From an uncultured Gemmatimonadaceae bacterium (GTDB lineage Bacteria > Gemmatimonadota > Gemmatimonadetes > Gemmatimonadales > Gemmatimonadaceae): a stretch of DNA of 64,000 bases. Position 1 is the first letter of the stretch, and each line of letters starts with the position of its first letter. Below, one piece after another: positions 1-64,000 of the stretch. The DNA lies in NCBI GenBank assembly GCA_963740355.1, contig CAVUDW010000003.1, positions 512,001 to 576,000 on the forward strand. The letters are read 5' to 3'. Under the pieces are notes generated by a model. It worked only from the letters and a program-made list of their open reading frames with translations, was not told the DNA's origin and ran no database searches. The translations under genes were made by a program, and so were the position numbers.

Positions 1-87
1 CGTATTCAGATACATCAAGCAGAACATGACCACGGTTGAGACCGTGATCATGCCAGCGAAGCGCCGGTACGGATTCGTTGAATTCAT
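1..87 (-). CDS. DUF305-type protein, 5' part (second copy of 13123-13578; runs off the window)
   Basis: Reads MNSTNPYRRFAGMITVSTVVMFCLMYLNT, nearly identical to the N-terminus of 13123-13578. Confidence 0.75.
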   Translation of the reverse strand, partial: MNSTNPYRRFAGMITVSTVVMFCLMYLNT

Positions 88-175
88 CCGCTAACTCCTT
101 TGTATCGTCGAGGGATGATTGCGTGCCGCTGGCGCACCGAGCCAGCAGTGCGGTCGAGTGGCCGCTGGTGGGACG

Positions 176-338
176 CTATAGCTCAGTGCGCCGCAGCAGT
201 TGCACGTTCGCAGCCACGATGATCGTGGACGGTGACATCAGGCCGGCAGGTATCTGCAGGCGCTGTTGCGTGAGACATCGCGTGTCGCGCGTGCGTGTCG
301 CATGTCATGGTGCTCTCGTACATCGCATGATCCTCCAT
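176..338 (-). pseudogene. Internally deleted remnant of a CopB-type ATPase
   Basis: Starts MEDHAM (CopB starts MDEHAM) and is joined to AGLMSPSTIIVAANVQLLRRTEL*, which matches the CopB C-terminus at 13762-13830. Confidence 0.7.
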
Positions 339-345
339 CAACGTT

Positions 346-1319
346 TCAGTGTGCGGGGGTGCCGAGCGGCGCGGTGATACCGGCGGCGAGTACCGACGCG
401 ATCTGGGCGCGCACCCATCCCTGATGGGTGAGTGGTAAATGATGCGTCGCACCATGCTGCACCCGAATGACACAATTCGGGTGCACGGCCTGCAACTCGA
501 CCATGCGCTGCAGCGGCGCGCTGTCATCCGCATCGCCATGCAGGCAGAGGAACGGCGTCGTCGCCGGGATCCGGCGGACGGCGGCCGCGCGAGATCATAT
601 CCGTAGATCACTTCCCAAATCGTGGACGTCGAGGACCGCCATGTCATTTGTGTGAGATCCTCGGCGACCTCGCGCGGCACACTGCTGATCAGGTAGGGGA
701 ATGCCCAGCCGAGCAATCGCCGACTGAACAGGCACATCAACGCCATCGGCACGAGATGCGTCCAGATCCAGCCATTCGCGCCCTTGTCGCGGAAGAAGCG
801 CTTCGCCTGCTCCGCGTCGCCGAAGAACGGAAGGCTGACCAGCACCAAACGCTCGATCTGCTCCGGATAGCGGGCGGCGTAGGCAATCGCGAGCCGCGCG
901 CCGAGCGAATGTCCGACGAGGATGATGCGCCCGACGGGCGCGAGAACGCGGTGGAGTTCGCTGATGTGTCGCTCGACGTCATACGTCGTCCACGGCTTCG
1001 GTGACCGACCGAATCCGAGCAGGTCGATCAGCAGATGACGTCCGGGGAGCGATGGACCGGCGCCGGTCGTCAGGACGTACGTCCAGAAGCGCGTCGTCGC
1101 GCCGATGCCGGGCAGGAAGACGATGGTCGGCGTGCCGTCGCCGTCCACGGTCGTGAAGAGCGGACGACCGCCGTCCGTACCGCGATCCGCGTCCACGACC
1201 GCGAGCGCCGCCGACGCCGTCAGGAGTACCCCTATCCCGCCACCGACCCGACGAAGCATCGTCCGCCGCGACAGTCGCCCTTCTTCCGCCACGGCCGCCA
1301 GCGGCTCGGGCCCGGTCAT
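346..1319 (-). pseudogene. Alpha/beta hydrolase with Tat-like signal, frameshifted near 585
   Basis: SRRTML signal, DLLGFGRS and GHSLG nucleophile motif; the catalytic Asp/His region (LHGDADD, GATHHLP) continues in another frame to TGA at 346-348; ATG overlaps the upstream stop. Confidence 0.75.
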
Positions 1320-1825
1320 TTCATGCGGGCCATCATGCCAGCGTGCAACGTGCCTAGCTGACGAACACGCGCCGTATGCGCAGGCATCATGCTGCGGAGC
1401 GACTCCCCGCTCTGGTCGGGCATCATCACCAGATCCTGCCGAACAGAGTCCACGAGCGCTGTCCAACCGGCATCCGCAGGCATGTGCATCTGGCGCATCT
1501 CGCCGTTCATCTGGGACAGCATGGTGGCGACCATCTGCCGATGACCCGGGATGAGTGTACGCATCGTCGCGGCGTCCGCGGAACCCATGCTGCGCAGTTG
1601 GCTGTCCATCTCCGGCGAGAGTCCGTTCATCATGCCGAGCATGCCCGGCGCCGAGTCCGGCTCACTCGTCGTCATGCCGCGCATGCCGTTCATCGGCCGT
1701 GCGTCCGCCGCTACCATCGGCGACTTATCCCCTGCGGCACGATCCGGCGATGTCTTCGAGCACGCCATCACAAGCAGCACAGATGACGCGACACGGCAGA
1801 TCCTGACAGCCCATCGATTCGGCAT
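1316..1825 (-). CDS. Met-rich lipoprotein, putative periplasmic Cu/Ag-binding protein
   Basis: Lipobox VMAC, very high Met content, GGAG RBS, directly after cusA. Confidence 0.7.
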   Translation of the reverse strand: MPNRWAVRICRVASSVLLVMACSKTSPDRAAGDKSPMVAADARPMNGMRGMTTSEPDSAPGMLGMMNGLSPEMDSQLRSMGSADAATMRTLIPGHRQMVATMLSQMNGEMRQMHMPADAGWTALVDSVRQDLVMMPDQSGESLRSMMPAHTARVRQLGTLHAGMMARMK

Positions 1826-1848
1826 TCGATCTCCAGTGGAGTGTGGTG

Positions 1849-4800
1849 TCACTTCGCTCGCTCAGTGGCAGACGTCACGGCCGTCACGTGCGCCCGCCCA
1901 ACCGCGCGTTCTCGCCAGATCGAGTAAATCGCGGGAATGACCAGCAGCGTCAGTACCGTACTCGTCACCATGCCGCCGACCATCGGCGCGGCAATCCGTT
2001 TCATCACGTCGGCGCCCGTTCCGCTGCTCCACAAAATCGGCACCAGCCCGGCGGTGATCGCAGTGACCGTCATCATCTTGGGCCGGACCCGCTCCACGGC
2101 TCCGTGCGTTACGGCCGCGTCGACGTCTGCCCTGCTCTGCATGGCACCGGCGGCGACACGGTCACGATATGCATGGTCAAGGTATACCAGCATGATGACG
2201 CCGGTCTCCGCAGCGACCCCGGCCAGTGCGATAAATCCGACCGCGACTGCCGTGCTCAGGTTGTAGTGCAGCAGCCACATCAGCCACACGCCACCGACCA
2301 GCGCAAACGGCAGCGACAGCATCACGATGCCCACCTCGACCGCATTCCGGAAATTCAGATACAGCAGGCCAAACACGATGAGCAGCGTGACGGGCACGAT
2401 CAGCGCCAGCCGCCGCGACGCCCGTTCCAGTGACTCGAACTGACCGGACCACTCAAGCCGGTAGCCCGCTGGAATCGCGAGTCCCGACGCGACGCGCAGC
2501 TTCGCTGCATCGACGTAACTGCCAATGTCCCGTCCGCGCACATCGACGTAGACGATGCCCGTGAGTGCTGCGTTCTCGGACTTGATCAGCGTGGGCCCGG
2601 GCACGATGCGGATCGACGCCAGTTCGCCGAGCGCCACCTGCGCACCCGTCGGCGCCATGACGAGCACGTCGCGCAACCGCTGCGGATCATTCCGGAAGGC
2701 ACTCGCGTACCGCACGCGAACCGCATAGCGATCACGCCCGCGAAGGACCTCGCCGGCATCGCTCCCACCGACCGCAGTCGCCATTGCGTCCTGCACCGCA
2801 TCGACGGTCAGGCCGTATCGCGCGGCGGCGTCACGGTTCACTGTGACGTCGAGATACCGCCCGCCCACGGCGCGCTCCGCGAACACGCTCCCGGTTCCTT
2901 CGATGTTGGTGAGCAATCCCTCCAGATCACGGCCGATGCGATCCAGCGTGTCGAGGCTCGGCCCGAAAATCTTGATGCCGACGGCGGTCTTGATGCCGGT
3001 CGCGAGCATGTCGAGGCGATTCCGGATCGGCATCGACCACATGTTCGCGACGCCAGGCGTCACGACGCGCGCATTTGCCTCACGCACGATGGAGTCGTAC
3101 GTGACACCGGGCCGCCAGTCGCGTTCGTCCTTTAGCACCGCAATGGTCTCGATCATCGACATCGGCGCCATGTCCGTCGCCGTCTCGGCCCGGCCGATCT
3201 TGCCGAGCACCGTCGACACTTCGGGGATCGAGGCCAGCGCCTGGTCACGCTGGCGCAACACGGCTTTGGCCTGTTCGCTTCCGATGCCCGGAAACAACGA
3301 TGGCATATCCATCATGGCCCCCTCATGCAGCGCCGGCATGAACTCCCGGCCGAGCTGCATCCACGGCAGCAACGAAATGGCGAGCACGGCGGCAGCGAGT
3401 GCCACGGTCGTCCAGCGAAATCGCAACACGAGCGCGATCACCGGTCGATACGCCCGTACGAGAATGCGATTCACCGGATTCGCGGCTTCCGGCCGCACAC
3501 CCTTGCGGATGAAGGTGCCCATCATCACCGGCACCAGCGTGACCGACAGGAGCGCCGCCGCGGCCATGGCCAGCGTCTTCGTCCACGCCAGCGGCTTGAA
3601 TAGCCGCCCTTCCTGATCCTCTAGTGCGAACACGGGCAGAAATGACGCCGTAATGATCAGCAGCGAGACGAACAACGCCGGCCCAACCTCCTGTGCCGCC
3701 TGTACCACGAGCGACCAATGCGGCTGCCCCGCACTGCCCCCCGCTCGCTCGGCGACGTCACGTTCGATGTGCTTGTGCAGGTTCTCCACCATCACGATGG
3801 CGGCGTCGATCATCGCACCAATGGCAATCGCGATTCCACCGAGCGACATGATGTTGGCGGACAGGCCAAGACCGCGCATCGCGAGGAAGGCGATGCAGAG
3901 GCCGACCGGCAGCGTGATGATCGCGACCAGCGCACTCGATACATGGAGCAGGAAGACGAGCGCAACGACTGCGACGATGATCGATTCTTCGAGCAGCTTT
4001 GACCGCAGCGTGGCAATCGCGCGCTCGATGAGCGACGACCGGTCGTACCCGGTGGCAAACGTTACGCCCACCGGCAGTGCGCTTCGTAGCGCCGACATCC
4101 GCGCGGTGACGCCACGGATCACGTCGCGCGGATTGGCGCCGTAGCGCATCACCACCCAACCCGTCACGACCTCGCCCTTGCCGTTCAAATCCGTGATACC
4201 GCGACGCAGTGCGGGACCATCGTTCACCGTCGCCACGTCGCCCAACTCGACCGGCACGCCGCTGGATTGCATGAGCGCGACGTGGCGCAGCTGCTCGAGC
4301 GACTGGAAACGGCCACGACCTCGCACGGTGTACTCCGTGCCGCCCATCTCGAGCACGCGACCGCCGACATCCTGATTCGACGCGCGGACGGCGTCGGCCA
4401 CGGACGACATCGAGAGCCCGTATGCCAGCAGCTTGTCGGGATCGACCTGCACGTGATACTCGCGCTCGAATCCACCGAGCGAGGCGATCTCCGCGACACC
4501 CGGCACCGACGTCAGTGCCGGCTTGACGACGAAGTCTTGCAGCGCGCGCAATTCACCCGCGTTTCGCGCGCCAGTCGTATCCGTCACGATGTATTGCATG
4601 ACCCAACCGACGCCGGTGGCGTCAGGTCCCAGCGTCGGTCGCGCGGCATCCGGGAGCCGATTGCGGACGCCGTTCAGGTATTCGAGCACGCGGCTCCGTG
4701 CCCAGTACAGATCCGTACCGTCCTCGAAGACGACATAGACCGCCGAGAGTCCGAACTGACTCATTCCACGTACGACCTTCGTGTGCGGCACCTTCAGCAG

Positions 4801-5016
4801 TTCTGTTTCGAGCGGGTATGTGATCTGATCTTCGACGAGCTGCGGTGCCTGTCCCGGCCACTCGGTCATGACGATGACCTGCACATCCGACAGGTCGGGA
4901 ATCGCATCGACTGGCGTGCGGAGCACCGCGACGGCCCCGGCGACGGTCAGGACGAGCGTGATGAGGACCACGGTGAATCGATGCGTCACCGACCACGCGA
5001 TGAGACGTGCGAGCAT
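1849..5016 (-). CDS. cusA: CusA-type Cu/Ag RND efflux transporter
   Basis: DAIPDLSDVQVI, LGPDATGVGW, DMAPMSMIET, MPIRNRLDMLATG; 1055 aa. Confidence 0.92.
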   Translation of the reverse strand: MLARLIAWSVTHRFTVVLITLVLTVAGAVAVLRTPVDAIPDLSDVQVIVMTEWPGQAPQLVEDQITYPLETELLKVPHTKVVRGMSQFGLSAVYVVFEDGTDLYWARSRVLEYLNGVRNRLPDAARPTLGPDATGVGWVMQYIVTDTTGARNAGELRALQDFVVKPALTSVPGVAEIASLGGFEREYHVQVDPDKLLAYGLSMSSVADAVRASNQDVGGRVLEMGGTEYTVRGRGRFQSLEQLRHVALMQSSGVPVELGDVATVNDGPALRRGITDLNGKGEVVTGWVVMRYGANPRDVIRGVTARMSALRSALPVGVTFATGYDRSSLIERAIATLRSKLLEESIIVAVVALVFLLHVSSALVAIITLPVGLCIAFLAMRGLGLSANIMSLGGIAIAIGAMIDAAIVMVENLHKHIERDVAERAGGSAGQPHWSLVVQAAQEVGPALFVSLLIITASFLPVFALEDQEGRLFKPLAWTKTLAMAAAALLSVTLVPVMMGTFIRKGVRPEAANPVNRILVRAYRPVIALVLRFRWTTVALAAAVLAISLLPWMQLGREFMPALHEGAMMDMPSLFPGIGSEQAKAVLRQRDQALASIPEVSTVLGKIGRAETATDMAPMSMIETIAVLKDERDWRPGVTYDSIVREANARVVTPGVANMWSMPIRNRLDMLATGIKTAVGIKIFGPSLDTLDRIGRDLEGLLTNIEGTGSVFAERAVGGRYLDVTVNRDAAARYGLTVDAVQDAMATAVGGSDAGEVLRGRDRYAVRVRYASAFRNDPQRLRDVLVMAPTGAQVALGELASIRIVPGPTLIKSENAALTGIVYVDVRGRDIGSYVDAAKLRVASGLAIPAGYRLEWSGQFESLERASRRLALIVPVTLLIVFGLLYLNFRNAVEVGIVMLSLPFALVGGVWLMWLLHYNLSTAVAVGFIALAGVAAETGVIMLVYLDHAYRDRVAAGAMQSRADVDAAVTHGAVERVRPKMMTVTAITAGLVPILWSSGTGADVMKRIAAPMVGGMVTSTVLTLLVIPAIYSIWRERAVGRAHVTAVTSATERAK

Positions 5017-5018
5017 GG

Positions 5019-6299
5019 TCAGCGCCTCGCCGGCGCAGGTGTCGTCACCCGTGCCGCAGAGGCGCCGCCCATGTCCATGCCCTTCATGTCAGTATCGACG
5101 GTCATCGCCGCGCTGCCCATACCGAGCATGCTGCGCATGACGTCGGCCAGATTCGATTCGGACTCCAGCAGATATTGCGCCGATGTCACGACACGCTGGC
5201 CGCCATTGAGCCCGGCCAGCACTTCGACGAAATCCGACGTCGTCGCGCCCAGCTCGACCTCGTGCGGCATCAGCCGACCGCCGCCCATGTCCACGAACAC
5301 CACCGACCGTTCGCCGGTCTCGATCACCGCGGCGCGCGGCACGGTGAGCACGCGGCGACCAGGCGACGCCATGGCCACCGTGGCGAACATGCCTGGCTTG
5401 AGGACCCCATCATCGTTGCGCACCAGGACGCGCGCGCTGAGTGTCCGTGACTGATCACCGACGGTCGGATAGATGTACGACACACGACCGGTGAAGGTGC
5501 GACCCGGCACGCCGCTGACGGTGTACGTCGCGAGCATGCCGTCGCGCACACCTCCGCTGCTGCCAGCAGGGATGCGCACGTCGATCCACAGCTTCGACAG
5601 GTCCGAAATCATGAACAGCAGCATGCCAGCCTGCACGGCCTGCCCCTGGCTCACCAGCCGTTGCGTGAGGACGCCCGAGATCGGCGCGACGAGTGTGGTC
5701 GTCCGCTGCACGCTCTGGGTTCGCAGCACCTCGTCGATCTGCACGTCGCTCACATCGAGGAGACGCAATCGTCGGCGTGCAGCGCTCAGCAGCGTGACAG
5801 ATCGCGTCGTGTCACGGTCGCTGGCGCGCTCCGCCGAGGTCGAGAGTCTGGACGCGACCAGCAGTTCTTCTTCAGCGACGAGGATTTCCGGTGCGTAGAT
5901 CGCCGCCAACGGTGCGCCGCGCGTGATGCGCTGCCCGGTCACTCTGGCGTCAAGGCGCTCGATGAAACCGCCGACCTTCGTCGTGACCGCGACGACACCG
6001 GATTCGTCGGCGGCGACTGTCCCGACGGTGCGCAGCGTGCCTTGCAGCTCGCGCACTGCCGCCGTGTCGAACGTGACGCCGAATTGCTTGATCGCTGACG
6101 CCGAGATCAGCGCCGACCCATCACTGCTCATCTGCATGCCCGGCATCCCGGGCATCGCTGTGCTGGCACCGTATCCACCAGCGGTGTCCGCCGTGCGGCC
6201 AGACGCAGCAAGCCCCGTATCCTTCCCTGAGCACCCTGCGAGCACCACCGCAAGCGCGAGTGTTGCGCGGAACTTCACGTGCGGAATGGACGCGTTCAT
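5019..6299 (-). CDS. cusB: CusB-type membrane fusion protein
   Basis: Lipobox LAGC, MPGMPGM, GFIERL, YIYPTV, LKPGMF. Confidence 0.88.
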   Translation of the reverse strand: MNASIPHVKFRATLALAVVLAGCSGKDTGLAASGRTADTAGGYGASTAMPGMPGMQMSSDGSALISASAIKQFGVTFDTAAVRELQGTLRTVGTVAADESGVVAVTTKVGGFIERLDARVTGQRITRGAPLAAIYAPEILVAEEELLVASRLSTSAERASDRDTTRSVTLLSAARRRLRLLDVSDVQIDEVLRTQSVQRTTTLVAPISGVLTQRLVSQGQAVQAGMLLFMISDLSKLWIDVRIPAGSSGGVRDGMLATYTVSGVPGRTFTGRVSYIYPTVGDQSRTLSARVLVRNDDGVLKPGMFATVAMASPGRRVLTVPRAAVIETGERSVVFVDMGGGRLMPHEVELGATTSDFVEVLAGLNGGQRVVTSAQYLLESESNLADVMRSMLGMGSAAMTVDTDMKGMDMGGASAARVTTPAPARR

Positions 6300-7720
6300 G
6301 GCAGTACCTCCGATCCCACGATGAGTTCGAGCGCCGAAACACTCTTCGCGAAGTCCGACAACGTCCGGGCGAGTGTCACGCGGTCGCCACGCTCCGCCGC
6401 CTCAGCGCTGAGCACCTGCGTGAGCGAACCCGCATTGCCTCGGTAGCTTGCTAGTGCGGCGTCGACGGCTGCGCGACGCGCGGGAAGCACCGACCTTGAA
6501 TACAAGGCGATCTGCGCCCGTGCGCGCTCGGCGGTCGCATGCAAGCGTGCAATCGATGCGTAGACGTCGTTGCGCTGCGCATCGTGCTCGGCCTCTGACG
6601 CGAGAACGTCCGCGTGTGCCGCCGCGATCACCGCACCCTGCTTCGTTCGTTGCTGCAGCCGCAGTGGAATCGCCAGCTGCAGCGTGACCATGTCGGGCAG
6701 GTTGTTTCGTTGACCGTACTGCAGCACCACGTCGACGTCCGGTCGCGCTTCGATGCGCGCGAGTGTCACGCGCTCCTGCTGCGCATCGATCTCACGCTGG
6801 TGACTGATCAGCATCGGACCGGACTGCATGGCGCGCATCTGCAGCTCATCAAGGGGCAGGAGCGGCGACGACGACGAATCAGTGTTCTCACGCTCCGCGG
6901 CACGGCGGATGCGCGCAGAAACAGTGACTGGCAGTACCGGCGTGTCACTGGCACGATCCAGCAGCGCGTTCAGTGCGGCCACGGTTGCGCTGCGTTCGCT
7001 GAGCACGCCGGCCTCATCGTCACGCAACTTCATCGCATCCACACGCGCGGTCAGCACATCAGCCTGCGAGCCGACCCCCGCGTCGTACCGGGCCAATGCG
7101 ACGGCCGCCACCTCGTCCAACGTCGCGCGTTGCTGCCGTGTCAGCGCCAGCGCCGCGTCGAGGTAGGCCAGGTCATACCACGTCGCCTTGATCGCCGACA
7201 CGAGCTCCGCGCGCACGGTGCGATCCTGCGCGATCACGGCGTCCGCCTCTCGAACGGCGACATCGCGCCGTACGCGCAGCTTGCCAGGAAAGAGCACGGT
7301 CTGCGACACACCGATCATCTTCATCGTCATCCCGTCCGTGAATCCCGGAGCGAGGAGCGGGAAGTTCTGCAGGCCCGCCATCAGCATCGGATCGGGCCGA
7401 GCCCCGGCAGGGCCGATCCTCGCGCGCGCGGCGGTGGTGCGTGCCGTCGCGGCGCGCACACGAGGACTCGCCGCCATCGCACGCGCGACGAGTGCCAGAA
7501 GCGCGGGATCGTCGTCGCGGCGCGCGGCGGCAGACTGCGCCGGGAGGTATACCGGTACCAACAGCAGCAGTGCAGCTGTGCAAACATGCGAGCGCCGGGC
7601 ACCCCAACGCAGCAAAAGGAATCGTTCGATTGTCACGTGACACGCCGAATCTTGGCGTACGGCAATCGCACCCACGGAAGCGGGGTGGTTGACGTACGAC
7701 ACCAGCGGCGCGACCGTCAT
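6296..7720 (-). CDS. cusC: TolC/CusC-type outer membrane factor (true start may be ~85 nt further downstream)
   Basis: OEP repeats, RPDPML, SQTVLFPGKL; first structural gene of the cus operon. Confidence 0.8.
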   Translation of the reverse strand: MTVAPLVSYVNHPASVGAIAVRQDSACHVTIERFLLLRWGARRSHVCTAALLLLVPVYLPAQSAAARRDDDPALLALVARAMAASPRVRAATARTTAARARIGPAGARPDPMLMAGLQNFPLLAPGFTDGMTMKMIGVSQTVLFPGKLRVRRDVAVREADAVIAQDRTVRAELVSAIKATWYDLAYLDAALALTRQQRATLDEVAAVALARYDAGVGSQADVLTARVDAMKLRDDEAGVLSERSATVAALNALLDRASDTPVLPVTVSARIRRAAERENTDSSSSPLLPLDELQMRAMQSGPMLISHQREIDAQQERVTLARIEARPDVDVVLQYGQRNNLPDMVTLQLAIPLRLQQRTKQGAVIAAAHADVLASEAEHDAQRNDVYASIARLHATAERARAQIALYSRSVLPARRAAVDAALASYRGNAGSLTQVLSAEAAERGDRVTLARTLSDFAKSVSALELIVGSEVLP

Positions 7721-7783
7721 GATCGCGCGCGTCAGGTCAGCAGGCGTCTCGGTGCGCTACACGGCGACGAGACGCTGCGGCGC

Positions 7784-8161
7784 TCAGGCTCTCGGTGGCG
7801 GGAGTTCGGGGGCCACGACGTACGACATCGGCGTCCGCTCGCTGATGCCTTGGACGTCGGACACTGCGCGAGCTGCGCCGACCGCCAAGGTCATCGACGT
7901 CGGCGCGTCGAGCGCAAACGCGCAGATGATCATCGACGCGCAATGCTGATCAGCTGGCGCGGGCGTGCGCGAGCCCTGCTTCGCTGGCGGGCAGTGGTCG
8001 TCGGCACCGGCAGTTGCCGGCATGCCGGGCATTGCGCCCACCTCGGCCGAACCAACAGCCCGTGCCGCTGCGGCCACGCACGCCGCTCCCCCGCTGACCA
8101 GCGAGAGCTGGAGCGCGAAAAAGCTGAAGAGGATCGTCAGGGCGCGGCTGGCGCTTCGCAT
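7784..8161 (-). CDS. Small secreted Met/Cys/His leader protein ending APELPPPRA (CopL/DUF2946-like)
   Basis: Signal-like N-terminus, MPGM, DDHC, HCASMIIC, Pro-rich C-terminus; lies just upstream of cusC. Confidence 0.7.
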   Translation of the reverse strand: MRSASRALTILFSFFALQLSLVSGGAACVAAAARAVGSAEVGAMPGMPATAGADDHCPPAKQGSRTPAPADQHCASMIICAFALDAPTSMTLAVGAARAVSDVQGISERTPMSYVVAPELPPPRA

Positions 8162-8549
8162 GAAAGGAAAGGTACATGTGCCGTGACGGCCTCCGGCACC
8201 CGAGGACACGACGCCGAACACTCCGACCCGGCCCGCTGTCCGGCTCTGTCGACCCCCATGAATGGAGGGAACCCGGGGTCCTGCCGATGAATCGCGCTCG
8301 GGCCGTCCGGTGATTCGCACGGGCGCCCGCGGCGAATGCGCGGACAAACCGGGATTCCGCGGCCGTCACCCGGGACGCAAGGCAGCACCGCGTGCGCCGT
8401 CCTCGGCAGCCGCTTCAGTGTCAGCGGCGTCCGTCACCGAAGCATCGCGGCCGCCGAGCCCCCCAGGAACACAGCGGACACTCGCGCATCGCTGCCACGC
8501 AGCGTTGCGGACGCCACCATCGGCGCCGCTCCTGTTGAAATGGAGCCGC

Positions 8550-9164
8550 ATGTCCACCCCCCCGCCTTCCCTCGGTGCGCTGCTCGCGGCCGTCACCGCC
8601 GCGTGCACTCCCGCCGACCGCGACGCCGCCGTTAGCGCCCTCTTCGTCGCGGCGCGGCCGGTCCTGATCCCGGTCTGCGACGCCGTGCTGCAGCGCGCTC
8701 CCGGCGCGCATTGGCACTCGGCCGAGGATCTTGCCCAGGATGTCTTGGTCGACACCCTCCCCGCCCTGCAGCGCGGGGCGTGCCCGACGACGACCAACAA
8801 TGGCCTCGTGCGCTTTCTGCGCACGGTGGCCACGCGTCGCCTCATCTCGGCCGCACGGCCGCAGACGGGTGTGACGCCATTCGACCTCGCGGAGGTCGTG
8901 CTGGCGCTGCACGCCGCCAATGCGGTGGGGGATGATGCCGATGATCCCGACGCGCAGCGGCGCGCCGAAATCCGCCAGCTCTACAACGTCGTACTCGGCG
9001 AAGTACCAGAGGCGTTCGCGACCACGTGGCGCGTCGTCGTCGAACAGGAACTGCCGAAGACCGCTGCCGCCGCCGCACTCGGGATCGACCGCGGCACGGT
9101 GCACCGCCACGTCACGGCGGTCCGTACGCATCTCGCGTCTCGGCTCAGCGCCTTCGCGCCGTGA
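8550..9164 (+). CDS. ECF-type RNA polymerase sigma factor
   Basis: Region 2 (AEDLAQDVL...FLRTVATRRLIS) and region 4 HTH (AAAALGIDRGTVHRHV); GGAG RBS before ATG 8550. Confidence 0.75.
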   Translation: MSTPPPSLGALLAAVTAACTPADRDAAVSALFVAARPVLIPVCDAVLQRAPGAHWHSAEDLAQDVLVDTLPALQRGACPTTTNNGLVRFLRTVATRRLISAARPQTGVTPFDLAEVVLALHAANAVGDDADDPDAQRRAEIRQLYNVVLGEVPEAFATTWRVVVEQELPKTAAAAALGIDRGTVHRHVTAVRTHLASRLSAFAP

Positions 9165-9266
9165 TGGAGCACGTCAGGCGGGCACGCGGACCACCGCGAC
9201 CGCAACACCGGTGCGATAGGAAGGTGAAGCCACTCCGGCTCACGCCACCACTCGCACCCCACGGAC

Positions 9267-10310
9267 ATGCCCCACGCCGAACCCTCGGACGACGCCGACG
9301 CAGGCGACGAACCGTCGCCACCGTCCGCACTTCCCGCGCACGCGACACCGCTGGTGGACCCAGATGACGATCCGCGCGCCACGCTGGCGCGCATCCTTCA
9401 GCACTTGGTCGTCGCCTTCGGCGCCGACGCAGGTCCACAGGTAGATGGCATGCTCGCGCAGCTGGCGCTGTCGCTGACACGCTATGTCCACGCGCCCTAT
9501 CCGATGCGCGCCACGATCATCGGACCGACCGGCGCCGGTAAGACCCGCCTGTTGAATCTTCTCGCGTCCATCGTGCGCGTTCCCGCAGTCGTCATCCCGA
9601 TCACCGACATCAGCGAAACCGGATGGAGGGGAGCCCAGATTGGCGAGGTGTGCCGAGTGCTGCACCCGTCACTCTTCGTGCACGACCCCTTCACGCACCG
9701 AGTGCAGGTGCCACTTCGTACAGTGGCACTCCCGTCCATCGTGATGCTCGACGAGATCGATAAGGTCGCACTCGTTCACGATGCCGTACGCCTCGAGGGA
9801 TCAGCTGCCGCTGCACGCATCGGCAAGATGCATTCGCTCATGCCCTTGCTCGATCCCGAGAGTGAGATGGTCGTGCAGTACGACGACGCGCGGGCACCGT
9901 TTCGGTTCACCCTGAGGAACAGCATCGTCCTGTGCGCGGGTGCCTTCAGCATGGCACCAGCACATCGTCCGCTCACGCCGACAGATCTGGTCGACGTTGG
10001 GCTGACCAGGGAGCTGGTCGACAGGATGGGACCTGTGTGGATGCTTCCGACGCCGGGGCACACGCTGCGAGCCACCATCGCGCGCGAGGCGCTCCGCGAC
10101 GTCGAAGCGTTCGCGCTGCGCCTCGGCGTCACGGTTACGGGCATCGAAACGTTCGTCGCGGCGCAGCCAGCCCCCGACAACAGTCGCGACTACATCGGAC
10201 TGCGCGGACTACTGCACTTCGTCACGCAGCGTGTGCTGGCGGCCGTCGCCGACGCGCTCACGCAGCAGCGCACGCACATCGATCTGATGGCACTGCGAGG
10301 TGACGACTGA
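9267..10310 (+). CDS. ClpX/HslU-like AAA+ ATPase without zinc-binding domain or IGF loop
   Basis: Walker A GPTGAGKT, pore loop GWRG, Walker B MLDEIDK, LCAGAF, Arg finger ELVDRMG, sensor-2 GLRGL. Confidence 0.85.
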   Translation: MPHAEPSDDADAGDEPSPPSALPAHATPLVDPDDDPRATLARILQHLVVAFGADAGPQVDGMLAQLALSLTRYVHAPYPMRATIIGPTGAGKTRLLNLLASIVRVPAVVIPITDISETGWRGAQIGEVCRVLHPSLFVHDPFTHRVQVPLRTVALPSIVMLDEIDKVALVHDAVRLEGSAAAARIGKMHSLMPLLDPESEMVVQYDDARAPFRFTLRNSIVLCAGAFSMAPAHRPLTPTDLVDVGLTRELVDRMGPVWMLPTPGHTLRATIAREALRDVEAFALRLGVTVTGIETFVAAQPAPDNSRDYIGLRGLLHFVTQRVLAAVADALTQQRTHIDLMALRGDD

Positions 10311-10510
10311 TGCCCACCACAGCGCTCGAGCGTCTCGTGGATCGTCCGTATGAACGTGCACCGTGGTTGCCGCGCGCGCCGTGGTGCGCCGCCGTCGTGA
10401 AACGGACGGGCGCACCGCACCCCCGCCGCAGCCGCGACACGCTGCGGCATCCGTCGACAACTCGACGGTCGTGAAGACACCGCACCGGCGCATGCCGAAG
10501 GAGCACACGC

Positions 10511-10897
10511 ATGACCCTCATCCCGATCACATCGTCGAAGCCGCTCACATCACTGCTCGCCATGCAGCACGACGCACTGTCGCTGGATGCTTACGTCGGA
10601 ATCCCGGCAATGACGTCGTTCCTCCAGTGCTGGCGCACGCACGTTGCGCGCACCGTCTCCTTTCTCCATCGAGGGTTGCGCTGTCCGCGACTCACGTGTG
10701 AGGAATTCACGGAGGAGGCGCTTGTCATGGTCGCCGCACAGCTCCATGACTGCACGGCGCGTTCTGACTCCGCGCTGCACGCATGGGTGTCGGTTCGCAC
10801 AACGCAAGCGGTGCTGGAGTTGCAGTTCGATGCTCGGAGACACGCACCTGCCGAAAAGCGCGCACACTGTGATGGCGGCACAGGCTGGGCCGCGTGA
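10511..10897 (+). CDS. Sigma-70 region-2-like stand-alone protein (paralog of 49741-50127)
   Basis: AAGGAG RBS; EEFTEEAL...SALHAWVSVRTTQAVLEL resembles ECF region 2; a 128-aa paralog is present in the window. Confidence 0.6.
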   Translation: MTLIPITSSKPLTSLLAMQHDALSLDAYVGIPAMTSFLQCWRTHVARTVSFLHRGLRCPRLTCEEFTEEALVMVAAQLHDCTARSDSALHAWVSVRTTQAVLELQFDARRHAPAEKRAHCDGGTGWAA

Positions 10898-10925
10898 TGC
10901 AGACCACGGTGTGCGTGAGGCATCG

Positions 10926-11396
10926 ATGACGCACCGACGGGGAACACATCCGGCCATGCCTGCGGCCGCGTCCGTGCGGCCTGTACCACGGACGTCGGCG
11001 CGCAAGCGCGAAGCGTCGGAGCTCGAAGCGAAGCTGCTCGACGCCTTCAAGGTGCCGCCACCGCACTTCGTGGAGCAGACACCGGTGGTCCCGCTGGGTC
11101 ATGTGCCGGACGAGGCGCCACGAGTGACGGCGCTGCCGACGCGGCGTGCATGCCTGACCGTGACGCATCAGGACGCGGCGCTGCTCGTCGTGGCCCTGGG
11201 TGCAACGCTGCGGAACGGTGCTGGTGCCAATACCACGCTGAGCGCAGAGGAGGTGACCCGCGTACGACGCGTCGCTGCACTGCTCCACCGAATCCTGCCT
11301 TCGGCGGCACGCGATGCCATCCGGCAGCGTGCGGCGCGTATGTCGCCCGACTCGCACGCGCGAGCGCCGAGTGTCGCGGGTAGTGGCGCCCGCTGA
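10926..11396 (+). CDS. Hypothetical protein (probable paralog of 51551-51844)
   Basis: Shares the pattern TH..A..L..AL.AT.R...VR....L....P with 51551-51844. Confidence 0.5.
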   Translation: MTHRRGTHPAMPAAASVRPVPRTSARKREASELEAKLLDAFKVPPPHFVEQTPVVPLGHVPDEAPRVTALPTRRACLTVTHQDAALLVVALGATLRNGAGANTTLSAEEVTRVRRVAALLHRILPSAARDAIRQRAARMSPDSHARAPSVAGSGAR

Positions 11397-11649
11397 CGAC
11401 GACGGCACCAGCGAGGACAAAGATCGCAATGACGAGACAATGCCACACCGCCGCGATAACACAGTGGAAGGACAGCGATGCGCACCTGCATCGCGTCGAG
11501 CGCCTGCGTACCCGCGCGATGGCCACGAGGGCTGTCTGTCCGGGAACGAGCGAGATGCCGGAACATCGGCATGATCTGAGAGACAACGCACGAATCGCCG
11601 ACGCGAGCGTCGGGACAGTCGTCACCACACCACGCATGGAGTTCATCAC

Positions 11650-12387
11650 ATGACCGCTCGAATCCCGTCCGGCCCCGCACTCTCACGCGTGGATGACACG
11701 CAGCAGGCCGTCAATCGCGGCGTCGCCGCACTGATCGAGGAAACGCAAAGCGCATTGCGTACCGTCGCCGGCAGCCTGCTCGCGAGTCTGCTCGAGTATC
11801 CCTACTTTGGGCTGGCGCACGGGCACGCCACCCTGCGCGAGACGATCAGTCACGAGTGGCGCGGAGGACCGGCCGTCACTGGCATCCACCTGTGGCTCCG
11901 CCGCGTGGTCGCACACACGCTCGCGGTGGCGGATGCCGTCACGGCGGCCGACCGGGATACTGCAGTCCTCGCGGCAATCTGTCGCGAATTCGGCGCGTGT
12001 GCCGTGACACCGCCCGATGGCATCACGGTCTTCTCGCTCGCCGATCATGGGCCGCTGCCTGGCGCTGCGGCCTTCATGACGCGCCTGCAGGAGGCGATGA
12101 ATCGGCACGATCACATCGCCGCGGCCGAGGATGACGAGCTCACCAGGGTCATCGCGACGGTGCGCGAGCTCGAGCTGCATCCGTGGGTTCCTGTCACGTC
12201 GGTGGCCGCTGCCGTCGCAGTGGCTGGCCGCGCGAGTGCTGCGGCGCTGATCGGCGTGGCGGAGTCCACGGGGCCGCTCCGGCTGTCACGTCGTCACTCG
12301 CTCGCGAAGATCTCGTTCGGCCCACTCGGTGCAGTCGACACGCCTGCGCTGCAGACGGCTGGCGCGTCAGAGGCGCTGCCGTTCTGA
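11650..12387 (+). CDS. Degenerate HD-domain-like protein
   Basis: GGAG RBS; HTLAVA...DRDTAVLAAICREFG aligns with HSLQVA...DMDAVRLGGLLHDLG of 50392-51549, with HD replaced by RE. Confidence 0.55.
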   Translation: MTARIPSGPALSRVDDTQQAVNRGVAALIEETQSALRTVAGSLLASLLEYPYFGLAHGHATLRETISHEWRGGPAVTGIHLWLRRVVAHTLAVADAVTAADRDTAVLAAICREFGACAVTPPDGITVFSLADHGPLPGAAAFMTRLQEAMNRHDHIAAAEDDELTRVIATVRELELHPWVPVTSVAAAVAVAGRASAAALIGVAESTGPLRLSRRHSLAKISFGPLGAVDTPALQTAGASEALPF

Positions 12388-12467
12388 GGGTCGCGCGCAC
12401 CGTCCGGTCGCCACGACGGACGGTCCGTACCCCCACGGAGCGCGGCTCATCCTGCGATGTCGGCGTG

Positions 12468-12746
12468 ATGTACACGCCGAAGATCTCTCACACAGGAGCG
12501 CGCTTGGCAGACGAAATGAGTTCCGCAGGATCGCGTGCAGGTCGCGTGGTGCCGCAGGTACGGTACGCTCGGCTCTGGAAGTCGCTGGTGTCGGGAAGCG
12601 TCCCGCCCCGCTCGGCGGACGTGGCGCAATGGTATCGTGCCGCGCAGCACGTGCTTGGTCCGGTGCTGCACGAAGCGCAGGTCGAGCGCATCGTCGAAAA
12701 TGGCGACGGTCGGCCCATGTGGGACGAAACGCAAACCGCCGCCTAG
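12468..12746 (+). CDS. Small hypothetical protein
   Basis: Co-oriented last ORF of the backbone module with protein-like composition; start uncertain. Confidence 0.35.
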   Translation: MYTPKISHTGARLADEMSSAGSRAGRVVPQVRYARLWKSLVSGSVPPRSADVAQWYRAAQHVLGPVLHEAQVERIVENGDGRPMWDETQTAA

Positions 12747-12905
12747 TACGACGGCGTTGAAAGTGCGCAGCTCCCCGATGTCAGGGCCACGAGGGCTCTC
12801 GTCGTCGGCCGGCTGCGCGCTTTGCGTTGCGCCGGATTCGCAGCGCGCGCTGACATGCTCTCGCGCTTCGGCTGGGTGGGCCCTTTCCCACGCGCGACCG
12901 AAGGG

Positions 12906-13026
12906 TACACCTCGTAGTCACTCCGAGCTCAAGGAGCGGATCATCGCGGTGGCTCCCTCAACGACGGCAAGCGACCTCACAATCGGCGTGCTGGCGGCCC
13001 GGACCGGCTGCACGGTGGACGCGATC
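12906..13026 (+). pseudogene. Decayed MerR operator plus 5' fragment of a CadR-like gene
   Basis: Nucleotide copy of 39031-39151 (DLTIGVLAARTGCT) with start ATG changed to ATC and a mutated dyad. Confidence 0.8.
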
Positions 13027-13122
13027 ACCTCGACTCGCTGGTTTGCACGGGGCGTCACGCGGAATACGTGCGGCATTCGCTGGAATCATCGTCGCGCAAA
13101 GGTGCGGGTCAGGTAAACAGCT

Positions 13123-13578
13123 TTATCGGTCGAGATCACGGATCAGCGCCTTCATCTCGCCGATCTCGCGCACCTGTGCCTCGATGATTCCATCGGCCAG
13201 CTTCCGCACGCGAGGATCGGAAATGTGCGCGCGCTCGCTCGTCAGGATAGCAATCGAGTGATGTGGGATCATCGCCCTCATCCACGACACGTCGCCCACG
13301 GTCGCCTGGCTGCGCACAAGCCAGAGCGCGACGGCGAACACCACGGCGCTGCCGCCGAAGATCCAGGCGTTCAGTCGGCTATCGTTGTACATGCCGCGCA
13401 TGAACACCAGCATGATCACCGCCATCGTCGCGCCCATCACCAGGGCCATCCAGGCGCGCGTCTGGCTGAAGAACACATGATCCAGCGCATAGGTATTCAG
13501 GTACATCAAACCGAACATGACCACGGTTGAGACTGCGATCATGCCAGCGAAGCGCCGGTACGGACTAGTGGAATTCAC
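13123..13578 (-). CDS. DUF305 domain membrane protein
   Basis: WMRAMIPHHSIAI and AQVREIGEM motifs; downstream of copB. Confidence 0.85.
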   Translation of the reverse strand: MNSTSPYRRFAGMIAVSTVVMFGLMYLNTYALDHVFFSQTRAWMALVMGATMAVIMLVFMRGMYNDSRLNAWIFGGSAVVFAVALWLVRSQATVGDVSWMRAMIPHHSIAILTSERAHISDPRVRKLADGIIEAQVREIGEMKALIRDLDR

Positions 13579-13761
13579 TCTTTACGTCCTGTGCATTGTT
13601 GAGTGACGATTGCGCGACGCTGTTACCCGGTGGCCGCTGTTCGAGTGTGTCTGGTGGCAAGCCTTGCGCCAGTCGCAGACGCATCCGCCCGGACGGCTTC
13701 CGGGTGCCGCGCAGCTACCACACCAGGCGAGCGCCACTGTCGAGAAACCTGCGGTGCCACG

Positions 13762-15868
13762 CTACAACTTCGCGCGCCGCAGGAGTTGCGCGTTCGCGGC
13801 CACGATGATCGTGGAGAGTGACATCAGACCCAGCCGCCATCGCCGGCGTCAGCGTGAGTCCCCACCGCGCGAATACCCCAGCCGCAAGCGGAATCGCGAC
13901 GACGTTGTATCCTGCGGCCCACCACAGATTCTGTACCATCTTCCGATAGCTGGCGCGTGAGAGCGTGATGATACGCGCCACATCGCGTGGATCACTGCGC
14001 ACCAGCACCACGTCGCCCGCCTCGACCGCGACGTCGGTGCCGGCACCAATCGCGACACCGACGTCAGCCGTTACCAGCGCTGGCGCATCGTTCACGCCGT
14101 CGCCCACCATCGCGACGCGCGTTCCGGCCTTCTGCAGCGCTTCGATCTTCGACGCCTTGTCCTGTGGCAGCACCTGCGACAACACGGTCGTGATGCCGAG
14201 TGTCTTCGCGACGGCGTCGGCCACCGCCTTCGAGTCGCCAGTCATCATCACCACGTCGATGCCCGCCTTCTGCAGCGCCATCACCGCGGCAGCCGACTCA
14301 GGCCGGACCGCGTCCGCGACCGCGAAGGCCGCGCGCGCCTGACCACCTTCGACCAGGTAGATCACGCCCTGGCCCTTCGCGGCTGCATCACGCTCGAACG
14401 CCGAGAGGGCCTGAGACGGCTGGACCTTCAGCTGTGCCAGCAGGTTCGGCCCGCCGACCGAGAGTGCACGACCTTCCACAGTCGCGCTGACACCGTGCCC
14501 AGGGATGGCCATGAAGGTCGTCGCCACCGGCACGTCGAGCTTTGCATCAACCGCACTCTGGACGATGGCACGTGCGACGGGGTGCTCGGCGTCGCGCTCG
14601 ACGCTTGCGGCGAGGCGCAGCGCATCTGCCTCAGTCATGCCATCGAGCACCTGCGTCGCGACCACGCGGTGCGCGCCGAGCGTGAGCGTGCCGGTCTTGT
14701 CGAAGACTACGGTCGTGAGATTCCTCGCGTCCTCGAATCCGACGCGATCACGCACCAACAGCCCATTCCGCGCGCCGAGCGTGGTCGAGATCGCAAGCAC
14801 CAGCGGCACGGCGAGGCCGAGGGCGTGCGGGCACGCGATCACGAGCACCGAGACCAATCGCTCCACCGCCATGGCCGGCCCGGCACCGAGGCTGATCCAG
14901 ACCACGAACGTCATTAGGCCGCATCCCAGCGCGACCCAGGTCAACCAGAATGCGGCGCGATCCGCCAGTGCCTGTGCGCGCGACTTCGAGTTCTGCGCCT
15001 GCTCCACCAGCCGCATGATCCCCGCGAGCGCGGTGCGGGTCCCGGTCCCAGTGACCTCGATTCGCAGCGACCCGGAGCCGTTGACCGTGCCCGCCAGCAC
15101 CTTCGCCCCGACCGTCTTCCCGACCGGGGCCGATTCGCCCGTCACGAGTGCCTCGTTCACGGCGCTTTCGCCGGCGCGCACCACGCCATCGGCAGGAATC
15201 GCTGCCCCAGGGCGGACCAGCAGCATGTCCGCATCGAGCAGCACCGTGACCGGCACATCCTCGAGCGTCTCGGAGGGGCCCTGCCCCGTCACGCGCGTCG
15301 CCATGTCGGGCAGCAATTTCGCGAGCTCGCCCAACGCGCCCTGCGCCTGATTGATCGAGCGCATTTCGAGCCAGTGGCCCAACAGCATGATCGTCACGAG
15401 GGATGCCAACTCTTCCCATAGCGGCATACCGGGAAATCCGAACAGCACTGCCGCGCTGAATGCGAAGGCCACACTGATCGCGAGGGCGATCAAGACCATC
15501 ATCCCAGGCAGGCGGTCGCGGACTTCCTGTAGCGCGCCTCGGAGAAACGGAAGGCCCCCATAGGCGAACACCGCCGAGCCGAACAGCGCCGGGACGTACG
15601 TGACGCCGGGGAACGCCGGCGCCGTGTAGTGCAGCGCGCTCTGCAGCATGTGGCCCCACACCAGCGTCGGAATCGTCAGCACGAGCGAGATCCAGAACTT
15701 GTCCCGGAACATCGCCACGGAGTGACCGGCATGCCGACTGTGCCCGCTCGCCATGGCGTCGTGGCCACCGTGCGGCTCGGGCGTTCCGCTGGGTGGCGAG
15801 TGAGACATGCCATGCCCCATCGGCGTGTCGGCGGGCATTGAATGCCCGTGCATCGCATGTTCGTCCAT
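13762..15868 (-). CDS. copB: Copper-translocating P1B-3 ATPase (CopB-type); +1 frameshift near 13830 in the last TM helix
   Basis: His-rich N-terminus, TGES, CPH, DKTGT, GDGVND, YNVVAIPLA; GGAGGAG RBS; the C-terminus LMSLSTIIVAANAQLLR lies in a shifted frame ending TAG at 13762. Confidence 0.88.
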
Positions 15869-15951
15869 CGATCTCCTCCGCGGCGGGCGCGCCGGTCTGT
15901 GGACGCGCCGGTTCAGCGCTTCCTCGGCACGCTCTTGAGAAGTGCCGGGCA

Positions 15952-15966
15952 TTTATGCATCATAAA
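15952..15966. promoter_or_regulatory. Palindromic operator TTTATG-CAT-CATAAA between divergent copB and the BlaI-like gene
   Basis: Perfect 6-3-6 inverted repeat; the motif recurs at 18241, 18267, 19790 and 19872. Confidence 0.7.
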
Positions 15967-16007
15967 GGATCGCGTTCCTTCCCGCGCCGAACTCTCGAGG
16001 TCCCTCC

Positions 16008-16499
16008 GTGGTGAAACGCAAGTCCCCCAGCGCCGGAACCGGCGGCTCGGCAGGATCACCCGCAGCTCGTGTACCCGTGACTCCACAGTTGCAGGACACG
16101 GTCCGTCTCTCCGCGGCAGGGCTTGCGAAGGTGCTTGGCGATCTCGAGGCGCGCGTGATGCGCGCCGTGTGGGCGCTCGCGCGTCCGGTCAGCGCTCGGA
16201 TCGTGCATGAGGAGGTTGCACGCACGCACGCCGTCGCGCTGCTGACGGTGGTCACCGTACTCAACAAGCTCGTGACCAAGCGCATGCTCATTCGCAAGTC
16301 ACAGGATGGGCTGTTGCACTTCGAGGCGTTGATGAGCGAGCAGGCGTTCATGGCGCATGCCAGCCGACGCGTCGTGGAAGGGATCCTGTCATTCGATCCT
16401 GATGCCGTGGCTGCGTCGTTCGTCGACGTCCTCGCGTCGCGCGATCCCGCGCAACTCGAAGAGCTCGCGCGCCTCATACAGCAGCGCTTGGCGCCCTGA
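16008..16499 (+). CDS. BlaI/MecI/CopY family transcriptional repressor
   Basis: LGDLEARVMRAVW, TVVTVLNKLVTKRML winged helix; no C-terminal CxC motif. Confidence 0.88.
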   Translation: MVKRKSPSAGTGGSAGSPAARVPVTPQLQDTVRLSAAGLAKVLGDLEARVMRAVWALARPVSARIVHEEVARTHAVALLTVVTVLNKLVTKRMLIRKSQDGLLHFEALMSEQAFMAHASRRVVEGILSFDPDAVAASFVDVLASRDPAQLEELARLIQQRLAP

Positions 16500-16536
16500 C
16501 GGCCACGCCGAGCCGAATACTGTGACGCCCCCCGTC

Positions 16537-17580
16537 ATGCGCCGCGAGTTCCTCCGCCGGACCGTGGAAGGTCATGAGGCGCGACATCGGCGTCGCGTGC
16601 TGGTCGTGACCGGCATCCTCACACTCGTCGCGATCAGTCCGGTGCTAGGGCACCACCTGACCACACGACTGACCTCCGCGTTCGCGGGCTACGAGCACAT
16701 TTGGATCGTGTGCCTCGTTGCGCTGCACGAGTTGCTGGCGCCGGTGCATACGGCATTTCACATCTTGCTGCTGGCTGGGATTACTTACGCCGTGGCCGAC
16801 CGCACGCGAGCATGGTACCGCGTTCGGCGAACGCTGCGGGTGCTCGAGTCGCGACCGGCGACGCCTGACGACACCGTCTGGTCGGCCAGTGAAGCGAGCG
16901 GCATCCCGGTTGACGTGCTCCGACTGGCGAGCGGGCTGCCGAATCCTGCATTCACGACTGGCTGGCTAAGCCCCGTCATCTACGTCGATACGCAACTTCA
17001 ATCGGCGCTGACGGAGCGGCAACTCGCCGCGGTCCTGCTGCACGAGTATGCGCACGTGCTTCGTCGTGACCCTGCGCGACTGACACTGTTGCGCGCGCTC
17101 GGCTGCCTGTTGTTCTGGCTCCCCGCGTTACGCCGCCTCGCACGGGACGTCGCCGACGATGCCGAGATTGCGGCCGATAATTTTGCAGCGCGAGGCGACC
17201 CGGTCGTGCTGGCGTCAGCGATCCTGCGGCTCGCACAGTGGCCTTCACTCGACGGGCGACAGGCACAGTCCGACCTCCCCGACAACGGGCGCAGCGTCGT
17301 CGGATTTCAGCGCGACGTGATGCTGGACCGCCGCATTCACCGACTGCTCGGCAACGACGCGCCGATTGTGACGCATGTGACGTGGCGATCCATCTTTGCG
17401 GCCAGTGTCGGGTTGATGCTTGCCTGGTCGTCGGGGATGGCAGTCGCCCATCCCATGACCGACGCGAGCAAGCACTGCACCCATCAACATGAGTGGGCGT
17501 ACGAGCACCTGTTCTGCCTTGCGGAGCGCCCGGATGGGCAGGATACGATTTGCCCGCACGAGCGCCGCCTCGCGCCCTGA
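16537..17580 (+). CDS. M56 family (BlaR1/MecR1-like) membrane metallopeptidase with His/Cys-rich C-terminal tail
   Basis: AFTTGWLSPVIYV, HEYAH, EIAAD, RIHRL; tail HCTHQHEWAYEHLFC...CPH. Confidence 0.85.
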   Translation: MRREFLRRTVEGHEARHRRRVLVVTGILTLVAISPVLGHHLTTRLTSAFAGYEHIWIVCLVALHELLAPVHTAFHILLLAGITYAVADRTRAWYRVRRTLRVLESRPATPDDTVWSASEASGIPVDVLRLASGLPNPAFTTGWLSPVIYVDTQLQSALTERQLAAVLLHEYAHVLRRDPARLTLLRALGCLLFWLPALRRLARDVADDAEIAADNFAARGDPVVLASAILRLAQWPSLDGRQAQSDLPDNGRSVVGFQRDVMLDRRIHRLLGNDAPIVTHVTWRSIFAASVGLMLAWSSGMAVAHPMTDASKHCTHQHEWAYEHLFCLAERPDGQDTICPHERRLAP

Positions 17581-17677
17581 ACACCGTCGGAGCGGTCAAC
17601 GTGACATCAGGCTCGCGACACAAAGCTGCTACATCCGGATCACCCCCTGCCGTTCAACCATCTCGCACGAGTTTTCA

Positions 17678-18205
17678 ATGCTCGCCCTCCTCGGCATTCT
17701 CGCGGCGCTCAGCGCTTCGTCCGCCCATCCCACTGCTGAGGGCATGCCCCGCGCGTCAGCAACGGCGCCGCGCCTCGGTATGATCGCCACGGTTGTCGCG
17801 AGCTCAACCGCCCTGGCCGTCAGTGATTCCGCAGACGTGGCTCAGGTGGTCGCGGCCTTCCATGCCGCCCTTGCCGCCGGCGACGGCGCGGCAGCGCTCC
17901 GGTTGCTGGCTCCCGACGCCATCATCCAGGAGAGTGGTGGCGTCGAGTCTCGAGCCGACTACGAGAGCCATCACCTGTCCGGCGACATCGAGTTCGCGCG
18001 GGCCGTGCCGTCGACGCGGAGCGCACTCCGTGTCGTCACCGACGGCAATGTTGCATGGATCTCGAGCACCAGCGTGACGAAGGGCACGTTTCGCACTCGC
18101 GCCATCAATTCGGTCGGCGCCGAGCTCATGATCCTGTCACGCACGAGCGGCACGTGGCGCATCCGAGCGATTCACTGGTCGTCTCGAGCAGCCAAGGGGG
18201 CGTGA
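17678..18205 (+). CDS. Secreted NTF2/SnoaL-like (DUF4440-type) protein
   Basis: Signal peptide, FHAALAAGD, YESHHL, WRIRAIHWSS. Confidence 0.75.
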   Translation: MLALLGILAALSASSAHPTAEGMPRASATAPRLGMIATVVASSTALAVSDSADVAQVVAAFHAALAAGDGAAALRLLAPDAIIQESGGVESRADYESHHLSGDIEFARAVPSTRSALRVVTDGNVAWISSTSVTKGTFRTRAINSVGAELMILSRTSGTWRIRAIHWSSRAAKGA

Positions 18206-18240
18206 CGACCGGTCGCGTGTAGGAGCAATCCTCCGCACGC

Positions 18241-18281
18241 TTGACGCGGCGTAAAGGGCTCAATAGTTTAGGCACCGTAAA
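18241..18281 (+). promoter_or_regulatory. Sigma70 promoter TTGACG-N17-TAGTTT overlapped by two operator copies
   Basis: -35 at 18241-18246, -10 at 18264-18269; TTGACG-CGG-CGTAAA (18241-18255) and TTTAGG-CAC-CGTAAA (18267-18281). Confidence 0.65.
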
Positions 18282-18403
18282 GCCGGATGGGTTCGCTTGC
18301 CTCGACGTTCGTGAATCGATGTGCAGGAATCCAGGCACGCGGTATCGGTCATCGCAGCGTGGTGACCAGCGTCTGACGGCTTCACGTTCGCGCGGAGAGC
18401 GTT

Positions 18404-19204
18404 ATGAGCTTCTCGTCTGCTGCTGCAAGGTTGGATGCGATTGCGCCGTTGAATTCCCTGCTGCGTCTGCGATATCAGCGGCGGTTCCGTACAGCACATG
18501 GGGCAGGTTGCTGGTCCGGCGTATACCCGAGCTTTTCCACGGCGCTCCAGGCTGCGCCGCGATCCGCACCTGTGGGATACGATCACTCGAGCGCCGCCAC
18601 GCTCTACGATGACATGCTGGATCGCGTGCAGCCGAAGGACTATCCAGTGCTCTACTGGCTTCGTCGCTGTCTGCGCCCGGGCGCGTCGCTCTTCGATTTC
18701 GGTGGGAGCGCTGGCGTCTCGTTTTACGCGTATCGTCGCTATGTCGCCGATCTGGCACCTGATCCATGGATCGTGTGCGACACGCCCTCTGTCGTAGAGG
18801 TGGGCCGCGCGCGCGCCGCCCGTGGCGATGCGAATCAACTGCGATTCACGAGTGAGTTCGCTGACGCAAGTGGATGCGACGTGCTGTTTACTGCGGGCAC
18901 ACTTCAGTATGTGGAGCCGTCATTCCACGACATGGTGACAGGGCTTCCGCGAAAGCCGGATCACATCATCGTGAACATGCTGCCAACGCTTCCCGACAGA
19001 ACGATCATCACGCTGCAGAACATCGGTGTGAGTTTCTGCCCTTACCGAATCATCGAGCGAGGCGCGCTTGCTCAATCGCTTGAATCCGTGGGCTACGCGC
19101 TCGAAGATTCGTGGGTGAACCCCGAGGGGCGTACAAAGCTTCCGTATGCGGAAGGGGTGCCGGAGATCACGTGGATCGGCCAGTATTTCAGACGCACAAG
19201 CTGA
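18404..19204 (+). CDS. Putative SAM-dependent methyltransferase (TIGR04325/LIC12133-like)
   Basis: DYPVLYWL, FDFGGSAG, AGTLQY, TLQNIG..CPYRI. Confidence 0.75.
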   Translation: MSFSSAAARLDAIAPLNSLLRLRYQRRFRTAHGAGCWSGVYPSFSTALQAAPRSAPVGYDHSSAATLYDDMLDRVQPKDYPVLYWLRRCLRPGASLFDFGGSAGVSFYAYRRYVADLAPDPWIVCDTPSVVEVGRARAARGDANQLRFTSEFADASGCDVLFTAGTLQYVEPSFHDMVTGLPRKPDHIIVNMLPTLPDRTIITLQNIGVSFCPYRIIERGALAQSLESVGYALEDSWVNPEGRTKLPYAEGVPEITWIGQYFRRTS

Positions 19205-19247
19205 TCTCCTCGCGCGCGCGGTCTGTGATTGCCTTCGCGCCGTTTCG

Positions 19248-19742
19248 CTATCTCGGCGCGGCAGTCTGCGGCCTCGGACAGGGATGCGAGTAGTGGATGT
19301 GTCGCACCACCCACGTCGAGTCGCGACGCACCCACACCATAGTCTCATTGCCGGCGGCCGTGATCGATTTACCCTTGACTGTCGCGCGGATGTCGTACTC
19401 GCGCGTGACGAGCGCCATGTCCGGTCCCGCGGTGACGCGCACGTTGCTGAAAGTCGCGGTGGCGTTGTCGAACTCCTCGACTTCGGGACGGAGGTGATTG
19501 TCCCAGACATCCTGCAGGCCGACGTTGCGGACGCTGTGCTCGTACAACACGACGTCGTCGGCCAGCATCGCCTTCAGAGCGACGAGATTCTTCGATGTCA
19601 TCGCGACGTTCTAGCGCTCGACGGCCGCCCGCACCGCCGCCTCTGGGGCTTGCGCACCGAGCCTATCGCCGGTCGTACCAAGCACGGCGGCTCCGAGGGC
19701 AAGGACCAGTGCGCGATGGCGAAGGAATTGGCGACTCGACAC
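19248..19742 (-). pseudogene. Secreted NTF2-like (DUF4440-type) protein with an in-frame TAG at 19611-19613
   Basis: GGAG RBS and GTG start, signal peptide, then VER*NVAMTSK in frame with the NTF2 domain (WVVRHIHYS). Confidence 0.7.
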
Positions 19743-19789
19743 GGGGACGCTCCAGGGCGACGGGGGAACTTCGGCACGACACCAGGTGT

Positions 19790-19886
19790 TTTATGCGCCA
19801 TAAACTCGCTGGCGGTTCTGCGCATGTCAAGCGACGCGGGCGCATTGACGGCGGCAGCGTCAAGATACTATTTTATGACGCGTAAA
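19790..19886. promoter_or_regulatory. Divergent promoter region with two operator copies
   Basis: TTTATG-CGC-CATAAA (19790-19804), TTTATG-ACG-CGTAAA (19872-19886); TTGACG at 19845. Confidence 0.65.
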
Positions 19887-19956
19887 GCTGTGCGCCTGAT
19901 CGTGATTGCGCCGGTCGGCCGAAATTGCTGCTCCCTTTCTGCCCCTCGTTGATCTG

Positions 19957-21405
19957 ATGGTCGTTTCGATATCTGTGCGACGGAGCCGTACGGCCGCACC
20001 GTTGATATTGCCGGGCCTGCTCGCGCTGTTCGTGGTCGGGTGTGCCTCGGTTCCGGCGCAGAATGGGCTGGAGAGCGTTCAGCGCGATACTCGGCAACGC
20101 AGCGGCTTGCGGGTCGACTGGATCCATGAAGCGCGCGCCGACTCCGCGCTGACGGCGTGGGCCGCCCGAACCCTGAAGGGTGAAGTCAGCGTCGATTCGG
20201 CCGTGCAGGTTGGCCTGCTGCGCAGCAAGCGCCTGCAAGCCTCCTTCGAGGATCTGGGCCTTGCCCGGTCGGATCTGGTGCAGGCCGGCCTCCTGGCGAA
20301 TCCGGTCGCCACGGCTGGCGCGGCGTTCGCGCGCGGTGGCGGTACGGGCATCACGTCATTCGGCGTCGCGCTGCCGTTCATTGACTTCCTGCAGCGTCCA
20401 CTGCGGCGACGCGTCGCCGAGCAGCAATTCAATGCGGCACGGGCGCGCATGAGCGCAGCGGTGGTCCAGCTTGCCGCAGAGATCCGGACCGCGTACGTCG
20501 ACGCGCAGGCGGCGCAGCAGATGCTGGAACTGTGGCAGGGCGTGAGCGCGACCCTCGACGCGAGCGCCACGGCCGGCGAGGCGCTGCACGCGGCGGGGAA
20601 CTTGTCCGACTTCGACCTGGCGCAGCAACGTGCCCTGGCGGGAGATGCGCGGCTGGACGTGTTCACGGCGGAGGCGGAGGTGCGGACGACACGCGCGGAA
20701 CTCGAGCGCGTGATGGGCGTGAGCGGCGATCAGGCCTGGACTCTGACGCCGCGACTCCTCGCTCCGACGGATTCAAGCCGTGACATTACCAGCCTGATCG
20801 AGACGGCGATGGGCCGGCGACTCGACCTGCGCGCCACCCGAAGCGACGCGAACGCCGCAGCGCAGCGGCTCGGCCTCGCACGGGCCTTCGCCCTGTTGCC
20901 CGACGGCTCACTTGGCGCGACGTACGAGCGCGATCCGGATGGCACGTTCGTGGGCGGCTCGATCTCGGTGCCCGTGCCGCTGTTTGATCATGGGCAGGGC
21001 CGGATCTCACGCAATCGGGCGCTGCTGCGGCAGGCGCTCGCGCAACACGATGCACTTGTGCAGGACATCGTCGGTGAAGTACGTCACCTGACGGCGAGGC
21101 TCGTGTCCGCTCAGGCCCGCGAAGAACACCTCCGTCGCGTCGTACTGCCCCTCCGGCATCAGGCCGTGGTCGAATCGCAGAAGTTCGCCAACGCGATGGA
21201 GCACAGCGTCTTCACGGTGCTGATGGTCAGGCAGGCGGAAATCGATGCCGGCAGCGCCTACATCGCGTCGCTGCGCGACTACTGGAACGCGCGCGCGTCG
21301 CTCGAGCGTGCGGTGGGCGGCTCGCTGGCCCCACTGAGCACCGAGGAACGTGCCGACCTGACCGCGCGGCCCGACAGTACCGGGCGAGCGGCCCCACCAC
21401 GCTGA
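19957..21405 (+). CDS. TolC family outer membrane lipoprotein of a copper cluster
   Basis: Lipobox VVGC, DLVQAGLLANP, VPLFDHGQ, LRDYWNARASLERAVGG. Confidence 0.85.
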   Translation: MVVSISVRRSRTAAPLILPGLLALFVVGCASVPAQNGLESVQRDTRQRSGLRVDWIHEARADSALTAWAARTLKGEVSVDSAVQVGLLRSKRLQASFEDLGLARSDLVQAGLLANPVATAGAAFARGGGTGITSFGVALPFIDFLQRPLRRRVAEQQFNAARARMSAAVVQLAAEIRTAYVDAQAAQQMLELWQGVSATLDASATAGEALHAAGNLSDFDLAQQRALAGDARLDVFTAEAEVRTTRAELERVMGVSGDQAWTLTPRLLAPTDSSRDITSLIETAMGRRLDLRATRSDANAAAQRLGLARAFALLPDGSLGATYERDPDGTFVGGSISVPVPLFDHGQGRISRNRALLRQALAQHDALVQDIVGEVRHLTARLVSAQAREEHLRRVVLPLRHQAVVESQKFANAMEHSVFTVLMVRQAEIDAGSAYIASLRDYWNARASLERAVGGSLAPLSTEERADLTARPDSTGRAAPPR

Positions 21406-21417
21406 GCCGAGGACTTC

Positions 21418-22776
21418 ATGACCGATTCACCCATCTCCCGACGCGCACTGCTCGGGCAGGGCCTCACTGCGCTGACGGCAGGTGCCGCCGCGGCATCGCT
21501 CGTCCAGGCACAGCACGTTGGCATGGTGATGCCCCCGGCCGCCGCGCCTGCCCCGGCGCCGACTGCGGGACGGGCGCTACGACGGCGCCGCGCGTTCACG
21601 CCAGGGCAGCCACATCGCGACTACGCGCCGGTCATCACGCCGAACGGGGTCACGCTTCCGTTTCGCATCGTCGACAACGTCAAGGTGTTTCACCTGATCG
21701 CCGGCCCGGTCGACCACGAGTTTGCGCCAGGCCTGGCCGCCTCATGCTGGGGCTACAACGGGCGCACCATCGGTCCCACGATTGAGGCGGTGGAGGGCGA
21801 CCGCGTGCGCATCTACGTCACGAATCGCCTGCCCGAGCCGACGAGCGTGCATTGGCACGGCATCATCCTGCCCTCCGGCATGGATGGCGTGTCCGGCGTC
21901 AGCCAAGCACCCATCCCGACTGGCGAAACCTTCCGCTACGAGTTCGATCTCGTCCAGCACGGCACGTTCATGTATCACCCGCATTACGACGAGATGACCC
22001 AGCAGGCACTCGGCATGATGGGAATGTTCGTGATCCACGAACGCGGCGCGCGTCGACGGCCAGACAAGGACTTCGTCCTGCTCAGCAGCGAATGGCGCGT
22101 GAAGCTCGGCACGTCGCGTCCGGACCCGAACGAAATGACCGACTTCAACGTGCTCACGTTCAACAGCAAGGCGTTTCCCGGCACGGCACCGCTCGTCGCG
22201 CAGCTGGGTGACGAGGTGCGGATCCGGCTGGGGAATCTCAGTGCGATGAGTCACCATCCCATCCACGTGCATGGACTGCAGTGGCGCGTGACGGCGATGG
22301 GCGGCGAACCTCTGCCTGTTGCCGCGCAGAGCTCGGAAGTCACCACGCTCGTGCCGGTCGGTACGACACGCACGGTGGAGTTCACCGCTACGAATCCCGG
22401 CGATTGGGCGGTGCATTGCCACATGACGCATCACACGATGACGCAGATGGGGCACAGTGGCGTGAACCTGATCGGCGTCGATGAGACGAAGATCGATGCG
22501 GCCACGGCCTCCGTCCTGCCCCAGTACATGACCATGGGTCAGACTGGCATGGGAGACATGGGCGCGATGGGTATGTCCGTGCCGAAGAACTCAATCCCGA
22601 TGCTTGGCGCACGCGGACCCAAGGGTCACATCGACATGGGCGGCATGTTCACCATGATCAAGGTGCGCGAGCGAGTCACCGGCCAGACCGATCCGGGCTG
22701 GTACGCCGACCCACCTGGTACTGTCGCGCAAGCGGCGACGCCGGACGAATTGCGACGGGATGGCATCGTCGCGTAG
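21418..22776 (+). CDS. Tat-exported multicopper oxidase
   Basis: SRRALL Tat motif; HWHG, YHPH, HPIHVHG, HCHMTHH; Met-rich tail. Confidence 0.92.
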   Translation: MTDSPISRRALLGQGLTALTAGAAAASLVQAQHVGMVMPPAAAPAPAPTAGRALRRRRAFTPGQPHRDYAPVITPNGVTLPFRIVDNVKVFHLIAGPVDHEFAPGLAASCWGYNGRTIGPTIEAVEGDRVRIYVTNRLPEPTSVHWHGIILPSGMDGVSGVSQAPIPTGETFRYEFDLVQHGTFMYHPHYDEMTQQALGMMGMFVIHERGARRRPDKDFVLLSSEWRVKLGTSRPDPNEMTDFNVLTFNSKAFPGTAPLVAQLGDEVRIRLGNLSAMSHHPIHVHGLQWRVTAMGGEPLPVAAQSSEVTTLVPVGTTRTVEFTATNPGDWAVHCHMTHHTMTQMGHSGVNLIGVDETKIDAATASVLPQYMTMGQTGMGDMGAMGMSVPKNSIPMLGARGPKGHIDMGGMFTMIKVRERVTGQTDPGWYADPPGTVAQAATPDELRRDGIVA

Positions 22777-22875
22777 CGCGCACGCGACGAGCGTGCAGCC
22801 CATTTTTAGTGCAAAGCCCAGGCACGGTCGGCGTTCCGTCGTCGCACCATCGCATTTCACTCCAGCCCCTTTCCG

Positions 22876-23262
22876 ATGACACGCTCTTCCCTGCTCACGC
22901 GCGCTGTGCTCCTGTCTGTCGCCATCGCGGCTCCGCTGTTCGCCCTCGCGCACCCGCGACTGCTCGCGTCACTGCCTGCCGCGAACAGCCGCATCAAGGC
23001 CGCGCCTGCCGTGGTGCGCCTCACCTTTCAGGAGCGGCTCGAACCCGCGATGAGCCGCATTTCCGTGGTGCACGCGGGCACGCACACCGTCACGATGGGT
23101 GCCGTCACTTCCGACAGTGCGGACAACAAGACGCTCGTTGCGGCACTCAAGACGCCGATGGGCGACGGTACATACGTGGTGACGTGGCAGGCGGCGGGGG
23201 CGGACGGGCATCCGATGCGCGGCACCCTTACGTTCACAGTCGATGCCGCGGCACCGAAGTAA
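22876..23262 (+). CDS. copC: Copper resistance protein CopC
   Basis: Mature N-terminal His (A-HPRL), YVVTWQAAGADGHPMRG. Confidence 0.9.
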   Translation: MTRSSLLTRAVLLSVAIAAPLFALAHPRLLASLPAANSRIKAAPAVVRLTFQERLEPAMSRISVVHAGTHTVTMGAVTSDSADNKTLVAALKTPMGDGTYVVTWQAAGADGHPMRGTLTFTVDAAAPK

Positions 23263-23319
23263 CGTGCGCGTCCGACCCGTGCTGCGGGGGCGCTCAGTGC
23301 GACCTGCGCCGCGCTCGAG

Positions 23320-24260
23320 GTGACCGAACCCTTCGGCGTCGAGGCGCCGGGCTACGTCACGATCCGATTCCTGCAGTACGCCGCGCTGCTCGTCGTGATC
23401 GGCGCTACGGTCTTCGGGACGGCGGTTCTGAGCCGGATCCGGACTGAGCTTCCACAAGAAGTGGTGGATGCTGCGCGCGGAAAGTCCGCACGTATTGGCT
23501 TCGTCGCCGCGCTGGCGCTTGGCGTGACCGTGATGCTGCGATTGGTCGCGCAGTCGTACGCCATGGGCATGGAGAGCGTGACGGCGGATCGTGCGATGCT
23601 GGTCACGATGATCACGGCGACCGAGTGGGGACGCGCGTGGCTCCTCGAAGCGGGGGCGATCATGGTCGCCATGGTCGCATTCATCGGAGCGCGCCGCGGC
23701 CGACGCCTCGATTGGCGAGTTGCCGTCGCCGCATGCTGCGCCCTCGCAGTCGCGATGGCGATGTCCGGCCACGCTGCCGCCATGCCGAACCGGCGTTGGC
23801 TCGCGATTCTCGCGGACGCGCTGCACGTGCTCGGTGCGGCCGGCTGGCTCGGCAGCCTGCTCATCCTGGTGATCGTCGGCCTGCCGACAGCGGGAAGCGG
23901 AGATACAACGGGCCGCAGTCGCCACGTCGCAACGCTCGTGACGGCATTCTCGCCGGTGGCGCTCACTCTGCCGCTCTGACCGCCCTCACAGGCAGCTTCG
24001 CGGCATGGATTCACGTGGCCGCGCTTCCTGCCCTCTGGCAGACGCGGTACGGCCAGGTCCTGCTACTCAAGCTGGCATTGCTTGCCATCACGGCGGGCAT
24101 TGGCCTGTACAACTGGAAGCGGGGCACGCCGTCGCTCAGCGCTACCGCGCAGGGCCCGCAGCACCTCCGGCGAGCTGCCACTGTTGAGCTTGTCGTCGGC
24201 GTCGGCGTGCTGCTGGTGACGGCGATCCTCGTGGCGACCCCGACACCAATGGATCTCTGA
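23320..24260 (+). pseudogene. copD: Copper resistance protein CopD, frameshifted near 23966
   Basis: SGHAAA, LHVLGAAGWLG; the C-terminal part (TRYGQVLLLKL, ATPTP) is in another frame. Confidence 0.8.
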
Positions 24261-24622
24261 CGTGCCTGCCCCCGGAACGATGGCTCGAACCGCGAGCGCG
24301 TCCCGCGATATCCGCCATGGATGCGGTTCGACAGAGGGTGACACACACCCGTTCTAGCTTTCAAGCTGCGCACAAATCAGGTCGCACATTCCAGCCCGTG
24401 CGCTCCGCCTATTGTCACCCGCACTCCGGCACCGTGGTACTGCCACGCCAATTCGGGGGGGGGCGCTGGCCCGCAGGGACGCGTTCGGGGACACAACGGT
24501 GCCAGCAACGTCGCCACGGGACGTGTCAAACATCCGGCCTCACAGGCGATCTTTCGGCCTCGACCCAGAACCGTTTCTGGCGCCCAACGGCGTCGCGCGC
24601 CAGCCTCACCCGCCCTCCTGCC

Positions 24623-25237
24623 ATGCACCGCACGACACACTGGGACACCGTCTACCAGACCAAACCGTCTGACACCGTGAGCTGGTTCGAGCCGGCCCCC
24701 ACGCGCTCCATGGCCCTTCTCGCAGAGGCGGGATTGACAGCGACGAGCGACGTCGTGGATGTCGGTGGCGGCGATTCCTTGCTGGTGGACTCCCTGCTCG
24801 CGCATGGTGTCGGGCACGTGACGGTCCTCGACATTTCGAGCGCGGCGCTCGCGCGCGCGCAGGCCCGTCTCGCGGAGCAATCGTGCAACGTCACGTGGAT
24901 CCCGGCCGACATCACGACCGTCGAGCTGCCGCTCGCCGCGTACGACTTCTGGCATGACCGCGCCGTCTTCCACTTTCTGACCGATGCCGAAGATCGCGCA
25001 CGCTACGTGACCGCCGCCGCACGCGCCGTGCGGCCTGGTGGTGCGCTGATCATCGCCACCTTTGCGGCGGACGGTCCGCAGCGGTGCAGTGGACTTGAGG
25101 TCGCCCGCTACACCCCCGAAGAACTCGCAGCGACCTTCGCAGACGGCTTCACCCTGGAACGGGGGTTTGTCGACTCGCATCACACGCCGAGCGGCGCGGA
25201 GCAACGATTCGCGTTCGTGATCCTGCGCCGGCGCTGA
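24623..25237 (+). CDS. Class I SAM-dependent methyltransferase
   Basis: HWDTVY, DVGGGDS, WHDRAVFHFL, GPQRCSGL. Confidence 0.88.
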   Translation: MHRTTHWDTVYQTKPSDTVSWFEPAPTRSMALLAEAGLTATSDVVDVGGGDSLLVDSLLAHGVGHVTVLDISSAALARAQARLAEQSCNVTWIPADITTVELPLAAYDFWHDRAVFHFLTDAEDRARYVTAAARAVRPGGALIIATFAADGPQRCSGLEVARYTPEELAATFADGFTLERGFVDSHHTPSGAEQRFAFVILRRR

Positions 25238-25349
25238 CCGACCTCCATCGCAGGTGGCCGATGTTACACCTGGCCGTTGAGCCGCCGCTTGAAGCGCACT
25301 TCTGTCAACGGCACTGGAGCAGTTGCTCTCTTGAATGCCGGGCGTTGCG

Positions 25350-26231
25350 CTATGTCGCGCGTCCCGCGTACGCGAGTTCATTCCGCGGCGGGAGTGGGCG
25401 GGCCTGGCGGCGGTGCTGCGTCGACGGCAGGAAGCACCACAGCGCGGAGCAGCGTCGCACTTCGCGCTCAATCGTCGGCCAGCTCATCGCCAGTCCGACG
25501 AAGAGCGTCGCGACCATCATGGAACGCCATGTCGCCCGCGAGGGCCGCTTTCCCGTGCGGACGCTCTGCACCGCGACGTAGAGCCAGCCGGCGAGCGTGA
25601 GCGCGACCGCGGCGTACGTCATCCAGCGATACGCGCCAGCAAATAGCGCGACAGCTCCGCCGACACTGGTCAACGCAATCGCCGGGATGGCCAACGGCAC
25701 GACACAGCACACGCCGCACGCCAGCGCGACCGCCGCCGCGCTGCCGGCCGCGGTGCTTGGCAATCGACCCGCCCAGCCCCGCCGGTCGGCTCCCGAAACA
25801 TCAGGGCTATCAGCCCCATGTCGACTCTCGTGCGGCTCAGCGGCGCAGCGCGTGTCGCGCGTCGCCGTGCTGCAGTCACAGTCGACCGCGCAGGACGCAG
25901 CACCGGTCGCATCGACCGGCTCACCCGGCGCACCAACGAGGAACGGCGCGAACAGCGCGTCCATCGCCGCCGGCGGCACGTCTGGCGCGAGAATCGCCAG
26001 TCGCGTCGCGTCGACACGCGCCTCGACCGTGAAGTGCAGGAACGCGCAGCATTCCCGCTCCAGCAACACCAGCGTATCGACGCGCTCGCGCATCGCCGGC
26101 GCGAATGTCAGCGTGAGCGTTCGTCCCGCGCGCTCGACGTCGCGCAGCCCCTCGGCGTTCATCGCCGCGATGGTGAGCGCGCGAATCCTCGCCGCGGTGT
26201 CATCGAGCGTACAGGCTATCGGTGCTGTCAT
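25350..26231 (-). CDS. Fusion of a Cys-rich soluble domain (IACTL...ECCAF) and a MerT/MerC-like membrane domain; last codons may be frameshifted
   Basis: PIACTL, ERECCAFL, CAVDCDC linker, ACGVCCVVPL followed by TM helices; downstream of a MerR promoter. Confidence 0.65.
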   Translation of the reverse strand: MTAPIACTLDDTAARIRALTIAAMNAEGLRDVERAGRTLTLTFAPAMRERVDTLVLLERECCAFLHFTVEARVDATRLAILAPDVPPAAMDALFAPFLVGAPGEPVDATGAASCAVDCDCSTATRDTRCAAEPHESRHGADSPDVSGADRRGWAGRLPSTAAGSAAAVALACGVCCVVPLAIPAIALTSVGGAVALFAGAYRWMTYAAVALTLAGWLYVAVQSVRTGKRPSRATWRSMMVATLFVGLAMSWPTIEREVRRCSALWCFLPSTQHRRQARPLPPRNELAYAGRAT

Positions 26232-26305
26232 CTGGCGCTCTCCCGTCGGACGCGAGCCACACGGTGGTGCGGGGTGCACCCCATGTATTGCGTCGTACGA
26301 CGGGA

Positions 26306-26336
26306 AGCGTACATCTTCAAGTTACTTGAAGTTCAA
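26306..26336 (-). promoter_or_regulatory. MerR-type promoter TTGAAC-N19-TACGCT with dyad CTTCAAGT-T-ACTTGAAG
   Basis: 19-bp spacer and perfect 8-1-8 palindrome at 26315-26331, divergent from the merR gene. Confidence 0.85.
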
Positions 26337-26386
26337 GCCCCCCACCACGCCCGTCGGCAGCAGCCATCACGGCGGAGAGAGACCAG

Positions 26387-26857
26387 ATGGCATCGTCCGC
26401 GGAGCGCGACGCGCTGCGAATCGGCGAGCTGGCCGAGCGCACCGGCACCAACACGCCCACCATCCGCTACTACGAGGAGGTCGGCCTGCTGCCGCATGCC
26501 GCGCGTCAGGCCGGCGGCCAGCGCCGGTATGGCACGCCGGACGTCGAACGGCTGCAGTTCATCCGGCGCTGTCGCGAGTTCGGCTTCCCGCTCGAACAGG
26601 TGCGCGAGCTCGTGAGCCTCTTCGGTGATTCGCGGCGCAACTGCACCGATGCACGCGACATCGCGCAGGCGCATCTCACGCAGGTGCGCGCGAAGATGAC
26701 GGAGCTGCGCGCGCTCGAACGCGACATCGCGGCGTTCGTGCACCGGTGTGACGCCGAATGTGTCGGCGGGCCGGGGCCTGACTGTGTGCCCCTCGTGCAG
26801 TTGGCCGCGCAGGGCAGGACGCACCGCACGCGACCGACCCGGCGCGTGCACGCATGA
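26387..26857 (+). CDS. MerR family metal-responsive regulator
   Basis: IGELA...TIRYYE HTH; RNCTD plus [13 protein letters not shown]. Confidence 0.92.
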
Positions 26858-27192
26858 CCCGCACGCTGCTGGTGTACGTCGTCGCAGCACTGGCGGAGAT
26901 CGGCGGCTGCTTTTGCTTCTGGATCTGGCTGCGTCAGGGCCGCAGCGCCTGGAGCGCCGTCGCGGGTGTCTTGTTGCTGACACTCTTCGCATGGGCGCTC
27001 ACGCGCGTGGGCAGCGCGTTCGCCGGCCGCGCGTACGCCGCGTATGGCGGCGTCTACATCATCACGTCGCTCGCGTGGCTGTGGAGCGTGGAGGGCGTGC
27101 GGCCGGATCGTACCGACGTCCTCGGCGCCGTGCTCTGTCTCGTCGGCTCCGGAATGATCCTGCTCGGCCGCGGCGCGTCGAGCGGGCCCTGA
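26854..27192 (+). CDS. ynfA: YnfA family (SMR-like) membrane protein
   Basis: [34 protein letters not shown]. Confidence 0.9.
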
Positions 27193-27546
27193 TGCGCTGA
27201 CGCGCGCGTCGGTCCGGCGACATCACGGCTCGGTTGTCCGCCGGAGCCGCTTCAAGCCGAAAGAACGCGCGCGCCCTGTGAAACGTACCCAGCACTCCGC
27301 TGCCGTCCTGCCGCCGCTCCGACGCCGGTCAGGCCGCGTGCGAGCCAACGCGTACCAGTCGGGGCCGACGAGCGGCAAGGTGACCGAGCGTGCGGACGGC
27401 ACGGATGAGCCTCGCGATCAGCGCAACGGCGGCGCCGGCGGCGATACTCGTCGTGGTACGTCGTGACCCGTCGCCGTCGCGCGTCGACTGCAGCACGCGA
27501 TCAGGCGGTGACCATCGCCCAGCAGCACCGCCGCAGCGCCGCAGCG

Positions 27547-28188
27547 CTACAGATGCTCGTCGATGCGCGCGTAGGTGCCAGTGGTGATGAGCGTGATCAG
27601 CACATCACTCGTGCCGCGATTGCGCCAGTACCACCCATGGTTTCCGTTGAACCGAGCGGCCAGATCGCCGGAATCAGCGGCTGCAGCCTGCCCCTTCTTG
27701 TAGCTCACGAACCAGTTCTTCGGCGCATTTGTGGAATCACCGTGCATGTCGAAATTCACCACGCCCCCGGTGACGGTCCATCGGTAGCCGGTCTTCGTCC
27801 CGGCCGGCATCACGAGCTTGATCTCGCCACCCTTGTTCGGCGGCAGCGTCACGCGTGTGGTGTCGGTGCGGACGGCCAACGTCCCGGCCGCCGCAGGCAC
27901 GGACGCCGCATCAGCCGGTGATCCGCGACCCGCTTCCGCCGCCGCAATCACCGAATCGGCGGACGCCTCTGCCGCGGCGTTGCTCGCGGCCTCCTCCGCC
28001 AGCGCGAGCTTGACCTCGCCCATCTGCGTCAGGCCGAGCATCCGACCAATGCCTGTTGGGTCCTTGCCGTACTCCGCCGGCAACACGCAGGTGATAAGCA
28101 GCACCGCCGCCACCGCCACGGCGAGGAGGGTCGAGCGGAGCAGCGACGCACTGGACGGCGCCACCGGAGTCGAGGGCGATGCGGTCAT
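27547..28188 (-). CDS. Membrane-anchored protein of the HupE-associated type
   Basis: VLPAEYGKDPTGIG, FDMHGD, GNHGWYWRN; ATGA overlap with the HupE gene. Confidence 0.8.
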   Translation of the reverse strand: MTASPSTPVAPSSASLLRSTLLAVAVAAVLLITCVLPAEYGKDPTGIGRMLGLTQMGEVKLALAEEAASNAAAEASADSVIAAAEAGRGSPADAASVPAAAGTLAVRTDTTRVTLPPNKGGEIKLVMPAGTKTGYRWTVTGGVVNFDMHGDSTNAPKNWFVSYKKGQAAAADSGDLAARFNGNHGWYWRNRGTSDVLITLITTGTYARIDEHL

Positions 28189-28889
28189 GTTGTGGGTCGC
28201 ATGATGAAGAAGCCGGCGAGTTGAAAGCCGACAAGGATGAACCCTGCCGTCATGATGGCCACGTTCGCACCGTACGCCAGGGTGCGAAAGCTCTGCGTAC
28301 GCCGCCAGTGGTTCATGAGGATGAGGATCGCACTCAATGCCAGCACCTGGCCGATCTCGACGCCGACGTTGAACGCCACCAGGTTCGGCACCAGGCCGTC
28401 CGACGACATGTGGAAGTCGAGGATCTTCGTGGCAAGACCAAAGCCGTGAAAGAACCCGAAGATCAGCGTCGCCGCCCGCGCATCGGGTGTGATGCCGAAC
28501 CACGCGGGGAACGCACCGAGGTTGTCGAGTGCCTTGTAGACCACCGAGAGCCCGATGATCGCGTCAATCAGGTACGCATTGACGCTCACGTGCATCAGCA
28601 CGCCCAGCAGCAGCGTCGTCGAATGCCCGAGGGCGAACAGCGTCACATACAACGCCACGTCCTTCAGGTGATAGAGGAAGAAAACGACGCCCAGCAGGAA
28701 CAGCAGATGGTCATATCCCGTCACCATGTGCTTTGCGCCAAGGTAGACGAAGGGGATCAGCAGCCGGCCACTGGTCTGCTGGATGAATCCCTTATCCCCC
28801 GCCGCGACGCCGTGCGCCAGCAGCTCGGATGACATGCATCCAAGCGCCAGCACGATGACGCCCAAGCGGGACCGGATGCGCCAGCTCAC
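28185..28889 (-). CDS. HupE/UreJ family Ni/Co transporter-like protein
   Basis: GAKHMVTGYDHLLF, GHSTTL, FHGFG, FNVGVEIGQ. Confidence 0.88.
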   Translation of the reverse strand: MSWRIRSRLGVIVLALGCMSSELLAHGVAAGDKGFIQQTSGRLLIPFVYLGAKHMVTGYDHLLFLLGVVFFLYHLKDVALYVTLFALGHSTTLLLGVLMHVSVNAYLIDAIIGLSVVYKALDNLGAFPAWFGITPDARAATLIFGFFHGFGLATKILDFHMSSDGLVPNLVAFNVGVEIGQVLALSAILILMNHWRRTQSFRTLAYGANVAIMTAGFILVGFQLAGFFIMRPTT

Positions 28890-29704
28890 TTCACCGCGAA
28901 CGTCAGCGAACCCCACTTCGATGCATGATTCGCCTCGGCGTCGCCGGTCAGGCGCACCATCGAGATGAACTTCACGTAGTACGGGCCAGTGCGGTCGAGC
29001 GGGATGCGCACCAGCCCAGCCGCGTCGCTGCGGATGTTCCGCTGCGCTACGCGCCCGCCGGACGTGGTCAGCCCGCCGTACTGCACGAACTGGTTCGCCA
29101 CCGGCTTGCCGTCCACCAGCACGCGCACTGACAGCACCGACCCGATCTTCATCTCGTACGGGTTCGTCATCGGCACCAGCTCGGCGGGATATCCAAGGAC
29201 GCTGTTGAAGGCACTGCTGGGCGTGGTCCCGACCTGCACGAGTGCCTTGACGTGCTTCTGGTAGCGCTCCTTCGCGCGCTCATCAAGTCGCTTCTGCGCG
29301 CGACGCGCGGCCAGTTCGTCCGGGATGCCGTCCGAGCGCAGGTAGGCGTTGAACTCCGTGCCCGACATCTCGAGCACGCGCGGCTTCGTCGAGACCCCCA
29401 GCACATATGTTCCCGCCGCACCCGTGCGCAGCGACAGCACGCTCGTGTCACCCGCCACACTCCACTGCGCGACATCGACCTTGGTGCGACCCGACGGTGA
29501 CACCATCGCGATGTCGGCCAAGCGATCCGGCGTGATCGAGTTCGACGACAGCACGAACGTTCCATTGAAAAGCCGTGCCGTGACGGCGGCATTCGGCGCG
29601 ACGAAATAGTCGTCCAGACGCAGGAACATGTCGTGCGCCAGCAGCGGAAGCGCGACGAGCAGGGCACAGCCGAGGAACAGGACATGCCTGAGGCGGGTTC
29701 GCAT
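28886..29704 (-). CDS. DUF4198 domain periplasmic protein
   Basis: Signal then A-HDMFL, FNAYLRSDG, ERYQKHVKALVQVG, ELVPMTNPY, WGSLTF. Confidence 0.82.
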   Translation of the reverse strand: MRTRLRHVLFLGCALLVALPLLAHDMFLRLDDYFVAPNAAVTARLFNGTFVLSSNSITPDRLADIAMVSPSGRTKVDVAQWSVAGDTSVLSLRTGAAGTYVLGVSTKPRVLEMSGTEFNAYLRSDGIPDELAARRAQKRLDERAKERYQKHVKALVQVGTTPSSAFNSVLGYPAELVPMTNPYEMKIGSVLSVRVLVDGKPVANQFVQYGGLTTSGGRVAQRNIRSDAAGLVRIPLDRTGPYYVKFISMVRLTGDAEANHASKWGSLTFAVK

Positions 29705-29905
29705 GCGGGGCTCGGGAGGAGTGTGCGACGAGTGATGTATCAGGGCGACTGATGATAACGCACGCGCAGCTGACTCTGTTGGCGATTAAGCGACCACTTC
29801 CGACCACCTCACGTCCAGGCTCAAGTCAGTAGTATGAAGGGCAGATACTCTGATCCGAGCCGACTCGCGCGCTCACAGCCCGTGCCCAGCACCTCCGGCC
29901 CCTCG

Positions 29906-30313
29906 ATGCTCCGACGCCTCTCTCGCCAACTGCTCAGCCTGCTCGCGCTGGTATCGGCGTTTGGCGGACCAGTCGTAAGCGTCATGCATGGGATAGCTCA
30001 CGCGGCTGAGTTCGCTCAGTTGGCGCGGCCCGTTCGGACGGCGAACGACGTGACGGCCGAGTCCAAGTCAGGCGAGCACGGCGCTCCCATGCTCGAGGCG
30101 CGCGACCACGATGCCCTGCACGCTGCGCTCAGCAGTGCCAGGCGCGCCATCGCGAGCGGCGTGCCGTCGCTTGCTACGCCGGTAGCTCCCACCACGATTG
30201 ACCGCGTCGACCTGGTGAGCAGTCGCACCATCGAGGCTCGACGGAGCGACTGGCCGCCACCGCGATTCTGGCCGACATCGCCAGACGACGCGCGGGCACC
30301 ACCGCGCGCCTGA
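29906..30313 (+). CDS. Secreted His-containing leader protein ending ARAPPRA
   Basis: Signal-like N-terminus, MHGIAH, DHDALH, C-terminal RAPP; directly upstream of czcC. Confidence 0.7.
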   Translation: MLRRLSRQLLSLLALVSAFGGPVVSVMHGIAHAAEFAQLARPVRTANDVTAESKSGEHGAPMLEARDHDALHAALSSARRAIASGVPSLATPVAPTTIDRVDLVSSRTIEARRSDWPPPRFWPTSPDDARAPPRA

Positions 30314-30467
30314 CCCTTCGGGCTCCGCGCAGCCTGCGCCGCGGCCCGAAGAGATTCGCCTGACATCCGTTGGCGCAGCCGAGCCCTGCTCGCGCACGCC
30401 TCCCTCACCGGTGACATGGGTGCATTGCTCCTGCGTCCCGTGGTGTTTCATCCATAACATCGCCCGA

Positions 30468-31889
30468 ATGACCCTGCACGCCTTCTTCACGGGGCGGCCC
30501 GCCGCGCGTCGCGCGCTCCCGCGCCATAGCGTCACTTACGGCGTCCTCGCGACGCTGCTCGTCACAGGCGTCGCCGCGCCGCAATCGCCACCGGCGCTGA
30601 CGCTCGACGCGGTGCTGTCGTCGGCCGCTCGGCAGCACCCCTTGCTCGATGTTGCGCTCGCGCAAGTCGCGGCCGCACGCGGAAGCCGCCGCACCGCCGG
30701 CACTCTGCCCAACCCGGTCCTCACGTACTGGACGGAGAGCGCGCCGTTCCCATTTCAGGCCGCGCGCCCTGAACTCGAACGCGAGACACAGGCGTACGCC
30801 ACGATGCCGCTCGAATTCCTGTACCAGCGCCGACCCGCCGTGCGAGGCGCGGATGCGCGGATCAACGCGGCCACCGCTGACCTCTCGCGTGCGCGGCAGA
30901 CGATTGCGCTCGACGCGGCGCGCGCGTTCTACCGTGTGGCCGCGGCGCAGGTGACGGTCGATGGCCTGCTCGACGTGCGCGCGCGCGTAACCGACCTGAT
31001 CGCCTACAACACCGCGCGCGTCCGCGAAGGCAAGACTGCCGAGGCGGATCTCATTCGCACACAGGTCGAGGAGGATCGTGTTGATGCGACGCTTGCACTC
31101 GCGGGGACGGAACTCACGACCGCGCGCGCCATGCTGATCCCGTTCCTCGGCGATCCGACCGCAGTCACCGACTCGGTGCGTGTGCGCATCGATGACGACT
31201 CAACGATGCGGGTCGGCACGATGCCATCGCCCGCGACGTCACTGGCATCCCTCATGGCCACGGCGCGGGCCGCGAGACCCGACATTCTCGCCGCACGGGA
31301 GCGCGTTGCAGCCGCCGACGCCGACGCGGCATATCAGCGTACGCTCTCGCTTCGCCAGGTGGGGGCGACCTTTGGCAGCAAGCGGACGGCCGGCATCACC
31401 TCGATGATTGCTGGATTCACGCTGCCGTTTCCCCTCCTCGACCGCAATCGCGGCGCCGTGGAGCAGGCCACGGCCATGCAGCGCGCCGCGACGGCGGAGC
31501 TGGCGTGGACGGAACGCCGCGCGGCATCTGACGTGCAGGCGGCGTACGCCACCGCGCAGGCGCTGTCCGCACAAGCGACGCGCCTGCGCGGTTCCATGCT
31601 CTCGCGCGCCGAAGAGTCGCAACGCATCGCTCTCGCGGCCTATCAGGAAGGAGCGATCAACCTCCTCCAGGTGCTCGACGCATCGCGAACGCTGGCCGAC
31701 GCGCAGCAAACATGGTACAGGCTGCTCTTCGCCGAGCGCGAGAGTCACCTCGCGTTGCGCGCAGCCATCGGCGATGCGACACTCGGCGCGCCGCCCGACG
31801 ATCCCGCTCGCTCGAAGCGCGCAGATCAATCCGGCGCGACACCAGCCACTGCGCCATCACACACCCGCCCCACCGGAGAACGCCCATGA
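30468..31889 (+). CDS. czcC: CzcC-like outer membrane factor
   Basis: LPNPVL, PLLDRNRG, AYQEGAINLLQVLDA. Confidence 0.82.
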   Translation: MTLHAFFTGRPAARRALPRHSVTYGVLATLLVTGVAAPQSPPALTLDAVLSSAARQHPLLDVALAQVAAARGSRRTAGTLPNPVLTYWTESAPFPFQAARPELERETQAYATMPLEFLYQRRPAVRGADARINAATADLSRARQTIALDAARAFYRVAAAQVTVDGLLDVRARVTDLIAYNTARVREGKTAEADLIRTQVEEDRVDATLALAGTELTTARAMLIPFLGDPTAVTDSVRVRIDDDSTMRVGTMPSPATSLASLMATARAARPDILAARERVAAADADAAYQRTLSLRQVGATFGSKRTAGITSMIAGFTLPFPLLDRNRGAVEQATAMQRAATAELAWTERRAASDVQAAYATAQALSAQATRLRGSMLSRAEESQRIALAAYQEGAINLLQVLDASRTLADAQQTWYRLLFAERESHLALRAAIGDATLGAPPDDPARSKRADQSGATPATAPSHTRPTGERP

Positions 31890-33124
31890 GGCGAAACGTG
31901 ACTTTCCGAGCGCCCGGCACTGCCGCGCATCACAAGCACCACCTCCTGTTCGCCGCCCTGATTACGGCATCGGGCATCGGATGCGCGAAGTCCGACGACG
32001 GTGCCGCGAAGGAAGCGCCGACGGACACCGCGCAGGCCGCATCGGCCCGGGCGACGGTCAGCATGACGAGCGCGCAGGTGCAACACGGCGGGGTGGAGTG
32101 GTCAGCCGCGGTGGCAGCGTCAGCACGCACTGTGTTGGAACTTCCCGGTCAGCTCGTGCCGAACGAGGACCACACGGCGTACCTCGGCGCGCCGGCGGAA
32201 GGGCGTGTGGTGTCGGTGCAGGTCCGGCCAGGTGACCGCGTCGCCGCTGGCCAAAGCCTCGTCACGTTGCAGAGCGGCGCCGCCACGGACGCCCGCGCTG
32301 ATTTCAGCAAGGCAACTGCGGGGCTCAACGCGGCGCGCGCCTCCGCAGCGTTCGCACGCGCAGCGCGCGAGCGCGCCGAGCGACTGCTCGTCGTCAAGGC
32401 GGCGTCACGCGAGGAGGTCGAGCACGCACAGACGAATGACGAAGTCGCGCAGGGTGCCCTGCAGCAGGCCGAGGCAGAACTGTCGCGCGCCCGCACTGCG
32501 CGCGAGCAACTCGGTGCTACGTCGGCGGAAGGGACGATGATCCTTCGCTCGCCACTGCGCGGCGTCGTGCTCAGTCGCGATGCGACACCCGGCTCCGTTG
32601 CCGCCGCCGGAGCGCCGCTCGTCGCCGTCACCGATCCCGCCACGCTTTGGCTCGAGATCGCGGTGTCGGACCGGCAGATCGGCGCCCTTCGTCAAGGGGC
32701 ACGCGTGCGCTTCAGCGTGCCGGCCTTCCCGGCCGACTCGTTCGAGGCGCGTGTGCAGAGCGTCGGTGGTGCGCTCGACACGACGAGCCGCACGGTGCCC
32801 GTGCGCGCACTGGTCGTGAACAAGGACGGACGACTTCGCCCCGCGATGTTCGCCACGACCTTCATCGAAGGTGGTGAGACACGACAGGTGGTGAGTCTGC
32901 CGAGCGATGCCGTGCAGCTGCTGGACAACCGCGCCGTGGTGTTCGTGGCCCGGGCTGACGGCAAGGGCGGTGCGACGTTCGAGCGGCGTGACGTCGATGT
33001 CGGCACGAGCGCCGGCGGCCGCGTCGAGGTGGTGCGGGGGCTCAGTGCTGGAGAGATGGTCGTCACGAGCGGCGCATTTGCGATCAAGTCGGAGTTCGCG
33101 CGCTCGAAGATGGCGGGAGGCTGA
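31886..33124 (+). CDS. czcB: CzcB-like membrane fusion protein
   Basis: GRVVSV.V.PGDRV, LRPAMF, GAFAIKSE; GGAG RBS. Confidence 0.85.
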   Translation: MRRNVTFRAPGTAAHHKHHLLFAALITASGIGCAKSDDGAAKEAPTDTAQAASARATVSMTSAQVQHGGVEWSAAVAASARTVLELPGQLVPNEDHTAYLGAPAEGRVVSVQVRPGDRVAAGQSLVTLQSGAATDARADFSKATAGLNAARASAAFARAARERAERLLVVKAASREEVEHAQTNDEVAQGALQQAEAELSRARTAREQLGATSAEGTMILRSPLRGVVLSRDATPGSVAAAGAPLVAVTDPATLWLEIAVSDRQIGALRQGARVRFSVPAFPADSFEARVQSVGGALDTTSRTVPVRALVVNKDGRLRPAMFATTFIEGGETRQVVSLPSDAVQLLDNRAVVFVARADGKGGATFERRDVDVGTSAGGRVEVVRGLSAGEMVVTSGAFAIKSEFARSKMAGG

Positions 33125-33128
33125 GCCG

Positions 33129-36100
33129 ATGATCGAAACAATCATCGCCGCCGCGCTGCGCTTCCGAATCGCGGTCGTCGCGTTGGTGCTGCTGCTGATC
33201 GCCGCGGGCAGCTGGTCGCTGTCCGGGCTGAACTACGACGCCTTCCCTGACCTGACGCCGAATCAGGTGCAGGTCATCACGCTCGCCCCTGGCCTGTCGC
33301 CGAACGAAGTCGAGAACCTCGTCAGCTACCCCATGGAAACGGCGATGATGGGGCTGCCTCGGACCGCCGGGGTGCGCTCCATCTCGAAGGCCGGCATCTC
33401 CGTCGTCACGATCTCGTACGACGATGACGTCGACACGTATTTCGCGCGTGCGCAGGTGCAGCAGCGGATGCAGGACGCCGTCGCCAGCCTGCCAGTCGGC
33501 ACACAGCCCACACTCGGTCCACCGGCCACGCCGATGGGCGAGGTGTTTCAGTATCTCGTCGAGGCAACGGATCCGACGCAGCCGCAGTCGTTGATGGCGC
33601 TCAAGACGCTACAGGAATACACGATCAAGCCGATGCTGCGCACGGTGGCGGGCGTGGCCGACGTGAACTCGTGGGGCGGCATGGTCCAACAGTTTCACGT
33701 GCTTGCCGACCCGAGCAAGCTGGCTGGATACGACCTGACGCTGAAAGATCTCGAGTCCGCGCTGTCGGCCAACAACGGCAACTTCGGCGCGGGCTACATC
33801 GAATCGCAGGGTGAGCGCTTCACCGTGCGCGGGCTTGGCCGGCTGGGCGACACGACGGACATCGGCAACGTCGTCGTCGCGACGAGGAAAGGCGGTGTGC
33901 CGGTCCACATTGCTGATGTGGCGCACGTCGAGATCGGGCCGATGCCGCGGGAAGGCGCCGTGTCACGTGACGGTACCGGCGAAACACTCTCGGGCATGAT
34001 CGTGATGCTCAAGGGTGCGAACGGCCGCGAGGTCGTGACGGCCGTGGAAAAGCGCCTGCTCGACATCGCGCCACTGCTGCCGCCGGGCGTCGTGATCCGC
34101 CCGTTCTACAACCAGGGTGAGGTGGTCGACCGCACCACCAGCACGGTGTTTCGGAACCTGCTCGAAGGGGGACTGCTCGTCACGCTGATCCTCTTCGTGT
34201 TCCTCCGCAACCTGCGCGCGTCGCTCATCACGGCGTCCGTCATCCCGCTCGCGCTGCTGTTCGCGTTCGTGTTCATGAAGCACTACGGCTACTCCGCGAA
34301 TCTGATGAGCCTTGGTGCGCTCGACTTCGGCCTGATCGTCGATGCGTCGGTGGTGATGGTCGAGAACTTCGTGCGACAACTCGGCCACGCGGGGCGAACG
34401 ACGACGGACGAGCGACGGACGATCATCCGCCGTGCTGCCTTCGAGGTGGGCCGCCCCATCGTGTTTGGCGTCTGCATCATCATCGCCGTCTATATTCCGA
34501 TCTACACGTTGCAGGGCCTCGAAGGGCGGATGTTCATCCCCATGGCGTTCACCGTCTGCGTCGCCGTGCTCGGGTCGCTGCTGATCGCGCTGACGTACGT
34601 GCCGATGGTGGCGTCGTTCGTGCTCACGCGTGTCGAGGAAACGCCGGCGCGCTGGTTCGAGGCATTGCGAGGCCGGTACGAGCGCGCGCTCGCCTGGGCG
34701 CTGACCCATCGCGCCGCGGTCGTCGGCAGCAGTGCCATCGTGCTCGCCATTGCGCTCGGATCGGTGCCGTTCCTCGGGACCGAGTTCATGCCGAAGCTGG
34801 ACGAAGGCTCGATGCTGATCGAGACGCGACGCCTGCCGAGCACCTCGCTCCCGCAGGGCATGAGCATCGCGAAAGAGGTCGAGAAGACGCTGATGACCTT
34901 CCCGGAGGTCAAGAGCATCGTGACCAAGATGGGCCGGCCGGAACTGGCGACGGAGACGATGGGTCTGTACGCCGGCGACGTGTACGTCATGTTCAAGCCG
35001 CGCAGTGAGTGGAAGACCACGTCGGCGAGTGCGCTGATCGTGAAGATGGACTCTGCCCTGCACCAGATTCCCGGCATCGACTACAACTTCACCGCGCCGA
35101 TGGCGATGCGGCTCGACGAGGCGATCTCCGGCGTGCGCACGGAACTCGGCATCAAGGTCTTCGGCGACAGCCTGCCGATCCTGCAGGAAAAGGCTGCAGA
35201 AATCCGCGACATCGTCGCGAAGATTCCTGGTGCGGCCGACGTCTCGGTCGATGTCAGCGCTGGGGCCATGCAGGTGGAGCTTGCGTTGCGCCGTGATGCG
35301 CTTGCACGCTACGGATTGAACATCGCCGACGTGCGCGAGGCCGTGCAGGCCGGCATCGGGGGCGTCACCGCCACCGAGGTCATCGACGGGCGCAAGCGCT
35401 TCCCGGTCGTCGTGCGGCTGGCCGAGGCCTATCGCGGCACGCCGGCCGCCATCGGTCGGCTGCTGCTCACCGCGCCGGGGGGTGAAAAGGTGGTGCTGTC
35501 ACAGGTGGCGGACGTGCGCGTGGTGGAGGGGCCGGAGCTGATCAATCACGAGGATGGCGAGCGCATGGTCGTCGTGCAGTCGAACGTGCGCGGTCGCGAC
35601 CTCGGCGGATTCGCCGCGGAAGTGCAGCGTGAAGTCGGTCGGCGCGTGACGATGCCGCAGGGCTACCTGGTGACGTACGGTGGACAGTTCGAGAATCAGC
35701 AACGCGCAATGAAGCGCCTCACGCTGATCGTCCCGCTCGTGCTGCTGCTGATCGTCGCGTTGCTGTATGGCAGTTTTGGCAATGCGCGACAGGCCCTGCT
35801 GGTGATGCTCAACGTGCCGTTCGCCCTTGTCGGCGGCATTGCCGCGCTGTGGCTGCGGAGCCTGAACCTCAATCTCTCGGCGAGCGTCGGCTTCATCGCG
35901 CTCTTCGGTGTGGCGGTGCTCAACGGCGTGGTGCTCGTGGCCTACATCAATCAGCTGCGCGAGCAGAATGTGCCGCTGTCCGACGCGGTGCACGACGGCG
36001 CGGTGACGCGCCTACGGCCCGTGCTCATGACGGCCCTGGTTGCGGGTGTCGGATTCATCCCGATGGCCGTCTCCACCAGCGCCGGCTCCGAGGTGCAGCG

Positions 36101-36281
36101 GCCGCTCGCGACCGTCGTCATCGGCGGACTGATGACGTCGACCCTTCTTACGCTCATCGTGTTGCCCGTGGTGTACGCGTGGCTCGAGGAGCGCTGGCCG
36201 TCGTGGGCAGCGGCGTATCACGCGAGACGGGCGCGGCGGCGCGCCGCGACGGTGACACCGGCGGCGGAGCCGATGACGTGA
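33129..36281 (+). CDS. czcA: CzcA-type heavy-metal RND transporter
   Basis: DAFPDLTPNQVQV, SLGALDFGLIVDASVVMVEN, GSEVQRPLATVVIGG. Confidence 0.92.
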   Translation: MIETIIAAALRFRIAVVALVLLLIAAGSWSLSGLNYDAFPDLTPNQVQVITLAPGLSPNEVENLVSYPMETAMMGLPRTAGVRSISKAGISVVTISYDDDVDTYFARAQVQQRMQDAVASLPVGTQPTLGPPATPMGEVFQYLVEATDPTQPQSLMALKTLQEYTIKPMLRTVAGVADVNSWGGMVQQFHVLADPSKLAGYDLTLKDLESALSANNGNFGAGYIESQGERFTVRGLGRLGDTTDIGNVVVATRKGGVPVHIADVAHVEIGPMPREGAVSRDGTGETLSGMIVMLKGANGREVVTAVEKRLLDIAPLLPPGVVIRPFYNQGEVVDRTTSTVFRNLLEGGLLVTLILFVFLRNLRASLITASVIPLALLFAFVFMKHYGYSANLMSLGALDFGLIVDASVVMVENFVRQLGHAGRTTTDERRTIIRRAAFEVGRPIVFGVCIIIAVYIPIYTLQGLEGRMFIPMAFTVCVAVLGSLLIALTYVPMVASFVLTRVEETPARWFEALRGRYERALAWALTHRAAVVGSSAIVLAIALGSVPFLGTEFMPKLDEGSMLIETRRLPSTSLPQGMSIAKEVEKTLMTFPEVKSIVTKMGRPELATETMGLYAGDVYVMFKPRSEWKTTSASALIVKMDSALHQIPGIDYNFTAPMAMRLDEAISGVRTELGIKVFGDSLPILQEKAAEIRDIVAKIPGAADVSVDVSAGAMQVELALRRDALARYGLNIADVREAVQAGIGGVTATEVIDGRKRFPVVVRLAEAYRGTPAAIGRLLLTAPGGEKVVLSQVADVRVVEGPELINHEDGERMVVVQSNVRGRDLGGFAAEVQREVGRRVTMPQGYLVTYGGQFENQQRAMKRLTLIVPLVLLLIVALLYGSFGNARQALLVMLNVPFALVGGIAALWLRSLNLNLSASVGFIALFGVAVLNGVVLVAYINQLREQNVPLSDAVHDGAVTRLRPVLMTALVAGVGFIPMAVSTSAGSEVQRPLATVVIGGLMTSTLLTLIVLPVVYAWLEERWPSWAAAYHARRARRRAATVTPAAEPMT

Positions 36282-37552
36282 GCGACGAGCGGAACGCCGA
36301 GCCCGGGCTGTGGGCGAATCGTGATTTCGGTCGCCTCTTTGCTGCCCAAGTGACCTCGCTCGTCGGGAGCGGCGTCACCAGCATTGCACTCGCGGCCCTC
36401 GCCTTCCAACTCGTGGGCTCCGACGCGACGGCCGTGGTGGGATTCGCGCTCACGCTCCGCATTCTCGCGTTCGTGGTCCTATCGCCAGTCGCCGGCGTGC
36501 TCGCGGACCGCGTGAACCACAAGCACATGCTGGTCGCTGCGGACCTGCTGCGCGTTGCCATCATAGGCGCGTTCCCGTTCATCACCGCGATCTGGCAGAT
36601 CTATGTGCTGATCTTCCTGGTGAACGCAGTGACGGCGTTCTTCACGCCGACGTTCGAGGCGTCGATTCCGGAGCTGGTCGGCGAGCGGTGGTACACGCGG
36701 GCGATCTCGCTATCACGCGTCGCGACGGATCTCGAGACCGTCGGAGGCCCGCTGCTGGCGGGCATTCTGATCGCGGCGGTCGGCGTGCGGTGGACGTTCT
36801 GGTTCGACGCGCTGACCTATGTCGTGTCCGCGGCGCTGGTCTGGCGGTCACGCGTCCCGAGCGCACCAACGCCGACGACGCCGTTTCCATGGCATGGCTT
36901 CGTCTCGCAGATCACGCACGGCACGCGCGTCTTCCTGCGCGAGCCGTCGCTGCGGGCTGCACTCTTCCTGCACTTCGCCGAGGCCGCAGCGGGCGCAGCG
37001 GCCATCGTGTCGACCATCGTGTACGTGCGCGCGACGCTCGGGCGCTCGGAGACGGCGTTTGCGGTGGCGATGGCAGCTGTCGGCGTCGGCTCCTCGGTTG
37101 CCGCGTTGCTCGTGTCGCGACGCGCGGATAGCGCGCAGGGGCATACCGCATCGCACCGGTGGGCGCGACACACCCTGCTTGCCGGCGGCGTACTGCTTGG
37201 CGTCGCGCTGTTGCCGGGCGTGCTGCGGCCGCCGTACGTCGTCTTCCTTGGCTTGTGGGCGCTGAACGGCGCCGGGCAGGCGATGATCGCGGTGGCGTCG
37301 GCACGGCAGCTGGCGGAGCACACGGTGCCAGAGGAGCGCGGACGTGTCTATGCCGCGCACTTCGCGCTGACGCATCTCTGCTGGCTGGCGACATACCCTG
37401 CGGTTGGATTCCTGTCGCGCGCGGTGGGCGTACCGCGGACGTTCGGACTCGCTGGGGTCGTCGCGCTGCTCATGACCGCGGTCGCCGCGTCAATTCGACC
37501 CGCCGTGCCGACCCGCTTGACGGATGTTAGTGGCGGAGAGATTGCCGCGTGA
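36278..37552 (+). CDS. MFS transporter (NreB-like)
   Basis: NRDFGRLFAAQVTSL, GVLADR, YAAHFALTHLCWL; GTGA overlap with czcA. Confidence 0.8.
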   Translation: MSDERNAEPGLWANRDFGRLFAAQVTSLVGSGVTSIALAALAFQLVGSDATAVVGFALTLRILAFVVLSPVAGVLADRVNHKHMLVAADLLRVAIIGAFPFITAIWQIYVLIFLVNAVTAFFTPTFEASIPELVGERWYTRAISLSRVATDLETVGGPLLAGILIAAVGVRWTFWFDALTYVVSAALVWRSRVPSAPTPTTPFPWHGFVSQITHGTRVFLREPSLRAALFLHFAEAAAGAAAIVSTIVYVRATLGRSETAFAVAMAAVGVGSSVAALLVSRRADSAQGHTASHRWARHTLLAGGVLLGVALLPGVLRPPYVVFLGLWALNGAGQAMIAVASARQLAEHTVPEERGRVYAAHFALTHLCWLATYPAVGFLSRAVGVPRTFGLAGVVALLMTAVAASIRPAVPTRLTDVSGGEIAA

Positions 37553-37721
37553 TGCGACATCATATGCCCGACTCTGCGGCGCCGACGACGGAGCGTTCGC
37601 GCGCCATGCGCGTGCCGCCACAAGGATTCGTGCGAACACGAGACCGGCGCAAATACAGCGCGACCCCCTGAATGAAGGTCGCGCTTTTCATTCGATCCGC
37701 TCACCCGCCGAGTACACGAGC

Positions 37722-37890
37722 GGGGACATCGCGCAGGCGCATCTGACGAAGATCCGCGCGAAGATGGCTGAACTGCGTGCGCTCGAACGCGATATCGTGG
37801 CGTTGGTGGACAGGTGTGACGCGGCATGCCTCGGCGGGCCGGGCCCGGACTGCGTGCCCTCGGTGCAGCATGTCGCGCAGGGCTGGGCGC
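37722..37890 (+). pseudogene. 3' remnant of a MerR regulator (copy of 26655-26820)
   Basis: [24 protein letters not shown]...CLGGPGPDC with no HTH. Confidence 0.8.
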
Positions 37891-37934
37891 AACGCGACCG
37901 AGCGCCGTGGCGTGGCGTGGCGTGGCGTGCACGC

Positions 37935-38286
37935 ATGCACCCACACGCTGCTGGGGTACGTCGTGGCCGCCGTGGCGGAGATCGGCGGCCGCTTCTGCTT
38001 CTGCTTCTGCTTCTGGATCTGGCTAGGCTTGCGCCGTAGTGCATGGATCGCGGTCGCCGGCGTGCTATTGCTGGCGCTCTTCGCATGGGCGCTCACCCGC
38101 GTCGACAGCGCCTTCGCCGGTCGCGCCTACGCCGCGTACGGCGGGGTCTACATCATCACGTCGCTGGCGTGGCTGTGGACCGTGGAGGGCGTTCGGCCGG
38201 ATCGCGCCGACGTGATTGGCGCCCTGCTCCGTCTGGTCGGCTCCGGCGTGATCCCGCTCGGACGTGCCGCACTGAGCGCTCCGTAG
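37935..38286 (+). pseudogene. ynfA: ynfA pseudogene (second copy)
   Basis: +1 insertion right after the ATG, (GCTTCT)4 expansion at 37991-38014, non-conservative substitutions. Confidence 0.8.
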
Positions 38287-38347
38287 GATACGGCACAACG
38301 TGCGACGGCTGCCGCGTAGCAGATTCTTCCGAACGCGCGCAGCGCCG

Positions 38348-38981
38348 TCAGCGCGCGCCAGCAGTGCGCATTGCGCTGAGCTCTTGCTGCGCGTGACGCA
38401 GGACCTGCGCGGCCCCAGACAATGAAAGCACGCCCATGATCATCGCCACCGCGATGTCGGGCCAGCCCTGTCGCGTCGTGAAGACGCCGGCCGCGGCCGC
38501 GACGACGGCGATGTTGCTGATAGCGTCGTTGCGCGAACAGATCCACACCGACCGCATGTTCGAGTCACCGGTCCGGTAGCGATACAACAGCAGCGCGACA
38601 CACACATTGGTAGCGAGCGCGATCAGCCCGATCACGGTCATGACCATCGGTTCCGGCACACGTCCGCTGGCGGCGACGTAGATCGGCGTGTGCAATGACC
38701 CAGATGCCGAACGCCCCCATCGTTGCCGCCTTGAGGACGGACGCACGTGCCCGGATCGACATGGCGGATGCCAGAACGAACAGGCTCAGACCGTAGTTCG
38801 CCGCGTCACCGAGAAAGTCCAGCGAGTCGGCCTGCAACGCGGACGAGCCAGACGCAATGCCGCCGACGACCTCGACGACGAACATGATCGCGTTCAGCGT
38901 CAGGGCGATCCACAGGACTCCGCGGTAGCGCTGCCCCGGCGCAACCGTCCCACAATCAGGTCCCGTGCAGCACGCGCTCAG
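38348..38981 (-). pseudogene. CDF family cation efflux protein (short type), frameshifted near 38686, CTG at the start position
   Basis: ALQADSLDFLGDAANY, NMRSVWICSRNDAI, WPDIAVA; GGAGG RBS precedes CTG-SACC. Confidence 0.8.
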
Positions 38982-39026
38982 ACGTCCTCCGCTTTGCAAA
39001 GGTGAGCCCTTCCCAGCGATGAGTGA

Positions 39027-39057
39027 ACGCTACACCTTGTAGTCACTACAAGGTCAA
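39027..39057 (-). promoter_or_regulatory. CadR/PbrR-type MerR promoter TTGACC-N19-TAGCGT
   Basis: Perfect 10-1-10 dyad ACCTTGTAGT-C-ACTACAAGGT at 39034-39054. Confidence 0.9.
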
Positions 39058-39067
39058 GGAGCAGATC

Positions 39068-39508
39068 ATGGCGACGGCACCCACGACGACGGCCGGCGAC
39101 CTCACCATCGGCGTGCTGGCGGCCCGGACGGGCTGCACGGCGGAAGCGATCCGGTACTACGAGCGGGAGGGCGTGTTGCCGCGCCCCGTTCGTGCCGGCT
39201 CAGGACGGTATCGTCGCTACACCGATGCTGACGTGCAGCGCCTGTCGTTCCTGCGCCGCGCGCGCGAGCTGGGCTTCAGCCTCGACGAGGTGCGCGCACT
39301 GCTCGCCTTCAGCGACGGCGACCCGCGCCGCTCGTGTGCCGATGTGGATTCGCTCGCCCGCGCCCATCTGGCGCAGGTTGATGGCAAGCTCTCGCAGCTG
39401 ACCGCCCTGCGCGGTGCACTCGCCGGCATCATCGACCGGTGCAGCGGCGGGCTGGCGGTGGCGGACTGCCGCATCCTGGATGCACTCGCCGGGGGCGTGC
39501 ACGACTAG
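39068..39508 (+). CDS. MerR family regulator, divalent-metal (CadR/PbrR/ZntR-like) type
   Basis: AAGGAG RBS, IRYYE, RSCADV and CSGGLAVADCRIL (three-Cys pattern). Confidence 0.9.
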   Translation: MATAPTTTAGDLTIGVLAARTGCTAEAIRYYEREGVLPRPVRAGSGRYRRYTDADVQRLSFLRRARELGFSLDEVRALLAFSDGDPRRSCADVDSLARAHLAQVDGKLSQLTALRGALAGIIDRCSGGLAVADCRILDALAGGVHD

Positions 39509-39527
39509 CGCACTGGCGACGCCCCAC

Positions 39528-40290
39528 TCATCCGCCCGCCATCCCCAGCAGCAGGAACACGAGGAAGCCCGCGAAGAACATCGCCGTCGCCGTCTGCGTC
39601 TCCGGCACCTCGTGCGCCTCGACCAGCAGTTCTTCCGTCACGAGATAGAGCAACGCAGCACACCCGAACGCCAACACGCCGGCGAGGGTGTGTTCTGACG
39701 CCCCGCGCAGCACAGTCTCACCCAGCCATGCGCCAACGGGCAGGAGCAGCGAGACGGCAAGCGGCACGCAGATCGTGCGCGTGCGACTGGCCCCGGCATC
39801 CGTGAGCTGGGCCGCCATGGCAAGGCCAAGGGAGAGCAATTCGAGGCTCAGCGCCGCGGTGAGCAGCATGCCCTCTTTCGCACCCGCCGCGGCGGCGATG
39901 CCGACCAGCAAACCATCGATCAGAATGTCGATGCCGATGGCGACGAGCTGACCGGTATCGACGCGCCCCGCCTTCGATTGCTGTGCCGGTGACACACCGT
40001 CGCCCGGCTCGGCAGCACCCGACTTCGAGCTTCGTTGCGAGACGCGCGAGCAGCATCATCACGAGCACACCACCGGCAAAACTGAGCCCGATCTCCCACG
40101 GATCGTGTACGCGCGTCACGTCGGGAAGCAGCTCGACTGCCACGACGGAAAACACGACGCCGGCCGCGAAGTGCTGAATGGCACTCCGGACCCGCGCTGA
40201 CGGCGGTCGGAATGCCGCGATGGATGCGCCCATGACCATCATCAGCACTGGCACCAGTGCCAGCGCGAACACGGGGATCGTCGTCGACAT
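39528..40290 (-). pseudogene. ZIP family metal transporter, frameshifted near 40019
   Basis: QHFAAGVVFSVVAVELLP, IDILIDGLLVG, LYLVTEELLVEAHE split over two frames. Confidence 0.8.
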
Positions 40291-42724
40291 CACGCCGCAC
40301 CGCCTGCTTCGCGATACCGCAGCAGCCGGAGCGCATTGACGATCACGACCAGCGTGCTCCCCTCGTGCACTACCACGGTGGGCCCGATCCGCAGCAATCC
40401 GCTGATCGTCGCGACGACGAGCACCGCGATCACGCCAAGTGACAGCACGAGATTCTGCGTGATCACGCGCTTCGTCTGACGGCTCAACCCGATGGCGAAC
40501 GGCAGTCGTCCGAGGTCGTCGCCCATCAAGGCCACGTCCGCCGTCTCGAGCGCCGCGGCCGTCCCCGCACCGCCCATCGCGATTCCGACACTGGCCCGGG
40601 CCAGAGCCGGCGCGTCATTCACGCCATCGCCCACCATCGCCACGCGCCCGTTCGCGGAGAGCTCGGTGATGGCCGTCACCTTGTCCTCCGGCATCAAGCC
40701 GGCGCGCACGTCGTCGATGCCAACGGCGCGGCCGACCGCCTGGCCGACACCGGCGTTGTCACCGGTGAGCATCACGATCCGCGTGATCCCCACGGCGCGC
40801 AGGCGCGCCAGCGTGTCACGTACATCCGCGCGCGGTTCATCGGCGATGCCGATCACGCCGAGCCACTCCGTTCCGCGACGCACCACCATCGTGGTCTGAC
40901 CACTCAATTCCAGACGCTCCACACCATCACGCACGGACGCCGGCACGGCGGCCGCCGCCGTCGGCTGATCCTCGAACATCAGGAGGCGTCCCACGTCGAC
41001 CTGCAGGCCCTCGACGACGGACCGCAGCCCGCGACCGGTCACGGACGTCACATCCGCAGCCGGCGGCACATCAATGGAACGCGCGCGCACTGCATCCATG
41101 ATCGCCTTCGCCAGCGGATGCTGCGAACGCTGCTCGACGGCGGCCGCCACGCGAAGCAATTCCGTCTCCGCCACACCGTCAGAGGGCAGCAGCGTCGTGA
41201 CTGCGGGCGTCCCACGTGTGATCGTGCCGGTCTTGTCGAGGGCGAGCGTGTCGATGCTGCCCAGCGACTCCAGATGCGCGCCGCCCTTGATCAGCACGCC
41301 GTGGCGCGCCGCCTGCGCGATGCCCGCCAGCACGGCCGCGGGTGTGCCGAGTGCGAGTGCACACGGCGACGCGGCCACCAGCAGCGCCATGCCCCGATAG
41401 AACGACTCGGTCCACGTCCACCATCCCATCAGCGACGGCACGACGATGATCGCGACGTCTGCCACGAGGACGAGCGGGACGAAGACCTGCTCGAAGCGAT
41501 CCGTGAACCGTTGCGTGGGCGCCTTCTGCGTTTCCGCCTCCGCCACCAACTTCACGACGCGATCCAGGGTCCGGTCACCCACGACGGCCGTCACCACGAC
41601 CACCAGCGCACCTTCGCCATTCACCGATCCGGCATACACCGGCGCACCCGCACTTTTCTCGACCGGAACGCTCTCGCCGGTCACGGGCGCCTGGTTGACC
41701 GCTGACGTGCCCGATTCGACGGTGCCATCCACCGGAAAACGCGCGGCAGGCTTGATGACCACACGCTCGCCCAATCGCACCGTTTCGACCGGCACGTCTT
41801 CCTCAGTGCGCCCCGCCGCGCTCTCACGAATCACCGTCGCACGCGTTGGCGTCAACGCGCTCAGCGCCGCAATCGCATTCCGCGCGCGTCCCAGTGCGTA
41901 ATGCTCCAGCGCATGCCCCAGACTGAACAGGAACAGCAGCAGCGCACCGTCCACCCACTCGCCAATGATTGCCGCGCCAAGTGCAGCGACGACCATCAGC
42001 AGGTCGATGTCGAAGTGCACGTGCCCCTTGCGGAGGTCCTTCAGCAAATGCCCGACGTTGTCGAGTGCACCCAACATGTACGCCGCGACGAAACACGCGA
42101 TGACGAGGCCTCGCGGTACGTCACCAACGCGCATGAGGCTCCAGCCGATCAGCAGAAACACGCCGGCGCCAAGACTCCATGCCAGCTCGGTGTTTCGCGC
42201 GTACCAGCTCACCGATGCGTCTGCCGGTTGCGTGGCATCGGGTGCAGCGCCCAGTTCGCGCAGCCGACGCCTCACGTCCTGTTCACTGACGCGCGTACGG
42301 TCGTACTCGACGCGCATCACCTGCGCGGGCACGTTCGCGACCGCCGCCGTGACGCCCTCGACCGCGCGCAGTTCAGCCTCCAGTCGACGCCCGCTGTCCT
42401 CGCTGCCGATGACATCCAGCGGCAGCACCGCGTGCGCGAAGCGCGCCGTCACCTCCGCCCCGGCGGTCCGTGCTATTTGCTGTAATGTCTGCAGCGTGAC
42501 CTGCTCGGGATCGTAGTGCAGGCAGAGCAGCGCCTCCGCGGCGGGCACTCGACCTGGCGGTTCGTTCGTGTCGTGTGTGACCGCGCGATCGCGCGCGTCA
42601 CGTGCACACGCGTCACGCCGGTCCGCACACTCAGCAGCGTGATCAGTCGGTCGATACACGCGTCCTGGGCATCCTCGACATCCGGCAGCAACATCGGCAG
42701 GTCGAGTCGCATGGTCTCAGGCAT
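40290..42724 (-). CDS. cadA: Heavy-metal P1B-4-type ATPase (Zn/Cd/Co); frameshift near 42600 separates the N-terminal ~40 aa
   Basis: TGES, SPC, DKTGT, GDGVND, HEGST; N-terminus MPETMRLDLPMLLPDVEDAQDAC is in another frame. Confidence 0.85.
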
Positions 42725-45700
42725 TCGTCACCTCCAACGGCGCGGCGTTCGCCTTCGCCGTTCGTCGAGCAGTCAGTGCCCGTTCGATCCAGGCGTACAA
42801 CGTGGGCAGGACGAAGAGTGTCAGCAGCGTCGAGGTGAACAGTCCGCCGATCACCACCGTGGCAAGCGGGCGTTGCACTTCTGCGCCGGTGCCGTGCGAG
42901 AGCGCCACTGGAATGAATCCGAGGCTCGCGACCAGCGCCGTCATCAGCACGGGACGCAGGCGACTACGTGCGCCGTTCACGGCGGCGTCAATCGGCGACG
43001 CGCCATGCCGCCGCGCACGCTGCACCGTCGTCAGGAGCACGAGACCATTCAGCACTGCGACACCGAAGAGGGCGATGAAGCCGATGCTCGCCGATACCGA
43101 GAGATGCAGCCCGCGAGCCCACAGTGCGAACACGCCGCCAACCGCCGCGAACGGCAGGTTCACCAACACGAGGCCTGCCAGCCACAGCGACTCCAGCGAC
43201 GTCCAGAGCAATAGCGCGATGAGGACGATGGAGAGTGGAACGACGACCTCGAGACGCGCCATCGCGCGGCGTTGATTCTCGAACGCCCCGCCGTAGGTGA
43301 TGAACACTCCCGGCGGCGGCGTGATGCGGGCACCGACCGCACGTTGCACCTCGGTCGCGAAGCCACCCAGGTCACGCCCGGAGACGTTCGTCTGGACGAG
43401 CGTGTAGCGCTGCGCTCGCTCACGGCTCACCTGCACCGGACCGTTCTCCAACCGGATGTCGGCAATCTGCGCCAACGTGATGCGGGCGCCGTTGGACGAC
43501 GGCAGTGCGATGGACCCGATGGCCTCCGCCGACGTGCGCAGACCCTCCGGGTAGTACACCGCCACGTCGATGGCCCACGCGCCCTCGACGAGCTGGGACA
43601 CCGGCCGTCCTCCGACCGCCGTCTCCAGCGCCTCCTGCACTTCGGTCATCGGTATGCCGAATCGTGCCATGGCGGCGCGGTTCATTCGCACGTTCAGATA
43701 GCCCTGCCCTGCAGTCTGCTCGACCCGGGTCTCCTCGGCGCCTTGCACGCCGTTGACCACGCGGGCCACCTGATCCGCAATGGATCGCGTGAGCTCGGGA
43801 TCGTCGCCGAAGATCTTGATCGCGAGGTCGGCGCGGACGCCGGAGATCAGCTCATCGAGCCGCATCTGCATCGGTTGCGTCATGCCTATCGCCACGCCCG
43901 GCACGCGCGCCGCGAGACGCGCGCTGATTTCACGCTCGAGCGAATCCTTGTCCACCAGTGGCCGCCACGCGTCGCGTGGCTTCAGCATCACGAACACGTC
44001 GGCCTGGTTCACGCCCATCGGGTCACTGCCGATTTCGGCGCGACCGACGCGGCTCACCACGGTCGTCACTTCCGGTGACATCCGCACCGTGCGCTCGAGT
44101 TCTGATTGCATCTGCACCGACCGGGTCAGTGAGATCGTGGGATCCTTCGTGGCGGAGATGAGGATCGCCCCCTCGTCGAGCTGTGGCAGGAACTCCGTGC
44201 CAAGGCGCGGTACCACCACGAGCGTTGCGGCGAGCAGCATGGCCGACACGGCAACGGTGACTTTCGGGTGCGCACTCACCGTGCCGAGGACGCGCGCGTA
44301 CCGCTGTTCCAGCCACAGCGTGACGCGTTGCGCGAGCTGCGACTCCGTCGCGCCACGCTGGAAGAGCCACGAACTCATCGCCGGCACGAAGCACAGTGCC
44401 AGGAACAGGCTGCCGAGCAGTGCACAGGCGACGGTGATCGCCATCGGCCGGAACAGGCGGGCCTCGAGGCCAGTCAGTGCCATGATCGGCACGTAGACGA
44501 GCATGATGATCAGCACACCGAAGGCCACGGGTCGCGCGACCTCGCGGCCTGCGGCAACCAGGCGCGCCTTCTGTTCCTCGCGCGTTGGCGCCGGTGCACC
44601 GCGCTCACCCACAGGATGCAGTGAGCGAACGAAGTGTTCAGCCATCACGACGCCGCCATCGACGATCATCCCGAAGTCGATGGCGCCCAGGCTCATGAGG
44701 TTGGCCGACAGTCCCAGCCACCGCATGCCGAGGAATGCGCACAGCAGGGCCAGCGGGATCGTGGCGGCGACGAGCAGCGCGGCGCGCACGTTGCCAAGGA
44801 AGAACAGCAGGATCACGATGACGAGCACGCCGCCTTCGACGAGGTTGGTCCGCACCGTCCGGATCGTGCCGGCGACGAGGTCCGTCTGATCGTAGTACGG
44901 CGTCACACGGACACCCTTCGGCAACGCGGCATTGATCTCGTCGACTTTGGCCTTCACGCGCGTCACCACGTCGCGGCTGTTCTCGCCGCGCAGCATCAGG
45001 ACGATGCCGCTGACCACTTCGCCGGTCGCGTCACGGGAGACGGCGCCCTGTCGGAGCTCGGCCCCGTATCGGACATCGGCCACGTCGCCGACGAGCACCG
45101 GGACGCCGGAGGCGCTGGCGCGAATCACCGTGGTGCGCAGATCCTCGAGCGTCGCCGCTGTGCCGAGCCCGCGCAGGATGTATTGCTCGTCGCCGTGCTC
45201 GAGGTACCCACCGGCGGCCACCGCGTTGTTCGATTTCACGGCCTCGACCACGTCGTGCAGCGTCAGCCCGAAACTGGTGAGTCGGTCTGGACGCACCACG
45301 ACTTGCGCCTGGCGCACGTAGCCACCGAAGCTGTTCACCTCCGTCACGCCGGCCACGGTGCGCAGCTGTGGACGCACGACGCGGTCATGGATGGTGCGCA
45401 ATGCCGCCAGATCCTGTCCACCGCCTTCCACGGTGTACATGTAGATCTCGCTGTTCGCGGCCGACAGCGGACCCAGTGTGGCTTCGGCCGTCGCGGGCAG
45501 CTGCGCACGCACGCCCTGCAGCCGTTCGCTGATCAGGGTGCGCGCGCGCTGGATGTCCATGCCGTCACTGAAGACGACGGTGACGGCGGCGAAACCGTAC
45601 TTGCTGACGGAGCGCACCTGGGTCACATCGGGCAGGCCGTTCATCGCCACTTCGGTCGGGAACGTCGCGAGGCGCTCCACCTCGACCGGTGACAAGCCCG

Positions 45701-45917
45701 GGGCTTCGATCAGGACCTGCACCTGCGCATCGGTGAGGTCGGGAAAGGCGTCCACGCGCAGTGTGCTCATGGCCCAGAGCCCAGCGACGACCAGCGCGAC
45801 ACTGAGGACCGCCACCACGCCGCGTCTTGCGACGGACCATGCGACCAGGCGCTCTACGACACCATCGGGCGCATCGCCCGGCACCTCGGGATGTGTCATC
45901 GGCGGCTCACTTGTCAT
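42717..45917 (-). CDS. czcA: CzcA-type heavy-metal RND transporter (second)
   Basis: DAFPDLTDAQVQV, SLGAIDFGMIVDG, GAEVQRPLATVVIGG. Confidence 0.92.
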   Translation of the reverse strand: MTSEPPMTHPEVPGDAPDGVVERLVAWSVARRGVVAVLSVALVVAGLWAMSTLRVDAFPDLTDAQVQVLIEAPGLSPVEVERLATFPTEVAMNGLPDVTQVRSVSKYGFAAVTVVFSDGMDIQRARTLISERLQGVRAQLPATAEATLGPLSAANSEIYMYTVEGGGQDLAALRTIHDRVVRPQLRTVAGVTEVNSFGGYVRQAQVVVRPDRLTSFGLTLHDVVEAVKSNNAVAAGGYLEHGDEQYILRGLGTAATLEDLRTTVIRASASGVPVLVGDVADVRYGAELRQGAVSRDATGEVVSGIVLMLRGENSRDVVTRVKAKVDEINAALPKGVRVTPYYDQTDLVAGTIRTVRTNLVEGGVLVIVILLFFLGNVRAALLVAATIPLALLCAFLGMRWLGLSANLMSLGAIDFGMIVDGGVVMAEHFVRSLHPVGERGAPAPTREEQKARLVAAGREVARPVAFGVLIIMLVYVPIMALTGLEARLFRPMAITVACALLGSLFLALCFVPAMSSWLFQRGATESQLAQRVTLWLEQRYARVLGTVSAHPKVTVAVSAMLLAATLVVVPRLGTEFLPQLDEGAILISATKDPTISLTRSVQMQSELERTVRMSPEVTTVVSRVGRAEIGSDPMGVNQADVFVMLKPRDAWRPLVDKDSLEREISARLAARVPGVAIGMTQPMQMRLDELISGVRADLAIKIFGDDPELTRSIADQVARVVNGVQGAEETRVEQTAGQGYLNVRMNRAAMARFGIPMTEVQEALETAVGGRPVSQLVEGAWAIDVAVYYPEGLRTSAEAIGSIALPSSNGARITLAQIADIRLENGPVQVSRERAQRYTLVQTNVSGRDLGGFATEVQRAVGARITPPPGVFITYGGAFENQRRAMARLEVVVPLSIVLIALLLWTSLESLWLAGLVLVNLPFAAVGGVFALWARGLHLSVSASIGFIALFGVAVLNGLVLLTTVQRARRHGASPIDAAVNGARSRLRPVLMTALVASLGFIPVALSHGTGAEVQRPLATVVIGGLFTSTLLTLFVLPTLYAWIERALTARRTAKANAAPLEVTNA

Positions 45918-47160
45918 CGTCAGCCAGCGACGCCTTCGCGAGCTCGCTCTTGAGCGTGAAGGCCCCGCGCACGACGACTCGCTCTCCGGCACGAAGTCCA
46001 TCCGTCACCACGACGGACGACGCGCGCTGGGTCGACGACCCTGGTGGCGCGAGCGGCATCGTGCGGACTTCACGACGGACGTAGCTCCGCTCACCCGTTT
46101 CCACGAAGACGAAGCGACGCTCCCCATCTGTGACGATGGCCACTTCCGGCACCGTCAGCACGGTCGCCAATGCGTCCGTCGCCGCACCCGCGGCGAGTGC
46201 CGTGCGTGTGCTGACCGACAGGCGCACGCTGGCGAACATCCCCGGCCGGAGACGCCGGCTGGCGTTCGCCACGTGGATCACGGCCTGCACCGTGCGCGTC
46301 TCGGGGTTGAGCGCGTCCTTCAGTCGCTCCACTTCACCGGTCGCGCGCATCTCGGGGAACGCGGCAATGCCCACCGTCGCTCGCTGTCCCACCTGCACCA
46401 GCGGGAGCGCGCGCTCCGGCACCTCGGCCACCACGTCGATCACGCTCAGGTCGGCGATGGTGAAGATCGGCGCACCCGGCTCCACCGCGGCGCCGGGGAG
46501 CAGATGGCGGGTCATCACGCTGCCGGCGAGTGGTGCGCGCAGCGCCAGCGTCGCGGCGGGTTCGCCGCCGCCCACGAGCCGCGCAATGTCGCCGTCGCTG
46601 ACACCAATGAGGCGCAGGCGACGCCGCGCGGCTTCGACCAGCGCCTGCGCACCCAACGAGTCGGACGTGACCGCGAGCACCTTCGCGCGCTGCACCGCCT
46701 GCTGCAGGTCGGACTGCGCCAGCAGGAATTCCTGACTGTACACGTACGCCACGATGGCACCGGCGGCCACATGGTCACCCTCGACCGCCGCCATCCGCTC
46801 GATGCGGCCGGCGAGGCGCGAGGACACGAGCGCGATGCGTCGAGGGTCCGCCTCGACCTGACCGGGCACCTCGAGTGCCTCACCTTCTGACGCGCTTGCT
46901 TGCGGCGCAACCGTCTGCACTGCAATCTGCGCCGTGCGTGCTGCGTCGGCGGAAAGGTTGACGTGGTCCGCGTTGGTGCTCTGCTCTGCGTCACTCGTGG
47001 TCGCCGAAACCTTCGTTGTGTCGAGTCGTGCACGAGTCGCCAGCGCGACGCTGTCGCCGCCGACTGGCTGTGCGTTCGGGCCGCAGGCGGAGAGCAGCGC
47101 GAGCAGCATCATGAGGGCCAGCATGACGCGCATGGACCGCGTCGAGAGTTGGAGAGTCAT
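45907..47160 (-). CDS. czcB: CzcB-like membrane fusion protein (second)
   Basis: Lipobox LSAC, LRPGMF, GAFTLKSEL. Confidence 0.85.
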   Translation of the reverse strand: MTLQLSTRSMRVMLALMMLLALLSACGPNAQPVGGDSVALATRARLDTTKVSATTSDAEQSTNADHVNLSADAARTAQIAVQTVAPQASASEGEALEVPGQVEADPRRIALVSSRLAGRIERMAAVEGDHVAAGAIVAYVYSQEFLLAQSDLQQAVQRAKVLAVTSDSLGAQALVEAARRRLRLIGVSDGDIARLVGGGEPAATLALRAPLAGSVMTRHLLPGAAVEPGAPIFTIADLSVIDVVAEVPERALPLVQVGQRATVGIAAFPEMRATGEVERLKDALNPETRTVQAVIHVANASRRLRPGMFASVRLSVSTRTALAAGAATDALATVLTVPEVAIVTDGERRFVFVETGERSYVRREVRTMPLAPPGSSTQRASSVVVTDGLRAGERVVVRGAFTLKSELAKASLADDDK

Positions 47161-47173
47161 TGGTCGGAGTCGG

Positions 47174-48568
47174 TTAGGGCTGGCTCGGCACCATCGGTGC
47201 CTGCGCTGGGCTCGACGGTCCACTGCCGTTGCCGGATAGGAGGTCCGCCAGTGCATCGGCGGCGTCGAGCAGCGCGTGCACGCGGTCGATCTCCGCGCGG
47301 GCGAGCGTGCGCTCGAAATCGATGAAGTCCAGCAGCGTGATGCCGCCGCTGCGGAACGAGGCGAGTGCGCTCTCGCGCTCCTCGCGTGCGCCCTGCAGCA
47401 GTGCGGCGTCGAACACTGAGAGGCGTTCGCGCGCCGCGTCGAGACGCTCGCGCGCCACCAGCAGTCGCGTGCGTGCGGCGCTGGTGACGGCCCGTCGGGA
47501 CTCTTCCGCGGACGCCACACTTTGCGCGTCAGCCTGCGCGACGAGGGCGTTCGGCCGGGACGACGTGAACGGCAGCGTCGTCGTGAATCCGAGGCTGGGT
47601 CCGAACGCCGGCCCGTTGTTCGCCTGACCGATGCGTTGCACGCCGGCGTAGGCGGTGACTTGGGCCCGGCGCTGTGCGATGCCGAGCGCCTGCTCGGCGC
47701 GTGCCTGCCGGACCGCAGCATCCGCCGCTTCGACGTCCCGCGACGCCACGAGGATCGAATCGAGACTCACGCGCATCATGATCAGGTCGTGCCACATGGC
47801 AATCGGCCCGCCTGCACCTGCGGTGGTAGACGGCTGCGCGAGCGAATCGAGCAGCGCACCGGCCTGCACGCCAGCGGCCCCCAGCAGCCCCACGAGTGCG
47901 GCGCGTCCGGCCCGAATTTCCGATAGCGCGGCGGCACGCTCCGTCTGCACGCGGAGCCGCTCCGTGCGCACGCGGAGCACGTCCACGTAGCGCGCGGCGC
48001 CGACGGCAAAGCGACTGCGGACATTCTCGTCCGCACCACTCAACAGCTGCTCTTCTGCCGCCAACCGGTCTGCGATGGCGCGCCACGCACCCGCGCGGAC
48101 CGTTTCGCGCAGCACGAGGGCATCCACTTCGCGCTCAGCCGCGCGCACCTCCGTCTCGGCCATCGCGACGCTCGCCGCGGCGACGTCGCGTGTCGCACCG
48201 TTGCGCCGTGCCGCGAAGAGTTCGCGACCGAATTCGAGGCGCAAGTTGCCCTGGGTCGGGTCGCCGTTCGGGGCTTCCGATAGGCCGGCGGTGAGCGTGA
48301 CAGGGCCCACGAACCCCGCGGCGGCGGCGCGCGACCGCGCGGCATCGCGTCGCGCACGCGCGGCGAGCACCGCCGGGCTGTTGGCCCGCGCGAGACGTTG
48401 CACGGCGGCAAGCTGCCGAATCGCATTCGTACTGTCGCCCATCGCCGCTGCGGAGACAGAACGGTCGACGGCGATGGCGCCGGTCAGGGTGGCCGCAACG
48501 AATCGCTGCCCTATGGCAAGGCGAGGCGCGCTACACAACAACAGCAGGAATAGGGACGCGTGCCGCAC
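47174..48568 (-). CDS. czcC: CzcC-like outer membrane factor (second)
   Basis: Signal peptide, OEP-like repeats, first structural gene of the operon. Confidence 0.78.
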   Translation of the reverse strand: MRHASLFLLLLCSAPRLAIGQRFVAATLTGAIAVDRSVSAAAMGDSTNAIRQLAAVQRLARANSPAVLAARARRDAARSRAAAAGFVGPVTLTAGLSEAPNGDPTQGNLRLEFGRELFAARRNGATRDVAAASVAMAETEVRAAEREVDALVLRETVRAGAWRAIADRLAAEEQLLSGADENVRSRFAVGAARYVDVLRVRTERLRVQTERAAALSEIRAGRAALVGLLGAAGVQAGALLDSLAQPSTTAGAGGPIAMWHDLIMMRVSLDSILVASRDVEAADAAVRQARAEQALGIAQRRAQVTAYAGVQRIGQANNGPAFGPSLGFTTTLPFTSSRPNALVAQADAQSVASAEESRRAVTSAARTRLLVARERLDAARERLSVFDAALLQGAREERESALASFRSGGITLLDFIDFERTLARAEIDRVHALLDAADALADLLSGNGSGPSSPAQAPMVPSQP

Positions 48569-48802
48569 ATAGATGGCGGCCGCCCCGAGACGCGCTCTGG
48601 CGCGCGGCGTGACAGTCTGGCACGGAGTATCTCAGCGGCGCGCAGCGCCGGCCGACGGTGTGTCAGCGGAAGCGCGTGCGCGGGATTGTCTGGTGGACCA
48701 TCCCGCGGTCGTGATCGACGAGCGGGTGGCCGTGGGTGCCTGCGATCAGCGCGAGACGTCAGCGCGTGCGCGCCGCGGGCGTGGCCGCGGTGGCGCTGCG
48801 CG

Positions 48803-49241
48803 TCAGGCGCTGCGCGAGAAGACTGGCGGCCGCAATGGCAACGCGCGATCCGCGCTGGCGGGGGCCTGCACATCCGACCACGACAGTCCGCGCGGTGCGC
48901 TGACGAGTGCCACCGTCAGCGTCGGCACCGTACTGAGCGTCACCACGTGCGCGTGCGTGCAATGGCACACGTGGAGGTCGTGCGACGACGTCGGGTGCGT
49001 ACCGCAATCGACGATGGGGCGTGCTGCGACGGCTGATGGCGCGTCGACGGCCAAGGGGCGCGACACACTGCGCGATCTCCGACGACGTGGCGACCACCCC
49101 ACCCGGCGCCGGCGCATCGCCGTCGTGTGTGTCAGCGATCAGCGACTCGAACGACGAGATGCTGAAGACCACCATCAGCATGGCGGCGAGGCACCGCTGC
49201 AGGAGGATCCGCGACGCGCGAGGCCTGCGACGCAGCGCCAT
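48803..49241 (-). CDS. Secreted His/Cys leader protein ending LPLRPPVFSRSA; apparent frameshift near 49070
   Basis: Signal plus ADTHDGD in one frame, HDLHVCHCTHAH and RPP tail in another; lies between the MerR promoter and czcC. Confidence 0.6.
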
Positions 49242-49318
49242 GGCCCGTGCGCACGCCGCTTGGCGTGACGGGGCGACAGGCTGGCGGGGTGATCGCGTGG
49301 GCGGCGGGCATGGTAACC

Positions 49319-49349
49319 AGTATAAACCCTGAAGTGACTGCAAGGTCAA
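49319..49349 (-). promoter_or_regulatory. CadR/PbrR-type MerR promoter TTGACC-N19-TATACT
   Basis: 19-bp spacer with imperfect dyad ACCTTGCAGTCACTTCAGGGT, similar to 39034-39054. Confidence 0.88.
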
Positions 49350-49351
49350 CG

Positions 49352-49585
49352 GCTCGTATGTGGCGCACTCGTCGGCATCGACGCATTTGCCACGCGCTCG
49401 GCCTGCATTTGACCGGCGTCGACGCGTTCGCGCGAAGGCTGCCCCCGCCTGACAACGCCGCGCCGTACGTCGGGACACGCGGGCTGGTGCACTACGTGAC
49501 GCAGCGGATGACCGCAGCCGTTGCCGTGGCGATGGTCGAGCACCGCGCCACGAATGATCTCGCGGAACTGTCGGAGCACGCGTGA
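49352..49585 (+). pseudogene. C-terminal remnant of a ClpX-like ATPase (paralog of 9267-10310)
   Basis: LGLHLTGVDAF...PPPDNAAPYVGTRGLVHYVTQR versus LGVTVTGIETF...PAPDNSRDYIGLRGLLHFVTQR. Confidence 0.8.
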
Positions 49586-49740
49586 CCGCGCGCGCCGGGT
49601 GGCTTCACCGCGCACCGTGGCTGCTCACCGTGGTCGATGACTCGCCGGCCCCCGCACCGTGCCTCGCAGCCTCCGTCACGCCGTCGAATGACGGCACTGC
49701 TGCACTCTCGCACACCCGGCACTGGCCGGAGGAGCTACAG

Positions 49741-50127
49741 ATGGCTTTCACGCGCTGTTACCCCATGACGACCGACGAGCGGTATGTCAGGCTCGCCAAG
49801 AACGCGCTGTCGAACGAACCGGAACTGGGGCTGCCGTCGATGACGCGCTTCATGGAGTCGTTCCGACCGCGCGTCGCGCGCGTCGTTGCACCGCTGCACG
49901 CTGGCATGCGCCGGCCGATCCTCACGCAGGAGGCGTATGCCGAGCACGCCCTCGCATCTCTGGCGTCGCAGCTCGACGCCTGTCCGGCGTGCACGGACGA
50001 TGCCCTGCACGTGTGGGTGTCGTCGGAGACCACGCGCGCGGTGCTCGACCTGCATCACGCGCTGCGCCGTGCGCTGCGTACGCGTCGGCGTCAGCGCATC
50101 ACCGCGCCGTCTGCGCGAGCGGCATAG
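49741..50127 (+). CDS. Sigma-70 region-2-like stand-alone protein (paralog of 10511-10897); an in-frame upstream start at 49582 is possible
   Basis: GGAGGAG RBS; GLPSMTRF...DDALHVWVSSETTRAVLDL; same length as its paralog (128 aa). Confidence 0.65.
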   Translation: MAFTRCYPMTTDERYVRLAKNALSNEPELGLPSMTRFMESFRPRVARVVAPLHAGMRRPILTQEAYAEHALASLASQLDACPACTDDALHVWVSSETTRAVLDLHHALRRALRTRRRQRITAPSARAA

Positions 50128-50391
50128 CCTCGCACCTGCGCGGCAATGCTGCACACGATGCGGCACGCCACGCATAGCAAGGAGAAGGCTCGCAGGGACC
50201 GCCAGCCGGTGCCTGCGCAGCCGATCCGATTTGTGCGCCGGGATGGTCGCGGTCACCATCTGCGCCGAGCCCGCGTGAATCGACGTGCCGCGCGCGGCGC
50301 GCGTCAGCTGCCCCCGCAGTGAAGTCCTCACCCTCAGTCGTCGGGCATCACGCCGATGTCATGACGCTCCACATCACATTCGAGGTTCTCC

Positions 50392-51549
50392 ATGGATCAC
50401 ACGCAGACGCCAGCACTCGAGCAGCCGACGACCCGCTTCCCGTTCAACACCGCACCGACGGAGGGTGGCCACGAGTCGGGCGCCGCCGTGCTCGTCGAGC
50501 GCGACGACAAGGTCACGCGTGCTGGGAAGCCGTATGCGCGGCTCGGGTTTCGCAACAACACGGGATCGGCGACGGTCAATGTCTGGGACAAGCAGTTGCC
50601 CGAGATCGGCGGGATCGGCGTCGGATCGCCGGTGCGCATCGCGCTGACCGGTGGCGCTGGCCAGGACGGGAGCATCGAGTGGAAGTTCACGGCGATCCAG
50701 TCCCTGCCCCCGAACCACGCCGTCAGCCGTGAAGCGATGCCGCAATGCCCCGTCTCGCGGACGGACCTGATCGCGCGGACGACGCGGCTGCTCGACGCCG
50801 TGTCCGATGAGGGGCGGGACCTGTTCAGTCGCGTGATGCGGACACCGGTGCGAGGCGCCGACGGTGTTCTCGCACCATTGAAGCCCGCGTTCGCGCAGGC
50901 CCCCGCGGCACTGGGGCATCATCACGCGCACCTCGGCGGTTTGTGGTGGCACAGCCTCCAAGTCGCAGAAGGCGCCGAAGCCGTGGCGCTGGCGTACCGC
51001 GCGAGCGGTGATGCGCCCGACCTCGACATGGATGCCGTGCGACTCGGTGGGCTGCTGCACGACCTCGGGAAGGTCCTGGAGTACGGGTGGGCCGGCGTGA
51101 TCGCGATGGCGCCGCTGTCCGGTTCGATGTCCCACATGGGCCATGGTCTGCGGCTGATGACCGAGGCACTCACGCGGGCAGAGGTGGTCGAGAATTGGCT
51201 CCCGACATCGCGTCAGCGGCAGCTCGCGGAACACGTGCAGCACATCATCGCGAGCCACCATATGCAGCAGCGTTGGGGTGCGATTTCCGAGCCGGCCAGC
51301 CGCGAGGCCTGGTGCGTGCAGTCGGCCGACATGCTCTCCAGTCGCATTCAGCCATTAACTGACGCCTTCGCGTCGATCACCGACCGCGGTGATCGCCTGG
51401 TGCAGGTGCAGGACGGCTGGAAGAAGAAGTACGTGTTCGCCGCACCCATGCCGACGGCCGTTGGCGAGACAACGATCCCTCAAGCGACACACCACGACGA
51501 CGCCGCACTCGTCACGCTCACACTCGATCCTCAGACCGAGGAGTCCTGA
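50392..51549 (+). CDS. YhaM/CBF1-like OB-fold + HD-domain nuclease
   Basis: TRAGKPY...TGS...VWD OB fold; APAA..HHH...GGL..HSL, LLHDLGK, GH, SHH, ADMLS. Confidence 0.85.
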   Translation: MDHTQTPALEQPTTRFPFNTAPTEGGHESGAAVLVERDDKVTRAGKPYARLGFRNNTGSATVNVWDKQLPEIGGIGVGSPVRIALTGGAGQDGSIEWKFTAIQSLPPNHAVSREAMPQCPVSRTDLIARTTRLLDAVSDEGRDLFSRVMRTPVRGADGVLAPLKPAFAQAPAALGHHHAHLGGLWWHSLQVAEGAEAVALAYRASGDAPDLDMDAVRLGGLLHDLGKVLEYGWAGVIAMAPLSGSMSHMGHGLRLMTEALTRAEVVENWLPTSRQRQLAEHVQHIIASHHMQQRWGAISEPASREAWCVQSADMLSSRIQPLTDAFASITDRGDRLVQVQDGWKKKYVFAAPMPTAVGETTIPQATHHDDAALVTLTLDPQTEES

Positions 51550-51550
51550 C

Positions 51551-51844
51551 ATGGTGGAGCGCGTTCATCCAGCGACACCGTCTCGCACCGCGGCGCGCCA
51601 GATCGCGATCACCACGCACGCACATGCGAGCTACTTACACAGCGCGCTCATCGCGACGGAGCGCATGTTCGGCCGAGACCGTGACCCCGATTTCGACCGC
51701 TGGGTGCGCATGGCGCGGGTGACGCTCTTGGAACTGATCCCCGAAGAAAAGGCGCGCACGCTGCTGCGGGTGACCGAGAACCTGCTGTCGCGACTGAACG
51801 CGTCGCGAGAGGCCACGCCCGTCCACGACAATTGCGGTCGATGA
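51551..51844 (+). CDS. Small hypothetical protein
   Basis: GAGGAG RBS, starts just after the HD gene stop, resembles 10926-11396. Confidence 0.6.
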   Translation: MVERVHPATPSRTAARQIAITTHAHASYLHSALIATERMFGRDRDPDFDRWVRMARVTLLELIPEEKARTLLRVTENLLSRLNASREATPVHDNCGR

Positions 51845-52161
51845 AGACCATCGACGCGGCGCAACGCAGTGATGATCCACGAGACGGCGCCACTCACTGA
51901 AGTGTCGCTCCCGTGGAACCGAACTCGCAGTACGTCGAACCGCGTGGGCCTCACAGGGAACCCGACCCATCCCGCTCCCCCGGATCCACGGCCATGAGGG
52001 CTGTCGGAGATGGCCCACGTGGATGGGCGCGCGGTTTCCACACTGCCACCACAGTCGGCGGCGTGGTACGCAGCGCACCGACATCACGGCCACGAGGGCT
52101 GCGACTTCGGCGCGCAGCGACCACCGCGTCTCGACGTGGCGAGGACCGACACGACTACCGT

Positions 52162-52806
52162 CTACTGCCTCGGCGGCACGCTCCACACCCCAGCCGCATC
52201 GACGCACCACTTCCACTTCGTCAGCACCAAGGTAAGGGCCTCGTAAAAGTCGACGCTCGACGTGTGCCCGACCTCGCACCACTCCGTGCAATATTCCGGA
52301 AGATGCTCCGCGATGGCAGCGACGGTCCACGTCGTGTGCTTGCCGAGCGTGATCACATCCGCCTCGTCGGCCACGCGCCTCGCGAGATGCGCTCGAACGG
52401 CGTCGGTGTCGAGGCGCCCAGTGTCGCGCTGGAAATTGTCCCAGCGGTCGAAGTCGTCGTCCGGCATGTTGGTGTCGTACTTGATGTCCGACACGCAGAT
52501 CCGCTGCGCTATAGGGGCAGCCGCCAGCGTCACAGTCCGTGCGCGCTGCGTCCGCTTCCGGTCGCGCTCTCGCTCCCGCTTCGCCAGCTGGGTCGCGCTC
52601 GGTGCGCCCGTCGGGGCGAGCGAGGCGAGATACTCCTCTAGCGTACCGGCGGCACGCTGCCGGTCGGCTATGTCCTTCGCGACCGTGTTCCGTGATATCT
52701 TGAGTGTTCGCGCGATGCTGGCCTTTTCTTCGTCACGTTCATGGGCCTCACAGACCGCGCGAATCCGCGCGATCCGGTCCTCGTCGCACTGAATCGGTCG
52801 TGCCAT
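52162..52806 (-). CDS. HTH-containing protein, candidate element regulator
   Basis: KASIARTLKISRNTVAKDI helix-turn-helix; AAGGA RBS. Confidence 0.65.
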   Translation of the reverse strand: MARPIQCDEDRIARIRAVCEAHERDEEKASIARTLKISRNTVAKDIADRQRAAGTLEEYLASLAPTGAPSATQLAKRERERDRKRTQRARTVTLAAAPIAQRICVSDIKYDTNMPDDDFDRWDNFQRDTGRLDTDAVRAHLARRVADEADVITLGKHTTWTVAAIAEHLPEYCTEWCEVGHTSSVDFYEALTLVLTKWKWCVDAAGVWSVPPRQ

Positions 52807-52909
52807 GCGTGTCGTCCTTGTGCGGGATGAGGCGCGGTGAGCCCGGAACTCCATCTGCTCAATTGTCCCATTGGGCGTCGGAAGCGAGGGCCGCGGTAGG
52901 CTGACGGAC

Positions 52910-53752
52910 ATGCCACCGTCGACATGCGAACCGACAGCTACTGAACAGGCGCCTTCGGAATTTATTCGGTTCCGCCGCGCCGTCAACGAGGTCTTTGAGG
53001 ATTATCCTCCAGAGACCGTCGGACCAGGCGTTGCCCGACTCCTCCTCGGCGTGCAGCGACGCGTGCTCGACGCCGCGTTGGCGCACCTGTCGCCGTCTGG
53101 CGAGTTCTCAAACCAAGTGCCGGTCGCTCAGCGGGGTGACCCGGCAGCGTCGTCCGCGGAGACAACCGAGCGGCATGGCGATGCTGTCGCTGCATCATCA
53201 GCGCCTCCCGTCGTCGACGTACGCGCGCCGGACACGCGCGTCCGCCCTGAGGTAGTTGCCATCGTCCCATACGGCGGCGCACCGGACGAGCCGCTGATGG
53301 AGCCGACGCCGAATCCGGGGGGCTTGGACCACGTCCCCGAGCAGGTGGTCGCAGACGAAGAGCCCGTCTGGGCGTTCCCGGCGCCCCCGACCCCGACGGC
53401 CGACGCTGTCGATCCCGTCAGGTCAGCGCTCGGCGATGCGGCGACCGCCGCACTCCAGCGCCAGCGCGCTGCGGCCCTCGTTGCCTCGGCAACAGGGCCG
53501 ATGATGCCTGCGGTCTCGCCAGGAGCCGCACCATGCCCCGCCAACGCCCCGTTCGCATCGACCACGTCACGCCCCGTGGCATCGCCGTCGTCATCGAAGA
53601 TCGACCCGGCCGACCGTCGGCCCAACTCCGGTGGTGGGACCCCGCCACGCAGACCACCCAACGGCTGGCCATGGGCATCGCAACGCGCGATGCCCATGGA
53701 CGCCGCTCCCCGCAACACCTCACCCTCCTCCGCGAGCTCGCAGACCGCATGA
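52910..53752 (+). CDS. Hypothetical protein with a helical N-terminus and Pro/Ala-rich tail; 3' end overlaps the integrase and is doubtful
   Basis: Protein-like first ~60 aa; TAGGCT 7 nt before the ATG; divergent from the HTH gene. Confidence 0.4.
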   Translation: MPPSTCEPTATEQAPSEFIRFRRAVNEVFEDYPPETVGPGVARLLLGVQRRVLDAALAHLSPSGEFSNQVPVAQRGDPAASSAETTERHGDAVAASSAPPVVDVRAPDTRVRPEVVAIVPYGGAPDEPLMEPTPNPGGLDHVPEQVVADEEPVWAFPAPPTPTADAVDPVRSALGDAATAALQRQRAAALVASATGPMMPAVSPGAAPCPANAPFASTTSRPVASPSSSKIDPADRRPNSGGGTPPRRPPNGWPWASQRAMPMDAAPRNTSPSSASSQTA

Positions 53753-55413
53753 TTGAAGAACACACTACCACAACCGCCGCGCACACCGCAGCGCCAGCAG
53801 CAACCGAACCGGCGACGATTCGCCACGCGTTCGACACTGCGCTGGACCCGCGTACAGGGAAGGCGCGTGCCGCAGGCTCCGAGCAGAACGCGGACTGGAA
53901 GCGCGCGTCCCGTGAGGCGTTGGCCGCCCTTGGCGCCGAACGGCGGATCCGCGATCTCAGCGGATACGATGCGAAGTTGCTTGTGCAGTCGTGCCTCCTG
54001 CGGCAGGCCGCCGGGCAGTCGCTAGAGGTCTGGACCGAGCACCTCGATGCGGTGCGTGCGAGACGCCCGACCGGTACCCTTCTGACGCTGGACGACCTCT
54101 TGGCGGTGCACGCCGCCCTGTGTCCAGTCGCAGCCACGAATGCGGCGCTTGGCGGCTTGCGCACCTGCGAACTGACGATGCACAACGTCCGGGCGATGCT
54201 GCGATACGTCCGCGCGTACGCACCCGGCACCTTCGCCGGCGTGGAGCAATTCCAACTCGTCGAGCAGTTGGATCTCCTCCTCGCGTCCGTCGCCACAGAA
54301 ATCAACGCGACCGTCAACACGAAGGTCAATCGGCAGCGTCCTGCGCTTGAACACGCACGCCGACTAATGCTCCGCGTCATGGACCCGAGGCATCGCACGC
54401 TCACGATCCTGACGGTGGCCTGTGGACGTCCCGGTGCATACCGGGTGCGCCGCTGTCATATCGAACGCGAGGTCGGCAAGGCGCGGTACCGCATCCGCGA
54501 AACGAAGAGCGACGGATCGCTGGCACTCGGCTACAAGTATGTCGCCGGTCACGCGGCGGCATTCCTCGAGGCGGAGCTGGCGACCACCTTCCGCGACTTC
54601 GAGGCACGCTGGCTCGAATCGCGCGAGGACTATGCGCTCCTGCACGGGCATGACTGGGATGGCACGGCGTTGGTCCCTGACGCGAGCGCCGGCTTGCTCT
54701 ACATCGACCCGCGGTTCCGCCTCCTGCTGATCCTCGGCGTGGAAGGCCGCCTCGAGCAGCAGGGCCGCTTGAGCTATCGCATGCTGCAGCGTGTCGAGGG
54801 TGGGATGCTGGCGCTGCGGAGCCCGGGTCGGGACAAAAAGCGCGCGTCGGACCTCGTGCTGTGTGACGCGCAGGTCGAGGCCATCGCCTTCGAGTGCACC
54901 GTGGGCTTTCTCGCGCCGCTGATGAAGGCGTACGACGCGACGCAGGCGCGGGTGGCACGGGGGCTGACGGCGCCACCTAGCGAGATCGATGTGCACGACT
55001 TCCCTCTCGCGCCCGCAGGCCAACTGGCAATGGGGCAGGCGCGCGCCGTCGCCGTCTCGCTCCAGCCGTCCGATGACCGCACGCTGTGGGACTGGAACAA
55101 GCCGCTGCTCGACGCGCTCGGCATCAAGGGCGAGGGCACGTCGCTGCGCGCGTGGCGGCGCCTGTGCGTCGACCTGTACAAGCAGTGGCGCCTCGATCCG
55201 GATGTGCATCGCCTCGTGACCGGCCACGGCGCGGTGTCCGTCGCTGGCGACCTGCAGCGCGATGACCAGGAGGACACCTTGCAGACCATCTACTTCAATC
55301 AGGCCGCACTGCACCTGGCCCAGGAGGCGCAGGCCGTGATGCAGCACATGCGGACCACGTTTCCGGCATCGGGAGCGCCATACCGCCGAATCGTGACCGA
55401 CACACTGCAGTAG
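53533..55413 (+). CDS. Divergent tyrosine recombinase/integrase
   Basis: AGGAG RBS; N-terminal arm-binding-like region (LRWWDP); LLLILGVEGRLEQ, DKKR, SLRAWRR, VTGH, TIY in canonical order; ends ~130 nt from the tRNA 3' end. Confidence 0.72.
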   Translation: MPRQRPVRIDHVTPRGIAVVIEDRPGRPSAQLRWWDPATQTTQRLAMGIATRDAHGRRSPQHLTLLRELADRMIEEHTTTTAAHTAAPAATEPATIRHAFDTALDPRTGKARAAGSEQNADWKRASREALAALGAERRIRDLSGYDAKLLVQSCLLRQAAGQSLEVWTEHLDAVRARRPTGTLLTLDDLLAVHAALCPVAATNAALGGLRTCELTMHNVRAMLRYVRAYAPGTFAGVEQFQLVEQLDLLLASVATEINATVNTKVNRQRPALEHARRLMLRVMDPRHRTLTILTVACGRPGAYRVRRCHIEREVGKARYRIRETKSDGSLALGYKYVAGHAAAFLEAELATTFRDFEARWLESREDYALLHGHDWDGTALVPDASAGLLYIDPRFRLLLILGVEGRLEQQGRLSYRMLQRVEGGMLALRSPGRDKKRASDLVLCDAQVEAIAFECTVGFLAPLMKAYDATQARVARGLTAPPSEIDVHDFPLAPAGQLAMGQARAVAVSLQPSDDRTLWDWNKPLLDALGIKGEGTSLRAWRRLCVDLYKQWRLDPDVHRLVTGHGAVSVAGDLQRDDQEDTLQTIYFNQAALHLAQEAQAVMQHMRTTFPASGAPYRRIVTDTLQ

Positions 55414-55477
55414 TTCGCCTCGAACTCGCGACCCGATGAGGACAGAATCGGGGACAAAACGACACCAGAAACGGCAC

Positions 55478-55510
55478 CGACCCCCTGAATCGCAAAGATT
55501 CAGGGGGTCG
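55478..55510. terminator. 14-bp perfect hairpin between the convergent integrase and tRNA
   Basis: CGACCCCCTGAATC-GCAAA-GATTCAGGGGGTCG; no clear U-tract. Confidence 0.6.
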
Positions 55511-55540
55511 TAACTCATTATGCTACAATGCTTTTCACTA

Positions 55541-55614
55541 TCGGGACGACAGGATTCGAACCTGCGACCCCCTGAACCCCATTCAGGTGCGCTACCGGGC
55601 TGCGCTACGTCCCG
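55541..55614 (-). tRNA. tRNA-Pro(GGG), CCA not encoded
   Basis: CGGGACGTAGCGCAGCCCGGTAGCGCACCTGAATGGGGTTCAGGGGGTCGCAGGTTCGAATCCTGTCGTCCCGA folds as a cloverleaf with anticodon GGG. Confidence 0.97.
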
Positions 55615-55683
55615 TCAGAACTCCAGCCCAGACCGGCACCGGCGTCCAACAGTCCCCAAAGCTAACCCCGCCACGCCCGCCGT

Positions 55684-57948
55684 TCAATCAGCCAGCGGCA
55701 ATCCCTCTGGGTGCCCATGCGCGCCGGCAAGGAACTCCGCCACCTGCCCGGCGGCACGGACCGGCGCCAGCGCCGTCTTCGCGATCCCCGAAAACACCCG
55801 CGTGATGTCGTGATCGACACGACCCGGCTCCGACCACACCGCGCCACTCGCCACCGTGACGTACGCCGAAAACGTGTGGTGCCCGGTGCCAGGCCGCTCG
55901 CCGATGATGTGCACGATCGCACACCGGTCCCGCCGACCCTCGAACAACGTCTCGCCCACGCGATAGCCGGCCCGCACTCGGCCTGAATGGATCACCAGCT
56001 GCTGCGGCGCGACCTGCCAGCCGGAATCGGCCAACTCATCGCGCAGCGTGTCGACGAATGGCGCGAGCTGATCCGGCTCGATGATCGCAAGCGCGTTCAA
56101 CCCGTCCGACACCAATATCTGCAGATCATACTTGCCCTCGTGCAACGCGCGCATGGTCGCGACCGTCTGCACCGAGCGCGCCGACAGGTGCTCCCCGGTC
56201 ACGGGATGCAGGATGTAATCCTCCCGCGACGTGGATTGCGTCTCGAGCACGACCGCGCGCGACTGTCGCTCGACGAACTCCGACGGCAGTGTCGCCCAGA
56301 ACGCGAGCTTGGCATCGTCGTAGACCGCGCGAATCTGCTGATCGAGCGCGGGCGACAGGTCGCCATTCCGCTCGCCGCACCCTTCAGCGATGAAGATGCC
56401 ACGTGCCCGCACCTCCGCCATCTGCCGCGCCGCCTCGGCACGCAGGTCGGCATCGGGACGAGTGTCACCTCTCCGCCGCTGATACGCGATGAACACGGCA
56501 CCTGAATCACCAAAGTTCGGTCCCGCGCGACCCGCAGCATCCAGCACACCGAGCGATTCGAAAAATACCTGCATCGGAGGATTGACCGCCTTTCCAAACT
56601 GCTCGCGTAGCCGAACGTGATCCTGAAAGCCCGTCGTGAGATACCCGAGCATGGGATCGACCTTCGTCGGCAACGCCATCAGGTACGCCGGACACGCGGG
56701 AAGCACCTGTTCGAGACACCAATCGAGGTCATCGAGCGAGATGTCCATGTGCAGCGTGGCACAGACGTCGAGGCCGATGGTGAGGCCATGCAGCTTGCCC
56801 ATCACCAGGTCCTCGAGACAGCAGCGCACGAGCTGCTCCCGCGTGCGAAATACTTCCGGCCCGATGAATCCGGCGACGTCGTTGACGATCACCCACGGCT
56901 GCGCCTCGCGACCGGCACGTTGCCTCGCCTCGGACGCCCATTCACCGAGCAGCCTCGCAAAGCCGTACTTCCGCGACTCGTGAATCACCATGTCCACACC
57001 ATTCGCGTGGCCGTTCGTGCAGTCCGCCCCCTGCCCCGTCTCGAAATACAGGCTGAATGGGCCGTCACGCGTCGCAGCGTGCGCAATCATGCCGTCAACC
57101 GTGACATCGAACGTCTGGTTCGCGACATCACTCCCCGCGATACTCTGGAACCAGAGCGCCGTGCTACCGGGGTGAGTACGCTCGACTTCCGCCTGCACAT
57201 CGATGTGCGCCAGCACACAGTGCGGAATGGCGTCCTCCAGATCGAACGTGCGGATCACATCCTGCAGCGTGCGCTCGACAACCGCCACCGACCGCGGGTC
57301 ACTCGAGACGGGATTGGTGCCGAGTAGGACGTCACCCACACCGTACGACCAGCCATCGAACACCTGCCACCGGATATCGTCCGGATGGTCGGTCGGCGAA
57401 TTCGGCTGCAGGCGCGCGCCGAGGAAACCCGCAGCCCCGATGGAACTTCCGGGCAACGCATGCGAAAACTTTGCACTGACGCGAATCAACTCGTCGTTCG
57501 TGAGCAGCTTGACGACGCAACCAATCACTTCGCTCGAGAGGTGTCGCGCAATGCCGTTCAGCGACTCGGCGCTTCCACGGAGCATCATCGTTGCGAGCTC
57601 ACCAAGTGTCGTGTCAGCAGACATCTCCCGCGCCACGGGATCGATGCGCGCGCTAAGCACGTGCGACAGCTGGTCGTCGAACAACGGATGCTCGTCGATG
57701 GCACCGAGTGTGGTGGCGCGCAACAAGGCCCTCGCCACTCCTCGACTTGTGTCATCACTTGCCCCCACACCAACGGCGACGTCGCCCTCCTTGTGTTCGT
57801 TTGCCGCGCCGAGCAACTGACCGAACCGGCGCCTGTCATACGCACCGTGAGTCCGGATCAGATAGGCGAAGATGTCCTCGCCAGGCAGCGCCTCGGCCAA
57901 CGCCGTCGTGGGCGGCGGGGCAGACGTCGCAGACAGAATCTCGTCCAT
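55684..57948 (-). CDS. eutB: Ethanolamine ammonia-lyase, fused large (EutB) and small (EutC) subunits
   Basis: ARLQPN, GTNP, YFETGQG, GFIGPE, DPMLGY, then EutC motifs SDGLNA, IGERPG, SAYVT in one frame. Confidence 0.9.
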
Positions 57949-57956
57949 TGGCACTC

Positions 57957-59348
57957 CTACGAAACGTCGACCGCAGGCAAAATGGCGGGATCGTTGGCAG
58001 CCGCGGTACGTCGAGTCGCGGTCGTCAGGAAATAGAGATAGCCCACCACGCCCAATCCGACAAACAACGTCGCCATCAGCGGATTGAAGTACACCATGGT
58101 CAGCAGGCAGATCACGGCCGCCATCAGCGCAAAGCCCGGGAAAATCGGGAACGCCGGTGCGCGGAACGGTCGAGCCATCCCGGGCGCCGCACGTCGCAAC
58201 CGGAACAGGCTCGCCATGCTCATGATGTACATCACGATCGCGCCGAACACCGACAGCGTGACGATGCTGGCCGTCAACGGCTGGCCGGCAACCGTCACGA
58301 ATCGGTCACCGAAAACTGCCGCGATCCCGACCGCCCCGCCGGCGGCAATCGCCGCAACCGGTGTACCGCGCCGCGGATGGATGGTCCCGAGCACCTTCGG
58401 CAGGTAGCCGGCGCGCGACAGTGCAAAAATCTGCCGCGAATAACCGATGATGATGCCATGGAACGACGCCAGCAGACCGAACAGGCCAAGCCACACCAAC
58501 ATGTGCAGCCATCCGCTCTGTGAGCCAACAATCATCTTCATCGCCTGCGGCAAGGGATCGTTGATGTTCGCCAGCTGCCGCCAGTCGCCACTGCCGCCGG
58601 CAAATACCATGACGCCGATTGCGAGCAGCGCGAGAGTCGCGATGCCACCGATGTAGGCGATCGGGATCGAGCGGTGCGGCGTCTTCGCTTCCTCGGCTGC
58701 CATCGCCACGCCTTCGATCGCGAGAAAGAACCAGATGGCGAATGGAATCGCCGCCACGATGCCGCTCACTGAGCCAAGCGAGAACCGATCGGCGCCGCTC
58801 CAACCGCCGCGCGTGAAGTTCGCGAGCGTGAAGCCTGGGGCCACGACGCCCATGAACACCAGCAGCTCGACGATCGCGACGATGGTCACGATCAGCTCGA
58901 AGCTGGCGGCGATCGTCATCCCGATAATGTTGAGCGCCATGAACACGACGTACGCACCGACGGCAATCCACGTGGCACTGACGGACGGGAACTGCACGTT
59001 CATGTAGGCGCCGATGGCCAATGCAATTGCGGGTGGTGCAAACACGAACTCGACCAGTGTGGCAAAGCCGGCGATGTACCCGCCCGTGGGGCCGAATGCG
59101 CGTCGGCTGTACTCGAAAGGCCCACCGGCATGCGGGATCGCTGTCGTGAGCTCCGTGAAGCTGAAGATGAACGTGGTGTACATCAGCGTGATGAACGCCA
59201 CGGTCACCAGAAACCCAAGCGTCCCAGCCGATGCCCAGCCGTAGCTCCATCCGAAGTACTCGCCGGAGATGACGAGTCCGACCGCGATGCCCCAGAGCTG
59301 GAACGTGCCAAGCGTCTTTCCGAGAACACCGGGTGCGGACGCGTTCAC
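57957..59348 (-). CDS. eat: Ethanolamine permease
   Basis: LWGIAVGLVISGEYFGWSYG, IPHAGGPF, FAIWFFLAIEG. Confidence 0.93.
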   Translation of the reverse strand: MNASAPGVLGKTLGTFQLWGIAVGLVISGEYFGWSYGWASAGTLGFLVTVAFITLMYTTFIFSFTELTTAIPHAGGPFEYSRRAFGPTGGYIAGFATLVEFVFAPPAIALAIGAYMNVQFPSVSATWIAVGAYVVFMALNIIGMTIAASFELIVTIVAIVELLVFMGVVAPGFTLANFTRGGWSGADRFSLGSVSGIVAAIPFAIWFFLAIEGVAMAAEEAKTPHRSIPIAYIGGIATLALLAIGVMVFAGGSGDWRQLANINDPLPQAMKMIVGSQSGWLHMLVWLGLFGLLASFHGIIIGYSRQIFALSRAGYLPKVLGTIHPRRGTPVAAIAAGGAVGIAAVFGDRFVTVAGQPLTASIVTLSVFGAIVMYIMSMASLFRLRRAAPGMARPFRAPAFPIFPGFALMAAVICLLTMVYFNPLMATLFVGLGVVGYLYFLTTATRRTAAANDPAILPAVDVS

Positions 59349-59621
59349 GTGGGCTGGTCAGAGGGGAATCGATGCGATGCGCCGGACGTCGTGATGTAAC
59401 CACATCAGGACCGTGTCGATTGTCCAGTCGCAATACGAAGGGGCGACACAAGGATAGCAGATGAGCGTGAGTTCTCATCCCAATGTTCGTGCATGGCCGT
59501 CTCGAACGCGGCACACGGCGTCGGTGTCCCACAGACAGCGGCTCACCGTTGCAGATTCAATGCAGATACCGATGCCGTCATCCCGTTGATCGGTGGCACT
59601 TCCTCACATTCGGACCATCCA

Positions 59622-60638
59622 ATGCGCCTCGCCTTCGCGGTCCCGATCGCCGCTCTGCTATCACTCGCGTCGAGTGCACCGACGTATACCGTGTCGCACC
59701 GTACGGCGCTTGGAGGTGACGGCGGATGGGACTACCTGACGGTGGACACCAGCGCACATCGACTGTTCATCTCGCGCGGCACACACGTGCAGGTCGTGAA
59801 TACGGACACGGATTCGCTCGTCGGTGACATCCCGAACACTCCTGGCGTCCACGGCATCGCCATCAACTCCTCCGCACACCGAGGCTTCACCAGCAACGGC
59901 CGCGATTCGACGGTGACGGTCTTCGACACGAAATCGTTGATGTCTCTCGCCTCGATCCACGTGCCGGCACGCAACCCCGACGCGATCTTCTTCGACGCGG
60001 CATCGCAGCGAGTGTTCACCTTCAACGGCGGCTCTGCGAATGCCACGGCCATCGACGCGAAGAAGTTCGCGGTCGTGGGCACGATCGCACTCGGCGGGAA
60101 GCCCGAATACCCCACCTCCGACGGCGCGGGCACGATTTTCGTCAACATTGAAGACACCCACGAGATCGTGGCCTTCGACGCGAGGGCATTGACCATCAAG
60201 CATCGGTGGCTGCTCGCGGGCTGTGAAGACCCAACTGGGCAGGCAATCGACCGGGCACACCAACGAATCTTTGCCGTGTGTGGAAACAAGGTGATGGTGG
60301 TGATCAACTCGATCACGGGCGCAGCGGTTGCATCGGTCCCGATCGGCGATGGCAGCGACGGCGTGATGTTCGATGACGCTCGCCAGCTCGCCGTAAGCTC
60401 CAACGGCGATGGCTCGATGACGTTCGTGCATGAGGATACGCCGGACAAGTACAGCGTGACGCAGACGCTCCCCACGATGTCGCGGGCTCGCACTCTGACG
60501 CTCGATCAGCGCACGCACACGCTGTACACCGTGAGCGCCGAGTTCGGGGCGGCCCCTGCTCCGACGGCAGAGACGCCGCGTCCGCGCGCACCGATGGTGC
60601 CGGGCACGTTCACACTCTTGACCGTCACCTCGCACTGA
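59622..60638 (+). CDS. Secreted YncE/YVTN-like beta-propeller protein
   Basis: GGDGGWDYLTVD, TPGVHGIA, PDAIFFD, GKPE, ARTLTLD. Confidence 0.85.
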   Translation: MRLAFAVPIAALLSLASSAPTYTVSHRTALGGDGGWDYLTVDTSAHRLFISRGTHVQVVNTDTDSLVGDIPNTPGVHGIAINSSAHRGFTSNGRDSTVTVFDTKSLMSLASIHVPARNPDAIFFDAASQRVFTFNGGSANATAIDAKKFAVVGTIALGGKPEYPTSDGAGTIFVNIEDTHEIVAFDARALTIKHRWLLAGCEDPTGQAIDRAHQRIFAVCGNKVMVVINSITGAAVASVPIGDGSDGVMFDDARQLAVSSNGDGSMTFVHEDTPDKYSVTQTLPTMSRARTLTLDQRTHTLYTVSAEFGAAPAPTAETPRPRAPMVPGTFTLLTVTSH

Positions 60639-60658
60639 CACGCAGGTGTATTCGGTAG

Positions 60659-63600
60659 TCAGTTCGGAGCGAGCACGTAGCCACGGCCGCGAATGGCCAT
60701 CAGCAGTGACGGGACGAGAAAGAGCGTGATCGGCGTGGAGAGCGCCAGTCCGCCGAGCACCGCGAGAGCCAGCGGCTTCTGGAGTTCGCTGCCGGTGCCA
60801 AGTCCGAGGGCAAGAGGCAGCAGGCCGAACAGTGTGCACAGCGTCGTCATCAGGATCGGGCGCAGGCGCACGCGCGCTGCGTCTCGCAAGGCCGGCTCGA
60901 GCGCGAGGCCACGATCTCGCATCAGGTGATCGGTGAAGTCCAGGAGGATGATGCCGTTCTTCACGATCAGGCCAACGAGCAGGATTCCACCCATAAAACT
61001 GCTCACGTTCAACGGCGTGCCAGTCACCAGCAGCGCCAGGATCGCTCCCACGAAACTCAGCGGCGCAGCCAGCAGCACGACGAACGGTTCGACGAAGCTG
61101 CGGAACTGGATCACCATCACCGCCACCACGCTGACCGCAGCGAGGCCAAGCACCAGCAGCAGGCTCGCAAACGCGGTCCGCTGACTGGCGTACTGTCCGC
61201 CGAGTTCGAGCCGCATGCCAGCAGGGACAGGGTGGCTGGCGAGGACGGCCCGGACATCCGTCATCACGTCACCAAGGGCCCGATCGGCAACGTCAGCGGT
61301 CAACGTCACCACCTGTTGCTGATTCTCGCGCAGCAGCTCCGCTCGCGCGTTCTGCGGCGTGAAGGTGGCCACGGCGCCCAGTGGTGTCGTGGCCCGGCCT
61401 GCAGCCGTGATCACCGGCAGTGACGAGAGTGCGCTGGCGTCGAAACGTACGGCGTCCGGCGCGCGCACCCGAACCGCGATCGCACGGTCATCGAGTCGGA
61501 GTTCACCAGCATTCACACCAAGGAGCGCGCCACTCACGCTGCTGGCGACCTGCTCCGGCGACACGCCGAGCCGCGCAGACTCCACGCGGTCGATGGCCAT
61601 TGACAGTTCCGCGCTCGGCTCGGCATTCCCATCGTAGAAATCCTCGAGGCCATCCACCTTGCCCATGTCGGTCGCCAACAGCTTTCCGTACGCCTCGAGC
61701 GCGGTGAGGTCCGGGCCGAACAGCTTGATCTCGACCGGCTTCGATGCACCGGCAAGGTCGTTGATCACATCCGACAGGATCTGCACGAACTCGACGCGCA
61801 ACCGCGGCATGGTGGCGGCTGCCGAGTCGCGAATACGACCGATGACATCCGAGGTCGGCACGTCGCGGGCGGCCTTCAAACGCACCACCATGTCGCCGCG
61901 ATTCTGCTCGGTCGCGAACAGGCCCAGTTCCGAGCCAGTCCGACGCGCTGTCGCGGCGATCTCCGGTGTGCGATTGAGCATCACCTCCATCTGGTGGATC
62001 ATGCGATCCGTCTCGTCCAACGCCGTGCCGCCGGGCGACCAGTAGTCGAGCACGAAGGCCCCTTCATCCATCTCGGGCAGGAAGCCGGTGCCCGTGAACC
62101 GATAGGCCACCACACCACCGACGACCAGCACGACGACCGCGCCGCCCACCAGCAGCCTGTGATGCAGCACGCTGTCGAGCGAGCGATCGTACCAGCGCTC
62201 GACAGCGCCTGCACCATGGTCGGCTGATTCGCGCCGTGTGAGATATGCGGCGCAGAGCAGCGGAATTACGGTGAACGCCAGCACCAGGGAGACCAGCACA
62301 GCAATCGTCAACGTCAACGACAGCGCTGCAAAGAATTGGCCTACAACACCTTCCAAGAGCCGAAGCGGCGCAAACACGACCACCGTCGTCAGCGTTGACG
62401 TCGTCACAGGCCACAGGAGTTCCTGGACGGCGTTTCGAATCGCCTCACCCCGATTGGCAGTGAATCCGAGGTGCCGGACGATGTTCTCCGTCACGACGAC
62501 TGCGTCATCGATGACCAGGCCGATGGCGATCGCGAGAGCGCCGAGGGTCATCAGGTTGAAGGTCTGGCCCAGCAGCGACATCAACCAGATGGTGATTGCG
62601 AGCGTCAAGGGAATGACCGACGCGCTGATCGCCGTCACGCGCCAGTTGCGCAGGAAGACCAGCAACACGATCACCGCCAGGGCGGCGCCGATCAGCATGG
62701 CATCGCGCACCGATGCGACCGCATCACGCACCAGCACGGCCTGATCGTAGACCGGCTTGAGGATCACCCCGGAGGGCAGCGTCCTCGCGAACTGCGAGGC
62801 CAGCGCGTCGATACTGTCGGCCATGCGCAAGGTGTTCCCGCCAGGCTGCCGCGTGATGCTGAGCAGCGCGGCGGGCCGTCCGTCGCCGGCGACCAGCCTC
62901 ACGCGATCCTCGCGACCGAGCGTGACGGTCGCCACATCGCGTACGCGAAGTCCGCCGCCGATCGGGATGCTGGCGATGTCGTCTGGCGCCCGTGCCTCGC
63001 TTTGCGTCACGACCAGGTACTGCTTGTAGTCTCGCGCCACTCGTCCCACAGCGTTCACGCTCGTGGCCTGACGAATGGACGTGGCCAGATCGTCATAGCT
63101 CACGCCCACCTGAGCCAGGCGCGTCGGATCGGCAACGACCTCCAGTTCCCGCACGCTGCTTCCCTGCACATCCACGCGACCCACACCTGGCACACGTGCG
63201 AAGACTGGCCCGATCTGGAAGCGTGCGATGTCGTAAAGCGTGGCGGCGTCGCCTCCTTCGAGGTTGTAGCTGACGATGGGAAAGACGGACGGCGTGAGTC
63301 GTTCCACCTGCAGGTCTACCGTCGCGGGCAGGTCACCACGCACCGCATTCACCCGTGCCTGTACGAGTTGCAACGCGACCTGCATGTTGACCGATGGCAA
63401 GAAGGTGACGTTGATCTCACTGCCACCGCGGATGGAGCGCGATTGCACCCGCGTCACGCCAGGGACGACGCTGACGGCCTCCTCGATCGGTCGCGTGACG
63501 GAGAACACTTGTTGCCGCGCACCGAGTGTGCTGCCTTGGGCCAGGATCGCAATTCGGGAGAATTCGAGCTCGGGATAGATCGAGCTGGGGAGACGAATCG

Positions 63601-63712
63601 CAGCCCAGATGCCTGCTGCCGCGCAGAGGCTCACCGCCAGCAGGACAAATCGGCGCTGCGCTGCGAGGAGCGCGAAGAGGCCGCCGCCCGCCTTGCCGGT
63701 GTCGTCGCTCAC
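60659..63712 (-). CDS. RND efflux permease (AcrB/CzcA superfamily)
   Basis: AIGLVIDDAVVVTENI, GFLPEMDEG, RLRPILMTTL; 1017 aa. Confidence 0.9.
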   Translation of the reverse strand: MSDDTGKAGGGLFALLAAQRRFVLLAVSLCAAAGIWAAIRLPSSIYPELEFSRIAILAQGSTLGARQQVFSVTRPIEEAVSVVPGVTRVQSRSIRGGSEINVTFLPSVNMQVALQLVQARVNAVRGDLPATVDLQVERLTPSVFPIVSYNLEGGDAATLYDIARFQIGPVFARVPGVGRVDVQGSSVRELEVVADPTRLAQVGVSYDDLATSIRQATSVNAVGRVARDYKQYLVVTQSEARAPDDIASIPIGGGLRVRDVATVTLGREDRVRLVAGDGRPAALLSITRQPGGNTLRMADSIDALASQFARTLPSGVILKPVYDQAVLVRDAVASVRDAMLIGAALAVIVLLVFLRNWRVTAISASVIPLTLAITIWLMSLLGQTFNLMTLGALAIAIGLVIDDAVVVTENIVRHLGFTANRGEAIRNAVQELLWPVTTSTLTTVVVFAPLRLLEGVVGQFFAALSLTLTIAVLVSLVLAFTVIPLLCAAYLTRRESADHGAGAVERWYDRSLDSVLHHRLLVGGAVVVLVVGGVVAYRFTGTGFLPEMDEGAFVLDYWSPGGTALDETDRMIHQMEVMLNRTPEIAATARRTGSELGLFATEQNRGDMVVRLKAARDVPTSDVIGRIRDSAAATMPRLRVEFVQILSDVINDLAGASKPVEIKLFGPDLTALEAYGKLLATDMGKVDGLEDFYDGNAEPSAELSMAIDRVESARLGVSPEQVASSVSGALLGVNAGELRLDDRAIAVRVRAPDAVRFDASALSSLPVITAAGRATTPLGAVATFTPQNARAELLRENQQQVVTLTADVADRALGDVMTDVRAVLASHPVPAGMRLELGGQYASQRTAFASLLLVLGLAAVSVVAVMVIQFRSFVEPFVVLLAAPLSFVGAILALLVTGTPLNVSSFMGGILLVGLIVKNGIILLDFTDHLMRDRGLALEPALRDAARVRLRPILMTTLCTLFGLLPLALGLGTGSELQKPLALAVLGGLALSTPITLFLVPSLLMAIRGRGYVLAPN

Positions 63713-64000
63713 TTCTGCTTCACGACGATGTGCACACCATCATCGACCTGATAGGCGCCATCGGTGACCAGCCGCTCCCCGGCTTTCAGGCCCGCCGTGA
63801 TCTCGATGCGACCATCTCGACGCGCGCCAACTTCCACGGTCCGTGCATGTGCGACGTTCGCGCTGTCCAGCACGAAGACGCGGTACTCATCACCATCAGG
63901 CACGACTGCGGCGGATGGCACGAGGACTGCCTCGGCGTGCTGCTCGAGCGCGATGCGGCCATTCACCGACTCGCCGATGCGCAACGCACGCGCCGTCTTG
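63709..64000 (-). CDS. RND membrane fusion protein, 3' part
   Basis: LVPSAAVV, VEVG, GLKAGERLVTDGA; GTGA overlap with the permease. Confidence 0.85.
   Translation of the reverse strand, partial: KTARALRIGESVNGRIALEQHAEAVLVPSAAVVPDGDEYRVFVLDSANVAHARTVEVGARRDGRIEITAGLKAGERLVTDGAYQVDDGVHIVVKQK

Follow-up and report, generated by a model that had tools for sequence, protein, structure and literature searches.

Two diverged copies of a genus-restricted gene module in a tRNA-Pro(GGG) metal-resistance island of a soil Gemmatimonadaceae bacterium

The window analysed here, a stretch of 64,000 nucleotides from an uncultured Gemmatimonadaceae bacterium, contains two partly similar sets of genes, copy A (8547-12746) and copy B (49325-52986), and copy B lies beside an integrase and a tRNA gene. 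This raises the question of whether the two copies derive from related elements that were stacked in tandem at tRNA-Pro, as a first-pass annotation of the sequence proposed, or were brought together in another way. The region 49325-55413 forms the right-hand end, the one nearest the recombinase, of a large metal-resistance island in tRNA-Pro(GGG). The features of this end and of the adjoining target are:

49325-49585, + strand: ClpX/HslU-like AAA+ C-terminal remnant, the last ~82 of 347 codons, within the ORF 49247-49585 (BLASTP, tblastn)
49582-49740, + strand: conserved leader of ~160 nt, or N-terminal extension of the 128-aa gene (comparison of relatives)
49741-50127, + strand: 128-aa protein of unknown fold, family confined to the genus (E 3e-25 to 10511-10897)
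50392-51549, + strand: intact OB-fold and HD-domain predicted nuclease, YhaM-like (Pfam HD, NCBIfam YhaM, 9h3f)
51551-51844, + strand: 97-aa protein starting 1 nt past the nuclease stop, conserved partner of the OB-HD gene
52066-52119, + strand: 55-bp stretch resembling the DNA past the last gene of copy A (12763-12817; 76% over 55 nt, E 1.4e-6)
52162-52986, - strand: 274-aa protein, transcribed divergently from the integrase; weak candidate for an HTH regulator (Pfam, PHROG)
53533-55413, + strand: 626-aa tyrosine recombinase (integrase) of a family missed by curated libraries (profile, catalytic residues, fold)
55449-55461, + strand: arm-type motif CGGGGACAAAACG, ~80 nt from the att core
55540-55582, + strand: 43-bp att core, the 3' part of tRNA-Pro (blastn-short over the genome; three-site alignment)
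55541-55614, - strand: tRNA-Pro(GGG), the target gene (ARAGORN; Rfam 62.6 bits)

The integrase had been named correctly in the first-pass annotation, and the call was established only through profile and fold work, which identified a tyrosine recombinase. The 626-aa protein had no matches in Pfam (at E 0.1), NCBIfam, PHROGs or PADLOC, and its named relatives are all 'hypothetical protein' entries of Gemmatimonadaceae. Its profile matched the XerC-like structure 4a8e (E 1e-4) and lambda Int (E 5e-4) in the PDB. An AF2 model of residues 265-626 (pLDDT 91.6, pTM 0.92) returned only tyrosine recombinases in the top rows of Foldseek, yet with E-values of 5e-3 and worse; in the VIA comparison the model reached Z 13.0 to 4a8e (174 residues aligned, rmsd 3.2), and 76 of 491 chains reached Z>=8. 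Residues R406, K436, R542/R543, H565 and Y587 are invariant in all eight aligned sequences and align to the XerC-like and lambda boxes, and in an alignment of 117 sequences the R and K are invariant and the RR and Y are kept in at least 90%. The HxxR box reads RAWR in this protein and YGxR in the family consensus, the first His being replaced by Arg or Tyr. Only one of 28 relatives scanned matched PF00589 (4.9e-4, under the cut-off), and the missed threshold is a limit of the sequence model, not a failed catalytic feature. Three of the 201 genomes searched from the order and ten of the 20 from the genus carry members of the family, most of which are fragments.

When the upstream contig was searched for repeats of the tRNA 3' end, two exact copies of the 43-bp core were found in direct orientation outside the window, at C3:429730 and C3:466874 (blastn-short, whole genome). 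These are the only ones found; they precede the window start by 82 kb and 45 kb and delimit units of 37,101 and 100,623 bp. The integrase adjoins the tRNA 3' end with a direct repeat at the far border, as in tRNA-targeted elements, the borders lying outside the window. The first two sites, att1 and att2, have 178 bp in common at 85%, so their left arms are homologous. The arm 12-mer occurs four times in the 5.45-Mb genome, every time adjoining an att core, and the motif also lies ~90 nt from tRNA-Pro in two same-genus loci (L011, L012). This anatomy suggests that the lambda-type integrase would recombine the 43-bp core, which is the tRNA end, with the help of arm sites GGGGACAAAACG on both sides of the core. 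In the upstream unit (C3:429773-466873) both ends bear an att core and an arm motif, and neither Pfam on its ORFs nor the genome search gave an integrase match; this 37-kb unit with both arms, in tandem with the next, is CIME-like, which copy A is not. The tandem stacking that had been proposed is thus real, but the repeats do not separate copy A from copy B: with tRNA-end repeats found only at distances of 82 and 45 kb before the window, a single 100.6-kb unit encloses both copies.

The GC content of the island (0.664-0.666) hardly differs from that of the genome (0.650). Decay at the tRNA-Pro hot spot is seen within the genus, with integrase stumps in genomes G162 and G190 and extra tRNA-end repeats in the latter. 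No excision product or circular form of the island was seen, nor an empty tRNA-Pro site: in the relatives' loci examined, the genes flanking this island were not found beside tRNA-Pro. Among 102 ORFs scanned with Pfam across the 137.9-kb array and its flanks (13 and 34 in the window, 34 and 21 upstream in the island), no conjugation, capsid or replication families were found, in agreement with the earlier description of the region, although some genes may be missed as the ORFs were chosen with a GC3 filter. The relaxase, coupling protein and type IV secretion system of an ICE were likewise absent from these 102 ORFs.

Copy A lies 39 kb from copy B in the same orientation, as had been noted, and comprises:

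8547-9164, + strand: ECF-like sigma / HTH protein, absent from copy B (TIGR02937, PHROG sigma)
9267-10310, + strand: full-length ClpX/HslU-like AAA+ ATPase, 347 aa (Pfam, NCBIfam, PDB; 54-67% relatives)
10511-10897, + strand: 128-aa protein, fast-evolving (end branch 1.06, median 0.074 in the tree)
10926-12387, + strand: alternative cassette, a small protein (conserved part 11040-11396) and then a 245-aa protein (11650-12387)
12432-12746, + strand: conserved ~95-aa protein, in relatives the last gene of the module before HTH and recombinase

The sigma-like protein matched TIGR02937 at 1.7e-5 (under the cut-off) and PHROG sigma at 3.4e-7, and relatives of 45-51% identity head the module in L009, L012 and genome G281. 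The AAA+ protein, with Walker A and B motifs GPTGAGKT and MLDEID, matched Pfam AAA (1.3e-5), NCBIfam ClpX (6.5e-8, far under the cut-off) and the PDB structures of ClpX (1.5e-6) and HslU (2.5e-6); it is predicted to belong to the ClpX/HslU clade, and its bit scores, far under the cut-off, suggest that it is not a true ClpX. The ~95-aa protein is 53-58% identical over ~105 aa in L009, L011, L012 and G281. No att core, arm motif or recombinase was found at copy A, and genome-wide searches placed no att core or arm motif between A and B. Repeats flank copy A, as 12882-13026 is 81% like 39007-39151 and 2-244 is like 13493-13830 (metal-gene fragments).

On the + strand copy B reads AAA+ tail, 128-aa gene, OB+HD nuclease and 97-aa gene, followed by the HTH gene (-) and the recombinase (+). 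Four pairs of paralogs had been claimed between the copies, of which the AAA+ tail and 128-aa pairs are significant and the 'HD' and 'small' pairs are not. The ClpX-like remnant is real: 49325-49570 aligns to residues 262-343 of the 347-aa protein (BLASTP 48% over 58 aa, E 1e-15; tblastn 40% over 82 aa) and is 81% identical to the AAA+ tail of L009, and a tblastn search of 48000-49700 detected nothing of residues 1-261. The 128-aa proteins, annotated as sigma region 2 paralogs, are paralogs (48% over 88 aa, E 3e-25 by BLASTP) and of equal length if an internal ATG is used; the sigma assignment is not supported, with no sigma match in Pfam or NCBIfam and an hhalign E of 0.27 against the sigma-like family. 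They have no solved relative, and an atlas look-up gave only clusters without names, apart from an HTH_16 lead at rank 20. The copy B protein had seven matches in 5.8e9 proteins, with relatives 72-81% identical, and none in Pfam, NCBIfam, PHROG, PADLOC or PDB. The GTG of its leader overlaps the AAA+ stop by 4 nt; the leader is open and overlapping in B, L009 and L012, and an in-frame stop breaks it in copy A and L011. Differences between B and L009 are spread evenly over codon positions in the leader [7,8,7], as against [21,20,39] in the 128-aa core.

The other two pairs did not hold up. The 'small' pair (10926-11396 and 51389-51844) gave E 0.14 in BLASTP and 0.15 in hhalign (0.37 family against family), and the 'HD' pair (11650-12387 and 50392-51549) gave E 1.5 in BLASTP and 0.12 in hhalign; family against family this reached E 0.0098 at 4% probability, a weak alignment in which Arg-Glu stands at the place of the HD dyad. 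The 245-aa protein had no Pfam or NCBIfam match and no PDB relative, and shows no significant similarity to HD domains. What had been described as a swapped order of the two genes is more plausibly a difference between alternative cassettes of two genes, both of them kept in relatives: the small protein and the 245-aa protein stand in this order twice in G281, and homologs of the 97-aa protein lie directly 3' of the OB-HD gene in L009, L010, L011 and L012. The 97-aa, 245-aa, ~95-aa and 128-aa proteins matched no family. The ~95-aa gene, which precedes the 55-bp stretch in A and relatives, left no protein-level trace in 51500-53600 of copy B. The HTH gene is present, with a weak HTH call (Pfam HTH_11 E 0.053, PHROG 1729 E 0.005), and its product is unrelated to the 264-aa HTH protein at the same place in L011, L012 and G281.

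The OB+HD nuclease is intact, as first annotated. It matched Pfam HD (9e-10), NCBIfam YhaM (5.1e-16 over residues 39-329, under the equivalog cut-off) and, by profile, the solved YhaM 9h3f (3.1e-14), and the H and D residues of the HD domain are invariant in five of five OB-HD sequences. An OB fold followed by an HD domain with metal-binding His/Asp makes it a predicted YhaM-like nuclease. A separate chromosomal OB-HD paralog (C2:97053-97982) is 26% identical. A weak likeness to MobH (HD-domain) relaxases in the first HD segment (NCBIfam MobH 1.1e-3, Pfam TraI_2 0.015) was considered and rejected; only residues 170-229 align, and YhaM scores thirteen orders of magnitude better, over both domains.

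Whether the two copies arose from one module by duplication inside the island, followed by divergence and differential loss, can be judged from their relatives. They share strand and genome, each is preceded by a czcCBA operon on the - strand, and tblastn found these two copies and no others in the 5.45-Mb genome, upstream contig included, all of which would suit a duplication. However, A and B are 48% identical in protein whereas B is 74-81% identical to the copies of other genomes, and the tree groups B with L009/L012 and six metagenome proteins and A with two G281 copies (support 86/84). The relatives are few and all of one genus, and several are genomes reached twice, with identical rows in the tree: L009 is G476 C63, L010 is G421, L011 is G476 C62 and L012 is G380. 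The cassettes also differ, each with relatives of its own, and the czcA proteins are 36% identical with no czcC match at E 1e-5. Duplication is therefore already disfavoured and very improbable; by their sequences A and B are to be read as different lineages of one family, which fits the strong divergence first described and is not that of a fresh duplication.

The full module of the genus consists of the ECF-like sigma gene, AAA+, the 128-aa gene, a cassette (OB-HD nuclease with an 85-97-aa partner, or small protein with 245-aa protein), the ~95-aa gene, HTH gene and recombinase. L009 and L012 carry it from sigma to the ~95-aa gene, and L011 and L012 continue to the integrase and tRNA-Pro(GGG), so that a recurrent backbone tied to an integrase, as first proposed, is borne out. 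As same-genus genomes carry the full module, B is 5'-truncated and A lacks the recombinase end. The OB+HD nuclease is 87-89% identical in L009 and L012; between B and L012 it is 89% identical but the integrases 30%, which indicates mosaic exchange. The nearest relative of A (G281, contig C23) adjoins an unrelated tyrosine integrase of 794 aa, borderline in Pfam, at tRNA-Gln(CTG); the module is also accompanied by a serine recombinase of 722 aa in G281 and by a 527-aa integrase in L010. The 128-aa family occurs in 9 of 401 family genomes and strongly only in its own genus; with the patchy integrase, this makes the module accessory and genus-restricted and not, in relatives, part of a stable core genome.

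The association with at least four different, unrelated recombinases, together with the alternative inner cassettes, might also mean that the module is mobile cargo, for example a defence or stress system of AAA+ ATPase and HD nuclease in a variable integrase-side spot, such as defence systems take in prophages and islands. An ATPase with a nuclease is a frequent defence make-up; the HD domain weakly matches Cas3 and Cas10 HD models (PADLOC 5.6e-6 to 4.7e-3), and the same island has a TIR/SEFIR gene, DUF3800, a UvrD-like helicase and a type I R-M system. Against this, PADLOC models matched none of the remaining 10 module proteins that were scanned, defence systems do not usually include a sigma factor, and gene order and the place directly before HTH/recombinase are kept in every complete locus, while the upstream content varies (L012 has an MFS transporter there, the window and G281 have czcC). 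We regard the cargo explanation as unlikely. As the module stays together while cargo and recombinase change, it may instead be the element's own regulatory and DNA-processing core, with sigma-driven expression, an unfoldase-type ATPase and a nuclease, and a family of mobile islands so far undescribed seems to have it as its common core.

How copy A arrived is a further question. A larger metal-resistance segment (czcCBA and module) may have brought it in, transferred through homologous recombination or transposition from an element at another site such as tRNA-Gln. In G281 C23 a czcC (41% identical) holds the same divergent position ahead of an A-type module whose far end is at tRNA-Gln(CTG), no att or arm is near A, and metal-gene fragments and repeats flank it; yet no transposase or IS adjoins A among the ORFs scanned, and the window holds no tRNA-Gln fragment. 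This route is possible, if on the doubtful side, and A may never have been a tRNA-Pro element, given its lack of att, arm and recombinase and a nearest relative at tRNA-Gln with an unrelated integrase. The fuller reading, of a 100.6-kb tRNA-Pro(GGG) island end with a genus-restricted module family, shaped by accretion and loss of inner ends, is in our judgement fairly probable. Related elements would have accreted and then lost their inner ends. Copy B would have lost the sigma gene, the first three quarters of AAA+ and the ~95-aa gene, and czcCBA metal-efflux cargo would have come to abut it where the sigma gene and AAA+ front are gone. Copy A, of a separate lineage, would be a remnant in which the front of the module survives but HTH, recombinase and att are gone; the simplest view is that it is what is left of another element, now fused into the 100.6-kb unit.

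Comparison with known systems places the parts of this island at different distances. The predicted nuclease resembles YhaM / Cbf1 3'-5' exonucleases in that both domains align (NCBIfam 25-290 of 314; 9h3f) and its distant homologs carry PF01336 and PF01966, but identity to such proteins is 24-27%, the score is 58.6 bits against an equivalog cut-off of 460, and the gene lies on an island with a coupled 85-97-aa gene behind it. The AAA+ protein aligns with ClpX / HslU unfoldases over the Walker A and B region and the next segment, and differs in its 347 aa with no recognised N-terminal domain, in its 28-32 bits against cut-offs of 359-371 and in having no protease partner gene nearby. With Lambda Int, Xer and Cre the recombinase shares the catalytic-domain fold and R, K, R, H and Y at aligned places, and with lambda Int likely arm sites; unlike them it has 626 aa, a RAWR box for HxxR, ~12% identity to solved structures and scores under every curated threshold. 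Among the top-ranked full-text literature matches, judged by titles and the starts of abstracts, no Gemmatimonadaceae island family is described. Tandem accretion with CIMEs is a known growth route of tRNA islands and IMEs in the ICESt1-type model, as set out in a review (PMC5704250). The likeness covers a tyrosine integrase beside a tRNA 3' end with exact direct repeats, an integrase-less two-ended unit in tandem with an integrase-bearing one, decayed stumps, and distantly related integrases with one common target. The present island differs in that no relaxase, coupling protein, T4SS or oriT-like feature was found (102 ORFs), in its conserved genes of unknown families and in its Gemmatimonadaceae host. 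The accretion of tRNA islands is thus of a known kind, and the backbone module is new.

The source genome is 5.45 Mb in size with 65% G+C, the window spans C3:512001-576000 (contig C3), and the database relatives of the window proteins carry Gemmatimonadaceae names. Most of the window is filled with metal-resistance cargo, namely three czcCBA-type RND operons, two P-type ATPases, a multicopper oxidase, CopC and MerR regulators. The island ends within the window at the only match returned by an Rfam scan of it:

55541-55614, minus strand, tRNA-Pro(GGG), island end

Beyond this gene lie those for ethanolamine ammonia-lyase and a permease.

The first-pass annotation had described the integrase-linked genes at 49352-55413 (copy B) as a second, diverged copy of a module at 8.5-12.7 kb (copy A), with four paralogous pairs. 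When 8001-13000 was compared with 48501-55700 by tblastx and blastn, two clear colinear protein matches were found and little besides. The gene-level observation was half right. The 128-aa proteins form one true pair (BLASTP 48% over 88 aa, E 3e-25), and the C-terminal remnant of a ClpX/HslU-like AAA+ protein in copy B is the counterpart of the copy A gene (48% over 58 aa, E 1e-15); this remnant comprises residues 262-343 of 347, and no trace of the remainder was found upstream. The proposed HD pair, 11650-12387 and the OB-HD protein, was not borne out (BLASTP E 1.5), nor was that of the small proteins (E 0.14, and still E 0.15-0.37 with family profiles from relatives). Family profiles of the 245-aa protein encoded at 11650-12387 and of the OB-HD protein aligned at E 0.0098 with 4% probability and placed the HD dyad against Arg-Glu, and from sequence a very remote, catalytically altered kinship is possible. 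The genome has just two copies of the module, A and B.

The intact form of the module is seen in four loci of three MAGs (L009-L012), which identical rows show to be three genomes of the window's own genus, G476, G421 and G380. In all four the order is sigma-like, AAA+, 128-aa, OB-HD, 85-aa and ~95-aa genes, followed downstream by a 264-aa HTH gene on the opposite strand and a 636-641-aa integrase, and in L011 and L012 tRNA-Pro(GGG) follows the integrase. The integrase is only 30% identical to that of the window whereas the L012 nuclease is 89% identical, so the elements are mosaics. Measured against this template, copy B is without the sigma gene and the greater part of the AAA+ gene. The ~95-aa gene is missing too, and no more than 55 bp of the DNA downstream of it is left. 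Copy A has the sigma, AAA+, 128-aa and ~95-aa genes around a different inner cassette (a small protein and the 245-aa protein, here A-type), and is without HTH gene, recombinase and att site. Two loci of the same-genus genome G281 conserve the A-type cassette. At one (L027, G281:C23:120001-140000; 8117-15896) an A-type module is followed by a 264-aa HTH gene and a 794-aa tyrosine integrase (PF00589, 5.6e-6) that is unrelated to the window family by hhalign, with tRNA-Gln(CTG) 124 bp further on; at the other (L029, G281:C21:60001-80000; 8619-15402) a 722-aa large serine recombinase comes after the module.

In a tree of the 128-aa protein, metagenome proteins and those of L009 and L012 cluster with copy B; copy A joins the G281 copies and has a very long branch. 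For the copy A protein (10511-10897) the branch length is 1.06, the median being 0.074, which is what a relic under relaxed constraint would show. The ~160 nt that lead from the AAA+ stop to the 128-aa ATG are also conserved (49582-49740; 10310-10510); this stretch is open in frame with a 4-nt overlap with the AAA+ stop in copy B, L009 and L012, is interrupted by an in-frame stop in copy A and L011, and is either a coding extension or a regulatory leader. The ~750 bp that separate the start of czcC from the AAA+ remnant (48569-49324) are 71% G+C with long ORFs on both strands, and gave no family match and no likeness to the sigma-like gene; the deletion joint of copy B lies within this stretch. 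A promoter and terminator scan of 48500-55700 returned a count no higher than chance.

The two copies had been interpreted as related elements stacked in tandem at tRNA-Pro. No second copy of the tRNA-Pro end was found within the window, and a whole-genome search with the 43 bp at 55540-55582 located exact copies in direct orientation at C3:429730-429772 (att1) and C3:466874-466916 (att2). These repeats delimit tandem units of 37,101 and 100,623 bp. Tandem stacking is therefore correct in kind and was misplaced, since copies A and B both lie within the 100.6-kb unit. Between them att1 and att2 have 178 bp in common at 85%, so the two units start with homologous arms, and the 12-mer GGGGACAAAACG has four occurrences in the genome: one on the right side of each distal core, one left of att2 and one left of the tRNA. 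Two relatives have it as well, ~90 nt from their tRNA-Pro. Both arms are present in the 37-kb unit, in which no integrase was found; a unit of this kind, in tandem to an integrase-bearing element, matches the definition of a CIME (PMC5704250). Just left of att1, the outermost site, there is a faint C-terminal integrase stump (C3:429372-429566; 31% over 64 aa), which may belong to a further, older unit of an array that may once have been longer.

The left-flank DNA had no match in the relatives G162, G190 and G102, the match of the right flank was confined to the tRNA, and nine flank proteins had no match in nine loci, so no empty tRNA-Pro site is demonstrable among these relatives. Elsewhere in the genome, tRNA-Gln(CTG) is accompanied by two partial 3'-end repeats 4 and 7.5 kb away (C3:1615111-1622801) and is a second small island hot spot.

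The 138-kb array at this one tRNA gene holds three RND metal-efflux operons, P-type ATPases, a copper oxidase, and restriction and TIR defence genes. The last lie at C3:483687-495562 inside the 100.6-kb unit, and include a TIR/SEFIR protein, DUF3800, a UvrD-like helicase and type I restriction R and M subunits. An RND pump broken into two ORFs (C3:454464-457060) and a phosphoketolase in three pieces (C3:506163-507689), both inside the islands, are probable pseudogenes. Diverged DNA repeats (74-86%) among the metal-resistance genes point to repeated reshuffling of cargo; they pair 12882-13026 with 39007-39151 (MerR start), 2-244 with 13493-13830 (DUF305 and P-type ATPase end) and 26657-27184 with 37725-38278 (MerR and YnfA pair), and one begins ~65 bp past the end of the copy A homology.

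The 626-aa protein encoded at 53533-55413 had no match in Pfam, NCBIfam, PHROGs or PADLOC, and named members of its family are all 'hypothetical protein'. A word-indexed search of 5.8 billion proteins gave only six matches, and a HMMER profile search of 1.84 billion representatives gave 309 relatives at E 1e-3 (24 at E 1e-30 or better); PF00589 was touched by one of the 28 relatives scanned, below threshold. A profile of eight integrases returned nothing at E 10 from PDB sequences. As a first full-length model from seven close sequences had pLDDT 50 and an unusable C-terminal half, a 117-row alignment was used instead, in which an Arg and a Lys are invariant, and RR and Tyr near-invariant. Its profile matched XerC-like 4a8e (E 1e-4) and lambda integrase (5e-4), and the catalytic boxes lined up. 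A confident model was obtained for residues 265-626 (pLDDT 91.6), and its best structural matches were all tyrosine recombinases, both by Foldseek (E 5e-3 and worse) and by VIA (Z 13.0 over 174 residues; 76 chains at Z 8 or more). On profile and modelled fold we accept it as a predicted tyrosine integrase of a clade missed by curated models.

The window integrase was found in 3 of 201 sampled genomes of the order. Members of its family turned up in 10 of the 20 genomes from the genus, most of them fragments and some with stop codons. L012-type integrase stumps adjoin tRNA-Pro in G162 and G190, the latter with two further tRNA-end repeats. The 128-aa family occurs in nine of 401 genomes of the family, strongly in the window's genome and in 5 of the 14 other genomes from the genus, and at E ~5e-4 in three genomes of other genera; the 245-aa protein occurs in 2/401. 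The module genes are thus accessory, as proposed, and the alternative that relatives carry them as stable core genome falls away.

The core repeats and arm motifs, together with a tyrosine recombinase that is intact, give the region the anatomy of a tRNA-integrating island. Integration and excision would be of lambda type at the 43-bp core, and the island would have grown by accretion followed by loss of inner ends. Cargo and recombinase vary, yet the module keeps its link to the recombinase end, and this points to a backbone role. Its predicted ClpX/HslU-like ATPase, YhaM-like nuclease and ECF-like sigma factor suggest regulated expression and nucleic-acid processing, and nothing in the module proteins points to replication or transfer functions. 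The module may instead be a defence cassette; PADLOC gives only generic HD matches.

The OB-HD protein was rejected as a relaxase (MobH 1.1e-3 over 60 residues against YhaM 5.1e-16 over 290), and the 128-aa protein as a zinc-binding anti-sigma factor, as only the first Cys of its CxxC is invariant. Complex prediction for the nuclease and its 97-aa neighbour scored 0.00 with an uncertain fold of the partner, and the two proteins may or may not pair. Atlas look-up gave 0.95 to unnamed clusters for the 128-aa protein and at best 0.84, below a meaningful level, to phage translation repressor clusters for the 245-aa protein.

Taking the module as a backbone, a tentative and, as a whole, rather doubtful reading is that sigma, AAA+, 128-aa and nuclease cassette are the recombinase-independent core of an undescribed class of Gemmatimonadaceae integrative element. 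Integration modules would then have been swapped, with at least three unrelated tyrosine integrases, at tRNA-Pro(GGG) and tRNA-Gln(CTG), and a large serine recombinase. The element would be turned on by its own sigma factor, its DNA would be processed by the OB-HD nuclease or a catalytically altered substitute, and, being without known conjugation, mobilisation or virion genes, it would move, or be moved, in some as yet unrecognised way.

Gemmatimonadaceae are bacteria common in soil, and to our knowledge their mobile elements are almost unstudied. The metal-efflux load of the array makes this element family a likely route for the spread of metal resistance in soils. Island-finding tools that rely on standard models would miss such islands, as the integrase family is invisible to those models, and the profile with its 309 relatives could close this gap in detection. 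The conserved module, which stays together as recombinase and cargo vary, is also a compact and testable set of six genes. As a whole the array belongs to an ordinary class, the tRNA island with accretion; its backbone is undescribed, and standard models fail to see its integrase family.

Follow-up and report, generated by a model that had tools for sequence, protein, structure and literature searches.

Among the closest known systems to the integrase described here are the Xer-type recombinases (archaeal XerA, 4a8e/5hxy; XerD, 1a0p; XerH, 5jk0). Xer proteins are about 270–350 aa long, have no arm domain, and carry a single N-terminal catalytic half and a true His in the HxxR motif. They resolve chromosome dimers, whereas the enzyme here appears to integrate islands. 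The lambda-Int-like heterobivalent integrases display the three-part layout of arm, core-binding and catalytic domains that is predicted for the present protein. Those that target tRNA genes also adjoin the tRNA 3′ end, with a block of identity that runs from the anticodon loop to the 3′ end, and show repeated motifs in both arms, as does this locus. However, compared with this group the present integrase has no PF00589 match, carries an extra 108-aa pseudo-catalytic unit, and has Arg in place of the HxxR His.

Extra elements added to the catalytic fold are described in PMC8138268 for integron IntI, IntTn916/Tn1549, IntBPP-1 and lambda Int, and in IntBPP-1 the first His of the pentad is weakly conserved, according to the main text of that article. 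The insertions it describes are short beta-hairpins or helices, whereas here an entire duplicated half-domain is added; the terms 'duplicat' and 'additional domain' have 0 occurrences in the main text. In the portion of the literature that was searched, no description of a duplicated catalytic half-domain, or of such a family, was found. Two other groups share the fold. Type IB topoisomerases work as monomers and have little or no specificity for their DNA, and differ in having no such arm or core-binding domains and no att association. The MrpR, YopR and SroF repressors have a recombinase fold without the catalytic set, but the integrase here retains that set.

The window analysed is a 64,000-nt stretch of a contig from an uncultured Gemmatimonadaceae bacterium (CAVUDW010000003.1, positions 512,001 to 576,000). 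Features are listed in Table 1.

Table 1. Features of the integrase locus, in window coordinates.
Feature	Position	Strand	Basis or remark
HD-domain gene	50392-51549	+	Pfam HD 9e-10; conserved upstream of integrase in distant members
Small ORF	within 51389-51844	+	conserved upstream of integrase in distant members
Integrase gene, 626 aa + stop	53533..55413	+	ORF list, translation
N-terminal four-strand sheet and long helix, putative arm-type DNA-binding domain	53533..53796 (residues 1-88)	+	AF2 secondary structure
Helical core-binding (SAM-like) domain	53803..54321 (residues 91-263)	+	
First catalytic-domain helix and lobe 1, putative dead copy of N-terminal catalytic half	54322..54705 (residues 264-391)	+	repeat unit 1 = 284-391
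Lobe 2 (repeat unit 2), predicted catalytic copy	54706..55047 (residues 392-505)	+	R406, K436 invariant; align to XerA
R406; K436	54748-54750; 54838-54840	+	XerA RI and beta-hairpin Lys equivalents
C-terminal half of catalytic domain	55048..55410 (residues 506-626)	+	alignment to HSLRR relatives and XerA HQLRH...GH...Y
R539-A-W-R542; H565; Y587	55147-55158; 55225-55227; 55291-55293	+	
TCGGGGACAAAACG, candidate arm-type site, int-proximal arm	55448..55461	+	binding inferred only
Hairpin, two inverted copies of ACCCCCTGAA	55478..55510		same 10-mer in att core
43-nt att core: tRNA-Pro nt 33-74 (anticodon loop to 3′ end) + 1 nt	55540..55582		exact copies elsewhere on contig
tRNA-Pro(GGG), integration target	55541..55614	-	ARAGORN
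Right-hand 55.5 kb of 100,666-bp island	1..55539		repeat spacing; remainder left of window

The integrase gene has a GC3 of 0.81. An earlier sequence-only reading of this DNA had called the product long for a tRNA-targeting integrase, and it is so beside the lambda-Int-like proteins of about 350–450 aa. An MPRxR N-terminus is common to the integrase and its full-length homologues. The AF2 model (pLDDT 85.2, pTM 0.60) predicts strands at residues 8–12, 18–23, 30–36 and 41–46 and a helix at 60–84 in the putative arm domain. No Pfam arm-domain model matches the integrase; the arm HMM matches relatives, and in structure comparison the full-length lambda Int rows extend to model residues 11–19, at an rmsd of about 20. 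The predicted order is then arm, core-binding domain, a first catalytic helix (residues 264–283), two units of ~108 aa each, and the C-terminal half of the catalytic domain.

The proposed tyrosine recombinase fold is borne out by structure comparison of the AF2 model and by profile matches to XerA and XerD. A profile of the family and its single-copy relatives, with canonical members excluded, matches XerA (E-value = 3.1e-6) and XerD (2.3e-4 and 9.3e-4). With two canonical relatives added to the profile, the XerA match reaches 3.9e-10 and the RI, Lys, HxxR, GH and Tyr motifs align. The integrase displays the catalytic-domain fold together with Arg I, the beta-hairpin Lys, Arg II, His/Trp III and the nucleophilic Tyr.

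A profile search against PF00589 (Phage_integrase) gives no match to the integrase even at E<=10 (cut-off 27.1 bits), and the family stands apart. None of the Pfam, NCBIfam and PHROG integrase models matches it. Searches of family and PDB-sequence collections with the single protein or a family-only profile show no matches, and tblastn of phage and plasmid collections shows none either. Relatives nevertheless grade into PF00589, with scores of 26.3 bits (L010), 67.1 (L017) and 72.1 (L019). The family consists of 40 representatives among 1.84 billion sequences, and repeating the word-indexed search for homologues with the profile adds two fragments only. Thus the suggestion of a new subfamily holds, as a rare and Pfam-dark group. 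The ESM Atlas contains integrase-like clusters of 428–482 aa, which are a lead only.

The two similar segments that had been reported 108 aa apart are present, DPRHRTLTILTVACGRPG at residue 284 (nt 54382) and DPRFRLLLILGVEGRLEQ at residue 392 (nt 54706), as are the DYAL (366–369) and DFPL (489–492) sequences said to follow them. Each copy had also been given a K-containing beta region. RETKS (322–326) and RDKKR (433–437) are found, but K325 is not the counterpart of K436; in the profile alignment S329 pairs with the catalytic K436, and the two Lys residues are about 4 positions out of register. By BLASTP the similarity of lobe 1 to lobe 2 is marginal (19/53 identities, E-value = 0.008). Internal repeat detection by hhalign, run on both segments as excised from the family alignment of 25 sequences, gives a probability of 94.3%, an E-value of 1.1e-7 and a score of 46.3 over 85 columns (284–370 against 392–493). 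Reversed controls score 11.8 and 9.5, and the maximum of 60 column shuffles is 17.4. With this E-value and controls that are far lower, the likeness of the two lobes is above chance.

Lobe 1 (284–391) and lobe 2 (392–~495) have secondary-structure elements in the same order. Folded alone, lobe 1 gives a pLDDT of 92.9, and its model matches Cre 156–263, XerD 117–225 and lambda Int 186–288, which are N-terminal halves of catalytic domains. When lobe 1 is searched against 48,161 chains, ranks 2–16 are tyrosine recombinases or topoisomerases IB (15/15), and in every case the match covers the N-terminal catalytic half. Foldseek yields no match at E<=0.001 for lobe 1 or the whole protein, yet its lists are headed by Cre, Xer and lambda Int nonetheless. 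The HMM of unit 1 also matches unit 2 of three family members (P0014, P0020, P0022) and the single unit of four relatives (L008, L010, L011, L020). The lobe 1 and lobe 2 HMMs coincide on one region in 10 ORFs from relatives, and relatives of the same phylum that are single-copy have one unit that both lobe profiles match. The profile comparison with its clean reversed and shuffled controls, the cross-matching unit-1 HMM, the shared order of elements and the ranked chains all argue against lobe 1 being an unrelated inserted domain that resembles lobe 2 by chance or convergence, and such an insertion is very improbable.

An unrooted tree of the units (91 columns) places the copies of lobe 1 in one group (support 100/99) and those of lobe 2 in another (89/88). 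Units from single-copy relatives lie on the side of lobe 2, and the subtrees of the two lobes are congruent. The tandem duplication proposed from the letters is thus upheld by the profile comparison, the fold of lobe 1 alone, the single-copy relatives and the unit tree. Homology of the two lobes, as a duplicated first half of the catalytic domain, is supported by both sequence and model. The event would be a single ancient duplication, within the gene, of the N-terminal catalytic half (helices, a three-strand sheet and two helices), probably in the ancestor of this small family and inside a clade of single-copy tRNA-targeting integrases. Stacked islands do leave integrase fragments nearby, and the long open reading frame might on that account be chimeric through misassembly, or result from the recent in-frame fusion of two adjacent integrase genes in one genome. 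But other sources contribute at least 14 full-length proteins with the two-lobe architecture, at identities as low as 28–36%, and all five domains are present at three loci of other genomes; the profile search of genome contigs for relatives used a 6-row alignment. With this family-wide conservation, and with the congruent subtrees, a chimera or fusion is effectively refuted.

Only the second copy runs on to SLRAWRR (537–543), VTGH (562–565) and the Tyr (Y587), in agreement with the sequence-only reading, which had also seen that the HxxR His is replaced. Arg539 stands in its place, as judged from H-S-L-R in canonical relatives and H-Q-L-R in XerA. Of the 25 family rows, 16 have R at this position, 5 have Y and 2 have H, and N and V occur once each. 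By comparison, R406, K436 and R542 are each found in 25/25 rows, H565 in 24/24 and Y587 in 22/23. These five residues appear to make up a complete catalytic set, formed by lobe 2 and the C-terminal half, and the conservation pattern supports this. The spacing of 22 residues between H565 and Y587 exceeds that of the aligned solved enzymes, in a region where pLDDT is 55–69. At the equivalent positions of lobe 1 the catalytic Arg is found in 0/17 sequences and the Lys in 0/19, which fits the pseudo-catalytic character ascribed to the first copy. The dN/dS ratios, from a single pair with the 88%-identical orthologue L036, are 0.17 for lobe 1, 0.24 for lobe 2 and 0.21 overall. By this measure lobe 1 is under purifying selection despite the lost Arg and Lys. 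Unit 2 would retain the ancestral role and, with the C-terminal half, supply R406, K436, R542, H565 and the nucleophile Y587, with catalysis presumably by the usual Tyr-phosphotyrosyl mechanism. Unit 1 would have lost its catalytic Arg and Lys and evolved faster, while purifying selection still keeps it.

The stop codon of the integrase gene is 127 nt from the 3′ end of tRNA-Pro. Exact copies of the 43-nt att core, in the same orientation, are found at contig positions 466874–466916 and 429730–429772. These are 100,666 and 137,810 bp upstream, and neighbouring copies are 100,666 and 37,144 bp apart. Direct repeats of the 3′ segment of the target tRNA thus flank the element. The identity ends in the anticodon loop; strand exchange would take place in or near this loop. 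The cargo of the island, by Pfam, includes metal efflux and resistance genes within the window and, farther to the left, defence genes. A 12-mer, CGACCCCCTGAA, at window position 37661 was considered as the far att end of an 18-kb island and rejected because its flanks are unlike the tRNA, it is part of a terminator-like hairpin, and the genuine 43-nt repeats are found outside the window.

Candidate arm-type repeats are present as sequence matches only, TCGGGGACAAAACG once per att arm and ACCCCCTGAA copies in both arms. TCGGGGACAAAACG is found once in each distal arm of the two islands (L034 7022, L035 4878) and once in the orthologous locus L036, which also shows the same hairpin geometry with inverted ACCCCCTGAA copies. 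The layout of an integrase gene followed by tRNA-Pro(GGG) is seen as well in L037 (36% identity), L038 (34%), L023 and G287. In tblastn against L037 and L038, the HD-domain gene gives 36–37% identity (E-value = 1e-48 and 2e-46) and the small ORF gives E-values of 5e-7 and 2e-7.

Islands appear stacked in tandem at tRNA-Pro, leaving integrase remnants, in an array of roughly 138 kb. PF00589 matches 4 genes in the rest of the genome but none in the island array, where the integrase is the only recombinase detected. No integrase adjoins the 466.9k repeat; a cation-efflux gene and a LytTR two-component pair are all that was found there. PF02534 and PF03135 (coupling protein and VirB4-type ATPase) are without a match anywhere in the genome (94.5% complete), and no coupling protein or VirB4-type domain is found among the island ORFs scanned, so the island does not have the makeup of a T4SS-type ICE. 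Among sequencing runs, no RNA run is listed for the stretch, and the best DNA run contains only 0.18 of its words.

The protein could instead be a domesticated DNA-binding protein of recombinase fold, a regulator like MrpR, YopR and SroF, or an inactive relic, with the att repeats left by past events of the same or another enzyme. The replaced HxxR His, the absent Pfam integrase match and the transfer genes not found genome-wide (PF02534, PF03135) are compatible with this, as are the neighbouring 37-kb island and a genome of the same genus (G350) that have att repeats without such an integrase. Against it are the invariant or near-invariant R406, K436, R542, H565 and Y587 at about 30% identity, purifying selection across the whole gene, tRNA-Pro(GGG) adjacency kept in distant members, the exactness of the 43-nt repeats, and the absence of other recombinases from the array; domestication or decay is improbable. 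The reading favoured here, probable from sequence and model, is that a highly divergent yet functional arm-domain (lambda-Int-like) integrase, with a dead lobe 1 derived from an old duplication, put the ~100.7-kb metal-resistance/defence island into the 3′ portion of tRNA-Pro(GGG).

Lobe 1 would be an extra non-catalytic module, placed topologically between the core-binding and catalytic domains, and most likely contacts DNA or another protomer. A more speculative and rather unlikely proposal is that lobe 1, as a dead copy of the catalytic-domain half that contacts DNA, acts as a third DNA-reading head for the extra core half-site copies (TTCAGGGGGT / ACCCCCTGAA) in both att arms. In that case the enzyme alone would occupy the arm, core and accessory-core sites, and would dispense with the customary host bending proteins or accessory factors when building or regulating the intasome. 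If true, this would be a new way to build directionality or specificity into a tyrosine integrase.

The family is invisible to Pfam, NCBIfam and PHROG, and model-based island finders would therefore miss the recombinase of the array. Islands of this kind in related bacteria from soil and sediment would likewise be missed by tools that depend on integrase models. Single-copy and duplicated relatives, together with a 43-bp att core, make this a tractable system for the role of the lobe in synapsis, specificity and directionality, and the protein may also yield a new integrase for large cargo. The tyrosine-recombinase catalytic domain can tolerate, and long keep, a tandem copy of its own N-terminal half.

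The integrase is encoded by one long open reading frame of 626 aa, found in the ORF list and translation of the window, with a third-position GC of 0.81 like that of the neighboring genes. The motifs quoted in the sequence-only reading are all found at their places: DPRHRTL and DPRFRLL 108 aa apart, RETKS and RDKKR, DYAL and DFPL, SLRAWRR, VTGH, and the conserved Tyr, which is Y587. P0004, an 88%-identical orthologue at locus L036 (record JACMPK010000065.1), is publicly annotated as 553 aa starting from an internal Met; its open frame and alignment favor 625 aa from a GTG situated 72 codons upstream of the annotated Met.

The protein alone yields no match at E ≤ 10 in Pfam, PHROGs or NCBIfam, which places it below the threshold of Phage_integrase (PF00589), the profile search that had been proposed, and it yields none against PDB sequences; a 25-member family profile also shows none against PDB sequences. 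At E ≤ 1, Pfam integrase models match none of 17 relatives scanned. The family is tiny: of 1.84 billion cluster representatives 40 match at E ≤ 0.001, 27 of them at ≤ 1e-10 and 14 at ≤ 1e-30, and searching 5.8 billion proteins by word index gives six matches. A confident AlphaFold2 model from a 25-row alignment (mean pLDDT 85.2, pTM 0.60) has no Foldseek hit at E ≤ 0.001 (best E-value = 8.9e-3), and the list is headed by Cre, lambda Int, XerH, Tn1549 Int and Flp. A profile of the second lobe, the C-terminal half and single-copy relatives, without canonical members, matches XerA (E-value = 3.1e-6) and XerD (2.3e-4 and 9.3e-4); with two canonical relatives joined to the profile the XerA E-value is 3.9e-10. 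The fold originally claimed, that of a tyrosine recombinase, agrees with both the Foldseek list and the profile matches. By fold and catalytic residues the integrase belongs to the tyrosine-recombinase superfamily, outside PF00589, whose threshold it fails.

Lobe 1 (residues 284–391) and lobe 2 (residues 392 to ~495) form a real internal repeat. BLASTP between the two segments is marginal (E-value = 0.008); profile-profile comparison detects the repeat. With hhalign, family-alignment columns 264–391 and 392–505 align with a probability of 94.3%, E-value = 1.1e-7 and a score of 46.3, pairing 284–370 with 392–493, i.e. from DPR to DYALL/DFPLA. Reversed alignments score 11.8 and 9.5, and the top of 60 column shuffles scores 17.4. 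The unit 1 HMM also matches unit 2 in three family members (i-E-values 1e-3 to 1.4e-5), and in predicted models both units display the order two helices, three strands, two helices. Residues 264–391 folded alone give a very confident model (pLDDT 92.9, pTM 0.82); Foldseek hits to lobe 1 are modest (E ≥ 0.23), with Cre, topoisomerase IB and XerH again at the top. The tandem duplication claimed at the outset is borne out by these comparisons as well as by single-copy relatives and a tree of the units.

When 401 genomes from the same phylum are scanned with the family profile, 18 have matches, and except for the window's own genome and three fragments these cover only profile positions ~373–580. 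In 10 open reading frames from these genomes (stop-to-stop frames of 351–651 aa) the lobe 1 and lobe 2 HMMs match one identical region, e.g. positions 219–325 and 239–328 at locus L008, or 69–182 and 91–184 at L010. These relatives therefore carry one unit. The single region scores better with the lobe 2 HMM (E-values 1e-13 to 1e-24) than with the lobe 1 HMM (1e-5 to 5e-10). The relatives shade into PF00589: L010, with 26.3 bits, stays below the cut-off of 27.1, L011 and L009 have E-values of 1e-3 and 2e-3, and L017 and L019 are clear members; seven of the 13 frames scanned show no PF00589 match at E ≤ 0.1. In an unrooted maximum likelihood tree of 38 units (14 lobe 1, 14 lobe 2 and 10 single; 91 columns), the lobe 1 units group together with support of 100/99 and the lobe 2 units with 89/88, and the 100/99 branch places the single units on the same side as lobe 2. 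Identical sub-groups appear inside both lobes, with longer branches in lobe 1. The tree fits one duplication that would have preceded diversification of the family, unit 2 keeping the ancestral sequence; we infer the order of events, since the tree is unrooted.

Catalytic residues were paired with XerA motifs from the alignment of the profile that includes two canonical relatives: Arg I (family aEgRlgQ, XerA AGLRVSE), the beta-hairpin Lys (gkK, GGK), HxxR (yGlRR, HQLRH), His III (GH in both) and the nucleophilic Tyr (rvY, QIY). R406, K436, R542, H565 and Y587 align with these motifs, so that the second copy and the C-terminal half hold the complete catalytic set, as had been proposed. In the 25-row alignment R406, K436, R542 and R543 are each present in 25/25 rows, H565 in 24/24 and Y587 in 22/23. 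Canonical relatives have GRGWHSLRRKFA where the family has g-r-a-l-R-g-W-R-R, thus HxxR corresponds to R539-A540-W541-R542 and, as first read, the His is replaced, here by R539; this column holds R 16, Y 5, H 2, N 1 and V 1. Trp, the residue of Cre and Flp, occupies the His III column (H565, in the alignment that includes single-copy relatives) in several single-copy relatives; in the duplicated family the column is invariably His.

In lobe 1 the residue opposite R406 is G, N, T or S (Arg in 0/17), and opposite K436 Lys is found in 0/19. Since neither residue is present, lobe 1 is predicted to be catalytically dead, in keeping with the pseudo-catalytic first copy suggested earlier. One detail of that reading is only half right: the second-copy K436 is invariant, but at K325 of RETKS, its supposed partner in the first copy, only 6/19 rows have Lys. 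Comparison with the L036 orthologue, a single pair, gives an overall dN/dS of 0.21, with 0.24 in lobe 2 and 0.17 in lobe 1, by which lobe 1 does not appear to be decaying.

The window contains a single tRNA gene, for tRNA-Pro(GGG), whose 3′ end lies 127 nt past the integrase stop. A 43-nt sequence there consists of tRNA nt 33–74, from the anticodon loop through the 3′ end, plus one base, and exact copies in like orientation lie 100,666 and 137,810 bp to the left, beyond the window. Thus two islands of 100,666 bp and 37,144 bp, bounded by three repeats, are stacked in tandem at this tRNA. The two distal copies are followed on the right by ~140 bp of mutually homologous DNA, as a tandem pair of related elements should show at their far ends. 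The integrase, single-copy in the genome, closes the 100.7-kb element; the 37-kb element shows none at the equivalent place beside its repeat, and resembles what site-specific accretion of an integrase-less element would leave. PF00589, scanned against the whole genome, matches four other recombinase genes, all of them outside the stacked array. An 88-aa frame, which matches only the last ~40 residues of the family (E-value = 2e-5), is situated 143 nt left of the leftmost repeat and suggests that beyond it, to the left, lies a third element, older and decayed.

The integrase-then-tRNA-Pro(GGG) layout is also found at L037 and L038, both in one other genome (36% and 34% identity), and in a same-genus genome retaining only a C-terminal fragment; the L036 contig stops short of where the tRNA could show. 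Single-copy relatives adjoin tRNA-Asn, -Ile, -Val, -Ser or -Pro(CGG) in six of 10 loci examined. Since identity extends only to the 5′ border of the anticodon loop, analogy with other tRNA-targeting integrases suggests that strand exchange may take place in or near the loop. The 10-mer ACCCCCTGAA, present in the core, has extra copies in both att arms, and TCGGGGACAAAACG has one copy per arm, kept in L036 and in the far arms of both islands; these copies are candidate binding sites. Far from the att sites, at the edge of a second MerR-YnfA module, the att-core segment GCGACCCCCTGAA recurs as a 13-nt copy inside a terminator-like hairpin, by chance or perhaps as a secondary site. A further same-genus genome, G350, shares the tRNA-Pro, with partial or complete core copies 3 kb and 28 kb off and arm-motif spacing equal to that in the window; no integrase of the duplicated family was detected in it. 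Within the genus, this tRNA-Pro is a recurrent hot-spot for islands.

Cargo was assigned by Pfam scan of open reading frames with crude gene calling. Metal resistance is represented by three RND efflux sets, four P-type ATPases, a multicopper oxidase, CopC and MerR regulators, and defence by type I restriction-modification, an OLD-family nuclease and a SEFIR/TIR protein; some metabolic genes are also present. No phage structural or conjugation domains are found among the island frames so scanned, coupling-protein and VirB4 models have no match in the whole genome (94.5% complete), and tblastn against phage and plasmid collections gives no relative of the integrase. Upstream of the integrase, an HD-domain gene (385 aa) and a small downstream frame are kept beside distant family members (~35% identical integrases), and this conservation points to an integration module, in which the pair may have an accessory, excision or regulatory part. 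A cation-efflux (CDF) gene and a ZIP transporter gene each appear divided between two overlapping frames matching N- and C-terminal parts of the respective Pfam models, and are likely frameshifted pseudogenes. Duplicated segments include the MerR-YnfA pair, P-type ATPase and DUF305 genes, and with several RND efflux sets in the island the metal-resistance cargo appears built by repeated duplication or acquisition. Just outside the island, adjoining an amino-acid permease gene, a 756-aa frame fuses the ethanolamine ammonia-lyase large and small subunits, EutB (residues 44–477) and EutC (540–745).

Features of the integrase, its att sites and the island (window coordinates unless a contig or locus is named)
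Feature	Position	Strand	Remark
Integrase	53533..55413	+	
DPRHRTL	residue 284, nt 54382	+	
DPRFRLL	residue 392, nt 54706	+	
Integrase orthologue	L036 3001-4875		
tRNA-Pro(GGG)	55541-55614	-	
43-nt repeat	55540-55582		
43-nt repeat	contig 466874-466916 (L034 6875-6917)		
43-nt repeat	contig 429730-429772 (L035 4731-4773)		
Integrase remnant	L035 4325-4588 (contig ~429324-429587)		
Att-core segment copy	37660-37672		
G350 tRNA-Pro region	C1 117061-145006 (L022, L024)		
HD gene and small ORF	50392-51844	+	
HD gene and small ORF	L037 4-1325		
HD gene and small ORF	L038 4-1265		
Defence cluster, island left part	L039 16888-19222, L040 785-8863 (contig ~483.7-495.6 kb)		SEFIR/TIR, DUF3800, OLD-family ATPase-TOPRIM nuclease, HsdR, HsdM
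CDF gene	38348-38999	-	
ZIP transporter gene	39528-40293	-	
Segmental duplication	26387-27192 vs 37725-38286		74-86% identity range over four pairs
Segmental duplication	12882-13026 vs 39007-39151		same range
Segmental duplication	14046-14120 vs 40573-40647		same range
Segmental duplication	2-244 vs 13493-13830		same range
EutB-EutC fusion	55684-57954	-	

The closest solved proteins are Xer recombinases, and in architecture the integrase comes nearest to the lambda-type arm-domain integrases. Short catalytic-domain insertions are described for the IntI, Tn916/Tn1549, IntBPP-1 and lambda subgroups in the text of PMC8138268; a duplicated catalytic half-domain is not among them there, nor did one surface in a full-text literature search. 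The conserved extra lobe, the missing Pfam integrase match and the few representatives uphold the distinct subfamily proposed. Lobe 1 could serve in DNA contact, protomer contact or regulation. Judged from sequence, an ordinary job, integration of a genomic island at a tRNA site, would here fall to an enzyme whose extra lobe is unusual and conserved.
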